Of a stretch of 64,000 nt of DNA, positions 1 to 64,000 are shown piece by piece. Position numbers and translations under genes: made by a program. The notes below the pieces were generated by a model, which was not told the origin of the DNA, did no database searches, and saw only the letters and a program-made list of their open reading frames with translations. The stretch is from Chloropicon primus (Eukaryota): positions 310,001 through 374,000 of the forward strand of contig CP060771.1 in the NCBI GenBank assembly GCA_023205875.1, given 5' to 3'. Each line of letters starts with the position of its first letter. Positions within the stretch are counted from its first letter, which is position 1.

Positions 1-47
1 TTGCTCTTGCCATTGTGTGATCGCCGACAATCGATAGTGCCATCAGC

Positions 48-1529
48 ATGAAGGGCCTTGCAGCTGTCGTGGTGTCGGCGCTGATGCTGTCATCCACGAC
101 GAGCGGGGTCGTGCGCTGCCAGGAGATCCCGCAGTGGCTGAACGGGACAGCGCCGAGCCCGGCCGTCGAGGAGAGCAAAGGGTCCTCCCCCGCGACGACG
201 AAGATTCCTGGCTGGAAGAAGGACAGGATGGAGCAAGCCGCCCTCTTCAAGGAGACCCCGTCCGACGTGGTGATCTCCGCCGTCCTCGCGGAGCCCTCGG
301 GCAGGCAGAAGGAGTTCATCCAGCTGAAGAACCTCGGGGGGCAGGCCCAGGACCTCGAGGGCTGGAGGCTCACCCTGAAGAACTCGGGCGAGACCGAGGA
401 GACCTTTGAGTTCGTGGCCTCCGACGGGTGCGAGACCACGATCCCGCCGCTCGGGTCCCTCCTTGTGCTGAAGAAGGACGTGCAGAACCCCTGCGGGTTC
501 AACTTCGAGCTCGGGCCGAGCGAGGAGCTCGTCCTCTTCGAGGAGGGCGAGGACGCCGAGGGCGTCGACTCGGTGACTTGGGGCAATGTGGGCAGGGGCA
601 TCGTCCTGTACAGGAACGCCGAGGACGAGTACGACAGGGCGCCCCAGAACGTGGAGGGCAACGTGATCGACACCCTGACTCGCCTCGGGGGCTTCAAGAA
701 CATGCTCACCTTCCTGAAGCACTTTGACCTGGACAAGATCCTCAGCGGCCGCGGCGTCAGAAACACCGGAACCTGGCACAACAAGATCGTGAGGGAGATG
801 CCCACGAGCATCCCCTACACCCTGTTCGCGATCAAGGACGAGGCCTGGGAGTCCCTCTTCAAGGAGATGGCCGGGGAGTGGGCGCCCCCCCTGACCGCCT
901 CGGAGCTGCTCGAGATCGACGACGCCCTCGTGTTCGACATCATCTCCTTCCTGATGCTCGAGGACTCCTGGAACTCGAGGACGCTCAAGCTGAAGATGAG
1001 GGACAAGTCCTCCATGGCGTTCCAGACCGCCCACCCGGACAGGAAGGCCGTCCTTCAGCTCGACGAGTCCGGGACCATCCGCCTGAACTACGACTGCGTG
1101 GACTCCCCCAGCCCCGACGAGTTTGGCTGCGCCATCCAGAGGGGGTGGGGCAAGTGCCAGGAGGACTGGATGAATGACAACGGGTTCTTCTCGGGCAGGC
1201 CGCTGGGGTACTGCGAGTACGAGTGCGACAAGTGCTACTGCGACCCCCTGGAGGACAACTGCGCCAAGACAATCATTGCTGACGTCACCGCATCCAGCGG
1301 AGAGAAGGGAGTTGTCCACGTCATCGACAGACTGATCGAGGCGCCCCCGATCATGCCGGCTTGGGTGCCCACCGACGCCAACGGGAACCCGCTCCCGGGA
1401 AGCACCAAGAAGAAGTCCAAGTCCAGGAGAGCGGACAAGGAGAAGGAGGAGAAGAAGAAGTCTTCCTCCTCCTCGAGATCGTCCTCCAGGAGGACTTATC
1501 AGTACAACCCGTGGTGGGGTCGCAAGTGA
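48..1529 (+). CDS. Secreted protein: lamin-tail-like (LTD) domain + fasciclin (FAS1) domain with inserted Cys-rich module, basic Lys/Ser tail
   Basis: Signal peptide; LTD-like VVISAVLAEP...EFIQLKN...DLEGWRL; FAS1 H1 YTLFAIKDEAW and H2 GVVHVIDRLI; Cys motif CVDSP..CAIQRGWGKC..W..GYCEYECDKC. Confidence 0.65.
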   Translation: MKGLAAVVVSALMLSSTTSGVVRCQEIPQWLNGTAPSPAVEESKGSSPATTKIPGWKKDRMEQAALFKETPSDVVISAVLAEPSGRQKEFIQLKNLGGQAQDLEGWRLTLKNSGETEETFEFVASDGCETTIPPLGSLLVLKKDVQNPCGFNFELGPSEELVLFEEGEDAEGVDSVTWGNVGRGIVLYRNAEDEYDRAPQNVEGNVIDTLTRLGGFKNMLTFLKHFDLDKILSGRGVRNTGTWHNKIVREMPTSIPYTLFAIKDEAWESLFKEMAGEWAPPLTASELLEIDDALVFDIISFLMLEDSWNSRTLKLKMRDKSSMAFQTAHPDRKAVLQLDESGTIRLNYDCVDSPSPDEFGCAIQRGWGKCQEDWMNDNGFFSGRPLGYCEYECDKCYCDPLEDNCAKTIIADVTASSGEKGVVHVIDRLIEAPPIMPAWVPTDANGNPLPGSTKKKSKSRRADKEKEEKKKSSSSSRSSSRRTYQYNPWWGRK

Positions 1530-1677
1530 GGAAGGCGCGCGCGGAGTCCACCGCCGCGCCGTTCTCAAGGAGAACTTTTTCACTTTCACTTTCGCTCGAG
1601 CATTCAAAAGTAAATTAGCATAACACCGTCACTTTGATCCATCTGCTGTTGTGCTTGCTCCCTTCGCCGACGTGCTC

Positions 1678-2385
1678 TCACGAGAAAGCGATCATCATCA
1701 GTATCAGAAGCAGCACCGCGAGGCCCGCCATGACGACGGATTGCCACTTCCCCATCTTCCGCCCCAGTTTGTTTATCATGTTTCTCGCCGTGGTGAGCCG
1801 GGCTTTGGTCGTGTCCACCTCCTCCTCGAGCTCGCCTATCACAGTAGTCTGCAGCTCGATCTCGCCCCCGATCTGCAGACCCATCTCGCCCACGCGCCTC
1901 GCCGCCACGCTCAGGTCGTCCAGGTCCTCGTCCTGCCTCCTCATGAGCATCTGCTGGCTCTCGAAGGTTCTGTCCGTCTCGTCATTCATGTAAGAGGAAA
2001 CGATGCCCCGTTGCGGCGGGGCGGACGCCTCGCTCGCCCGCTTGCTCAGCCTAGCTGCCTCGAAGAGGTCCGTGATCCTTTCATGGTACCTCGCCGTCGT
2101 GGCCTTGAAGTCCTCAATCTGGTTCTTCCTCGTCTTCACTTCCTTTTCGGTGAGGTTGAACCTCTCCGGTGCCGCCACGGACGCCTCCACGGCCTTGGAG
2201 AGCTCGTTGACTTGCATCTCGGCGCTCTCCAAGGACTGCTGCATCTTCTTTAACGCTCCCGTCACCGTGTTCGACCGAATGAGGCCCTCGAGTTTGTCGT
2301 CGTAGACCTCCTCCTCAATCCTTTTCAGGGACGCGCGTATTTCGTCCTCCACGAGAAGGTAAGGGTCTCTCGAAGAGCCCTTCAT
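1678..2385 (-). CDS. Syntaxin-6/SYP6-like Qc-SNARE
   Basis: N-terminal DPYLLVEDEI (syntaxin-6 N domain), SNARE motif RRQDEDLDDLS, C-terminal TM helix; ATG chosen at 2385. Confidence 0.85.
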   Translation of the reverse strand: MKGSSRDPYLLVEDEIRASLKRIEEEVYDDKLEGLIRSNTVTGALKKMQQSLESAEMQVNELSKAVEASVAAPERFNLTEKEVKTRKNQIEDFKATTARYHERITDLFEAARLSKRASEASAPPQRGIVSSYMNDETDRTFESQQMLMRRQDEDLDDLSVAARRVGEMGLQIGGEIELQTTVIGELEEEVDTTKARLTTARNMINKLGRKMGKWQSVVMAGLAVLLLILMMIAFS

Positions 2386-2548
2386 GACCAAAGCCTTCAC
2401 CCCCTCGCCGTCCCCTCGCTTTGCAGCCTGCACCTCGCTCCGCTCCGCTCGTTCTCGTCGAGAGAGAGGTCTCGAGCCCTCGCTCCTTATAACGCTTTTA
2501 ACGCCTCGCTCTTCAATTAAATTGGAGAGGGAGGAGGGACCAAAATGA

Positions 2549-5500
2549 GGGATGACAATGGGCGATGGGGAGAGCAGGCCTGTGGCTTGGGACGATGACA
2601 CTGCAACAACAACAAGAACAACAAAAAAGATGGATGGATGCATCACATGGTATTGATTGGAACATCATAATACCACTACTAATCGTTAAAAGGCAGCAGC
2701 GAGGCCACCAGCCAATGATGACGACGATGACGACGATGGTGATGCGGGCTTGTGCTTCACCACGAACGTTCTGATCTGCATCGGGTCCACGCTCACCACC
2801 GTGGTGCCCGTGATCGAGCCCAGGTCCTGGTTCGCGCTCAAGCTCTTCTCGTGAATCTCCGTGATCTGCTTCCCTGGCAACAGACTCTGCAAGTCGACCT
2901 TGGCCGTCCTCGAGTGCGAGGAGCTCTCCATCGCCTGGTACATGTGCGCCAACCGGATCAGAATGCTCGCGGCGTCCTGGGCGTGGAAGGTCATCACGCT
3001 CACGTTGTCTGGAAACTTGCCCTGGATACCGGAAAGGGGGAAACCCTATCCATGCTCGTGATCGCCCGGAAAGCGGTCACCAAGGGGGACTCCTTCCTCG
3101 CCTGCACTTGCCTCCTCAAACCAGGACCGTCGGTTGCAGAAGCAAGTACGAGACCCGTGGTGCCCGCGACCCTCAGACCCGCGCAATGGCAGTCCCTGCA
3201 ACCGCACTCGGTCTCGTTCAGGGCCTCCCCAACCCCCCTCGCGTCGTCCGCAAGGATTCGCCTGTGAACCATGAACTCCAAGTCCCCGCTGTTCAGGCTC
3301 GTGCCGCCGCAAGCCCTGTCCAAAAGCACAGCCATCTCACTCTTGTCGTCGTGGATGGCAAGGGCTGCAGTCAGGGGATAGTAGTTCCCCGCAACGGGCT
3401 CGGAGACCTGCAAGTACCAAGTGGGCCTGTAGTTCACCACGCGCTTCAGCATGTCCCTGCCGTTCGAGTCCGTGTAAAACTCGTCCCCGCTCGATACGCT
3501 GGAAGAAACCCTCATCGAGATCTCCTTGCCCAAGTTATCGGCAAAGGGTATCGGGCCCACGCGCCACATGAGCTCCGCCCAATCCCGGTTCCCGTACACC
3601 CTTGTGCTCAAATGCAGCCAAGGCGCAAACGTCTGCCTCATCTCGCTGAACAGGGGGCCCTCCACCACGGTCAGATTCAGCTTGTCCCCCCGGTTCAGGA
3701 GGGGCAAGGTTCCCTCGGGGCGGAAAATGTAAGCACCCGAGTTCTGGCCCTGGCCGTTACTCGAGTTGTACACCAAGAAGTCAATCGAGGACTCCATCTG
3801 GATCCCGTACTTTTGGTTCTCCATGCCACGCATCAGACCAGAGGAACCATCAAAGGTCAAACCAATGTTGCCGTCCGAGATCTTGATGCTGGCCTCGTTG
3901 GGGGAAACCGCGCGGGTCTTGGACCTCTGCGCCAACGTAGCGTTCTGAGGAATGTTCTGGAACAGCACATAGTACACTGCCAATCCCTTCGGAGGTATTT
4001 GCACCGCGAAGCCCAAGTCCTCCACGTCCTCACTCGATCCCGGGCGCACCGAGGGGTCCAGACCCGTGATTTGCGAGGCAACGGGGTTCATCGCGCCGTC
4101 AAAAACAGCCACTGAACTTTCCTTGCCAATGGGAAGGTGCACAAAATCGTCCCTCGCTTGAGCAAGATTGTTGTACACCACAATCTGCATGTTTTGCTTG
4201 CTCCTGCTGGACGTCTCCGTGAAAGCGCAAGTGCTGATGTTCAGCAACGGGCACTGCACGAAGTCGTTGTCGAGATCCAGTCCCTCGGCCCTTTGCAGCA
4301 CATCGCCATCATTGACAGAGGACTCCTCCACAGGTCTGATGACACCGTCATCATCTCCGCCTCTGCCCCTCACCTTGCTGTCGATGATCTCCTTGAACCC
4401 CTGGTTCAGGAGAGAGGCAGCACCCTCGCCGCCCTTGTACAAGCGCTTCGCGTAGTCGTCCGCCACAGCCTGTTTCGCTGTGCCAGTGATGGCATCGTGG
4501 TGCAGGACGATGCTCACGGCGTTCTCCAGTTCATCAAGCACGTCGCTCTCCCGAAGGGAGCTGCCCATGAAGTACTGAATTTGCCTTGCGCTCTGCAGGT
4601 ACGAGGTCATCAAGAACGCGTAACGCTTCTGGCTTGGCCTGGAGGTGAAGTACCCTGTCCAGTAGGCGTGCCAGTCATCCGAGTAGGGGAAGAAGTCGTC
4701 CGACTTGGTGGGAAACTCAACGCCCGAAGCTCTCTTGGCCGCAAAGTAGTCCTCTGGCGAGGAATAGAACACGTTCACCCTGGGGTCTTTGTTCGCATAG
4801 TGAATCAGCTTGTCCAAGTTCTTGTACCAGACGTGAGCATTCTCCCACTGGAAATCGGAGCCCATGAGGAACATGATATCGTCACCCCTGATGGTATCAT
4901 TGTAATAGAGCGCCTCCTGGATGAAGTCATTGACCCTTTCATCCACGTTGTAGTCCTCGAGGCTCGTGTCATCCTGGATGGGCGCGCACGCGCACCGATT
5001 GAAGTCAAAGCAGAAGCAGTTTGGTGGCTCGTAATTGCCATCTGGCCTGATCTGCGTCAAGATCGCCTTTGACTTGCCAAACGTAGGAGATGGAGACCAA
5101 AGCATCTCCATGTCACGCTCGATCCTTCTCTTGAGAAGGTCCGCGTGGTCAGAGCGCCCAAGGACCATAGCATCGAAGCCGAGGTCGTGTCCGAACAGAT
5201 ACGCTTGCGTTGCAGAGTGTCCGAACGGATCAAGCTGCCATCCAGTCCTCGGAACGTACCCAAATGTGTCAAGCAAGAACCTGTGGCCTCTGGTTGTCTG
5301 ATCCACCATCCCGACAAAGTGAGCCGCAGCCTCGTCGTGCATACACCACCCACCGTTGGCAAAAGTCAGCTGCTTGTTCTTCACCAAAGTCCTCGCCGCT
5401 TCCCTCTTGGCATCGCTGGCCTCGTTCCACCACCTGGAAAAAAACGCCATCTCCACGTATACGAACTTACGATCCGGATTGTCCTGCAAGTTCTGCACAA

Positions 5501-8500
5501 CACTGTCGATGATGTAGTTCACACCAGCTTTCCTGATATCCTGCCTGGACCCAACATAGTACTGATCAACCGTTTTCTGCCAACCCACGTCATCGTGAGT
5601 GTGGCACACCAAGTGGACATTGATGACACCACTCTCTCGGTCCTTGGGCGTCGTGTTATAGCACTGCGAGTCGCAGGACACCACTGACACGAGAGCCAAC
5701 ACGAGCACAACCAAGGCCGTCATCAACATCCTGACCGAGACAACCATCTTGTGTTGGTGGCTGAGCGGCCAAGGAAAAATAAGGTTGATCACGGGGATGT
5801 GGATGGACCGATGGAATGGAAGAGGATCACCCGGATCTCACTCCTCCTCGTAACAAAGTTCAGGCTTGTGTCTCGTTGTCACTTGATATCGCTCATCAGC
5901 AGTCACCTCATCCTGAAAACTGTCCTTGGGATCAAGCGTCAGGGAATCCGATGATTTGTTTGGAGCAGAGGACAGAGGAGAGGCAAGAGTGATCTCTAAG
6001 GGACGGGGGGGAACACGATTAGAGAAACGTTGTTCACAATTACACCACTACCCTCATCCATTCCCTTCTCCAGCATTTCAGTCGCTCCTGGCCTAGAAGA
6101 AAGAGAGGGGGGATGACAATGGGCGATGGGGAGAGCAGGCCTGTGGCTTGGGACGATGACACTGCAACAACAACAAGAACAACAAAAAAGATGGATGGAT
6201 GCATCACATGGTATTGATTGGAACATCATAATACCACTACTAATCGTTAAAAGGCAGCAGCGAGGCCACCAGCCAATGATGACGACGATGACGACGATGG
6301 TGATGCGGGCTTGTGCTTCACCACGAACGTTCTGATCTGCATCGGGTCCACGCTCACCACCGTGGTGCCCGTGATCGAGCCCAGGTCCTGGTTCGCGCTC
6401 AAGCTCTTCTCGTGAATCTCCGTGATCTGCTTCCCTGGCAACAGACTCTGCAAGTCGACCTTGGCCGTCCTCGAGTGCGAGGAGCTCTCCATCGCCTGGT
6501 ACATGTGCGCCAACCGGATCAGAATGCTCGCGGCGTCCTGGGCGTGGAAGGTCATCACGCTCACGTTGTCTGGAAACTTGCCCTGGATACCGGAAAGGGG
6601 GGAAACCCTATCCATGCTCGTGATCGCCCGGAAAGCGGTCACCAAGGGGGACTCCTTCCTCGCCTGCACTTGCCTCCTCAAACCAGGACCGTCGGTTGCA
6701 GAAGCAAGTACGAGACCCGTGGTGCCCGCGACCCTCAGACCCGCGCAATGGCAGTCCCTGCAACCGCACTCGGTCTCGTTCAGGGCCTCCCCAACCCCCC
6801 TCGCGTCGTCCGCAAGGATTCGCCTGTGAACCATGAACTCCAAGTCCCCGCTGTTCAGGCTCGTGCCGCCGCAAGCCCTGTCCAAAAGCACAGCCATCTC
6901 ACTCTTGTCGTCGTGGATGGCAAGGGCTGCAGTCAGGGGATAGTAGTTCCCCGCAACGGGCTCGGAGACCTGCAAGTCCCAAGTGGGCCTGTAGTTCACC
7001 ACGCGCTTCAGCATGTCCCTGCCGTTCGAGTCCGTGTAAAACTCGTCCCCGCTCGATACGCTGGAAGAAACCCTCATCGAGATCTCCTTGCCCAAGTTAT
7101 CGGCAAAGGGTATCGGGCCCACGCGCCACATGAGCTCCGCCCAATCCCGGTTCCCGTACACCCTTGTGCTCAAATGCAGCCAAGGCGCAAACGTCTGCCT
7201 CATCTCGCTGAACAGGGGGCCCTCCACCACGGTCAGATTCAGCTTGTCCCCCCGGTTCAGGAGGGGCAAGGTTCCCTCGGGGCGGAAAATGTAAGCACCC
7301 GAGTTCTGGCCCTGGCCGTTACTCGAGTTGTACACCAAGAAGTCAATCGAGGACTCCATCTGGATCCCGTACTTTTGGTTCTCCATGCCACGCATCAGAC
7401 CAGAGGAACCATCAAAGGTCAAACCAATGTTGCCGTCCGAGATCTTGATGCTGGCCTCGTTGGGGGAAACCGCGCGGGTCTTGGACCTCTGCGCCAACGT
7501 AGCGTTCTGAGGAATGTTCTGGAACAGCACATAGTACACTGCCAATCCCTTCGGAGGTATTTGCACTGCGAAGCCCAAGTCCTCCACGTCCTCACTCGAT
7601 CCCGGGCGCACCGAGGGGTCCAGACCCGTGATTTGCGAGGCAACGGGGTTCATCGCGCCGTCAAAAACAGCCACTGAACTTTCCTTGCCAATGGGAAGGT
7701 GCACAAAATCGTCCCTCGCTTGAGCAAGATTGTTGTACACCACAACCTGCATGTTTTGCTTGCTCCTGCTGGACGTCTCCGTGAAAGCGCAAGTGCTGAT
7801 GTTCAGCAACGGGCACTGCACGAAGTCGTTGTCGAGATCCAGTCCCTCGGCCCTTTGCAGCACATCGCCATCATTGACAGAGGACTCCTCCACAGGTCTG
7901 ATGACACCGTCATCATCTCCGCCTCTGCCCCTCACCTTGCTGTCGATGATCTCCTTGAACCCCTGGTTCAGGAGAGAGGCAGCACCCTCGCCGCCCTTGT
8001 ACAAGCGCTTCGCGTAGTCGTCCGCCACAGCCTGTTTCGCTGTGCCAGTGATGGCATCGTGGTGCAGGACGATGCTCACGGCGTTCTCCAGTTCATCAAG
8101 CACGTCGCTCTCCCGAAGGGAGCTGCCCATGAAGTACTGAATTTGCCTTGCGCTCTGCAGGTACGAGGTCATCAAGAACGCGTAACGCTTCTGGCTTGGC
8201 CTGGAGGTAAAGTACCCTGTCCAATAACCATTCCAACCGTCCGAGTAGGGGAAGAAGTCGTCCGACTTGGTGGGAAACTCAACGCCCGAAGCTCTCTTGG
8301 CCGCAAAGTAGTCCTCTGGCGAGGAATAGAACACGTTCACCCTGGGGTCTTTGTTCGCATAGTGAATCAGCTTGTCCAAGTTCTTGTACCAGATGTTCGC
8401 GTTCTCCCACTGGAAATCGGAGCCCATGAGGAACATGATATCGTCACCCCTGATGGTATCATTATAGAGGATAGCCTGCTGGACAAACTCTTCGACCTTC

Positions 8501-9293
8501 TGGTCCACGTTGTAGTCCTCGAGGCTCGTGTCATCCTGGATGGGATCACAGGCGCAGGCGTTGAAGTCGAAGCAGAAGCAAGGAGGAGGCTGGTAGTTGC
8601 CATCTGGCCTGATCTGCGTCAAGATCGCCTTTGACTTGCCAAACGTAGGAGATGGAGACCAAAGCATCTCCATGGACTTTTCAAGCTTCCTCTTCTCGAG
8701 GTCGACGTGGTCAGAGCGCCCAAGGACCATAGCATCGAAGCCGAGGTCGTGTCCGAACAGATACGCTTGCGTTGCAGAGTGTCCGAACGGATCAAGCTGC
8801 CATCCAGTCCTCGGAACGTACCCAAATGTGTCAAGCAAGAACCTGTGGCCTCTGGTTGTCTGATCCACCATCCCGACAAAGTGAGCCGCAGCCTCGTCGT
8901 GCATACACCACCCACCGTTGGCAAAAGTCAGCTGCTTGTTCTTCACCAAAGTCCTCGCCGCTTCCCTCTTGGCATCGCTGGCCTCGTTCCACCACCTGGA
9001 AAAAAACGCCATCTCCACGTATACGAACTTACGATCCGGATTGTCCTGCAAGTTCTGCACAACACTGTCGATGATATAACCGACTCCTGCCTTGTAGATG
9101 TTCTGCTGGGATCCCACAAAGTATTCGTCCACATTCTTCAACCAACCCACGTCATCGTGAGTGTGGCACACCAAGTGGACATTGATGACACCACTCTCTC
9201 GGTTCTTGGGCGTCGTGTTATAGCACTGCGAGTCGCAGGACACCACTGACACGAGAGCCAACACGAGCACAACCAAGGCCATCATCAACATCC
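2549..9293. repeat. Tandem segmental duplication, ~3.2-kb units (about 2549-5732 and 6110-9293)
   Basis: Near-identical sequence at offset 3561/3562, including the 3' UTR. Confidence 0.95.
2686..5747 (-). pseudogene. GH38 alpha-mannosidase copy A, carrying a 1-nt frameshift near the 3' end (pseudogene or sequencing error)
   Basis: HTHDDVGW and GWQLDPFGHS motifs; G5 at 3036-3040 versus G6 at 6597-6602 in copy B splits the ORF into 3000..5792 and 2686..3003. Confidence 0.8.
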
Positions 9294-9375
9294 TAACCTT
9301 TATGTTGATGCCCGAATCGAACGCCAAGGAGAAAGAAGTTTGCGGAGAGGAGGGAGTGTAACGCACGTAACGCAT
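6247..9375 (-). CDS. GH38 (lysosomal/vacuolar type) alpha-mannosidase copy B, intact
   Basis: Signal peptide, HTHDDVGW, GWQLDPFGHS, HHDAITGT, FYTDSNG motifs; exact start uncertain. Confidence 0.93.
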   Translation of the reverse strand: MRYVRYTPSSPQTSFSLAFDSGINIKVRMLMMALVVLVLALVSVVSCDSQCYNTTPKNRESGVINVHLVCHTHDDVGWLKNVDEYFVGSQQNIYKAGVGYIIDSVVQNLQDNPDRKFVYVEMAFFSRWWNEASDAKREAARTLVKNKQLTFANGGWCMHDEAAAHFVGMVDQTTRGHRFLLDTFGYVPRTGWQLDPFGHSATQAYLFGHDLGFDAMVLGRSDHVDLEKRKLEKSMEMLWSPSPTFGKSKAILTQIRPDGNYQPPPCFCFDFNACACDPIQDDTSLEDYNVDQKVEEFVQQAILYNDTIRGDDIMFLMGSDFQWENANIWYKNLDKLIHYANKDPRVNVFYSSPEDYFAAKRASGVEFPTKSDDFFPYSDGWNGYWTGYFTSRPSQKRYAFLMTSYLQSARQIQYFMGSSLRESDVLDELENAVSIVLHHDAITGTAKQAVADDYAKRLYKGGEGAASLLNQGFKEIIDSKVRGRGGDDDGVIRPVEESSVNDGDVLQRAEGLDLDNDFVQCPLLNISTCAFTETSSRSKQNMQVVVYNNLAQARDDFVHLPIGKESSVAVFDGAMNPVASQITGLDPSVRPGSSEDVEDLGFAVQIPPKGLAVYYVLFQNIPQNATLAQRSKTRAVSPNEASIKISDGNIGLTFDGSSGLMRGMENQKYGIQMESSIDFLVYNSSNGQGQNSGAYIFRPEGTLPLLNRGDKLNLTVVEGPLFSEMRQTFAPWLHLSTRVYGNRDWAELMWRVGPIPFADNLGKEISMRVSSSVSSGDEFYTDSNGRDMLKRVVNYRPTWDLQVSEPVAGNYYPLTAALAIHDDKSEMAVLLDRACGGTSLNSGDLEFMVHRRILADDARGVGEALNETECGCRDCHCAGLRVAGTTGLVLASATDGPGLRRQVQARKESPLVTAFRAITSMDRVSPLSGIQGKFPDNVSVMTFHAQDAASILIRLAHMYQAMESSSHSRTAKVDLQSLLPGKQITEIHEKSLSANQDLGSITGTTVVSVDPMQIRTFVVKHKPASPSSSSSSSLAGGLAAAF

Positions 9376-9709
9376 GGTGGTGGACCGACGGAATGACCAA
9401 GGCCACCTGTGCCTCGCTCCTTGCTCGCTTCGCACGCGCACGAGGTGATCGATCGACCCCTTCAGTCCTTCTCAAGCAGCAGAGAGGGAACCCCAATGAA
9501 TGGCATCATCTCGAGGGAAAAAATGAAACGCCTTTGGAGGGTGAAGGTGAAGGTGATTGGGGAAAGGAAGAGCAAGGGCAAGAGGAGTGGTGGATGGATG
9601 GATAGATGGATGGATTCGTTGCCTCTTCCTCTTTCCGTAGAGCCTACTCACCCACTACTGGTGAGGATGATGATGACGGGACTGTGTCAACTTTTGGGTA
9701 GATGGATTA

Positions 9710-11674
9710 TTAAAGGCTCAGGTAGAGATCAAGATACCTCTGAGCGCTCTGTGTCCAACTGAAATCCGTCTTCATGTTGGAAACCACAAGATCTTCCCAC
9801 ACGGAAGCTCTGGTTTTGTAGCATTCGATCGCCCTGCACAATGCTCCGTCCAAGCTCCCCTCGTCCGTTCCATCAAAGGTGAATCCATTCTCTTCGTCCT
9901 TGACCGTATCCGCGAGACCTCCTGTCCGCCTGACAACCGGCACGGCTCCATACCTCATCCCGACCATCTGGGTCAGGCCGCAAGGCTCGAAAATTGATGG
10001 GACCAGCACGACATCTGCCGCAGCGAACAGAAAGTGGGACAAGGCTTCGCTGTAACCCACGATCAGCTTCACGTCCGGGTGGTCCTTGAAATCGTGCTCG
10101 GCGAGATGCCGGAAGTCTCCGTCCGCGTGCCCAGAGCCCAGCAGGACGAACTGCCCCCCCTGCTCCACAGTCTTCGAGATGGAGTGCCGAATCAGATGGA
10201 TACCTTTTTGCGGCACAAGCCTGGTGATGCAGACAACAAGCGGCTTTCTCTCCCCCCTTTGGACTGGATCAGCGAGTCCGAGACCGCTCCTCACGTACTT
10301 TTGAAGAAAGTACTTGCCCTTGAGATTTGAGGTCGAGAAAGGCACGGGAAGGTAAAGATCGCGAGCAGGGTCCCACATCACATCGTCTATGCCGTTCAGG
10401 ATGCCATGGTACTTGGATTGGTACTCGGCGAGCGTTCCGCTCAGCCAGCCTCCCTGGCCCGTGCTCGTCTCTATCGCATACGTTGGAGACACCGTGGTCA
10501 CCACATTGCTGTAAACAACCCCGCCCTTGAGGAGGCTCAATCTTTCCGGGTTGTGACCTATAGTCCTCTCATCCAGGGCCTTCTCCACCGTGTTAAACAT
10601 GTCTCCGCTCATTCCGGTCACGCCAAACTCCTCTGCCCTGCATTCCCCCGTGTTGTCCATGTTATGAATGGTCAAAACAATCCGGGGCTTGTGCAAGCCC
10701 TCCTTGTTGTACTTCTCCCAGTACAGCATGGCTGCCGCAGAAGTCTGCCATTCGTGCAGGTGGACAATGTCAGGCTGGCGGCCAGAAACCTTCAAGAACT
10801 CGAGGCCCGCCCGGCAAAAGTAAAGGTACGCTTCGGTCTCGTTGTAACTCCCGGCATACACGCGCCCCCCCTTGAATATGTTGCACTCGCTCCAATCCGG
10901 CCTGAGCAACACCATCTTGATTCCCTCGCAGGTTGCCGTATAGACTTGAGTTTTCAGCGATCCCACCTGAAACTGACCGTCCCACTCGTAACCTCTGGGC
11001 ACGTCGTACTCGAACTCGAACTTGAAGTCATCCAGCAAGCCCTCGTCGATGCATTCGTAGAAAGGCAAGATGATCTCGACGTTGTGCCCCCTTGCGGTGC
11101 AGCTCCTCGCGAGGCCCGTAACCACGTCGCCAAGGCCCCCGACCTTGGCCAACGGAGCCATTTCTGCTGTGAGGTGCACGACCTCCAGCTGGAAGCCGTC
11201 CACTTTTGTTCCTTGCGCCTCCGACCTCCCCGTTCCCGACTGCGTCCTTATCGGAATGCTCTCCCAGAAGGGCTTGGCATCTGCTGGGCTCGGGAGATCA
11301 ATCGAGTCGTAGTCCACGACCTCTTCGGTCACCTCCGGCGCTTCCGAAGCCGCCTCCGAAGCCTCAGGCGTGAGCAGCAACTCCTCCCGACCGATGAATG
11401 CCTCAAGCTCCGCAATCCTTTCCTTCAGCTTGGTGTTCTCCTCGATTAGTTGCCGAAGCTCGGCTTCTTCCCCACTGCCCTCCGAGGCTCCACAGCTCAC
11501 CCACCTCCTTCCCAAGCCAAGGTGTCTGACAAAACTCCTCGCAGAAGAAGAAGAAGAAGAAGAAGAAGAAGAAGCTCTTCCCGCTGCCCTGGTTCCGGAA
11601 ACGCTCACCGGATGCCTCAACAACGGCGTGCCACACGCCGAGGGGGTCACCAAAAACGATCTCCTTCCCTTCAT
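9710..11674 (-). CDS. Plastid soluble starch synthase (GT5, SSIV-like)
   Basis: Transit peptide, short coiled coil, AEMAPLAKVGGLGDV, PSIFEPCGLTQM, RRTGGLADTV. Confidence 0.9.
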   Translation of the reverse strand: MKGRRSFLVTPSACGTPLLRHPVSVSGTRAAGRASSSSSSSSSSARSFVRHLGLGRRWVSCGASEGSGEEAELRQLIEENTKLKERIAELEAFIGREELLLTPEASEAASEAPEVTEEVVDYDSIDLPSPADAKPFWESIPIRTQSGTGRSEAQGTKVDGFQLEVVHLTAEMAPLAKVGGLGDVVTGLARSCTARGHNVEIILPFYECIDEGLLDDFKFEFEYDVPRGYEWDGQFQVGSLKTQVYTATCEGIKMVLLRPDWSECNIFKGGRVYAGSYNETEAYLYFCRAGLEFLKVSGRQPDIVHLHEWQTSAAAMLYWEKYNKEGLHKPRIVLTIHNMDNTGECRAEEFGVTGMSGDMFNTVEKALDERTIGHNPERLSLLKGGVVYSNVVTTVSPTYAIETSTGQGGWLSGTLAEYQSKYHGILNGIDDVMWDPARDLYLPVPFSTSNLKGKYFLQKYVRSGLGLADPVQRGERKPLVVCITRLVPQKGIHLIRHSISKTVEQGGQFVLLGSGHADGDFRHLAEHDFKDHPDVKLIVGYSEALSHFLFAAADVVLVPSIFEPCGLTQMVGMRYGAVPVVRRTGGLADTVKDEENGFTFDGTDEGSLDGALCRAIECYKTRASVWEDLVVSNMKTDFSWTQSAQRYLDLYLSL

Positions 11675-12776
11675 CCCGATGGCGTGTCGAATAATCCGAA
11701 AATATTGTGAACAGCTTACCTAGGAGGATGAGTACCCTTCGATGTATTCACTGAAGAAAGATGCAGAGAGGGGATCCACTCGATGTTTCAAACTTGAACC
11801 GGAGCCCTTTCCATCGCGCTGCTTGCGCTTGATGCCCCTCGCTCTCCTTCTGAAGACACCTTTGTGCCATCACGAGACAGACAGACGAAGAATCAGATCA
11901 CTTCATCAGTTTTTTTTTATCCTCTCCAGACCACCAAATCTTTCTTGAGACCATTCGTTCGAAAGAGGAGAGAGCGATGCTTTCTATTGTCGCAACGAAC
12001 GTCGTATTCGGCCTCGTCACCGTCGTCCTCGCCGTGGTAACGGACCTATTCCTCCTCTCCCTCTCTCTCTGTCCTCCGCTGCCTCTTGAGCTGTGAGCCG
12101 TACGATCCCAAATTTGGAATGCCAAATTTTTCATTTGGCGTCCAATTGACCTCTTGATCAAGGGGGGGGAGGTTGAAGCGCCAGGCTTCTTCGAAGGAAC
12201 ATTGAAGAGCGAGGAGCTTGAAGGCGGCAAAGAGGGCATATTTGATCACTCGTACGTCTCCAGATCTTTCGAAAGAGCTCTCACTCGAGTGTTTTGACGC
12301 AGGGAGTGATCCACGACGAGGAATTTGGGTGGTGAGCCGAGGTGGGAGAGGAAGGGGGCGAAGGTGCTCCGTGTAGGGGGCAGGAGGGAGTCCAAGGAGT
12401 GATCAGGGGGCCTAGGGCTGGCCTGAGGCGCTGATCTCTTCGATTCTCTGCTTCGGTTTGGTTTGTTTTGACCTCTGTGAACCAGAAGCTCTTGAATACC
12501 GAGAGTTGACAACCTGGAAGGGAGAGAAAGATACTTTTGTTTTCAGGACAGGAACTCAGGTTTGCCGTGGAATCGAAGGCGGAGGACGGGCCAGAGGTAT
12601 GGTGGGCGCCTGTATCAGAGGTATCGTGAACGGTGTCAAGAGCTGTGCATCGAAGGTATGCAAGTGTGCTTGCTGCGGAGCTCAGTGTGTCGTATGCTAA
12701 GCCTTGGTTCTGACAGAACAGCGCAAGAGTAAGGGGGGAACGGGCTCTTTGGACAGAGAGAGAGGGAGGGAGGGAG

Positions 12777-15001
12777 ATGGAGAGCCTTTTGACCGATGAG
12801 AGCTCGCCGGTTTGGGTGGTGAGGTACATGAGCGAGAAGGAGGCGGATACGCTCATCGAGCTGTGCACTAGGAAACTCGAGGAGCACGTTCGGACGGGAG
12901 ATGAGGAACTGGAGTTCAAGCACTCCTACCGAGCTCTGCTCTTGAGGGCAACGGCATACGTCAAGAGAGGGAAGTTTCACTTGGCCCTCGAGGATTACAA
13001 TGCCATGCTGCGGTACAACCCAAACAACACGGACGTTCTATACAACAGGTAGGCAACGAAGACTTTTTGTGTTTTGGATGGCTGTGTCTTGGAACTCAAA
13101 CTGGAACTGGACTGACTGGGGCCCTTGTCTCCCTTCCCTTTCGCAGAGGCATCGCTTACGAGAAAGTTGGACGGATCGATGATGCCATCATTGAGTTCAC
13201 CAAAGTACTTCAGCTTGAGCCTGATCACCTGAACGCCGCGTACGCGAGAGCTGCTTGCCAGAACTTGCGTGGCGAGTTCGAGGACGCCATCGATGATTAC
13301 ATGAGAGCCCTCCAACTGGAGCAGAAGCAAGCGCCAGTCAATGGGGTGTACACCCCAGTGAGCGGAGTGAGGAGACAAAGGAGCAGCAAGGACTTGGCGG
13401 AGGAAGAGGGGAAGGCGCCAGCAGGGAATGAGAGCGAGGACGATGACATCAAAGCGAAGGCCAGCCTGATCGCGCAAGAGACGTCGAAATTTGTGGAAGA
13501 GGAGAACAACGCTGCTCACGGGCACAGCAGCAGTCCACAAAATCGATTCGGTGGGCTGGACCCTGCCCTAGGGGCCTCGGAAGGAGATGCGATCCCCAGA
13601 GATACTCCGGCAACGGTGAAGGTGAAGCTGTCGCTCTCCAGGGATCTTGACGTGGTGACCTCGAGCGCGAGTCCTGATGCCATGGATCAAGCTGCCGAGA
13701 AGGACTTTTCGACCAAGAGTCCCGAAGGGGAACTCACGGCGGACGATTGGTACAAGAAGGGCCTGCAAAGCAGGAGGACAAAGAATTTCAAAGCCGCGAT
13801 TCAGGAATACACCCAAGTCATTCTTTTGGACCCTGGGCACTTCAGGGCGTACTTCGACAGGGCCTTCTCGTTCGACAAGCTTGGGCACACGGAAAAGGCG
13901 GTCGCCGATTACACGAACGCGATACAGATCAACACGACGAATGCGAACTCGTATTACAACCGAGGCATCGCCCACGACAAGATGCAGATGTACGAAAAGG
14001 CTATCGCTGACTTCACTTCCGCGATTGAGCTCGATCCAACGAACGCGGACTTTTACCACAACCGCGGATTCTCGTGCAGGAAGCAGGGCAAGTTCAACTT
14101 GGCCTTGGAGGACTACATGGAGGCCATCAGGAGGAACCCAGATCACAGCAGAGCGTACTACAACCGGGCGTTTGTTTTGGAAAGGCTTGGGAACTTCCAG
14201 GAGGCGATCAAAGATTACACGACGGCCCTGGAGCTGGAACCGAGAAATGCGATCGCCTTGCACAACCGCGGTGTGCTGTACGAAAGGCTGGGGCACATCG
14301 AGAAGGCAAATGCTGACTACTCCACCGCCATCATCCACGACCCAAAGTCGGCAATCTCGTACCACGCGAGAGCCATCTTGAACGCGAACAGGGGCGCGGA
14401 GGACGCGGAGAATGATTTCGACATCGCCATATCGATCGAGCCGAGCAACCACTTGTACATCAAATCCAGGGCAACGTACAACAAGGAGAAGGGGCGTTAC
14501 GAGGACGCGATCAAAGATTACACGAAGGCCCTTGAACTGCAACCGAGCGACTTGCAGTGCGTGACGAACCGTGCGTACTCTAACAGAAAGCTGGGAAGGC
14601 ACGAGATGGCGATAGAGGACTACACCAGAGCGATATCCTTGCAGCCAAAGAATGCCGGCCTGAGAAGCAATCGAGCCTATTGCTACGCGAACATCGAGAA
14701 CTTCAAAGACGCGATCAGGGACTACAGGTTCGTCCTCAGCGCCCAGCCAAACAACGCCAGGGTGTACCACAATCTCGGAATTGCGCTGGAGAGGGAGAAC
14801 CAGCTCGAGGAGGCCAAGCTGTGTTTTGACAAGGTCATCAACCTCGATCCGAAGAACGCGTCGGCGTTTTTCATGAGAGGAACGATCTGTGACAAGCTCA
14901 AGCTCGTTGACAAGGCCATGCAGGACTACTCCAAGGCCCTGAAACTCGAGAAGGACCATCAAATCCCAAAACAGAAGAACGTTTCGATCGAAAGCCAGTG
15001 A
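12777..15001 (+). CDS. Tetratricopeptide-repeat protein (intron 13049-13146)
   Basis: Many 34-aa TPR units (YYNRG...AIADFTSAIELDP); GT-AG intron joins ORFs in frame (YNR|GIAY). Confidence 0.88.
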
Positions 15002-15248
15002 CACCCTCCGGTGATCAGCATTCTTTTTTATGTAATAATCTTGTAAGTAGCAAGCACCAAAATTGGAAAGAGCAAAAAAACTATGAAGATACCATGCCAC
15101 CAGGCACCACTGGCGTCGCCCTCAAACGCCCTCATCGCCTTCATCGCTTTGTGCAGTTCTTCCATCGTGTGGCACTTTGGCGAGGAATTGCATTCATGTC
15201 GCGTCCTAGTAATTACCCAGTAATCTAGTAGTCGCTTCAGCAATTTGA

Positions 15249-15818
15249 TCACATTTCCTCCTCGCTGCTGCTGAAGTCTTCCTCGTCGTCTGATCCTCGG
15301 TTCTCCTCAATCCACTCGGCGACGTCATAATGCTCGTACTCCTCTGCCCATTCTATGCACTCCACAAAGTCCCAAGGGCAAGGCGGATCTTGACTGCGAA
15401 GCCACATGAGAATATCAAGCCGACCTCCTCTAGCTGCTGCTTCACAAGTCCGCTCTGCCCAAGGGCAAGGCGGGTCCTGGCTTCGAGCCCACTGCAGAAC
15501 ATCAAGGTGACCTCCTCTAGCTGCTGCTTCACAAGTCCACTCGTCCCAAGGGCAAGGCGGGTCCTGGCTTCGAAGCCACTGCAGGGCATGAAGGTGACCC
15601 CCTTCAGCTGCATCCGTCTTCAGAGCAACCTTCTTCACAGGGTTCGCCGTCGCCGTCGTCACCACCTCAAGAAACGTCCTGCAGGTCAAACCAAAACCAA
15701 GGTGATCGTAATCGTCCAACTTCTTCACGACCAGGACCCGCGCACTCCCTGGCAAAACCTCCAACGCATGCTTGGCCTCCATTCTCCGCCTCTTGCTCGC
15801 TCCCCTCGTCACCGCCAT
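15249..15818 (-). CDS. Short F-box-like + ankyrin-like repeat protein
   Basis: Three 27-aa repeats GGHLDVLQWARSQDPPCPWDEWTCEAAA; N-terminal FGLTCRTF segment; acidic tail. Confidence 0.75.
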   Translation of the reverse strand: MAVTRGASKRRRMEAKHALEVLPGSARVLVVKKLDDYDHLGFGLTCRTFLEVVTTATANPVKKVALKTDAAEGGHLHALQWLRSQDPPCPWDEWTCEAAARGGHLDVLQWARSQDPPCPWAERTCEAAARGGRLDILMWLRSQDPPCPWDFVECIEWAEEYEHYDVAEWIEENRGSDDEEDFSSSEEEM

Positions 15819-16444
15819 CCTTCGAGCGTTACGCTCCCTCTTCCTAACGCTAACGCTTCGCTTCCTCACCCGAGCGTCACATCCTTCGAGAGAGGCTTCT
15901 TTCGAAAGGTCAAGACACGGATCTTCCCTCTGTTGCTTCTCCCTTCGCCTCTTCCCTCGTCCTCGTCCTCTTCTCTCCTCTCTCTCTCCCTCTCTCCGCC
16001 TCTCTCTCGCTCTGCTCCGCTCTGCTCTCCCTCCAGAGAATCCTCACCACTGCGTCGTTTCCTTCGAGTGAGGGCTCGTTCGAAAGAGCGAGAGATGCTG
16101 CTTCTGCTCTTCCGCTCCTCCTCCTCCCTCTCCTCCTCTGCCGCGCTCTCCTCGCCGCCTTCTCCTCTCTCTCGATCGTGTGGCTCACAGGAGTCTTTGT
16201 CTATCCAGTTCAGTTGGCCGAGAGAGAGAGAGAGAGAGGAGAGAGCGACGAAAGAGGCGACGAGAGGCGACGAGGAAGGGGATTGGGACGGAGTTGAGGG
16301 AGACAGACGGAAGCTTTGTCTCTCGATCATTCGAAAGAGCGTTCGGTCGAAAGAAACGGATCCCGTGGTGACATCATCCACTCCATTCCATTCCATTCCA
16401 AGAAGGGGAGGTGGAGGATTGATTGGATTGGAGAGAGAGGAGGG

Positions 16445-17668
16445 ATGACGACGACGGCGATGCGAGTGATGGGTCCAGAGAAGGTGTCTCGAGTGAAGAG
16501 GTCGCATGGGAGAGGGACCTGTCGAAGGGGGGACCGCTCACGCGTGGTGTTTCGTCAGAGGCAAGCGGGTTGGGCGAGGTGGAGGCCTGGAGTGGAGAGG
16601 AGAAGGGAGGTGGCGGGTTGTGAGGGATGGCGCTCGTTGGTTTGCCATGCCACTCCATCCTCGACGGCCCTTGGCGAGAGCTCACTGTTCAAGAAGGCGG
16701 ACATCTCTGCGGAACACTTTGAGGACGCGAGGAACAAGGAGAACTGGGATAAGCTTGCACAGGTTCTGTCCTCGAAGCTTGACATAGAGGTGGACTCTCC
16801 TCGTATTCAGCACTACTACCTGCCGGTGTACATGTGGATCAAAGCGAAGATGAGGGAGCACAAAGAGGCCACGTCCTACTCCTCCTCCTCCGAAGAGGCT
16901 GGGCCTCCCTTGTGCGTTGGCCTCAGCGCGCCGCAGGGCTGCGGCAAGACGACCCTCGTGACTGCGTTTGAGGAACTCTTCGACAGCGAAGGCCTCACTT
17001 GTGTTTCCATGTCCCTGGACGACTTTTACCTCACGAGGAGGGAGCAGGTTGCCCTGGCTGAGAGCCACTCCGAGAACGAGCTCCTGCAGGTGAGAGGCAA
17101 CGCGGGCACGCACGACGTTGACCTTGCCATGAGTCTGATCGAGAGCGTCAAGAGTGGCACGCGGACAGAGATCAAGGTGCCTTGCTACGACAAGACTGCT
17201 TTCGAGGGAAAGGGCGATAGGCACGAGGAGAGCAAGTGGAGGACCTACGACGCGTCCAAGGTAGACGTTGTCCTCTACGAGGGTTGGATGCAGGGCTTCA
17301 CCTCCATGGGTGACGACAGCAAGTTGGGAGAGGTCCACAGCGGCATTCCTGAAGTGAACAAGTACCTCGACAGGTACGCCGAGATGTGGTCCCTGATGGA
17401 CATCTGGCTGATCATTCAGGTGAAGCAGCTGGACTGCATCTATTCCTGGAGGCTGCAGGCCGAGAAGGCCATGAAGCAAGCGTTCGGGGAGGATAAGGGC
17501 ATGACCGACGAGGAGGTCAAGGCTTTTGTGGACAAGTACATCCCGGCCTACAAGGCCTACCTCCCGGATCTCTACGATGCTGACAAACACATGGATAACT
17601 TGGGCTGCAAGAGCCAGGACGACGTCTTCATGTTCGAAGTCGACGCCACGCGATCGCCAGTAGAATAA
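16445..17668 (+). CDS. GLYK: D-glycerate 3-kinase, plastid type
   Basis: P-loop GLSAPQGCGKTT, SLDDFYLT, RGNAGTHD, EGWM, WRLQAE. Confidence 0.9.
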   Translation: MTTTAMRVMGPEKVSRVKRSHGRGTCRRGDRSRVVFRQRQAGWARWRPGVERRREVAGCEGWRSLVCHATPSSTALGESSLFKKADISAEHFEDARNKENWDKLAQVLSSKLDIEVDSPRIQHYYLPVYMWIKAKMREHKEATSYSSSSEEAGPPLCVGLSAPQGCGKTTLVTAFEELFDSEGLTCVSMSLDDFYLTRREQVALAESHSENELLQVRGNAGTHDVDLAMSLIESVKSGTRTEIKVPCYDKTAFEGKGDRHEESKWRTYDASKVDVVLYEGWMQGFTSMGDDSKLGEVHSGIPEVNKYLDRYAEMWSLMDIWLIIQVKQLDCIYSWRLQAEKAMKQAFGEDKGMTDEEVKAFVDKYIPAYKAYLPDLYDADKHMDNLGCKSQDDVFMFEVDATRSPVE

Positions 17669-17770
17669 TGAATGAGCCCGCACTAGCATAAATAGCGTAA
17701 GCCAAGCCAACGAAGAAGCGTTGCGTGCGTTTGGAATAAATCACAACATTTTCTACAGCAATAAATAAAG

Positions 17771-17801
<31 letters not shown>

Positions 17802-17814
17802 GACATCAAAACCC

Positions 17815-18225
17815 TTAGAAGGCCAGCAGCGCCCACGCGCTCATGAAGCAGAGGCCACCAAAAGGAGCTCCCCAGCCAAACTGCATGTTCTCCGTCAGAG
17901 CTGTGGCGTAGCAGCTTCCCGAGAAGAGAACGATGCCACAAACGCACAAGAACCCAATCAGGTTTGGCCTCCTCGTGTACGGCGCCACGGCCAGAAGCAG
18001 GTTGTGAAAAAGGTGGTAGTTGTTTGCAGTGTCGTAAACTTTGATGTACTTTGGGTCTGAGGGCGAGAACAAGTGAGCACCATAAGCACCCAGCATAACT
18101 GCGAGGACGCCAAGCAGGGCTGCACACAAGTGCCAGAACGACCAAGCTGGCTTTCCTCCTCTCCTGGACTCCTCTCCTTGGGACAAGAGAGGCTCCAACA
18201 CAAACCCACCGCTGCTGCTCATCAT
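17815..18225 (-). CDS. DUF423/TMEM256-family membrane protein
   Basis: LGAYGAH, YHLFH, LFSGSCY, APFGG motifs. Confidence 0.85.
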   Translation of the reverse strand: MMSSSGGFVLEPLLSQGEESRRGGKPAWSFWHLCAALLGVLAVMLGAYGAHLFSPSDPKYIKVYDTANNYHLFHNLLLAVAPYTRRPNLIGFLCVCGIVLFSGSCYATALTENMQFGWGAPFGGLCFMSAWALLAF

Positions 18226-18975
18226 TCACCACGCTCTTCAGAAAAAATTCTTAAGCCCTCTGCCCTTCTCTGTCTCTCTCTGTCTCTCTCTGTCTCTCTC
18301 TTTCTGTCCAAAAGTAGCAGCAGCACCACCACCAGCACACGGAAGTTGGTTAGTCAAGTACTCGAGTCGAGTGAGAGCTCTTTGGAAAGAGGAGATCTTT
18401 CTCCTTCCATTGGTCCGCGGATTCCACCTTCCAACCGATGCTTCCTCCACTCAAACCCCAATCCTCGTCACTGGAGAGCACTCTAGTGGTGTCTTTCCTG
18501 GCAACATCTTGGACCCATTCAAAGCATTCTCGGTGGCAGTGTCCAGTATGAGCACAACATGGAGCAAGTGAATACTCATTGGAAAGAGGACGACCTTCTC
18601 TTTCCAAACATGTGACATTTACCTCCTTCACCTCTCGTCCTCGTCTCCTGTTCGTCGCTCAAACTCACCTCAAGTGGTCCACAGCCTGAAAAGGTCCAAC
18701 TAAATGGATAAAATCGAGAGAGAGAGAGAGAGAGAGAGAGGAGTGAGGGGGAAAGAGGTATGATCATGCGATGGAGGGCGCTGCAAGAGAAGGATCGGTG
18801 ACTCGAGTGTTGTGACATACCATTGGAAAGATTGTCTCACGATCTTTCCAACGGTATCGCCCATGACAGATTTGGTGCTCTGGTGAAGTTTTTGTACTCG
18901 AATTACTGACTTTTGCGCTTGCCTCGGATGGATGGTTTGCTCGTGACAAGGAGGTGATCCAGGACGGAAGGAGCG

Positions 18976-19566
18976 ATGAAGAGTGTGTGCGTGTTTGCTG
19001 GGTCTTCCAAGGGAGTGTCTCCGGCTTACGCCGAGGCGGCGAGGGCACTGGGCAAGGAGATCGCGAAGAGGAACCTCAAGATGGTGTACGGCGGCGGAAA
19101 CATCGGGCTGATGGGAGAGTGTGCTCAAGCAGCTTTTGACGGAGGTAGTGAAGTGGTTGGCGTGATACCGGAGAGGCTGGTGTACAAGGAGATCTCCGGT
19201 CAGACTGTGGGGGAAACACGCGTTGTGAAGGACATGCACGAGAGGAAGGCCCTGATGGCGGAGCTTTCGGATGGATTCATTTGCTTGCCTGGGGGGTGGG
19301 GGACGCTCGAGGAGGCCTTTGAGATGGCCACGTGGCAGCAGCTCGGCTACCACAACAAACCCATAGGCCTGCTCAACATTGGCAACTACTACGACGGTCT
19401 TCACCAATTCATACAGCACGTGGCCTCCCAGGGATTCATCAGGGACACCCACAAGGACATCATGCAGGTCGAGGGCTGCCCGGCGAGTTTGCTCACGAGG
19501 CTCGAAGAGTACGTGGCGCCCGAGGACATTGTGACCATAATTCGTTCGGAGAGCCAAGGCAAGTAG
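18976..19566 (+). CDS. LOG: LOG-family nucleotide phosphoribohydrolase (cytokinin riboside monophosphate phosphoribohydrolase-like)
   Basis: VCVFAGSS, VYGGGNIGLMG, MHERKALM, PGGWGTLEE. Confidence 0.9.
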   Translation: MKSVCVFAGSSKGVSPAYAEAARALGKEIAKRNLKMVYGGGNIGLMGECAQAAFDGGSEVVGVIPERLVYKEISGQTVGETRVVKDMHERKALMAELSDGFICLPGGWGTLEEAFEMATWQQLGYHNKPIGLLNIGNYYDGLHQFIQHVASQGFIRDTHKDIMQVEGCPASLLTRLEEYVAPEDIVTIIRSESQGK

Positions 19567-19655
19567 GTGGTTTTCGATCCCCCCGCCGTCGCTTTCGGAA
19601 GAAGAAAATGGTATCGTTCTTTAATACAATTTTTTATGGTACACATTCTTTTGTT

Positions 19656-20912
19656 TCACAGCAGCTGGAACTGCATGTTGCCCTCCCAAAAAGCGACCAC
19701 CGAGCTGAGAGCCGCCGTCGCCGTCAGAAAGCCCGAGAACCCGAGCATGGCCACCCAGGCCCACGCAACAGGATTCTTTGCCTCCAATGACTGGGCCCCC
19801 TTCTCTTCTGCGGATTTGGACATCCTTAGGTACTTCAAGTAACTCCTCGCCAGCCCTGACCGAGTCGGTCCCCCTTCCCTCCTCAGCGTGTCCGGCGGGT
19901 TGGCCTTGTACAGCTGCAGAGCCTTTCGTATGGACTCCTCCGAGATGCCCCTAGCTCCCCCGCCGTTGATGCCCTGAAGCAACTGGTGCATCGTGGCAAA
20001 GTCCGGCTCCGTCGACAAGACCCTTTCCCTTTGTTCGCACAAAGCGATGACGCCGACGTACAGCGGAAACAGCGGAGGGGATGCGAGAAAGGCGTCAAAG
20101 AGCCTCACACACTCCTCTAGGGCTTGCACGTCGTGAGAAAACCACGTCAGCCTCCACGACAAGGCAAAGTGGCAAGGAACACCGCTGCTCCTGATGTGGT
20201 CGTGAAGCTCCCGGTCACGCCTCTTGAGCAAATCAAAGACAAGCTCAAGGCTTTCCAGAACAGGAATCAGGTCGCTTCTCGTGCAATCTCTCAAGTGGTG
20301 CTTCACGAGGTGGCTCACTTGCCATTCCAAGGAGAGAAAACAGCGAGACAGTTGGTTTGTCAGATCAATATCAACAACAAGGATAGCATGAGACTTACGA
20401 ACTGCAAGAGTGAGGTTCTCGTCCTCCAGAACCAGAAGGAGGACACTCGCTATGTCGTGCAACCCCTGGTAGTAATATACATCTTGGTCCTCCACTTCAT
20501 CGCACGTCATCAACATCCCCCTGTTGTTGTCCAAACCAGCACCAACAACACAAGCGTTCAGGATCCTTTGCAATGCTGGCCTCTTGTGGACGTGACGGAA
20601 GAGGCAACGCTCCACATCGCAGGCAACTACATGCGTGTCCCTGTGTCTCCCCACTCCTCGGAGCGTTACAACTTTGTCCCGCGGAGGAGTAACCGATACT
20701 CCAACCAGTAGGGGCCAAGCAAACTTCCTCAAGTTGTGTCTCTGTCCCAGTCCTCGAACAACGGAGACTTGTCTGAGCTTTCTCAAACTTTTTTTTTGGT
20801 CCCCCTGCTCGTCATTGCGATGGAGCAAGATCTCATGCACGAGATCCTGCGCCACCCCCTCCTCCTCCCGCTTGCCTCCTCCTCCTCCCTTCTTCTTCCG
20901 CTTCTTCCCCAT
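19656..20912 (-). CDS. TBC-domain Rab-GAP, TBC1D20/Gyp8-like (probable in-frame intron 20318-20398)
   Basis: DVERC, YYYQGLHDIASV, FALSWRLTWFSH, RLFD; C-terminal TM segment. Confidence 0.85.
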   Translation of the reverse strand: MGKKRKKKGGGGGKREEEGVAQDLVHEILLHRNDEQGDQKKSLRKLRQVSVVRGLGQRHNLRKFAWPLLVGVSVTPPRDKVVTLRGVGRHRDTHVVACDVERCLFRHVHKRPALQRILNACVVGAGLDNNRGMLMTCDEVEDQDVYYYQGLHDIASVLLLVLEDENLTLAVRKSHAILVVDIDLTNQLSRCFLSLEWQVSHLVKHHLRDCTRSDLIPVLESLELVFDLLKRRDRELHDHIRSSGVPCHFALSWRLTWFSHDVQALEECVRLFDAFLASPPLFPLYVGVIALCEQRERVLSTEPDFATMHQLLQGINGGGARGISEESIRKALQLYKANPPDTLRREGGPTRSGLARSYLKYLRMSKSAEEKGAQSLEAKNPVAWAWVAMLGFSGFLTATAALSSVVAFWEGNMQFQLL

Positions 20913-20922
20913 GATGGTGGCC

Positions 20923-21225
20923 CTCTCTCTCTAACTCATCTGTCACTGGAGGGGCTCCATCAAAGGAGAGGAGGAGATGAAGGAGGGAGGAGAGAGATGA
21001 AGGAGGGAGGAGGAGAGAGATCCATGATTGACCTCCTCTGCATCTCTTCTTGTTCCTGAATCTTACTCTCTCTCTCTCTCTCTCTCTCTAACTCATCTGT
21101 CACTGGAGGGGCTTCATCAAAGGAGAGGAGGAGATGAAGGAGGGAGGAGGAGAGAGATCCATGATTGACCTCATCTGCATCTCTTCTTGTTCCTGAATCT
21201 TACTTTCTCTCTCTCTCTCTCTCTG
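20923..21225. repeat. Imperfect tandem duplication (~157/140-bp units) bounded by (CT)n tracts
   Basis: ctaactcatctgtcactggagggg...ttgttcctgaatcttac occurs twice. Confidence 0.9.
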
Positions 21226-21281
21226 TGTTTCATTGGAGGTGCTGCTGCTGCTGCTAAACAAAACAAAACAAAACTTTGGGA

Positions 21282-22646
21282 TTAAATTCTTTGTACAACG
21301 TGGGCCAGGATTGTGGGCTTGTGCACGTACATGTTGATCTCGTTATCATCTACTTCACCGACGTGCGCCTCCTCCTCCTCTTCGCCCTTGCGCCCCCCCT
21401 CTACTTTCTTGTCCTCCGGCGCCGGAACGGACGACGATGAGATGGCCAAGTCTGGTATGTCAATATCCGGAAAGCGGTCCTTCCAAGCGGCGAGCCTCTT
21501 CTCGACGGCCAGCTCAAGCTTATCCTCCAGCTTTCTCTTGCCGCAAACCCCGTAGCTGTCCGGGTCATTGAGAGCCTTCTCAATGTCTTTGGCTCGACTC
21601 GCACACGTGTGTGTGTTGCACTTGAGCGCGGCGCTGATCTTATGGAGAGGCACCTCGCCATCCGCCTCACTGTTGATGCTCTTGTAGAGGATAGCAGCGA
21701 TGGCGGGCAGAGGTCTTTTTCCGGTTGTGAGGAGCTTGCTCTCGCAGAACCTCAAAAGCGAGGCAGACCTTTGCTTGAACTCTTTCAGGACCAGCGAAGA
21801 GTCAAACTCCTCGGTCAATACCCCTTCGTTCTTTAACGTCCCTATCGATTTCATCAAGAGCTCTTGCATGTCCAAGCAAGGCAAGGAAAGCTGCATGATG
21901 CCCTGCAACCGGGTACTCACGTCACGCAAGTATATCGCAGCCGTGTTAATGGCCTCGGCAACATTCTCAAGGAGGAGGGGGAAGTGAAGCTTCCGGCTCG
22001 CGAGGTAAACGCAGGCCCCAACCAAGACCTCAATGTCACCCTTGCTGTAAGCCCTCAGGCCGAACTTCTTCACGAACGCTTCTTCAGTCCGCGGGACCAG
22101 GCCCGCCCCCCCGAACCCTGGCTTCTTCGGACCCTCCGCCTTCATTGCAGAGGTAGAGGCTTGCTGCTGGAGGGAAGAGTTTAACGGCTCTGGAACTTCC
22201 AGCTCCCGGAAAAGGCACTGCACTTCGTGTATGAGATTCGGTGGAAGCCCGAGCTTCTCCCTGAGACTCCGCAGCGGAAACGCCGTCACCTCCCTGGCGC
22301 TGGAGTTGGTGTTCACAACCCCTTCACCCCCCCACTTCGCGCCGCTGCGGATTCCCAGACCACCACGGCGGTGCCCAAAACTGCTGTGCTTCTCCAAGAT
22401 ATTCAAAGTCTTGGCGATGTCCTTATCCGCCTGGTCCAGCTTGACAATGAACCCGTGCCTGCCCCCTCCCAAGTTGTAGGTCAGGTTCAACGAGCCTGTC
22501 GTGCTCACCAGACTCTCCGCGAGGACGTAACCACACCTCTCGCAGGAAACCATGCTCTCTATGTCGTCCAGACTCAAGCACCCTGGGCCCTCGCCGCAGT
22601 TGGGGCAAGACATCTTCTCGAAATCGACGGCTGCGGCCCCACCCAT
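21282..22646 (-). CDS. TFIIB/BRF-related factor
   Basis: N-terminal zinc ribbon CPNC...CERCGYVL; cyclin-fold motifs GACVYLASR and LTTGKRPLPAIAA. Confidence 0.7.
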   Translation of the reverse strand: MGGAAAVDFEKMSCPNCGEGPGCLSLDDIESMVSCERCGYVLAESLVSTTGSLNLTYNLGGGRHGFIVKLDQADKDIAKTLNILEKHSSFGHRRGGLGIRSGAKWGGEGVVNTNSSAREVTAFPLRSLREKLGLPPNLIHEVQCLFRELEVPEPLNSSLQQQASTSAMKAEGPKKPGFGGAGLVPRTEEAFVKKFGLRAYSKGDIEVLVGACVYLASRKLHFPLLLENVAEAINTAAIYLRDVSTRLQGIMQLSLPCLDMQELLMKSIGTLKNEGVLTEEFDSSLVLKEFKQRSASLLRFCESKLLTTGKRPLPAIAAILYKSINSEADGEVPLHKISAALKCNTHTCASRAKDIEKALNDPDSYGVCGKRKLEDKLELAVEKRLAAWKDRFPDIDIPDLAISSSSVPAPEDKKVEGGRKGEEEEEAHVGEVDDNEINMYVHKPTILAHVVQRI

Positions 22647-23034
22647 CGCGAAGCTTCCCTCCAGCTCTCGTCCACCACGAGGCAGTGAATGCTGTCCTTA
22701 ATCCTCAATCCTCACTCAAGTTGTCTCCACGTGGCGAGGAAACAGTTCGACACAGGTTCTCCCAACCCGATATAATGAGACACGTCATCTGTTACGACTT
22801 TCCTGGCCGCATGGCCGAGTCCATTGGACGAACAGGAGCATGACTCTCCCCAGCCTGCAGTCAAAACTCTCCTGCCTTTGGCGAACTCAAATTCTCTCTC
22901 CCGACCACTCCTGGCGTCACACGAGTCGAGTAAATGCTGTACAGAAAGATAGCGAGTTGCTCGTTCGACTGACGCCTTCCTCGAGTCTTCTTTCCCTCTC
23001 TTTCGCCTTCACTGTCCTCGACAAGATTCCTCTG

Positions 23035-23136
23035 TTCGATGCTTCGACACCTTCAGATCCTCTTCATCAAGAAGCTGTCGAGGACTCCGGACGCAAAAAT
23101 GGTCAAGCGAGGGCTCTTTCGAAAGATCTCGAGGTC
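23035..23136. repeat. ~100-bp dispersed repeat in a divergent promoter (second copy ~57992-58094)
   Basis: ttcgatgcttc.acaccttcagatcctcttcatcaagaagctgtcga...tcaag.gagggctctttcgaaag. Confidence 0.9.
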
Positions 23137-23403
23137 TAGTCTCGCGCCACGTCTCCCTCCTTCCCTTTCCTTCCCTTTTTTGTCTCCAACACCCTCCTCG
23201 AAGCCCGCGAAACCCTCCACTCCGTTCGCGCAGTCCAATCAGTTGGTGCAGAACGAGGAGCGTTACCCGGCGGCGACGTCGACGGTGACGGTCGGTGCTC
23301 GTGATAGAGGAGGAGAAGATCGTGGAAAGGGAAGGTGGGAAAGAGGCGGGACTGGAGAAGGTTCTTTTTTGTCTCTTGCTGTTTCCAAAGAGCCCTCACT
23401 TGA
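23103..23403. promoter_or_regulatory. Inverted pair of the 23-bp promoter motif (BRF-like / hypothetical divergent promoter)
   Basis: tcaagcgagggctctttcgaaag ... tttccaaagagccctcacttga, outer span 301 bp. Confidence 0.7.
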
Positions 23404-23685
23404 CGAGAGTGGCGTCGTACTGAGCAAGAGAGAGGCACTGAGGTAGACTGTGGTCCTCAAAGAGCCAAGGTGAGTGGGTGAGCGGGTGAGAGCGATGCGG
23501 ACAAGGAGAGCGAGGAGAGGGACGAGAGAACGCTTCGGAGATGGATCCTTTGTCTCTTTCTCTTTCGAATGATGTCCGGGACGAAAAGAGTGGCGTCGTG
23601 ACGAGAGGAACTGAACGAGGGACTTGAGGTTCTGTCTGTCTCATCTCATCACCACAGGAGGGAGAGGTAGGAGGAGCTGGAGGGG

Positions 23686-24691
23686 ATGACGGGTCGGTCC
23701 TGCCTGGTGGTCTTTGACTGCGGCGAGGGTCAGACGGAGGAGGCCAGGAAACGGATGGTTCGGGAGATGGCCCCCCTCGTTGCTCACGTCTACTGCACGT
23801 TAGAGGACAACGATGTCATTGTTCAGTTTGCCAGGTAAGGAAGCGCACGAGGCGAAGGTCCTCCTTGTGTGTGGTGCTTCAGTCGGGCACCGCAGTTTCC
23901 TTGTTTAGGGCGAAAGATTGCCCCTCCGCTTGGTGTGTTCTGCCACTGACTGACTCTCTGCATGGATGGATGTACTCGTGTGGCTTGTGCGCTCGCGGGT
24001 CCTGCGCGGCCACCACAGCTCTTGCCTGGTCGAGAAAGACTTGTTTAAGGTATTCAAGGACAGCACGGCGGAGCATGAAGCGGGCAAGATCGGGAATGGC
24101 GTGGCTGCAAGTGATGTGGAGGCCTCCCTCCGTCGGTTTGTCGGGGACGACAAGGCTTGCACCAGGCTCTGGAGGAGCATTGCTTTGGACAGAGCAGTCC
24201 TCTTGAAGGGGATATCTTTCGACGGCGTCATCTTACTTGGTGACACTTACACCGGGCTTCAAGGTTCCAAGAAATTAGAGGACATCGTGGGTGCGATGTA
24301 TCGCTTGGGAAGGGTCGTTGCATCGTTTGGCAAGTGCTCTGCCATCGTGGCAAACACGCTAGCAAACGTAAGCAGACGGGCGCACCACAAGCAGATCGAG
24401 TTCTCGCACACCACGGAAGTGTTCAGTGAAGATGAGCGGGGAAACATCGCGCCAGGTGTGATCAAGCCAAGCTGGAACGAGGCATGCAAGGACGCAAACG
24501 TGATAACGGCAAGCGCAACCAAGGTATGACGATGATTGGTGTGAATCCTGTGTGCTCGTGCGACGACTGACAACGCGGACTGACAACGCGGTGGTCTGGC
24601 TTTCCTTTTGCAGTCGAGGTCGATTCAGGAAGGGTGCGTTCTGCTCAAAGACGCGATTGATACGTACGAGGAGGAAGCCAAACGATTGTAG
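23686..24691 (+). CDS. Hypothetical protein (introns 23835-24018, 24524-24613)
   Basis: Three exons join in frame through canonical GT-AG sites; no family recognised. Confidence 0.55.
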
Positions 24692-24959
24692 ACCTTTGGG
24701 TTGTTCCTGAGGGGTTCGAGGGCGCAAGCGCGCGGCCGACAAGCAAATGCTCGACAGGAGGGGTAGGAGGTAGTTGTTCGGGAAGAATCAAGGAGAGGGG
24801 GAGGAAAGAGAGCAGTGGTCACAAAAATAACTTGTCAGTCGAATGAATAAATTTGTATTCTTATTGTTGTTTTTTTTACTTTTCACCTTGGAATGACCTC
24901 TCGCGCTACCCTGCAAAAAAAGAGGCTCCCCCCTGCTTCTCAAAAGCAAAAGCGAGCCA

Positions 24960-26140
24960 TTACTCCAAGAGCTCGTCGTCGTCAGCATCTGGCAAGGGGG
25001 CGTTCACGGCCTGCTGCAACTCGGCCTCGACCTTGGCCTGCGCCTCCATGTCGATGACCACATCAGGTGGAGCCAGGGCTGGCGCCTTGACCAGAGTCAG
25101 GGAGTTGTCACCGACGAGCTTCCTGGCCAGGTAAACGAAGGGCTTCTCGTACTGGTAGTTACTGCGGGCACTGATCTCGAAGTACTGCAAGTTCTTCTTC
25201 CTGTGGAAAATGACGTGCTTGGCCTTGACCTGCCTATTCTTGGAATCAACTTTGTTGCCACACAACACAATAGGGATGTTCTCGCAAACCTTTTGGAAGT
25301 AGAGGATCTCTCAAGTCAGCGAAAAGGAGAACCCAAAGGCCGGGAAAGATCAAGACAAAGGAGCACGATATCGGCAACACACACGCACACGCACACGCAC
25401 AGAGAGAGAGGGAGAGAGGGAGGGAGAGGAGGGAGAGGGTTGGGCAGCCAGGCCTCTTGCGCGCGTCGCCGCTCCGCTTCCACTTACTCTTGTCAGATCT
25501 CTATGCCAAACGGGGACGGACTTGTACGTCAGTCTAGACGTCACGTCGAACATAATGATGGCACAGTTCGCATGAATGTAATACCCTTCTCTCAATCCTC
25601 CGAACTTCTCTTGTCCTGCAGTGTCCCAACAATAGAACCTCAAGGCACCATAGTTCGTATGAAAGTCAAGGGGGTGGACCTCCACACCAATCGTAGGCTC
25701 GTAAGCCTTCTCGAACTCTCCGGACTTGTGCCTCTTCACGAATGTCGTCTTTCCGGTTCCTCCGTCCCCGATCAGCACGAGCTTGAACTCGGGGACTCCT
25801 TCTTGCCTCTGCATGCCAGGAAGAGCCTAAAAAAAAAAAAAAAAAAAAGAAAAAAAAGATCAAGAAAGAACGAGTCAGTCCTCGTGCTCCCCCCCAAAAA
25901 AAATTAACGCACGGAGGCAGGCGTTACGACAAAAACGTCCCCGTCCACCCCCCCCCCCTCTCTCTCTGTCGTCCTCGTCCCTTGCGAAGAACTGAATGCC
26001 AAACGTTCGTGGTTCGATCGATGGATCCACGACGGCTTCTCTTTCGATCGAACCGAAACCAAGAGAGAGAGAGAGAGAGAGGAAAGAAAAGAAAACAAAT
26101 TCGTTCGTTCGCTCGTCCGCCGCGTCCTTGTTCGTACCAT
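24960..26140 (-). CDS. RAN: Ran GTPase (ATG-only first coding exon; introns 25827-26137, 25290-25487)
   Basis: [32 protein letters not shown], acidic C-terminus; spliced N-terminus MALPG. Confidence 0.95.
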
Positions 26141-26161
26141 CTTGTCACCTCCTCGTCGTCT

Positions 26162-26192
<31 letters not shown>

Positions 26193-26280
26193 TTTCGTCC
26201 TCCTCTGCCGATCGATCGATCGATTTGGTTTTTTGGTTTTGGTTTTGTTTTGGCGGTCGGTTTTTTGCGGCGATCGGTTC

Positions 26281-26790
26281 GAGCGAGGAGAGACGGAGGG
26301 TGAGGGAGGGAGAGAGGAGGAGGGTGAGGGAGTGGGAGAGAGAAGGGGAGCAAGGGAAGTGAGCCAAAGGAAGCGTCTTGTCGAGATCTTTCGATTGATA
26401 CCTTGGTTGACGCATTTGGTGGTCGGAGTCCTCGCCGTTGTCGACGAGGAAGAACGATTGGAGGAGAGAGACGGAGGGTGAGGGAGGGAGAGAGGTGGAG
26501 GGCGAGGGAGTGGGAGAGAGAAGGGGAGCAAGGGAAGTGAGCCAAAGGAAGCGTCTTGTCGAGATCTTTCGATTGATACCTTGGTTGACGCATTTGGTGG
26601 TCGGAGGGCATCGGGAGAAAGGAAGGGAACGATTGGGAGGAGAGCGAGAGGGGAGAGAGAGGCAGGGAGAGAGGGGAAGACAGGGGAAGTGACGGGGTAA
26701 CGGTGACGGAGCGTGGTGTTGGTCGGTAGTTCGTGTTGAGATCTTTCGACTGATACCCTGGTTGACGCGTTTGGTGGTTGGAGGGCCTCG
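26281..26790. repeat. Tandem ~178-bp repeat (two near-identical units plus a third partial) upstream of the kinase
   Basis: gagatctttcgattgataccttggttgacgc-type cores at 26388, 26566, 26743. Confidence 0.9.
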
Positions 26791-27027
26791 GGAGAAGGAA
26801 AGCGAACGAGGAGAAGGAGGAGGAGTGCGAGGCGGGAGGGCCTGTGACGACGAGAAGGGTCGCGTGAATCGCCGGCCTTCGTTCCAAAGCGGTCGGATTT
26901 CATGGTTTCGTCGCTTCTCGGAGGACTCTGAGACCAATCGAGGAGACTGGGACGAAGAGGCAGGGAGAAGTAGACGCGCGTCAGGCACCCCGGCACCACG
27001 ACGAGGACGACGACGGCCGCCAACAGC

Positions 27028-29163
27028 ATGTTGAGGAACCACAGCAGCACGAACGTAGCGTCCGCCACGGCGAAGAAGACTTACCCGACGTCGGCGGCAG
27101 ATTACGAGGTGCTCGATGTGGTTGGCCAAGGCGTGAGTGCAAAAGTGTTCCGGGCGCTTTGCAAACCTCTGAACGAGATCGTTGCCGTGAAAACGATAGA
27201 GCTGGAGGGAATGAACAGCAACTTGGAGGAGATCATGCGCGAGGCCAAAACCATGCGGATGGCGCAGCACCCCAACATACTCAGCTTGCACTGCTCCTTC
27301 GTCACCAAGGACAATGCGCTGTGGATGGTCATGCCCTACGTGGGGGGCGGCTCCGTCCTTAGTATCATGAAGTGGGCGTACCGAGACGGCTTGGAGGAGT
27401 CCTGGATCGCCAGCATACTCTGCGAGGTCCTCAAGTCCGTGGCGTACATGCACAAGAACAAGTTTATTCACAGGGACATTAAGGCCGGAAATATTTTGAT
27501 TGACTTGGACGGCCACGTGAAGCTGGGCGACTTTGGAGTGGCGGCCACCATGGAAAGGTCTGGCTCTTGGGGAAAGGGCGGGAACACTAGGCAGACGTTC
27601 GTGGGCACGCCTTGCTGGATGGCCCCGGAAGTGATGGAGCAAATCGAGGGCTATGACTGGCATGCCGACATCTGGTCGTTTGGAATCACCATGCTCGAAA
27701 TGGCCCACGGCCACGCGCCTTTCGCCAAGTACCCCCCAATGAAAGTGCTCCTCATGACGCTTCAAAACGAGCCGCCCAAGCTTGAGGAGTCTTACAAGCA
27801 GAGGCACTTCAGCAAGGCCATGAGGGAGGTTGTCCAGCTGTGCCTGCAAAAAGATCCGAAAAGGCGACCTACGGCAGCCAAGCTCCTGGAGCACAGGCTT
27901 TTCAAGAACGCCCACCACGACAAGGAGTTCCTCGTGAAGCACTTGCTCAAGGGGCTGCCTTCCCTGGTGGAGAGGGTCCACAACTTGTCCAACACAGTCC
28001 AGAAGAGCATGAAGACCAATAACGGCGGCGCGGGGGAGGGCGACAAGGACGTCTCGAGGTTTGCGGCCCAGCAGGAGATGGAGACCAAGTCCCAGGACGC
28101 GTACGTGAAGGGCGTGAGCGCCTGGGATTTTGACGTGAGTGCCCTCAAGATGGATGCCGCAAACGAGCCCTCCGGCGAGGATTCAAAGGCGACCGAGAAG
28201 AAGCTGGGCTTGAACGTTCAGGCCCCGGGCGGATCTCTTGGAGGGCCCGTTCAGGTGACTAGCCCCCTGAGCATCAAGCAGAAGACGCCTGCAGCGCACA
28301 AGGGGAGGTTTAAGATCAATCTGGAAGACGACGACGAGTCGCTGATGAATTCTCCGCCAACCTCGGGCAACAACATGCTGACGAGAAGGCTGAGCCAGAA
28401 GATTCTCGACACGAAGCCACTGGCGCAAGCGACCCAACCCGTTGCGAAGGAGAACGTGAAGAAGGAGCAAAGGGGCAGGTTCTTCATCAGTGGAGAGAAT
28501 GAAGACGAGAGGGACGATGTCCAGGACCTTGACGAGTTGAAAGCGCCGAAGAAGCAGCAGGACATGTCATCGTCCCAGCACGCCCAGTCCTCCGCGGCCA
28601 CCAAGCTCGACCAGGCTGCGTCCGAGTCGAGTGGGAAGCCTGCGAGTGCCGCCAAGGCCAAGGACGGCTCCCAGGCGCGAGGCGGAGCCGGCCCCGAGGC
28701 CTCGGTGTCGCCCCAAGTGGTGCAGTACCTCCAAGGCATGCAGGCGAGCTTGCAGCAGCAGCAGGACACTCTCAGCTACCTCCTCGGAAGCGGCGGCTCG
28801 TTGAAGTTGGGAGGGCAGAAAGGTGCCGCTCTCCAGTCCCCTCGCCCGCACTCGCTGCACGAGTCGGGACAGCACCACGCCCAGCTCCTGAAGTCCTTGG
28901 ACGAAATGACTTTGAGCATAAGGGGGCTCTGCGAAGAGAACGACAAGCTGAAAAAGAGGAACTTGCACTTGGAGAGGGAGCTCACCAAGTGCCAGAACAA
29001 GCTCTTGGAGCTCCAGGAAGCCAAGGAGGAGGAGGAGGAGGAGCAGCAAATGAAGCAGATCGAGAGGGTGAGCTCCCAAGTGATAAACGACAGGGACAAC
29101 GCGAGGCACCTGGCGAGCGCGAACAGGTCGCTCAGCGACAAGTCTTTGACGGGCGGCTCGTAA
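27028..29163 (+). CDS. STE20-family Ser/Thr kinase (OSR1/SPAK/BLUS1-like) with C-terminal coiled coil
   Basis: GQGVSA, HRDIKAGN, DFG, TFVGTPCWMAPE, GHAPFAKYPPMKVLLMTLQN; GRF motifs. Confidence 0.92.
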   Translation: MLRNHSSTNVASATAKKTYPTSAADYEVLDVVGQGVSAKVFRALCKPLNEIVAVKTIELEGMNSNLEEIMREAKTMRMAQHPNILSLHCSFVTKDNALWMVMPYVGGGSVLSIMKWAYRDGLEESWIASILCEVLKSVAYMHKNKFIHRDIKAGNILIDLDGHVKLGDFGVAATMERSGSWGKGGNTRQTFVGTPCWMAPEVMEQIEGYDWHADIWSFGITMLEMAHGHAPFAKYPPMKVLLMTLQNEPPKLEESYKQRHFSKAMREVVQLCLQKDPKRRPTAAKLLEHRLFKNAHHDKEFLVKHLLKGLPSLVERVHNLSNTVQKSMKTNNGGAGEGDKDVSRFAAQQEMETKSQDAYVKGVSAWDFDVSALKMDAANEPSGEDSKATEKKLGLNVQAPGGSLGGPVQVTSPLSIKQKTPAAHKGRFKINLEDDDESLMNSPPTSGNNMLTRRLSQKILDTKPLAQATQPVAKENVKKEQRGRFFISGENEDERDDVQDLDELKAPKKQQDMSSSQHAQSSAATKLDQAASESSGKPASAAKAKDGSQARGGAGPEASVSPQVVQYLQGMQASLQQQQDTLSYLLGSGGSLKLGGQKGAALQSPRPHSLHESGQHHAQLLKSLDEMTLSIRGLCEENDKLKKRNLHLERELTKCQNKLLELQEAKEEEEEEQQMKQIERVSSQVINDRDNARHLASANRSLSDKSLTGGS

Positions 29164-29224
29164 GCCGGGCAGCCTCGCTCTCTCTGGGTGTGCGTGGGTG
29201 TGTGTTGTAAAATACAGTATTATT

Positions 29225-29935
29225 TCATTGCTCGTTCTTCCTGCGTTCCAGCTCAGCTTGCAGCTCCTCCACGCTCAGGTTCGAAAGGTCGGAGGACGTG
29301 CCATCCCCCTCGGCATCCGGGGCGCTCAAGCTCTCCTCGAACGTCGGCGTCGGGGCGGCTGGCTCCTCCGATCTGCCGGCGGTGCCCTCGCCCGCGTCCC
29401 CGCCCCAAGCCGCCGCCGCCGACTCCCTTCGCATCTCCTCCAAGTTCGACTCCTTCTCCTCGTCGCTCGCCCTGTAGGGCCTCGACGCGGACCCGCCGGT
29501 GCCCCGCATGCTTGTCTTGAACTCGTCCAAGCCAATCTCATCCTCGAGCGTGGTCTTGAACTCCTCGGACACCTCTTTCAGCTCCTGTATTGTGGGCTGG
29601 AAGGTCCGCAGCGTCTTTCCAAGACTCTTCGCGGCATCCGCCAGACCCTTCGGTCCGAAGACGAGCAGCGCAACGACGCCGATGACGAGCACCTCTGGCG
29701 TTCCCACGCCAAAGAGCGACGCCTTAGTCCTCAGCCTCGTCATGCCTCTCACACTTCTCCCCCTCAAGAGACCTCTTTCCCTCCTCCTTTCGCTCACCCG
29801 CGATCCCAAAAACTCCTGCCGTCGGTTACGAACAACCGTGACCGGAGTTCCCGCAACGCACGACCACCTCTTCTGCCCCCTGGCGCCTCCGCTTCCGCCT
29901 AGTGCTCCACCCATCGCCAATGCTCTCAGCGTCAT
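29225..29935 (-). CDS. HCF106: Thylakoid Tat component TatB/Hcf106
   Basis: SLFGVGTPEVLVIGVVALLVFGPKGL...FQPTIQEL after a transit peptide. Confidence 0.88.
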   Translation of the reverse strand: MTLRALAMGGALGGSGGARGQKRWSCVAGTPVTVVRNRRQEFLGSRVSERRRERGLLRGRSVRGMTRLRTKASLFGVGTPEVLVIGVVALLVFGPKGLADAAKSLGKTLRTFQPTIQELKEVSEEFKTTLEDEIGLDEFKTSMRGTGGSASRPYRASDEEKESNLEEMRRESAAAAWGGDAGEGTAGRSEEPAAPTPTFEESLSAPDAEGDGTSSDLSNLSVEELQAELERRKNEQ

Positions 29936-30638
29936 GACTTGGATCAATCCACGACCTCTTGCTCAAATCCGGGCCAAATCCTTCGAGGAAACGACGAATG
30001 GAAAAAGGAGAAGACGATGCTTCGCGTGAAAACCTTTCTCGTGTCGTCCAATGACCGCAAACTCCTCGAAACTGGCGATGAAAAGATCCCACTACTGAGT
30101 TCCCCCTCCGCCGACCGCTTATCCATTTGAGGAGAGTGGTCTGAGTGTACCGTATTTTGCATCAAATGGAACGCTCTTGGGGGAAGGGATATTTCCAAAC
30201 TTAACATCTAATTTTTGGTAAGTTGTTATCTCACTTTGTGGTGTACTTCAAATGTGAAGTAGTGGAACATTTCCAGGTCTGGTCAAAGTTGTCTTTTCTG
30301 AGTTGTCACTCAAGGAGACTGTGAAGAGGAGAGAGGGAAACGAGGTGAGTTTGGTTCCAAGTCCCAGTCGACTCCGTGCGCAATGCCGGGAGATGAGGAC
30401 AGATTTCAAAGCGTCACGTTTTTATCTTTCGATTGACCTCTCGCACGGAGCAAACTGAGGCCTTGGTCCCAAGTTTTGGTGCGGAAAGGACTGACTGAAT
30501 CTTCTTGGTCCCTTTGCTGCCATGTTCTGCCGTTTGCTCTGCCACTGCGAAGCTGTTGAGGAAGAAGAGGAGATCATTTTGCTTTGATCTGCTGATCACC
30601 ATTCATTGCTGTCCGAGGAGGAGGAGGAAGAAGGAACC

Positions 30639-33600
30639 ATGTCAAGCGGAGGGGTGAACACGGAAGGGCTTCTGCCATGGGAGGCCATACAGTTGAAAAC
30701 CTTCTTGAACTGGGCCAACTCTTTCATCGGCACGACGGACCCTGAGCTGAAGATTTTGGACCCCAAGACCGAGCTTGCGGACGGCATCAGGCTGATCACC
30801 CTAATGGAGAACCTGACCGGCGAGAAGCTCGGGAGGTATCACAAGAAGCCCAAGATGAAGGTCCATATGGTGGAGAACTTGAACTTGGCCCTCAAGGTGG
30901 TGAACGAGGCGTGCGAGAAGAAGAAGATTGGGTTGTTCTACTCGGCGGAGAACATGATCGAAGGAAACGTGAAGCTTTTCATGGGAATGCTTTGGGTTTG
31001 CATCAGCAAGTTCATGATCGATTTCATCAAGGAGGACGACAAGAACGCCAGGGACGCCTTGCTGTTGTGGTGCCAAAAGAAGACCGCTTCGTACGACAAC
31101 GTGACCATCGAGAGCTACAGGAGCGATGACTTCCAGAATGGCATGGCCTTCTGCGCTCTTCTCCACAAGCACAACCCCAAGAGCATTGACTTTGGCTCCC
31201 TGAGCCCGGCGAACAAGTGCGACAACTTGCAGCTCGCTATGGACGTGGCCAACGAGTGTTACGGCATCCCCAAGCTGATCGACGTGAGCGACATCAGGGA
31301 GTCACCGGAGACTGCTTACTTGGATGAGAAGACCTTGATGACTTACTTGTCCTTCCTGTGGAAGCAGTTCGCGAGCAGCAAGAAGGTGGAGAGGGTGATG
31401 GGCCACGTGTCCAAGATATGCCGCAAGGAACGCGTGAACCGTCAACTGATGCAGGGTTACGAGACCAGAGCCAAGAAGCTCTTGGAGTGGATGAAGAAGC
31501 AAAAAGATCAGTATAGGAACTTTGCTTTCGGCACCTCGGAGGAAGAGGTCAAGGCTTGTCAGCAGGCCCTCTTCGAGTTCAAGAAGAAGGAGAAGCCTAC
31601 CAAGTCCGCCGAGAAGGGCGATCTCGAGACCTCGTTGGCGTACTTGCAGACCAAGCTGCTGACGGAGGGCAGGCCGCCGTACAACATTCCCTCGGGAGTG
31701 AGCAGCCAGGAGATCAGCGAGAAGTGGGCCGACCTGTGCAAGAGGGAGACGAGCTACGAGGACGAGATCACCAGGACGATGATCATGATGAGGCAGGCCA
31801 ACCAGGTCATCAGCGGAATCATGTCCCATGCCGCGCACTACAGGGTGTGGATCGAGAACCTCCTTACCAGCGAGTACTTCACCAACGCCAAGAAGTGCGA
31901 TTCCCTCTCGCAAGCCGACGCCGCTTGCACCCAGCACGAGTTGTACGAGGACTCGTACGAGAAGTACAGGCTCAAGCTCGGAATGCTGCAGAAGAACTTG
32001 GAGAACGTGACCAAGTACACTAGGGGCATCACCCCGACCACCATGGACGAGGGGAAGGCCCAGCTGGCGGATCTCGAGAGCGACTTCCAGAAGCTGAGGT
32101 CCTCGCTCGCGTCGAGGAAGGCTGCGTTGCAGGCCGACCTTTTGAACCAGAGGGCCCTGGATGCCCAGCGCTTAGAGTTCGCCAAGAGGGCCGAGGAGTT
32201 CACCTCCTGGGTCGAGGACACCAAGGACGAGCTGAGCACGACCATCACCTGCGGCTCCGTCGAGGAGGTGAACGAGCTCGTGATGCTCCTAGAGGCGAAG
32301 AACGAGGAGATTTCTGGAAAGTGGTTCGAGATCGATGCCTTGGCGGCTTTGAACGACCAGAGCTGCGGCAGCGAGGACTCCGCGAACCCCTACACCCGCT
32401 TCACTGTCGCCGAGCTTGATTCGATGCTTCATGAGGTCTTGGAGATCGCGAACAACCGCGGCGAGCTCTTGGAAGCTGAGCTGAAGATGCAGACCGGCTT
32501 TGATGAGCTGAGGGAGACGTACTCGAGCGCCGCTTCCGAGTACATGGAGTGGGCCGAAGAGATGAAGAGGAAGGTTGCCACCAGTGATGCCGAGACTGGC
32601 ACCGCGGAGGACGAGCTCAACCTCCTGAACAAGTTGCTGGAGGACCTTGACATCTCTGGAAGGGAGAAGGTCCAAACCGTCGATACCAAGTACGACGCGA
32701 TTACCGAGAACGGCATCAGCCTCACCGCTGGCCGCGTCGATGACGCAGGAAACGCGATCAGGATCTTCTCCCCCGCTGAGATCAGCGGCGAGCACGAGCT
32801 GGTGGGCAGAATCATCCGCGAGAAGAGCGAGCTGATTCAGGAAGATATTGCGGCGAAGAACAAGTCCGCCGTCCCCGAGGACGTGCTTGCTGAGTTGGAG
32901 GAGGCCTTCAAGGTGTTCGACAAGGACAATGACGACAAGCTCGTGGAGAGCGAGTTCAAGGCCTGCTTGCAGACTCTGGACATGGAGTTCAAGGAGGTCA
33001 CCGATGCGAACCCTGGCCTTGCGGACAGGCTGCAGGAGGGCATCTCCTTGCAAGAGTTTGTGGACATCTTGGGCGCCATCTTCAAGGAGCAGGACACTTA
33101 CGAGTATTCCCTCGAGTGCTTCAAGATGCTTGCCGATGGCAAGGACACGATCACTGCGGCGGACTTGAACAAGTCTGACCTTGATCCCGAGGACATCGAC
33201 TTCCTGGAGGAGCTCATGTCCCAGTTGACCGAGCCCAACCAGAAGGGCGCCAGGCGAAGATCTCTCACCGGTGCTCCTGTGCTGGATTACAATCAGTTCT
33301 TGCAGGAGGTTTACCTTGGCAAGGCATCCGCGGCCGCCCAGGAGGAAGCAAGGTTGCAGGCCGAGGCCGATGCGGAGGAGCAAAAGCGTTTGGATGAGGA
33401 GGAAGCCGCGAGGGAGAAGGAAAGGGAGGAAAGGGAGGAAAGGGAGAGGAAGGAGAGGGAGAAGGCTGAGGCTGAGGAGAGGAAGGCCAGGGAGGAGGCA
33501 GAGGAGACCGCCAGGAAAGCTGCTGAGGAGGCCAGGAAGGCTGCTGAGGAGGCCAAGCGCAAGGCCGAGGAGGCCAAGCTCGCTGCTGAGGCGGAGGAGA

Positions 33601-34070
33601 AGAAGAGGAAGGAGGAGGAGGCCGCCAGGATTGCCGCCGAGGAGGAGAGGAAGAGAAAGGAGGAGGAGGCCAAGGAGAAGGTCAGGTTGGCCAAGGAGAA
33701 GGCCGAGGCGGAGGAGAGGAAGAGAAAGGAGCTCCAGGCGCAGAAGAGAAAGGAAGGAAAGCAGGGCATGCTTTACAAGAAGGGTGGAACCAAGGGCTCA
33801 AGCGTGTTCTCCAGGGCGAACTGGAACCAGAGATGGTTCGTTGTCGGTGAGGAAGGAATCTTGAGGTACTTCAAGGACCAGGACATGAAGGACATGAAGG
33901 GAGAGATCGTTCTCTCGGAGTGCAAGGCCTTCAGACTGGGCAACCACAGGGAGAGGCTCAACTGCGTGCTGTTTGAGCTGAAGAACGGAGAGACGTTCTT
34001 CATGAGCGCTGACAGTGAGACCGAGGCAGAGGATTGGCTTTCTGTTGTCAAGTTGTATGTTGAAGAATAA
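30639..34070 (+). CDS. Alpha-actinin-like actin cross-linker: CH-CH, spectrin repeats, EF-hands, ER/K single alpha helix, PH domain
   Basis: IQLKTFLNW, LLLWCQKKT, FQNGMAFCALLH, FDKDNDDKL, EEEARK-rich segment, KQGMLYKKGG..NWNQRWF..EAEDWL. Confidence 0.85.
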   Translation: MSSGGVNTEGLLPWEAIQLKTFLNWANSFIGTTDPELKILDPKTELADGIRLITLMENLTGEKLGRYHKKPKMKVHMVENLNLALKVVNEACEKKKIGLFYSAENMIEGNVKLFMGMLWVCISKFMIDFIKEDDKNARDALLLWCQKKTASYDNVTIESYRSDDFQNGMAFCALLHKHNPKSIDFGSLSPANKCDNLQLAMDVANECYGIPKLIDVSDIRESPETAYLDEKTLMTYLSFLWKQFASSKKVERVMGHVSKICRKERVNRQLMQGYETRAKKLLEWMKKQKDQYRNFAFGTSEEEVKACQQALFEFKKKEKPTKSAEKGDLETSLAYLQTKLLTEGRPPYNIPSGVSSQEISEKWADLCKRETSYEDEITRTMIMMRQANQVISGIMSHAAHYRVWIENLLTSEYFTNAKKCDSLSQADAACTQHELYEDSYEKYRLKLGMLQKNLENVTKYTRGITPTTMDEGKAQLADLESDFQKLRSSLASRKAALQADLLNQRALDAQRLEFAKRAEEFTSWVEDTKDELSTTITCGSVEEVNELVMLLEAKNEEISGKWFEIDALAALNDQSCGSEDSANPYTRFTVAELDSMLHEVLEIANNRGELLEAELKMQTGFDELRETYSSAASEYMEWAEEMKRKVATSDAETGTAEDELNLLNKLLEDLDISGREKVQTVDTKYDAITENGISLTAGRVDDAGNAIRIFSPAEISGEHELVGRIIREKSELIQEDIAAKNKSAVPEDVLAELEEAFKVFDKDNDDKLVESEFKACLQTLDMEFKEVTDANPGLADRLQEGISLQEFVDILGAIFKEQDTYEYSLECFKMLADGKDTITAADLNKSDLDPEDIDFLEELMSQLTEPNQKGARRRSLTGAPVLDYNQFLQEVYLGKASAAAQEEARLQAEADAEEQKRLDEEEAAREKEREEREERERKEREKAEAEERKAREEAEETARKAAEEARKAAEEAKRKAEEAKLAAEAEEKKRKEEEAARIAAEEERKRKEEEAKEKVRLAKEKAEAEERKRKELQAQKRKEGKQGMLYKKGGTKGSSVFSRANWNQRWFVVGEEGILRYFKDQDMKDMKGEIVLSECKAFRLGNHRERLNCVLFELKNGETFFMSADSETEAEDWLSVVKLYVEE

Positions 34071-34240
34071 GTATTTTGGTGTAGTCGAACTTTTTCAGTA
34101 ATGTTATTTGCTTGCTGATCCATCCATCCGGATGATCCGTCATCGTCATCATCATCATCATTGTTGTTGTTGTTGTTGTTACACATTAGGTTGGTTTTTG
34201 ATGACTCCAAACCGTTTACAAGATGTTTTTGTCTCTTCTT

Positions 34241-35881
34241 TTAGGTCAGCTCGACAATCATTTTGTTCTTCTTTCCTGCGGCTAGAAGCAAGAACCTTCC
34301 GTCGACAGCTTCCTCCTCCCCCACGACCTCCGCCTCCTCCTTCACGAGCCTGTTGTTCACCCGGATGGCCCCGCCCTTGATCATCCGCCGCACCGCGCTC
34401 TTGCTGGGCTGCAAGCCAACTTTCACGAGAAGGTCGACCGTGGGGAATCCCACCACCTCAGAGCGAGCTACCTGCGCGCTGGGAGCGTTGCCCGAGAGAG
34501 CGAGAGCCTCGAAGGCATCAAGGCTTGGCGGCCCATTGATCTTCTTCTGACTCTCAAAGAGACCTTTCGTGATCTTCAGCGCTTGGTCGAGGCCCTCCTG
34601 GCCGTGAACAAATTTCGTCACTTCCGCGGCCAAAACTCTCTGCGCTTCATTGGGCCCGGCGTGGCTCGGGTGGCTCGGATCCATGCTTGCCTCGATGGCC
34701 GCGACCTCGCTCATGTCCAAGAAGGTCAGCATCTTGAGGAACTTGACGACGTCTGAATCTGGCGTTCTCAGGAGGTGCTGGTACATGTGGTAGGGCGAGA
34801 GCTTGTTCCCGTCCAGCCAAATGGCTCCGCCCTCGCTCTTGCCGAATTTCTTCCCGTCTGATCCGACGAGGAGGGGAAACGTTATGCCATACGCCAAGGA
34901 CAAGTCTTCCGCCTCCCCCTCCTCCTCCTTCGGCCCAGCCGGATCGTCCTGACTGCACAGCCGTCTGATGAGGTCCGTGCCAGCGGTGATGTTTCCCCAC
35001 TGGTCGCTGCCTCCGATCTGTATCCTGCAGTCCTTGCTCCTGTACAGGTGCATGAAGTCGTAGCCCTGAAGAAGTTGGTAGGAGAACTCCGTGAACGACA
35101 TTCCACTTCCCTTGTCATCCTCGCCGGCAACCATCCTCGACTTGACAGAGTCCTTGCTCATCATGGCCCCCACCCTCGCGTACTTGCCAACGTTCCTCAG
35201 GAAGTCCAAGAACGTCATCCGCTCGAACCACTCCAAGTTGTTCAAGATCTCCACCTCCCCCCCCACGTTGCCCTGCTTCATCAGTTGGTTCAGCTGGTTC
35301 CCGATACAGGCCGTGTTGTGGTTCAGCGTTTCAACGTCGAGCATGGGCCTCTCCGCGCTCTTGCCGCTGGGATCGCCCACCAGCCCCGTTGCTCCCCCGC
35401 ACAGGCCAATCACCCTGTGGCCAGCCCTCGCGAACCAGGACAGCACGATGATCCCAAGCAAGTTCCCGAGGTGCAAGCTGTCCGCCGTGGGGTCGAAGCC
35501 GCAGTACACCGTCACCGGGGAGCAGTCCCTCCGCGCGAGCTCGCTCGCCAGGCCTTGCTCATTCGTGCAATCACTCAAGAGCTCCCTCTCTCTCAGAACC
35601 TCCAACACATCAAACCTCAATGCTGAAGCATTCACCGCCATCCTCTTCCCCTCCATCGTCGTGGAAGCTGATGATGACGGTGAGGATGATGGTGAGGATG
35701 CCCTGCAGAAGAGTGAAGATCCCATGGTCGTGCCACCCATGAACGAACCAGCCGGTCGAGCACTCAAAGGCCAGGGGCGGCATCCAGCACGAGAACGCAT
35801 CGCCGAGGTCGCAGCCACTCCGCATCGGGTGCGCACCGCCCTTGTCGCGTACTTGTGTCCAGCATGGCAAGCACACCACAT
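34241..35881 (-). CDS. Tyrosyl-tRNA synthetase, organellar (bacterial type)
   Basis: YCGFDPTADSLHLGN, QIGGSDQWGNI, KFGKS, C-terminal S4 domain. Confidence 0.93.
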   Translation of the reverse strand: MWCACHAGHKYATRAVRTRCGVAATSAMRSRAGCRPWPLSARPAGSFMGGTTMGSSLFCRASSPSSSPSSSASTTMEGKRMAVNASALRFDVLEVLRERELLSDCTNEQGLASELARRDCSPVTVYCGFDPTADSLHLGNLLGIIVLSWFARAGHRVIGLCGGATGLVGDPSGKSAERPMLDVETLNHNTACIGNQLNQLMKQGNVGGEVEILNNLEWFERMTFLDFLRNVGKYARVGAMMSKDSVKSRMVAGEDDKGSGMSFTEFSYQLLQGYDFMHLYRSKDCRIQIGGSDQWGNITAGTDLIRRLCSQDDPAGPKEEEGEAEDLSLAYGITFPLLVGSDGKKFGKSEGGAIWLDGNKLSPYHMYQHLLRTPDSDVVKFLKMLTFLDMSEVAAIEASMDPSHPSHAGPNEAQRVLAAEVTKFVHGQEGLDQALKITKGLFESQKKINGPPSLDAFEALALSGNAPSAQVARSEVVGFPTVDLLVKVGLQPSKSAVRRMIKGGAIRVNNRLVKEEAEVVGEEEAVDGRFLLLAAGKKNKMIVELT

Positions 35882-35943
35882 CCTCCTTCTCCGCCTTGAG
35901 TCACTCTCGTCGACCTCGCGACTCACTCAGAGAGCCGAATGCC

Positions 35944-36245
35944 TCAAGCGAGGGCTCGTTCGAAAGCCCTTGAGACGCCCTTTTGCCCTCTGGCACTCTC
36001 CGCTCCAGTTTTGGCGCGTCTCGACGCCAGGAGGTCTCCCGAGGTCCTCGATGCCTGTGAGCCGCAAAAACGCGATATGGCTTATCGAGTTTCTATTCCT
36101 GGAGAGGCGGAGGAAAGCGAGAGGGAGAGGGAGGAACTGGATTGGGATTGGGATTGATTGCGAGGTGAGGACGTCGTGGGAAGCGAGAGAAAAGGCAAGA
36201 TCGGGAATTGTCACGCTTTGATCTTTCCAAAGAGCCCTCGCTTGA
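35944..36245. promoter_or_regulatory. Inverted pair of the 23-bp promoter motif (TyrRS / ankyrin divergent promoter)
   Basis: tcaagcgagggctcgttcgaaag ... ctttccaaagagccctcgcttga, outer span 302 bp. Confidence 0.7.
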
Positions 36246-36378
36246 AGCAATTGACGTGGTGGTGAGTTCTTGACAGAGGAAAAACTGGCTCGGTCACCTT
36301 GGCCAAGGTGGGTTTTGCTGGTAAGACAGCGTCCTCTTTGGCTTGAAGGGTCGCCAAGTCGACGGATTTTGAGTGCCG

Positions 36379-38007
36379 ATGGGTCGGGAAGTGGAGCATG
36401 GTGGCCCACAAGGGGCCAGGGGCGTGTCCAGTGACGGATCAAGCCTCGAAGGAGGCGAAGGCGGCCTCTGTGCTGACCTGTGGCTGAACATTTTTCACAA
36501 GCTGCACGCGAACGACCACCTTCCCTTCTCCCTCACCTGCAAGATGTTTCGTGACGTGCAACTTCGATCGAGGACAAGAGTCTTGCGGACACACTTGGGA
36601 TCGACGCTATCCTGGAGTGACGCTTCCATCAAGGAGTGGAGTAGGGTCACCGAGGGTTACCTCAGGTGGCTGCTGTTCAACGTGATAAGGAACAAGCGTT
36701 ATGCTCAGATGGTGCTGAAGATTGCTGCGGTTGCTGGGAAGCTGGGCGTGTTTCAGAGCCTCCAAGCGGAGCAATTGAGCTTACTGGACAGATCAATGTT
36801 CTCTTGTGCCGCCCGGGGGAACCAGAGGGCCGTCCTGGAGTGGCTCATCGAGGCGGAGGTGGACGACTTGGACGCGAAAGTGTGTGCACAGGCAGCCCAA
36901 GGCGGGCATCTGGAGCTGCTCAAGTGGCTGAGGAACTCCAAGGGATGCCCATGGAGCTCCAACGTGTGTCTCTTCGCTGCGGAAGCAGGAAACTTTGAAA
37001 TACTTGAGTACGCTCACTCCGAGGGGTGCAGGGTGAGCTCGAGCACGGTGACGGCTGCCCTTCGAGGCGGCCACCTCGATGTATACTCGTGGCTTGTCGC
37101 GAAAGGGTGCAAGGTCGATCGCTTCACGGCCTGCGAAGCGGCCAGGCGAGGTTATCTTCGGGAGCTACAGCGGATGAAGGACGACCCCAAACTCCTCAAG
37201 TCGTGGTCCAACGAGTACGTAGCGATGGGCGCTGCGGAGGGCAGCGAGGAGGCGTGGCAGTGGCTGATCGAAAACGGTTGCCCTTTCGGTGTGAGCAGCT
37301 ACCAGGCAGTGATGCGGAAAGGTAACCTCGACGTCTTCAAGAGAATGGTGGACCACTCGACGGAAAGGGATTTGTCCTTCTTCCAGCCCGAGCGTTACCT
37401 GCCCTTCGCAGCCTTGTTCGGCCACTTGCCTCTGCTGCAGCACGCTGTAGACGTCGCGGGGATGACAATGGATGATAAAGTGTGTGCCGGAGCTGCAAAG
37501 GGGGGGCACCTGGGCATACTTCAGTGGGCTAGATCCAAGGGCTGCCCTTGGTCTTTGTCAGTCGCGAGAAACGCAGCAGAGGAATGTCACCTTGATGTCC
37601 TGCAGTGGGCTCGAAGCCAGGATCCGCCTTGCCCTTGGGACGAGAAGACTTGTGAAGGTGCAGCTCGAGGAGGTCACCTTGACGTTCTGAAGTGGCTCCG
37701 AAGCCAGGATCCGCCTTGCCCTTGGAACGGGGACGTTCCTGCCGAGGCAGCTCAAGAAGGCCACATTGATGTTCTCAAGTGGGCGCTCGCCAATGGTTGT
37801 CCGGTGGATGAGCGCACTTGCGCTTATGCAGCCAGAGCTGGCCATCTTTCCCTTCTCCTCTGGTGCAGGAAGGGCTGCCTCAAGGAATCGTGGAACTTGG
37901 ACGCCGCCCCGTGCCCCTGGAACCACCACGCCTTTCTGTATGCTACGGCGAGCGGCCACGAGGACGTTTGCGAGTGGCTGGAGAACAATGGAGCAGAAAC
38001 AGGCTGA
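36379..38007 (+). CDS. F-box-like + ankyrin-like repeat protein
   Basis: N-terminal LCADLWLNIF..FSLTCKMF; repeated GGHLxxLxW.R..GCPW units. Confidence 0.8.
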   Translation: MGREVEHGGPQGARGVSSDGSSLEGGEGGLCADLWLNIFHKLHANDHLPFSLTCKMFRDVQLRSRTRVLRTHLGSTLSWSDASIKEWSRVTEGYLRWLLFNVIRNKRYAQMVLKIAAVAGKLGVFQSLQAEQLSLLDRSMFSCAARGNQRAVLEWLIEAEVDDLDAKVCAQAAQGGHLELLKWLRNSKGCPWSSNVCLFAAEAGNFEILEYAHSEGCRVSSSTVTAALRGGHLDVYSWLVAKGCKVDRFTACEAARRGYLRELQRMKDDPKLLKSWSNEYVAMGAAEGSEEAWQWLIENGCPFGVSSYQAVMRKGNLDVFKRMVDHSTERDLSFFQPERYLPFAALFGHLPLLQHAVDVAGMTMDDKVCAGAAKGGHLGILQWARSKGCPWSLSVARNAAEECHLDVLQWARSQDPPCPWDEKTCEGAARGGHLDVLKWLRSQDPPCPWNGDVPAEAAQEGHIDVLKWALANGCPVDERTCAYAARAGHLSLLLWCRKGCLKESWNLDAAPCPWNHHAFLYATASGHEDVCEWLENNGAETG

Positions 38008-38203
38008 TGGATGGGCTCTGGTGCTTCAATCACCTCCTTGGTCACCTTCTTGGTCACCTCTGTCTTTGCTCTCCAGACTTGGGCGTAACGTCTCCCGGAG
38101 GAAGCGGGAGGAGGGGTGAATCGTGACGCCCGCGGATCACGGTCTTCGGCATGGGCATCGCGGCGTCTCCGTTCAGAATGTGAAGGAGACCTCGTCGCCC
38201 ACC

Positions 38204-40168
38204 ATGCGACCGTCAACCTCCTCGAATCCAGTGATCTCCATCGGACTCACCAGCCCGCTCCCTCCCAAGACCAAGCGCGCCACCGAGGGAACCAAGCCGG
38301 TCAGCCAGAGACCAAGGCCCCAGCAGCGAGGGGGAGGGCCATCATCGGCATCAGCCTTGCCGCTCCAACCTGGTGTGGATTCCCCCGCCACCGCCGTTAT
38401 CGCCGCCACACCCACTGCTGAAGCGACGAAGGCGATGGCGCCGCCCATTGGCACCACCTACCACGAGGGTGAGCTAGCTGTCCAAGCGAAGATGGGCGTG
38501 GCCCACACCGCCGCATTTCGTTCAGGCCACCAGAAGACCTTCCTCTCCAAGCCTGTTCAAGAGTTCTTCGCCGAGCGCCCCTTCGTGATGATTGCCGCCC
38601 ACGACGCCGAGGGAAGCATGTGGTGCTCGATGGTCGCCACAAGCGATGGCACGCCCTGCCTCTCGGACATCTCTGCGGACTCCCTCGTGCTCAAGGCCAG
38701 CACCCTGAGACCCAATGACGCACTAAGTGGTGCCCTCGTGGTCGGTATGGAGGTGGGCTTGATTGGCATTGACTTTGTTACCCGCTCCAGGGTTCGCGTG
38801 AATTGCACGGTGGCCTCTGCCCTCGCCAACGGAGACGTCGAGCTCGCTGTTGAGATCTGTGCTAGCCACTGCCCGCAGTACATCACTCAACGCTTCTGGC
38901 GCGCCGACGCGGCTGGGACGTCTGGAGAAGCCAAGGGTGATGAGGCCTCGGCCCGACTCACTGGACCTCGTGGGGCCCCGGCCCGATTCCGCCCTAACGC
39001 CAGGACGGTCTCCTCCCTGGAAGATGTCCGCGGACTCATTGACGGCTCGGACACCTTCTTCATTGGCTCGCGGTACGGCAGGAAGCCCGGCGATGGGGAC
39101 GCCAGGCACGGGGCCGACGCCTCCAATAGGTGCGGATCTCCTGGATTCGTCAGGGTGACGGGAAGAGACACCTTGGCCTTTGACAACTACAACGGGAACC
39201 AGATGTACTCCACACTTGGAAACATCGTTAAGGATCCTCGGGTTGGACTCACCTTCCTCGACTGGTCGACCGGCGACGCCGTCCAGGTCTCGGGAACCGC
39301 CGTGATCGACTTTGCCCCCGCAGGGCAGGGCAAGGAGGATGGAGGGGAGAGGGTGCTCCAAGTCGTAACGGTCAGAGTGACATCTGTTGTGGTGAGGGTT
39401 CCCGAGGCCGTTCCAGGGACTTGGACCAAGGCCCAAAGCCGCCCACTTGTCCTGTCCAGGAAGGTCCAGGAGGCGGAGGGCACCGCTTCTTTCTACCTTG
39501 AGGCGCCACCCAACACCCCGCCCCTCGCGCCCTTCAAGTCAGGACAGCACATGCCGGTTCTGGTCGGCGGCCTGAACAGGAGTTACTCCCTGAGCGGCCC
39601 TCCCGGAGCCAAGTACTACAGGATCTCCGTCAAGAACATCGGCAAGGTCTCCTCCGCGCTGCACGAGCTCGAGGAGGGCGAAGAGGTGGAGAGCCTGCCC
39701 CCAGCCGGTAGCTTTGGACCCGCCAGCCTCAAGCCCGGCTCTGATGTTGATGCTGTCGTGCTGGTTGCCGCCGGAGTTGGGATAACTCCAATGGTTAGTA
39801 TGGCGCACGCCGCGACAATGCCGACCGCCGTCGTCCACGCGGTAAGGAATGGCAAGCAGTGGCCCTTCCGAGGCGAGCTCCAGGAAATCTCGGCTCGCGC
39901 CGGGGTTCCCGTCAGGCTTCGGGCTTTTCTGAGCGGGCCGACAGAGCAGGACTTGGCAGCGGCCGAGGCAACGGCTGGAGAGGCAGAATGGAAGATTGCG
40001 GCCAAGAGGGTTGGGGTGGAGGACCTACTTGAGATCGCCAAAGATCTAGGTGCCTCGAGGCCACTCTTCTGCTTCTGCGGCCCGCTGCCCTTCTCCGCGC
40101 CGCTGCAGGCTGCCCTGGAGGATGCTGGCATCCCCGCCGCCAACATCAAGTCCGAGTCGTTTGGATAA
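38204..40168 (+). CDS. Pyridoxamine-5'-phosphate-oxidase-like (two domains) + FAD/NAD-binding FNR-type oxidoreductase fusion
   Basis: YHEGELAVQ, HCPQYITQR, GADASNRCGSPGFV, YNGNQMYSTLGN, RSYSLS, AAGVGITPM, CGP, ESFG; intronless; start uncertain (38204 or 38435). Confidence 0.82.
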   Translation: MRPSTSSNPVISIGLTSPLPPKTKRATEGTKPVSQRPRPQQRGGGPSSASALPLQPGVDSPATAVIAATPTAEATKAMAPPIGTTYHEGELAVQAKMGVAHTAAFRSGHQKTFLSKPVQEFFAERPFVMIAAHDAEGSMWCSMVATSDGTPCLSDISADSLVLKASTLRPNDALSGALVVGMEVGLIGIDFVTRSRVRVNCTVASALANGDVELAVEICASHCPQYITQRFWRADAAGTSGEAKGDEASARLTGPRGAPARFRPNARTVSSLEDVRGLIDGSDTFFIGSRYGRKPGDGDARHGADASNRCGSPGFVRVTGRDTLAFDNYNGNQMYSTLGNIVKDPRVGLTFLDWSTGDAVQVSGTAVIDFAPAGQGKEDGGERVLQVVTVRVTSVVVRVPEAVPGTWTKAQSRPLVLSRKVQEAEGTASFYLEAPPNTPPLAPFKSGQHMPVLVGGLNRSYSLSGPPGAKYYRISVKNIGKVSSALHELEEGEEVESLPPAGSFGPASLKPGSDVDAVVLVAAGVGITPMVSMAHAATMPTAVVHAVRNGKQWPFRGELQEISARAGVPVRLRAFLSGPTEQDLAAAEATAGEAEWKIAAKRVGVEDLLEIAKDLGASRPLFCFCGPLPFSAPLQAALEDAGIPAANIKSESFG

Positions 40169-40680
40169 TGGTTGCTCGCCTGTTACTTTTGCTTGGACTT
40201 TCCTCTTTTTAGTATTCTAATTCTTCTTGAAGTCTCCGCTTCTCTGTCTCTCTGAGCTTTGCTTTTCCCGCCCGCGCCAAACTCTTGTGACGGACGGACT
40301 CTGGTTGCTCCTCTCCAGACTGGGCAAGAGTAAGAGACTCCGACCCCTAATTCTTGTGATCAAGCATCCATCCCTTCACAATGGAGCAGAAACAGGCTGA
40401 CGGACGGGCTCTGATGCTCCTGATCACCTCCTTGGTCACCTCCTTGGTCACCTCCTTCCCTTCACCGTCCCCGTCCGTGCACAAAGTCCTCGACAACAAC
40501 ATCTTCCCTCTCCCTTGTCGTGCGACGAACCCGGGCGTTAATAATGGCAGTGGCTCGATGCGCAAATACAAGAGCAGCAGCGTCGAGGTGTCGAGGGCGA
40601 GGACGACGAAAGCGAGGGTGCCAAGGTTGAGGACAAGGGCACGGTCAGGAACACGGGAGGAGGCCAATCCATCGTGCACC

Positions 40681-41446
40681 ATGCGGGCGGTCATTCAGAG
40701 GGTTTTATCCGCCAGCGTGGAAGTGAATGGCTCCATCGTTTCAAGTATTGATCGAGGACTCGTTTGTTTGATCGGTTTGGGCAAAGGGGAGGAGAACGCA
40801 GAGGAGGCGACGGACTACATCGCGAAGAAGATCTTGAACGGACGTTATTTCGAGAACGAGGAGACGGGAAAGGTAACCGACGACGCTGGGAGAGGGATGA
40901 CGTCCACAAGAGGTATCGATGATGATGTTATTGTTGTTGATGATGGAAACTGTTTTGCTAACTGGATGGGATAACTTTTTGTTTGTTCCTGTTTGCCAGC
41001 CATGGGACCTGTCAGTGACGGCGAAAGGTTACGAGGTGAGTTGTGGATTGGAAGGCTTTTGCATCAAGTGCAGGAGCAATGGCTAACGCGCCGCTATCGA
41101 ACAGGTTCTACTAGTCTCGCAGTTCACGTTGTACGGCAAGTTCAAGGGCAACTCTCTTACTTATCACCAAGGTAAAGTGAGCCATTTTGGATTGCCTCCT
41201 GTGCTCTCTCTCTCTCTCTGTCTCTCTCTGTCTCTCTCTCTGACTTGGGATGGATTGCTATCCTCTGCTGCTGCAGCGATGCCGCCGACGGAAGCCAAGA
41301 GGGCGTACGAGGAGTTCTGTCAGTTGATCAAGTCGAGGTACGAGGAGGAGAAGGTTTTCGACGGCGAGTTCGGTGCGATGATGAAGGTGAGCCTCGTCAA
41401 CGATGGCCCAGTCACGATTACGGTGGATTCTTCTGTGAAGAACTAG
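40681..41446 (+). CDS. DTD1: D-aminoacyl-tRNA deacylase (three introns)
   Basis: MRAVIQRVLSASVEV, SQFTLYG, FGAMMKVSLVNDGPVT. Confidence 0.9.
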
Positions 41447-41513
41447 GCACCACAATATGTTAAATTAAAAATGAATAGAGGAGCAGTTCAAGCTTGTTGC
41501 CGCTCGCGGACGC

Positions 41514-43051
41514 TTACGAAGTATACGTGCCCTGGAGCTGCCTCTTCTTCTCGTTGGTGACGGGGACGGGTCCAAAGAGCTGGCTTTGGCTGGAGCTCCT
41601 CTTGTTCAGTGGGACGTAGTGCCTCAACCAAACGCCCTGGTAGTCCTGCTGCGGCCTCAGAATCTTGGTGTCTGGGTCAACGAGGGACTCCCTCCAGTGA
41701 GCAAGCCACCCGGAAATCCTTGGAACGGCAAAGAGGCAGGTGAAGAACTCTGGTGGGAAGCCCATGGCCCTGTAGATCAAGCCGGAGAAGAAGTCCACGT
41801 TGGGGTAAAGCTTTCTCTTGACAAAGTACTCGTCAGCCAAAGCGGCGTTCTGCAGGGCCTCGGCAACCTCGATGAGAGGGTCCTTGCCCGTGGTGGCGAA
41901 GACCTCGTCCACGATTTTCCGGATGATCTTCGCCCTAGGGTCGAAGTTCTTGTAAACGCGGTGACCGAACCCGAAGAGCTTCTCCTTCTTGTCCTTCACC
42001 CCCTGCAAGAAGGCTGGGATGTTCTGGACCGATCCGATCCTCTCAAGCATCCTGAGAACGGCCTCGTTGGCGCCTCCGTGGAGAGGTCCGTAGAGGGCGC
42101 CCACAGCTCCGGCAACGGAGGTGAAGACGTCAACCCCGCTCGAGGCCAAGTGCCTGCACGCTGCGGTGCTGCAGTTCATCTCGTGCTCGGCGTGAAGCAG
42201 GAAAAGGACGTCGAGGGCCCTGGAGAGCTTTGGGTTAGGCCTGTAGTTCACGTCCCCGTTCGAGTCGAGCATGTAAAGGAAGTTCTCGGCGTAAGAAAGC
42301 CCCGCCTTTGGCTGCGGGAGCTTCTTTCCCGTCCTCAGGTGGTACGCAGCGGCGGCGATCGCTGGGGCGTTACCGAGGATGCGAGCGATCTGCTGGTCCT
42401 GCACGATCGAGGACTTGTACACGCCAGAACCGGCGAAAGCTGGGTTGGCCTCGGGGTAGAAGGACCCAAGACTGGACAAGCCGACGACGAGGGCGCTCAT
42501 GGGGTGAGCGTTGTGTGGAAGGGCGGCGATCGCATTCTCCACTCCCTTGGGAATCACAGAGTTCTGCATGATCAGGCTCTCCCACTCGGCACTCTGCTTC
42601 TGGTTTGGCAGCTCCCCGTAAAGCACGAGGTGAGCGACGTCCAAGAACGAGGCTCCCTCGGCCAACTCCTCGATAGGGTACCCTCTGTACCTCAAGATGC
42701 CCTGAGAGAGGCAGGCGGAGAAGCAGCAGCAGCGAAGCAAGTGCGTCAGTCACGACCGGTGAGTCAGCGGACGGGACGGGTGTGGCGTCGTGTCGCGCCC
42801 TCTTCACTTACCTTTCCTCCATCAATGTAAGAGATGGAGGACTTGACTGCGGCTGTGTTCGTGTACCCTGGATCGTAGCTGCGGACACCAAGAGGCTTCA
42901 AGTCCGATGCCTTGAAGGTGTTCCCTTCGCTCACTTTCACGTTCACCTGCTTCCCGGTGGCCTCGTCCTTTATCACAAGGTGTCTGGCGAGTGTTCCAGC
43001 CCTCCGCGTCGCAGCATTCCTCATGCACACAGATCCCTCGGTCTCAGACAT
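41514..43051 (-). CDS. Citrate synthase, peroxisomal/glyoxysomal type (intron ~42703-42811)
   Basis: [48 protein letters not shown]2-like RAGTLARHL. Confidence 0.92.
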
Positions 43052-43928
43052 GATCTCTCTCGCTCCGTTGCTCTCCTCTCTCTCTCCCTCCCACTCTCTC
43101 TCTCTCTCTCTGAGTCAGAAAAAGAACAAAAAGCTTCAGTCTCCTCATTCCTGGGTCAAATGCTTCGACCGAGGGCTCGTTCGAAAGAATAAAAGCTTAT
43201 CCCTCTCGTGATGCCCTCCCCTTCGCCCCTCGCTCCGCCCGTCCTCGCCGTATCCCGCCTCGAACTCACCTCGTCTCCTATGCTGGGTGGACGACACCAA
43301 CAAGAATAAAATGGCTTCAGCAATGGGTCATTCCTTGGTCAAATGGTTCGACCGAGAGCTCATTCGAAAGAGAAAGACACGCTCTCGGTTCCTGCTCCCT
43401 CCTTTCTCCCTCCTTCCGTCGCCCAAAGCCTCCCAATGCCCGAGTACTCACCTCTGTGTTCGTCCAGCCGCCTTGATTCTTTTGCCACGTGTGTAAAATA
43501 TCTTTAGGGTTTCCTCCTCTCAGAGCGAGTGCACTTTTTGCTTTCTCCATCTGACGAGGATGAGCAGAGGAGAGGACGCTGGGGTGATGATGATGATGAT
43601 GAGGAGGAGGAGGAGGAGGAGGAGGAGGGGGAGGGGGATGGATGCTTGTGAAGGCACACCGTTCTCTGTCCCTCTCGCACTCCGCTCTCCTCTTGTCCCG
43701 GTGATCTGATCGTGATGAGAGTGGATCATTTGCAGACGAGGGAGTGGATGACAGAGGAGGACGCGTGTTTGTGTACAAAAAATCGATCGTGTTTGTGTAT
43801 AAACATAAACTAGGTTTCAAGTTGTGTTTTCTAACGCGCTAATCCTACGATCATCGAACCGTCCTCCCCATTCCCCTCCTGCCTAACGTTCCTCTTGATG
43901 AAAATCTTGGTCCCTCCCTCCCTCATCC

Positions 43929-45794
43929 TCACGACAACCCCGCGTCATCACTGGCCTGAAAGTAAGAGTGAGGCCAAGGCAGGTCCTTGTCCCGGAGCAG
44001 CATGGAGAACTCCCACAGGGGCTCGAGGTCCCCCGAGTCCAGCTTGCTCTGCACTTCCTGAACGTTACCCAGGAAGGTCTTGGAATGGTTTTTAGGGAAG
44101 CCCAAGCCAAGCAGCCAGGTCGCCATGCACTCCGTGTTCACGTACACGTTGTAGTCCTTCAAGCTGTTGGAGCTCAGGAGAACCTTGGCGGCTTTGGCCC
44201 CGATGTTCGCCGTGAGGATCGGGACGTACACCATGAGGTCCTCAGGTTCAATGTCAAACAACCTGTCCCCGTTGAAGTAGCCCCCGATGCTCATGTACCT
44301 CAGCCTGAGCTCCTCTGCCAGAGATCTGAGATCCATCATGTCGACGGCGGACGTCTCGGTCAGGTCCGTGACGCCGTCCTTGCTGCACTCGGCCATCGTG
44401 TCCCGAAACAAGTTGTACAGCTCCTCGGTACCCATGCCGTGGTACTTTTGAATCGCGAACACCCTCGAGGCAAGCAGCATCTCCTCCAGAATCGTCTTCT
44501 CCAGCTCGGCCCAGTCCCTCAGCAGCCTGACCCCCAGATCCAGCCTGTTCGCGACCTCCTTCTTCATCTGCTCGTCATTCTCTTCCAGGAGCCTGCACAT
44601 CAGGGCCTTGAACTTGATGCCGCCCGGATCGTCACAGCCCTCGCCCTCCGCCCTCCTCACTTCCTTTGGCAATGGCATCAACCCCTGAGTCCTCAGCAAC
44701 CGGCCCAAAACAGAGAGCGATTCCACTTCCCCCCTCTCGATCTGGCCTTCCAGCTTCTCGATACCTTGGTTGAACTCGACGCTCGAGTCAAACCCCTCGA
44801 AGCCGTAGCCGGCCAAGAACCAACACATCAAGTAGTTGCTGCTGTACATGTTCAGCCTCGCAGTCTTGTGGGCATTCACAATGACTTCGGCCAGGATGGT
44901 CCCGATGTGGTACGAAAGGATGGGGAGGTGCTCGTCGTACAACGGGTCACCCGTCAGCGAGACCTCCTTCCGCTTGCCGCCCTTGAATAACTGGTAGTTT
45001 CTTGACTCCACTTCCGTGGTCAGAAAGATGGCATCGTCGGTGCGTTTCAGAACCTCCTCTGCCGTGTTGTCTTGAACAGCAAGCCACTCGTGGAAGTCCT
45101 TGAACTTCTCGTGGAGCTCCGCATTGGTTGCATTCTTGTACCACTCCACCAACTCCACCTTCCGGGCTTTCCTGGCGGCCCTTCTCCTCACCTTCTCCTC
45201 ATACACAGCTTGCTCGCAGGCGTTGAACTTCTTCACGGCTTCTTCCACGAGCAAAGTCGTCGCGATGTCGAGCCCCTTGCTGCTTTTGGCGCACGGGAAC
45301 CTGTACTCTTCCGAGGCCGAGGCCGAAGCAGCTCGCGTCTGTTGCTGAGGAGGAGGAGGAGGATGGTCCTCCACCAGGTCACTCATGTGAGGCCATGGTT
45401 TCGCCTCCGAGCCCATCCTTACTCCAGGTACACATGCACCAAACCCAGAACTCATGCCGGTGACCCCCGGCGCTGTTGTTGTATCCGAACTCATTCCAGA
45501 ACGCGCCGACTTGGCCGAGCTTCTCAAGTTGACCGCATAAGGCCATTGCAAGATATTAAAGTCCCTGCAGCGTCTTCGAAGAGTCTTGACAGATAGCTGC
45601 AGCCTCTCCGCTGCTTCCTTGAATGGATACTTGAACACGTCCTGGATATCACTCAAGCTTGTCTCGTACCTGTTCGCTCTTTTCTTCCTCCTTTGGCCTC
45701 CTCCGTGAGAGGGACTCCCTTGAGTCTGCGAACCTATCTCACTACGGGAGACCTCGCAGCTTGAGGACGCCCTTGATTGATTCCTCTCTTCCAT
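43929..45794 (-). CDS. RWP-RK domain transcription factor with duplicated C-terminal domain
   Basis: LSDIQDVFKYPFKEAAERLQLSVKTLRRRCRDFNILQWPY. Confidence 0.8.
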   Translation of the reverse strand: MEERNQSRASSSCEVSRSEIGSQTQGSPSHGGGQRRKKRANRYETSLSDIQDVFKYPFKEAAERLQLSVKTLRRRCRDFNILQWPYAVNLRSSAKSARSGMSSDTTTAPGVTGMSSGFGACVPGVRMGSEAKPWPHMSDLVEDHPPPPPQQQTRAASASASEEYRFPCAKSSKGLDIATTLLVEEAVKKFNACEQAVYEEKVRRRAARKARKVELVEWYKNATNAELHEKFKDFHEWLAVQDNTAEEVLKRTDDAIFLTTEVESRNYQLFKGGKRKEVSLTGDPLYDEHLPILSYHIGTILAEVIVNAHKTARLNMYSSNYLMCWFLAGYGFEGFDSSVEFNQGIEKLEGQIERGEVESLSVLGRLLRTQGLMPLPKEVRRAEGEGCDDPGGIKFKALMCRLLEENDEQMKKEVANRLDLGVRLLRDWAELEKTILEEMLLASRVFAIQKYHGMGTEELYNLFRDTMAECSKDGVTDLTETSAVDMMDLRSLAEELRLRYMSIGGYFNGDRLFDIEPEDLMVYVPILTANIGAKAAKVLLSSNSLKDYNVYVNTECMATWLLGLGFPKNHSKTFLGNVQEVQSKLDSGDLEPLWEFSMLLRDKDLPWPHSYFQASDDAGLS

Positions 45795-46352
45795 GATGAT
45801 CAAAGGGAATTGGCCCAAGACAAAACACACAAGCAAACAAGCAAGCAAAATGGTCTCCCTCCCTCTGTCTCTCTCTCTTGCCTTGCCTTGCCTCTGTCGA
45901 GCCTCAAGGTGACCTTGGCTTCCTCCTCCTTGTGTTGCACTGGAGGAAAAGGAAAAGGAAAAGTGGTGGTATCTTTGAGGAACCCTGGTGACGTATCGAG
46001 GAAGGGTACGAAGGGTAGGAAGGGTTTGCGTTTGCTCGCTTCACCTCCCACCTTGACTGCTGCTGCCGTCGCGACAGTCTGGCTACAGTCCATAAGAATC
46101 TTCGAAGATCCGAACAATTGATTATAGAATCGATTATTGCAAAAAGCTGGCCATTTTTTTATATTTACTTTCGAAGGTGATGGAGGCTCGTGATGGAGAA
46201 CAAGGGGAGCGCTGGTTCTTCCGATCGATCCTTCGATCCTTCGATCCTTTGATCGATCACATCCTCGTAAAAGACAAGCCTTAGCCTCAAAGCTTCCTGA
46301 TGAAAATGGTCTATTTTTACATTACAGGAAAGAAAGGTGGAGTGCAAAAGTT

Positions 46353-48440
46353 TTAGAGGGCTGCGGCCTTGGCAAGGAACTTCTTGTTCTCCGCTGGAAT
46401 TTCCGTGTACTTCTCGACAATAGCCCTGAACTCGTCCCCAGAGATCGTTTCCTTCTCCATAATGGCCTCGACCGCCTCGTCAATAGCCTCCCTGTTGTCC
46501 CTGATCTGCTGCAGGGCGACCTGGTACGCCTCGTCCGCGATGCGCTTGACCTCGCGGTCAATGGCACTCTGGAGCTTCTCGCTCATCGAGTTCCTCGCCA
46601 TCATGCGCATGATCATGTCCCCGCTCTGGTCGCTGCTTGGAGCCCAAGGACCCACGTCACTCATTCCAAAGGCGGTTACCATCTGCCTGGCCATGCTGGA
46701 CACCTGCTGCAGGTCACTGGAAGCACCAGTGGTGGTCTCGGCCCTTCCGAAGATGACCTCCTCCGCAGCCCTTCCTCCGAGCGTTCCCACGAGCCTGGCA
46801 AAGATCTGGCTCTTGGAGATCAGAGTTGGATCCTCGCCTGGAGTGAACCAGGTCAAACCCTTGGCCTGACCCCTTGGGATGATCGTCACCTTCTGCACGG
46901 GGTCGTGGCCAGGGCTCAGGGTGCCGCAAATGGCGTGTCCAACCTCGTGGTAAGCAACAAGGCTCTTGCTCTTCCCGTCGGTCATTGGGGTGCCCTCCAT
47001 ACCGGCGACGATCCTGTCGACGCTGTCGTCGATCTCCGCAAGGCTGATCTCAGTCTTGCTCCTCCTTCCCGCCAAGATGGCAGCCTCGTTGAGCAGGTTA
47101 GCGAGGTCAGCTCCGCTGAACCCTGGAGTCCTCTTGGCGATACTCTCCACGTCGACTCCCTCTCCGAGCTTCTTGTTCCTGGCGTGGACCTTCAAGATGT
47201 CGGTCCTTCCCTGCACGTCAGGAACGTCGACGGTGACCTGCCTGTCGAACCTTCCGGGCCTCAGCAGAGCTGGGTCGAGGATATCGGCCCTGTTGGTTGC
47301 CGCCACGACGATGATTCCGGTGTTTCCCTCGAAGCCGTCCATCTCCGTCAGGAGCTGGTTCAGGGTCTGCTCCCTCTCGTCGTTGCCTCCTCCAATGCCG
47401 GTGCCTCTGGACCTTCCAACGGCATCGATCTCATCCACGAAAACGATGCAAGGGGCGTTCTCCTTGGCCTTCTTGAAGAGATCCCTGACCCTGGAAGCAC
47501 CAACACCGACGAACATCTCGACGAACTCGGAGCCGGAGATGGAGAAGAAGGGCACGCCCGCCTCTCCGGCGATGGCCTTGGCAAGCAAAGTCTTTCCGGT
47601 ACCGGGTGGCCCGACCAGCAAGACGCCCTTTGGAATCCTCGCGCCGACAGCCGTGAACTTCTCTGGCCTCTTCAGGAACTCGACGACCTCCATGAAGTCG
47701 TTCTTGGCCTCGTTGACGCCGGCGACGTCGTCGAACATCACTCCGGTGTTCGGCTCCATCTGGAACTTCGCCTTGGACTTGGCGAACCCAAGAGGGTTCC
47801 CTGGACCTCCACCGCCGCCCATTCCGTCCCCGCCGTTCCTCCTGGAAAGGAAGAAGAGTCCACCGATCAGGAGCAGCGGGAAAGCCAAGTTCCCGAGGAG
47901 AGACAGGAACACAGTCGACCCGTCCTCCTGCGGCGCGTGCGACGCAAAGTCAACCTTCTTCGCCTTCAACTGCCTCAGGAGCTCCTGAGACGTTCCAGGA
48001 AGCTGCACACGGACCCTCTGAATCCTGTTCCCAACCTCCGGACTCACAGCTTCCACAATCGCCGTCGTCCCATTGTCATACAAGTCCACCTTCTTCACCC
48101 TATCCAAGTCAAGATACTCGAGAAACCTCGAGTAACTCATCCGAGACGACGCAACCGTCTCGTTGTCCGCCGCCATTGCCATCTTCGTCCCTTGCATGGA
48201 TGCGAACGCCGTCGCTCCCAACGCAATCCTTTTCAGCAAACCTCTCTTCCCTTCATCCACAACAACCTCAACATCGACAACATCTTCATCACGTTGGTGT
48301 TGCTTTGCTCTTCTCATGATGGTGAGCCTCTTCCTCGAGGAACTCGTCCTCGACGTCGTCGCGAGGAGGGAAGGCAAGGTCCTCGCCCTCGTCGCTCTCG
48401 TCACCCTCGTCGTCGTCGCTCTCGTCATGGTCATACTCAT
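46353..48440 (-). CDS. FTSH2: Thylakoid FtsH protease, type B (FtsH2/VAR2)
   Basis: [33 protein letters not shown]; twin-arginine-like KRGLL transfer signal. Confidence 0.95.
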
Positions 48441-48546
48441 CCTCTGTCGCCGTCGTCCTCGTCCCCTTCTGTTCCTCTTCTCTCTCTCTTCTTTTCTCTT
48501 GGCCGAGAGATCTCTCTCTCTCTCTCGATCTCAACCAAGCAAATTG

Positions 48547-48681
48547 TGGACTTTTCCCAAAATAAATTCTAATTCGTTAACGTGGGAAAACCTGTTGGGA
48601 CGAGAATTCAAATTTGAAATGGGGTGGAAATGTGACCTCAGCCGAGTTATTAATAGGGGAGAGGATATACATAGACCTCGG
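48547..48681. repeat. 135-bp direct repeat, copy 1 (copy 2 at 50817-50951)
   Basis: Identical by eye: tggacttttcccaaaataaattc...atagacctcgg. Confidence 0.95.
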
Positions 48682-48805
48682 AGCCAGAGATGAAGTTGTC
48701 AAAGTGAATCCCTTTATGGGCACGAGTGAAGGAATCAACAGAACGATCCTATGAATCGATGGACGAACTCCTCTCATACATGTTTAACCATGGTAGGAGA
48801 CCTCT

Positions 48806-49517
48806 CTAGTTTGCGCAGTAATGCGGTTTGTACCCCTCTGTGATAAAATCGATATCTTGCTGCTCCAACGTGGCTCCCTTGTCAAAGCAGGCGGGCGTGG
48901 TTTCCTTGCCAAAGATATTCGCGCTGTTGGCAAAGCTGATGGTCTTCTCTACTCCATCGCCGGATCTAACAATATCCTCAATCTCTGGCAAGACTATCTC
49001 TGGCGCAAACTGCCTGTCCTTCGAAGACTGCCTGCTCAGCCTCTTGCAACTGAAGGGAGAGGACACGGTGTCCCAGGTCATGCCATTGCCGCTGTTGAGG
49101 GCCGAGGAAGAAAGACAGATGTCCATCACAGCTCGCACCGAAGCCGCGTCCCTATCTTCGTAAGATACTCTCTCAAAGAGACCCTTGTTCAAGCAGTCGG
49201 TCACTTTCTCCACGAAACTGGCGCGCCATTCACAAGCAGAGGAAAGAGGAAAGTCAGATCATCCGAGGCGCGCGTGGAATCGAAAACGAAGTTTGAAGCA
49301 AACTCACCTGCACTTGACGTTCCTGCAGTTTGCGAGAGCTGCGCTTGCATTCGTGATCGCGTCAACGTAAGAGGTCTTGCAACCGGATTCAACCAAGTAA
49401 GCTCGGTCATCGTCCGAGGAGAAGCCAGGCACTGGGAGCTGGCCGAACAGGGATGTTGGGAAGTAGTCGGCCCCCCACGCCCTCTGAAGCTTTCTTGGAA
49501 GCTTGCAGCCCGTCAAC

Positions 49518-49568
<51 letters not shown>

Positions 49569-50574
49569 GAAGCGAGTCAGTCGTGGTGGTGAGGGGATCC
49601 GGCCAAAGCAGAGAGAGGGAGGAGGAAGGGACGGCTGTCGTACTTCTTGTAGACTTGGAGAAAGTTGAGGTCGTCTTCTGGGTCTGCTGTGGTGTAAGCG
49701 TAGTTCACCTCTCTCTGCACATCCATGGGCACCGCGCCATCTTTGATGTTGCTTCGGCCTTCATCCACGAAGAACTTGAACCAAAAGGCGGTGGTGGGCA
49801 CCTCGGGGTCAGCCTTGGGCTTGAGACTCTCTGGAATCTTGAAGACCAAGACATTGCCTAGTTCGAGTCCCCCAGTTTTGATGAACGCGTCCTTTTTGGT
49901 TGGAATGGCGAAACCAGCCTGGTGGCAAAGAGATGAAGGATGGGAAGAGACACAGAGTCAGGAAGGAGGAAGTGCAGAGGGGAGCGGAGAGAGGGAGGAT
50001 GACTCACCAGGGTTTTCATTCCGGTCAAGAACTTGAGAGTGTCCTCGCACCCTCCCTTGCCGTAAAGTGCGCTAAGCTGAAGCCAGGCCTGAAGGCCGAG
50101 GTAGTTGGTCACAAAGTTCTCCTCCCTGCTGCCGAGGTTAGTCACGGTGTCGTTTACGTCCTGCGGACCAATTCTCGCGAAGAGGGAGGTGGATACGCAA
50201 GGAAGGTTCTTCACGTCCTTGCTTCCCGCGACGCGAGAGAGGGCGTCCCAGAACCCTGCCGGATCCGTTATGTTGCACTCTGATCCGTCATCAGGGCGAG
50301 GGATTCGGCCCCAGAACTGAGACAGATCCCTCCGCCCCGACCCGTTGTCGATGTCTTCGTCATCGATGTATAGGGAATCCATCCGGCCCTCCTCGGGGTG
50401 CCTCCTGTTTCGCCACTCCCTCCTTTCGTTTCTCCACTCGTCCCTCCTCTCGCTTCTCCACTCGTCCCTCTCGTTTCTCCACTCGTACCTCTCGCTTCTC
50501 CAATCGTCGTACGCGGAGACGGAGGCAGACATGAGCGTCGCGAGGACGGCGAGGGTGACGACGGCCTTCTTCAT
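48806..50574 (-). CDS. Uncharacterised secreted Cys-containing protein (introns 49919-50007, 49518-49643, 49218-49307)
   Basis: Signal peptide, (E/D)WR(S/N)ER repeats; four exons join in frame through GT-AG sites. Confidence 0.7.
49520..49566. repeat. (AG)n microsatellite (polypyrimidine tract of a minus-strand intron); similar tracts at 18716, 61075 and elsewhere
   Basis: Directly visible. Confidence 0.95.
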
Positions 50575-50816
50575 CGTACTCGGCGTCGCGGCTTGGTTGC
50601 AGTTGCAGTTTCTAGGCGAGCGTTACGGAGGCGAGAAGGCACGAAATAAGTTGTAACCGCCGAAGGCCGAGCTTGCGTGCGGGGCGAGAGGTTCCCATTC
50701 GATCGGACTCCTCGGGTGGATCGCGCGACGATTACCATGTAGCGATAAACTCATGGCCCATCCATCAATCACCCTGTGGACCATGGGGAGCATCGGCGAG
50801 AGAATATGGGGTGAAT

Positions 50817-50951
50817 TGGACTTTTCCCAAAATAAATTCTAATTCGTTAACGTGGGAAAACCTGTTGGGACGAGAATTCAAATTTGAAATGGGGTGGAAA
50901 TGTGACCTCAGCCGAGTTATTAATAGGGGAGAGGATATACATAGACCTCGG
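50817..50951. repeat. 135-bp direct repeat, copy 2
   Basis: Matches 48547-48681. Confidence 0.95.
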
Positions 50952-51141
50952 TGGAACCCAATGCCCTCGGGGTACACCGTGACATGACATGGAGCTGGAG
51001 CTTGGATTGCATATGCTTGGAAGGTTTAGAAAACTTCTTGATGCCAAAAAATCCATCCACGAAAAGTAGGCTCTTTCGTTCTTCCTACGTGCCAAAGGCT
51101 TCACAACAACAACAACAACACCCCCTCGCCGCGCCGCTTCG

Positions 51142-51772
51142 TCACTCCGGCGCCGCAACTTGAGGCGCACTGGTGGCTGCCGGAGGAAGGTTCCTGGCCC
51201 TCTGGACCTCCTCGAGAGATATCACTTGGGCAGAATCCGCATCGCTCGTGGCTTTCTGCAAGAAGAACGTCGCGCCGTCGTTGTAAGACTTTGCAGCCAG
51301 GCCACCCGCAAGGCCCGTCAGCAGGATCGCGACGTAGATAAAGTTCTGAAACAAGAGGCCAACCACATTGAACTTCTCGTCCGCCCAGGGGTCCTCCCTG
51401 AACTCCGGGGGGAAGTCCGACCTGTCCTCCTGCACCAACCACAGTCGTCGTCGTCGTCGTCGTATTCGAGGAGCAAACACACCACACAACAAAAAGAATG
51501 TCAGAGCGGCTTGCACTCGATGCACATCCATCCATTCCCTGTAAAGGGGGAGCAATTCTTACCTCCTGACTCCTAAGAGAGACGCCGGCCGCCGCCTTCC
51601 CCTTCCGGCGCCCCACAACAATACAAGACCCCGCCGGCGACGACGACGACGACGAGCACCGTGCCCGACTTCCGTAAACAGAACCACTCGCTCCGGCGCT
51701 TCCTCTGCCACTCATCAAAGCTGTGCACCATCCAAGAGCCGGTGCCGATGCACATGCTCTGGACGAAACCAT
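51142..51772 (-). CDS. Small probably plastid-targeted single-TM protein (intron 51430-51562)
   Basis: Ser/Arg-rich transit-like N-terminus; spliced RSQE|EDRSDF; one hydrophobic helix. Confidence 0.6.
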
Positions 51773-52847
51773 TGCCTTCCACTCTTTGCTCCTCTGCCTC
51801 TCAGACTGCAAACCAACAATCATCATCACCACAATTTAGTCTCTCAAATCCTTATCCCTCGGCCAACTCTGTCAAGCGACGGCTCATTGGAAAGATCACG
51901 ACCTGACGGTTCCAAAACTCGCACCAGACACGTCCCCTCAAAAAAAAACTTACCTCCTCCCTCTTCCTCCCTCTCTCACTCCTGCCTCTCTCTCTCTCTC
52001 TCTCTCTGATGTCTGTTGTCTGATGACAGCTTTCGGATGGACCACTACGGTTGACGAAGCCTTCGAGCCGCAACCGTTACCTTGTGACGTAACGCTTCGC
52101 TTCTTCCGCCTCAAAGCAAGTCCCTCTCACTCTCACTCTCTCCCTCTGGAAAGAGTGTCCTCTCTGATGAGATGAAGATGATGATGATGATGAGATGATG
52201 AAGATGATGAAGAAGACCTCGCCGTGTGAATCCGGCTACCAAACGGATCAACCAGGGTATCAATGGAAAGATTTCGAGCTCTAGTTTCGTCCAGTATCCT
52301 TGCCCTCCCCCCTTGCCGCTTCCTCGCCCCTGTGTTCGCTCCGGAACGCCGTGGTCTTCTCGGCTGATGGCTGTGAGCCACTCAAATGAAAAGTGCATTC
52401 ATCCCTAGGACAAGGGAGGGACTGGCCATCGAACGAAAGAGGTGAGTTTGCCGAGGTCTCCTGAGCTAGGGAGGGCGTTACGGCGAGCTTGAAGGCAATA
52501 AATCCAAAGTACAACTCACGATCTTTCCGTCGACTTCTTGCTTGACTCGTTTGGCGCTCTGATGAAGTTTTTGTAGACTGAAACGTTTGTTCTCTTGCCT
52601 TGGGTTTTGGGTTGGGTGTTCCTCACACAAAGGTGAGTTTGTGGATGCTTTAGGCGAAGGGGACGGCGAGAGAGGCAGCCGCGAGTGAATCCACATTGAG
52701 TTGCTCTTTCCATAGAGCATTCACTCGAATGGTTGGACGCTCTGGTGAAAGTTTGACTGAAAGTTTTTGGCAATCCAACCAACCTCATCAATTCTCTCCC
52801 ACCACCAGCAACTGGCTCACCAGCAGCTTGAGATCTTGTCCGTCGAG

Positions 52848-55800
52848 ATGGTTGCTGCTGCACTAGAGGAGAGGAGGATCGACCTGTACATGTCCCTCTC
52901 CCGTGGAGGGAGTGCTGGACTCACAAGCCAGGAGGAACTTCTTGTCGCCCACAACTTGGGTTCCCTAAGTCACCTGACTCGGTTCCTGTGTCAAGACATA
53001 GTGACGAGTGACAGGAAGCTGAGCTCGACGGCTTTGTTCATGTGCGTGACATGCAAAAAGGAAGTCTACCGGAACTTTGACATGGCAGCCATAGCGAGAA
53101 GCTGCACGGAATCGATGAGGCAGGAGCATGGTGGTAAAGCACTGTTGGTCCGAGCGTTGGCGAGGACGCTCGCTTGCGGCTACGAGTACCCTTTGTGCCA
53201 AGAGGAGGAAGCAGGGAGAGCGAGAGGGGAGTGGAAAAGATCCATCAGAGCGATTGTGAAGTGTGCATTTGGTGTGACAACTCGTGGTGGCGACGAGGAG
53301 GCTGCAGCAGCATCCGTTAGCGCGTTGAAAGGTCTCGAGGACTTGGTGTCACTGATCCTTCGACGACGGGCCTCGAAGCTTGGAGTGAGCGAGGTCGACT
53401 CGGATGATGGTGAGATCTTGGGCAAGAGGTCCGGCCACTCGTTCTGGGACGCGTGGAGGCACAGGAAGGCATTCGAGAGGGACCTCGAATTCATTGTCCG
53501 GAGCGAGGTGATCGGGGGCACGAAGGCCACGATGCAGTTCTCGGCACTCTTGAGCTCCATCCACGACCGTGCGAGGAAAGTTGTCTTGAGCTGCGTCAGG
53601 AAGTGCTTGGAGCTCTGCGGGTTGGAGGACGAGTTTCACGCTCAGCTTTGGCACAGCTTCATGGAATCCAATTCACTTCTCGGGTCTCAGGCTCCTGAAA
53701 CCAGGCTGGAAGCTTGCCTCCTGGCCATTAGCCTGGCACTGATGCGCGACGAAAGCTCCCAGCTCCTCGAGAGTGCGGTCTTCCAGGGATTGGAGCTGCT
53801 GCTCAGCTCGCGAGGGAGGGTCGTGGGAATCTCGTGCCCAGAATTGTGGGCGCTCACGCTGAACAGCTTCCGCCTGCTCCCCTTGGACAAAGTAGGAGTT
53901 CTGACAAAGCTCTCGGCCAAGATCGGGACTCACTTGAAGGAATCCCTGGACCTGTCGCACCCAGACGGCGGTGCTCAGCCCGTGTGCACCGAGGAGCTGG
54001 ACTTGGTTGCTCTTTGGGTCGTGCAGACCGTTCATGTGCTGTTTCGGGAGCTCAGGTGCAGAGGAGACTGGACGAGCGGTGTCACCATCTCCTCGGCTCT
54101 GGGCCTGGACGATGGCAGCATCGGGAGCTCGGGCGGGTCCTTCCAAGACAGGGTCTTCGCTTGCCTGTCCGAGAGCATGTGCCTGCGGCTTAAGGAGGAA
54201 GCCATGCAGGTGGAGGAAGCAGACCCGGTTGACATGGCGTATGCCCAGGAGCCAAGGCACGCAAACGTCCTTCTTTGGCTTGAAATGGCGGTGAAAGCGT
54301 TAGGAGAGTTTGGGATGTACAAGGACGAGAGATTGAGGGCGGAGGGTGGAGAGGTCGCGATCTCGCCCTTGAGCGTCCTCGCTCTGACTGCATACTCCAA
54401 CCTTTTGCACTCTTGCCTTTGCCTCTCACACTGCCTGAGGGGCAAAGGAGCGGGGGAGTGCTACGAGAAGGCCCAGTTCTTGGATCAGATGCTGAAGCAC
54501 CTGGTGTACGACGTGCTCGACAACTTCAAGGCCGGTGGAGCGAATCAGTCCCACCAGGTAGTTTACCTGGACGCGCTGCATGGAGTTGTCTGCCACTCTG
54601 ACGTGGTGACGGAGAACAAAGTAATCCTCCAGACTAATGTGCGAGGCGCGCTTGGGAAGGAGGAGCGGCAACGGGTGTTGGAGGAAGCAACGCAGATGAG
54701 CTTGGTCGGCAAAGTTATCCATGTGTTCAAAGAGGTCCTCCTGGCACGCTGCATGGATATAGAGCAAGGATCTGTGAACTCGAGATCCTCCCACCTTTAC
54801 GAGGAGGCCTTCTTGTCCCTTTGCTCCATTGCGGAAGCCTACGTGTCTCGCTGCCTGGACAGGATGATTGAATTCGGCCCGGAGCAGGAGAGGGGGGCCC
54901 TCATGTTCATCCCCCTCCTGTCAGTCCTGCAAGGGTTTGCCCAATCAGAGAAGCTTGACCAGTCCTCGAGAGAGCAGCTCCAAATTTGCATCGAGAGCAT
55001 CCTGAAGAGCTCAAAGGCTCGCCAGCAAAAGCAAGGGAAGAGTGAGCAATCCTCCCCGATGCTCTCGTCGTTTCTGGACGCGATGCCTCCCACCCTCCTG
55101 GCCCTCCCCAACGGGGAGAGGGCAAAGGCAGACCTAGGAGCCGTCCTCGGTGGAACGCGCTTCACGTGCAGGAGAACCATGTTGGAAGAGGCCGGGCCGA
55201 GCCATTCGCGGAGTTGGTCCCCCCTTGGTGATCTGACTGCCTTCAATGCAGGGCCGGAGGAGTGCGCGGGTCGGCTCAGAGTCATGTTTCCACCCAAGCA
55301 AACCTTGTCGTCCGCGGGCGATCTCCTGCACATGAAAGTGACCCATGCCCCGTTGGGCGGTTACGATCGTAACAACGCGGAAGCTTTGAGAAAGAGGTGC
55401 TCCTGCATCCACCTCGCTGTCCACGTCGAGATCGTAAGCGAGGCGGCTTTCAAAAGAGTTTGCATTACCTTGGGGTCAACGGGACCGTGCAGGATAGACA
55501 AGAGGGTGATCGAGCTCCGGGACGTCTCACCCGGGGAGCGGAGAAGCTTCGACGTTCTCGTGGACATTTTTGAGTTTGGAAAGTGCTGCCTGGTTCCCCA
55601 AGTCCTGGGTGTCGCGGGGGTGACGACGAGCTCGTCGTCCAGCGCTGGATCTCAACATCCAAAAGGTTTGCGCTTCTATTCGGACGGGCCTCCAGCGTAC
55701 TTGGCGCTCACGGAAGAGCCAAGCCTCGCAGGAGATGAGAAGCACATCGAGTACACCTTCTCCCCTCTTCACTTTGGCATGGAATTGCAGTTGAGGCCCT

Positions 55801-64000: not shown

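Follow-up and report, generated by a model that had tools for sequence, protein, structure and literature searches.

We found that the green alga Chloropicon primus encodes an alpha-actinin whose conserved core is extended by an added tail, consisting of a charged, predicted single helix and a terminal PH domain. No actinin with a PH or single-helix tail was found described in the literature on actinin in prasinophytes, Chloropicon, Dolichomastix, and green algae; the helix-PH tail on an actinin appears to be an undescribed, conserved design. What was already known are actinin-like transcripts of prasinophytes (PMC4494055) and the name 'alpha-actinin A' for a protein of Chloropicon roscoffensis. 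Its predicted function, which we propose with reasonable though far from complete confidence, is to cross-link actin as a dimer under Ca2+ control while being anchored to acidic lipids of the membrane.

One open reading frame encodes the actinin core and its tail

The gene occupies positions 30639..34070 of the window (the whole 64,000-nucleotide stretch of C. primus DNA that was analyzed) and, like all features given below, lies on the forward strand. Its coding sequence is a single uninterrupted reading frame of 1143 codons plus a stop, for which an intron is unnecessary, and across these 1143 codons we found no stop codon or frame change. An in-frame stop is located 51 nt upstream of the ATG (30585-30587), and the N-terminus of the 1143-aa protein agrees with those of its orthologues in the alignment. 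A sequence-only reading of this DNA had proposed a single gene with tandem CH domains, approximately four spectrin-repeat segments, EF-hands, an ER/K single alpha-helix (33340-33760), and a terminal PH domain in a green-algal host. The single gene is borne out by the continuous frame, in which the PH-bearing extension directly follows the canonical actinin C-terminal motif. The domains were recovered in the same order, with all Pfam matches above the curated cut-offs, and the charged tract was located at 33315-33758.

The neighboring genes in the window include a starch synthase (GT5), RWP-RK, TatA/Hcf106, and FtsH, and the closest named orthologue of the actinin is the protein from C. roscoffensis, both of which agree with a green-algal host. 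For the neighboring FtsH, all matches with an organism-naming source are from green plants or green algae, which resolves the host to Viridiplantae only. Separately, contigs from run X1, a run whose kind we could only guess, are identical to positions 33613-33865 and 33840-34038; given the uncertain kind of the run, we gave these matches no weight.

The core is a four-repeat alpha-actinin

The core of the protein is a genuine four-repeat alpha-actinin, end to end. Residues 13-864 align with residues 17-852 of human ACTN2 (4d1e_A; phmmer against the PDB, E 1.3e-87), and 4d1e is also the top Foldseek match (E 1.2e-26). A Protein Atlas look-up returned only generic actinin clusters, with scores of at most 0.83, and 24 columns are invariant across 44 actinins. 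The actin-binding domain (ABD; CH1-CH2, residues 13-248; 30675..31382) is matched by Pfam CH in two stretches (E 2.2e-32) and superimposes on the ABDs of actinins with Foldseek TM scores of 0.85-0.93 and an rmsd of about 2 A. Its identity to P0001 is 47-90% in 9 out of 10 relatives and 17% in P0279. The rod (residues 260-741; 31416..32861) comprises 482 residues, is all-helical in the AF2 model, and is matched by Pfam Spectrin in three stretches (E 1.1e-9); the alignment of residues 265-666 with the four-repeat ACTN2 rod (1hci_A, E 5.2e-24) accounts for the four repeats.

The calmodulin-like domain (residues 747-892; 32877..33314), defined by Pfam and by alignment with ordinary actinins, consists of EF1-2 and the 'Ca-insensitive' EF3-4. 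Pfam places EF-hand_6 (PF13405) at 752-780 (E 3.4e-6) and EFhand_Ca_insen (PF08726) at 817-892 (E 1.2e-8), both above cut-off. In the EF1 calcium loop (residues 761-772; 32919..32954), the residues at loop positions 1, 5, and 12 (D761, D765, and E772) are invariant in all 11 family members aligned; the loop of EF2 is degenerate. The alignment reveals, immediately ahead of the actinin C-terminal motif, a 14-aa insert with an RRRSL (RRxS-type) motif (residues 867-880; 33237..33278) that was not found in the ordinary actinins aligned; of the 10 family members with sequence at this place, 6 have the motif as R-R/K-x-S. The domain closes with the canonical actinin motif LDYxxF...Y. Unlike actinins that end at the calmodulin-like domain, the chain runs for 250 residues beyond this motif.

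The charged spacer contains a conserved alanine-rich core

The first part of the tail is an E/K/R/A-rich spacer (residues 893-1040; 33315..33758) that is predicted, from its composition, its i,i+4 charge pattern, and AF2, to form a single alpha-helix. Over residues 895-1040, E, D, K, and R make up 66% of the sequence and hydrophobic residues 5%. Opposite-charge i,i+4 pairs number 57, compared with 30.8 +/- 4.2 in shuffled sequences, and none of 10,000 shuffles reached this value. Heptads of the designed sequence AEEEKRK are reported to make stable single helices (PMC5347031). We dropped a coiled coil as the alternative to a single helix, given that there is no hydrophobic seam: in all seven heptad registers, hydrophobic residues fill at most 7% of the a/d positions. 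Ala fills up to 37% of these positions, and the Ala-rich core still permits helix pairing. As a full helix, the spacer would extend for approximately 22 nm by our own length estimate. Its length is 149-159 aa in 9 out of 12 sequences, despite identity in the actinin core falling to about 25-30%.

The only invariant columns of the spacer lie within a 22-aa Ala-rich core (residues 962-983; 33522..33587; conservation across 12 sequences), where they form an Ala stripe at a/d-like positions. This Ala-rich core is encoded by a 21-nt tandem repeat and sits 59 aa before the PH domain in 10 out of 12 sequences, with the preceding part of the spacer varying from 68 to 87 aa. Two AF2 models place spacer helices at 895-962/965 and 974/980-1040, with a break at approximately 963-979 where pLDDT is below 50. 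Because the conserved Ala-rich core coincides with this break, a spacer that folds back on itself or packs against another helix may be the case instead of a free 22-nm rod.

If so, the tail could have a regulatory role instead of serving as an anchor. The spacer would then form a hairpin or, by means of its Ala-rich core, associate with the spacer of the partner chain along the rod, so that the PH domain would lie beside the ABD or the calmodulin-like domain and gate actin binding, either in response to lipids or independently of them. We consider this somewhat unlikely. The invariant stripe at its fixed distance from the PH domain fits such pairing, as does the helix break in both AF2 models, although a break at such low pLDDT may only mirror a repetitive alignment. 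The length of the actinin rod is close to the estimated 22 nm of the spacer, which we also count in favor, as we do the docking of the EF3-4 lobe of ACTN2 on the neck, from which PIP2 frees it (PMC4259493). Against this reading stand the hydrophobic content of 5% and the lack of a hydrophobic seam in any register. The heptads of the algal spacer are, moreover, AEExKRK-like, a pattern typical of monomeric single helices (PMC5347031).

The terminal PH domain is conserved and basic

The tail ends in a PH domain (residues 1041-1141; 33759..34061), identified by Pfam, by its PDB match, and by AF2. Pfam PH (PF00169) covers residues 1041-1136 with an E-value of 2.4e-12 and 47.7 bits against a cut-off of 25.1. 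Against the PDB, the domain scores highest with myosin X PH2 (3tfm, E 6.8e-11), which together with SWAP-70 and DAPP1 makes up the group of closest solved relatives (E 7e-11 to 2e-9). AF2 predicts the PH fold in both models, with a beta-sandwich of seven strands within residues 1045-1123 and a C-terminal helix at 1127-1141. In the full-length model, block means of pLDDT lie at 76-83 for most of the domain, and they reach about 90 in the C-terminal model. Identity of the PH domain to P0001 is 27-88% in the nine relatives that have one. In P0005, P0242, and P0253, it amounts to 52, 50, and 44%, compared with 56, 52, and 52% for the ABD and 39, 37, and 28% for the rod, so that in these proteins the PH domain is about as conserved as the ABD and more conserved than the rod and the calmodulin-like domain. 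We count PH conservation near the level of the ABD, together with the maintained spacer length, in favor of the tail being under selection, as judged from sequence comparison.

The beta1-beta2 segment of the PH domain is strongly basic, with 5-10 K/R and 0-3 D/E in all 10 members, and its basic signature is conserved at the lysines of beta1 and at the last Arg. The pattern K...K/R-x-R in beta1-beta2 is the one associated with phosphoinositide binding in PH domains. In the alignments, DAPP1 and myosin X show W-(K/R)-x-R, whereas 8 out of 10 aligned family members carry W-N/L/Q-x-R; P0290 and P0247 have the full W-K-R-R form. Because the first basic residue of beta2 is missing in these eight members, high-affinity phosphoinositide binding is not assured. 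The PH domain might instead bind a protein partner, such as a small GTPase, the tail of a membrane protein, or F-actin, which would make the whole an adaptor between actin and a particular protein complex. Many PH domains do bind proteins, and only a minority are known to bind phosphoinositides tightly, which together with the replaced beta2 residue lends this reading some weight. Nevertheless, we regard it as unlikely in view of the basic beta1-beta2 face in all members, the intact motif in P0290 and P0247, and the lipid binding of the closest solved relatives, myosin X PH2 and DAPP1.

The PH-tailed family has a single origin among sampled actinins

The architecture is not confined to C. primus. 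Pfam CH and PH occur together in ten full-length proteins (P0001-P0005, P0242, P0253, P0290, P0390, and P0462), and the PH-bearing set includes 'alpha-actinin A' of C. roscoffensis (87% identical) and a close relative of a truncated Cymbomonas model. Transcriptome-derived members are P0290 (Dolichomastix tenuilepis, MMETSP) and P0247 (MMETSP). Overall, the architecture is found in at least three chlorophyte classes, namely Chloropicophyceae, Mamiellophyceae (Dolichomastix), and Pyramimonadophyceae (Cymbomonas), as well as in many marine environmental sequences. It is important to point out that P0242, P0253, P0279, and P0290 were absent from the word-indexed searches and were recovered solely by an exhaustive PH search, and that, where the word-indexed match lists contain no Mamiellales, core chlorophytes, or land plants, this is no evidence for a missing gene, for which the source is the literature (PMC4494055, PMC8329775).

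In the tree, the PH-bearing sequences all fall on one side of a split from ordinary actinins (support 99/97), showing that the PH-tailed architecture has a single origin among the sampled actinins. Dolichomastix and Cymbomonas are grouped (100/99), and a grouping of Mamiellophyceae with Pyramimonadophyceae matches the species tree quoted in PMC6731263. Because the split is one-sided and the named taxa branch as their species do, the core appears to have been inherited vertically within Chlorophyta. Between the two origins that the sequence-only reading had left open, retention from early eukaryotes and lateral acquisition, the tree therefore favors retention within the green lineage and speaks against lateral acquisition.

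Lateral transfer into green algae from another eukaryote, rather than retention from the Archaeplastida ancestor, would account for the patchy distribution, given published reports that alpha-actinin is missing from land plants and from the well-studied chlorophytes (PMC4494055, PMC8329775), and the origin of the nearest PH-less sequences in the tree (P0014, P0015, and P0050) is not established. However, the PH-tailed family is not nested within Amoebozoa, Metazoa, or any other sampled group, it spans three chlorophyte classes, and actinin-like transcripts occur in glaucophytes too (Becker et al., PMC4494055). Moreover, since the grouping of Dolichomastix with Cymbomonas follows the class tree, any transfer would have to be older than that old split, and we regard such a transfer as very unlikely. 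The idea that annotation or assembly has artificially joined two genes, one for an actinin and one for a PH protein, is effectively refuted, as the 1143 codons run without a stop or frame change and as ten full-length proteins of independent assemblies, along with two sequences derived from transcriptomes, show the same collinear architecture.

Relation to known actin-binding proteins

With alpha-actinins such as ACTN2 (4d1e) and Dictyostelium alpha-actinin A, the algal protein shares the CH-CH ABD, neck, four repeats, and a calmodulin-like domain in which EF1 is canonical and EF3-4 Ca-insensitive; residues 13-864 are collinear with ACTN2. It differs by the 250 residues of charged helix and PH domain and by the 14-aa RRxS insert in EF3-4, and its identity to the actinins of animals and Amoebozoa is no more than 26-29%. 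Beta-spectrin likewise combines an N-terminal CH-CH, spectrin repeats, and a C-terminal PH domain in the logic of an actin-to-membrane linker. It has approximately 17 repeats rather than four, however, and pairs with alpha-spectrin, the chain that carries the EF-hands, which in the algal protein sit on the same chain; the charged single helix between core and PH domain is a feature of the algal protein. We rejected a spectrin-derived PH domain, as beta-spectrin PH domains match this one with E-values of only 0.016-0.05, against 6.8e-11 for myosin X PH2. Since the PH domain is nearest to the myosin X PH2/DAPP1 type rather than to that of beta-spectrin, the likeness to spectrin is convergent. 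With a core that is alpha-actinin end to end, the protein is not the spectrin/actinin hybrid by descent that had been suggested from the sequence. The myosin X tail (SAH, antiparallel coiled coil, PH1-3) also places a charged single helix before PH domains, and the myosin X proteins P0367 and P0374 are among the exhaustive-search matches. The algal protein is without motor, IQ, MyTH4, and FERM and has one PH domain instead of a split triple PH, so that the relation is one of similarity at the domain level only.

Outside animals, lineage-specific variation on the actinin plan is also seen in Entamoeba (6sl2), Bigelowiella (PMC5775757), and Rhodamnia (PMC8329775). As far as their abstracts describe them, the latter two have the standard layout of ABD, rod, and calmodulin-like domain with a varying rod length, whereas the algal protein keeps a canonical rod and gains a new module at its C-terminus. 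Becker et al. (2015) reported alpha-actinin-like transcripts, at the level of BLAST, in 'a few basal prasinophytes' and in glaucophytes and tied them to phagotrophy (PMC4494055). These prasinophyte transcripts probably belong to the same gene family; the main text of that paper contains no mention of a PH domain, pleckstrin, or an added helix. In a survey of SAH domains (PMC5812594), the words actinin, spectrin, and pleckstrin do not occur.

A candidate actin-membrane linker of early-branching green algae

Returning to the proposed Ca2+-regulated, membrane-tethered cross-linker, homology with solved alpha-actinins suggests that two chains would pair antiparallel through the rod and that each end of the dimer would carry one ABD and one calmodulin-like domain. 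As in the actinins of non-muscle cells and Dictyostelium, Ca2+ bound by the conserved loop of EF1 would weaken the binding to actin. A helix of the ER/K type, at most about 22 nm long, is predicted to emerge from each end and to carry the PH domain, whose basic beta1-beta2 face (K1047, K1048, K1052, R1059, and R1065) may bind phosphoinositides or other acidic lipids. Such a dimer could hold actin filaments at a set distance from the membrane, at two points, and would be a small, independently evolved analogue of a spectrin- or ERM-type cortex linker. The lever role of the helix and the cortical skeleton put forward in the sequence-only reading are likewise predictions. Candidate cell processes are those at the cleavage furrow, the cortex, or the feeding apparatus of phagotrophic prasinophytes. 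We count against a membrane tether that vegetative Chloropicon cells are reported to be small, non-motile, and scale-less (PMC8245530).

Our findings indicate that early-branching chlorophytes kept a full alpha-actinin and fitted it with a membrane-type targeting module via a length-conserved helix, which would be an independent answer to a problem that animals solved with spectrin, ERM proteins, and myosin X. To our knowledge, plants are the textbook case of eukaryotes that possess neither alpha-actinin nor spectrin, and the contact between actin and membrane is poorly understood in those tiny green algae that are dominant in some parts of the sea. The protein also offers a natural test case for an ER/K helix that sets the distance between two functional ends. 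A more far-reaching scenario, which we hold to be doubtful, is that alpha-actinin gave early green algae the material for a spectrin-like membrane skeleton of their own: an antiparallel dimer with two ruler-length charged helices, paired at the dyad through their Ala cores, and with lipid-binding PH ends. This Ca2+-switchable strut between actin and membrane would go back to the ancestor shared by Chloropicophyceae and Mamiellophyceae. It would have persisted only where ancestral, phagotrophy-type cortex dynamics were retained, and it would have been lost in Mamiellales, core chlorophytes, and land plants. Dolichomastix is a confirmed bacterivore and Cymbomonas a known phago-mixotroph. Some strains of Chloropicon are predicted to be phago-mixotrophic as well (PMC8245530). 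Given these phagotrophic traits of its named carriers, the protein is a candidate component of the actin machinery for phagocytosis or cytokinesis in green algae.

A tailed alpha-actinin in Chloropicon primus

We found that positions 30639-34070 on the forward strand of the window form one uninterrupted open reading frame of 1143 codons (GC 57%), with an in-frame stop 51 nt 5' of the first ATG and an N-terminus that agrees with those of its relatives in the alignment. All Pfam domains of the encoded protein scored over the curated cut-offs; in order, these are two CH domains (E 2.2e-32), spectrin repeats in three stretches (E 1.1e-9), an EF-hand (residues 752-780), an actinin-type 'Ca-insensitive' EF pair (residues 817-892), and a PH domain (residues 1041-1136, E 2.4e-12). 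PDB searches matched residues 13-864 to residues 17-852 of human alpha-actinin-2 with no large gap (4d1e_A, E 1.3e-87), and the rod alone (residues 265-666) to the four-repeat rod 1hci_A (E 5.2e-24). The full-length AlphaFold2 model (mean pLDDT 77.8) had 4d1e as its top Foldseek match (E 1.2e-26) and superimposed on solved actinin actin-binding domains with TM 0.85-0.93 and an rmsd of ~2 Å. These results bear out the tandem CH domains, the roughly four spectrin-repeat segments, the EF-hands, and the terminal PH domain that had been proposed from the sequence alone. The accompanying description of an actinin/spectrin-like hybrid held only in its actinin half: every sequence-testable feature of alpha-actinin is present except that the chain does not end at the calmodulin-like domain, whereas the protein departs from beta-spectrin in repeat number, EF-hands, and PH type. 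Specifically, Y892 ends the canonical actinin C-terminal motif LDYxxF...Y in the multiple alignment; ordinary actinins stop a few residues past this motif, whereas the Chloropicon protein continues.

Within the calmodulin-like domain, D1, D5, and E12 of the EF1 loop (residues 761-772) are kept in all 11 family members compared and the EF2 loop is degenerate, and the protein is therefore predicted to have one Ca2+ site. Directly before the C-terminal motif, EF3-4 carries a 14-aa insert with the RRxS-type sequence RRRSL (33237-33278, forward strand, residues 867-880), which 6 out of 10 family members keep and ordinary actinins lack. We take this motif to be a possible basophilic-kinase site.

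The tail: a charged helix and a PH domain

Residues 893-1040 are rich in E, K, R, and A, and charged residues make up 66% and hydrophobic residues 5% of the core of this stretch (895-1040); the whole 150-aa spacer (893-1042) contains two glycines and prolines in total, both close to its ends. At i,i+4 spacing, 57 pairs carry opposite charges, compared with 30.8 ± 4.2 in shuffled sequences (none of 10,000 as extreme), and 9 carry like charges, compared with 30.4. Composition and charge pattern are the sequence signature of an ER/K single alpha-helix, a structure also made by designed AEEEKRK heptads (PMC5347031). Both AlphaFold2 models predict helix at 895-962/965 and at 974/980-1040, with helix pLDDT up to ~90 in the second model, and both place a low-confidence break at ~963-979. 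The ~140-aa single alpha-helix of the sequence-only reading is retained as a prediction, with this low-confidence break in the models. At 0.15 nm per residue, we estimate a spacer length of up to ~22 nm.

The break falls on an Ala-rich core of 22 aa (33522-33587, forward strand, residues 962-983). A 21-nt tandem repeat encodes this core, the sole invariant columns of the spacer lie in it and are all alanines, and Ala occupies a/d-like positions over three heptads. This core may be a helix-helix contact, which is the basis of the main rival mechanism, pairing of the spacers, but it could equally be mere sequence compatible with a single alpha-helix. Across the spacer, hydrophobic residues occupy at most 7% of the a/d positions in every heptad register. 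From Y892 to G1043 the spacer measures 149-159 aa in 9 out of 12 sequences (163, 165, and 182 aa in the other three). The distance from the core to the PH domain is 59 aa in 10 out of 12, and the part before the core ranges from 68 to 87 aa.

The PH domain is modeled as a beta-sandwich with a C-terminal helix in both AlphaFold2 models. Among solved structures it is nearest to myosin X PH2 (3tfm, E 6.8e-11), SWAP-70 (E 4.9e-10), and DAPP1 (E 1.7e-9), whereas beta-spectrin PH domains match at only E 0.016-0.05. In all ten members the beta1-beta2 segment contains 5-10 K/R and 0-3 D/E, and the beta2 motif reads W-N/L/Q-x-R in eight of the ten, compared with W-K-x-R in DAPP1 and myosin X as aligned here. 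Separately, we observed a 465-aa protein without an actinin part (P0371). It combines a disordered N-terminus with a long ER/K tract and a PH domain that shares 40% identity with that of the Chloropicon protein, an architecture suggesting that the ER/K-PH cassette may exist apart from actinin.

A conserved family of tailed actinins

The same domain anatomy is conserved across a family, with CH and PH Pfam matches in ten full-length proteins. A word-indexed search returned the close relatives P0002-P0005 and P0007 (1137-1221 aa) together with Cymbomonas tetramitiformis CYMTET_16241 (784 aa). Pfam detects the PH domain in all four of P0002-P0005; in P0007 it is visible by alignment, without a Pfam match at E<=0.001. 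When the PH domain alone was searched exhaustively with HMMER, 475 of 1.84 billion representatives matched at E<=0.001. Among 17 of these scanned with Pfam, six are actinin-type (P0242, P0253, P0290, P0279, and the fragments P0247 and P0261) and 11 have unrelated architectures (myosin X and RasGAP, two each; a kinase, an RGS protein, a cyclase, a Ras/Roc protein; and three PH-only proteins). Compared with this search, word-indexed searches miss family members at 35-45% identity.

Several members can be assigned to named algae. P0002 shares its 90% cluster with 'alpha-actinin A [Chloropicon roscoffensis]' (1143 aa), which is 87-88% identical to the C. primus protein, and P0290 is an MMETSP transcript of the mamiellophycean Dolichomastix tenuilepis (taxid 195969). 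The Cymbomonas gene model ends within the EF-hands and is probably cut short, because P0462 (1123 aa), a cluster mate of the MMETSP transcript P0247 that is 51% identical to it over 765 collinear residues, spans CH through PH.

When comparing domains, we found that P0005 is 56% identical to the C. primus protein in the actin-binding domain, 39% in the rod, 30% in the calmodulin-like domain, 49% in the spacer, and 52% in the PH domain (52, 28, 26, 40, and 44%, respectively, for P0253). For both proteins and for P0242, PH conservation is close to that of the actin-binding domain and above that of the rod. We also observed in P0007 (1221 aa) an extra rod insert of ~100 aa (alignment columns ~440-590) that resembles a fifth repeat of the spectrin type; the family is therefore variable in rod length but retains its tail.

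Evolution of the tail

We built an unrooted maximum-likelihood tree of 26 sequences from 864 shared-core columns (LG+C20+F+G4, careful search); quick versions agreed with it. In this tree the 11 PH-bearing sequences and Cymbomonas split from 14 ordinary actinins (support 99/97), which include Dictyostelium, Cavenderia, Stereomyxa, a Physarum-like cluster, a colponemid, a sponge, a ctenophore, and a fish. The sampled tree therefore shows a single change in the state of the tail and, being unrooted, does not formally separate gain from loss; gain in the green lineage is favored because all named carriers are chlorophytes. Dolichomastix groups with Cymbomonas and P0247 (100/99), in agreement with Mamiellophyceae and Pyramimonadophyceae being sister classes (PMC6731263), and Chloropicon groups with P0005 and P0242 (100/99). 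P0279 sits on a very long branch, and the attachment of P0007 to the rest has only 74/64 support. Since the gene tree agrees with the class relationships, we infer that the gene and its tail already existed in the ancestor shared by these chlorophyte classes, dated to ~950 Mya (PMC6731263). Of the two origins previously suggested, retention from early eukaryotes stands insofar as the family is old within the green lineage, whereas for lateral acquisition no donor lineage is apparent in the 26-sequence tree. Adjoining the PH-bearing family in the trees is a clade of ordinary-length actinins (P0014, P0015, and P0050; 827-850 aa), which, if glaucophyte or otherwise archaeplastid, would bear on its deep origin.

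Gene neighborhood

Other products of the window include a GT5 starch synthase, an RWP-RK protein, TatA/Hcf106 with an N-terminal extension, FtsH, and TyrRS. All FtsH matches that carry an organism name come from green plants or green algae, which, combined with the identity to the C. roscoffensis ortholog, puts the window within or beside Chloropicon (Chloropicophyceae). The window's GC content and intron scarcity agree with the published figures for C. primus of 57.5% GC and 0.5 intron per gene (PMC6731263). The citrate synthase frame (41517-42569, reverse strand) begins at profile position 67 of 357, so an upstream exon is likely and introns would then occur in this otherwise intron-poor window. 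Two adjacent reverse-strand GH38 alpha-mannosidase genes (3003-5747 and 6250-9375; 915 and 1042 aa) share an identical three-domain layout, which suggests tandem duplication. We further observed a 493-aa frame with a lamin-tail domain (48-1526, forward; PF00932, E 5e-13) and a 523-aa frame with a Fam20C-type Golgi kinase C-terminal domain (56321-57889, reverse; E 1.6e-8), unusual in an alga. At E<=1e-5, Pfam matched nothing in three long frames of 1109, 372, and 454 aa (52848-56174 and 15330-16445, forward; 21285-22646, reverse). A 542-aa ankyrin-repeat protein is encoded two genes downstream of the actinin (36379-38004, forward), a proximity reminiscent of the spectrin-ankyrin pairing that is probably coincidence.

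A putative actin-membrane spacer

We propose that, by homology to actinin, the protein would form an antiparallel dimer with actin binding at both ends and Ca2+ inhibition via EF1. A predicted helix of up to ~22 nm would present a putative lipid-binding PH domain at each dimer end, and the dimer would keep actin at a set distance from the membrane. By analogy, this predicted working resembles a miniature spectrin, and the tail resembles the 'SAH then PH' layout of myosin X grafted on an actinin.

As to the process served, Becker et al. propose a link to phagocytosis for actinin-like transcripts (PMC4494055). Dolichomastix is a confirmed bacterivore and Cymbomonas a known phago-mixotroph, and for Chloropicon a gene-based model predicts phagotrophy in certain strains (C. 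primus, 0.707) and not in C. roscoffensis (0.002-0.109) (PMC8245530). Because C. roscoffensis carries the tailed gene despite this low prediction, a role in phagocytosis is plausible but not exclusive; cytokinesis and general anchoring of the cortex are equal candidates.

Actinin-like transcripts are known from a few basal prasinophytes and glaucophytes, in a report whose main text mentions neither a PH domain nor an added helix (PMC4494055); Rhodamnia has been stated to be the only plant with an actinin (PMC8329775); and the C. roscoffensis ortholog is already annotated 'alpha-actinin A'. As we found no description of an actinin helix-PH tail in the literature searched, we consider the tail a new feature on a known alpha-actinin plan, one that is testable by standard biochemistry and relevant to specialists in the cytoskeleton and in algal evolution.
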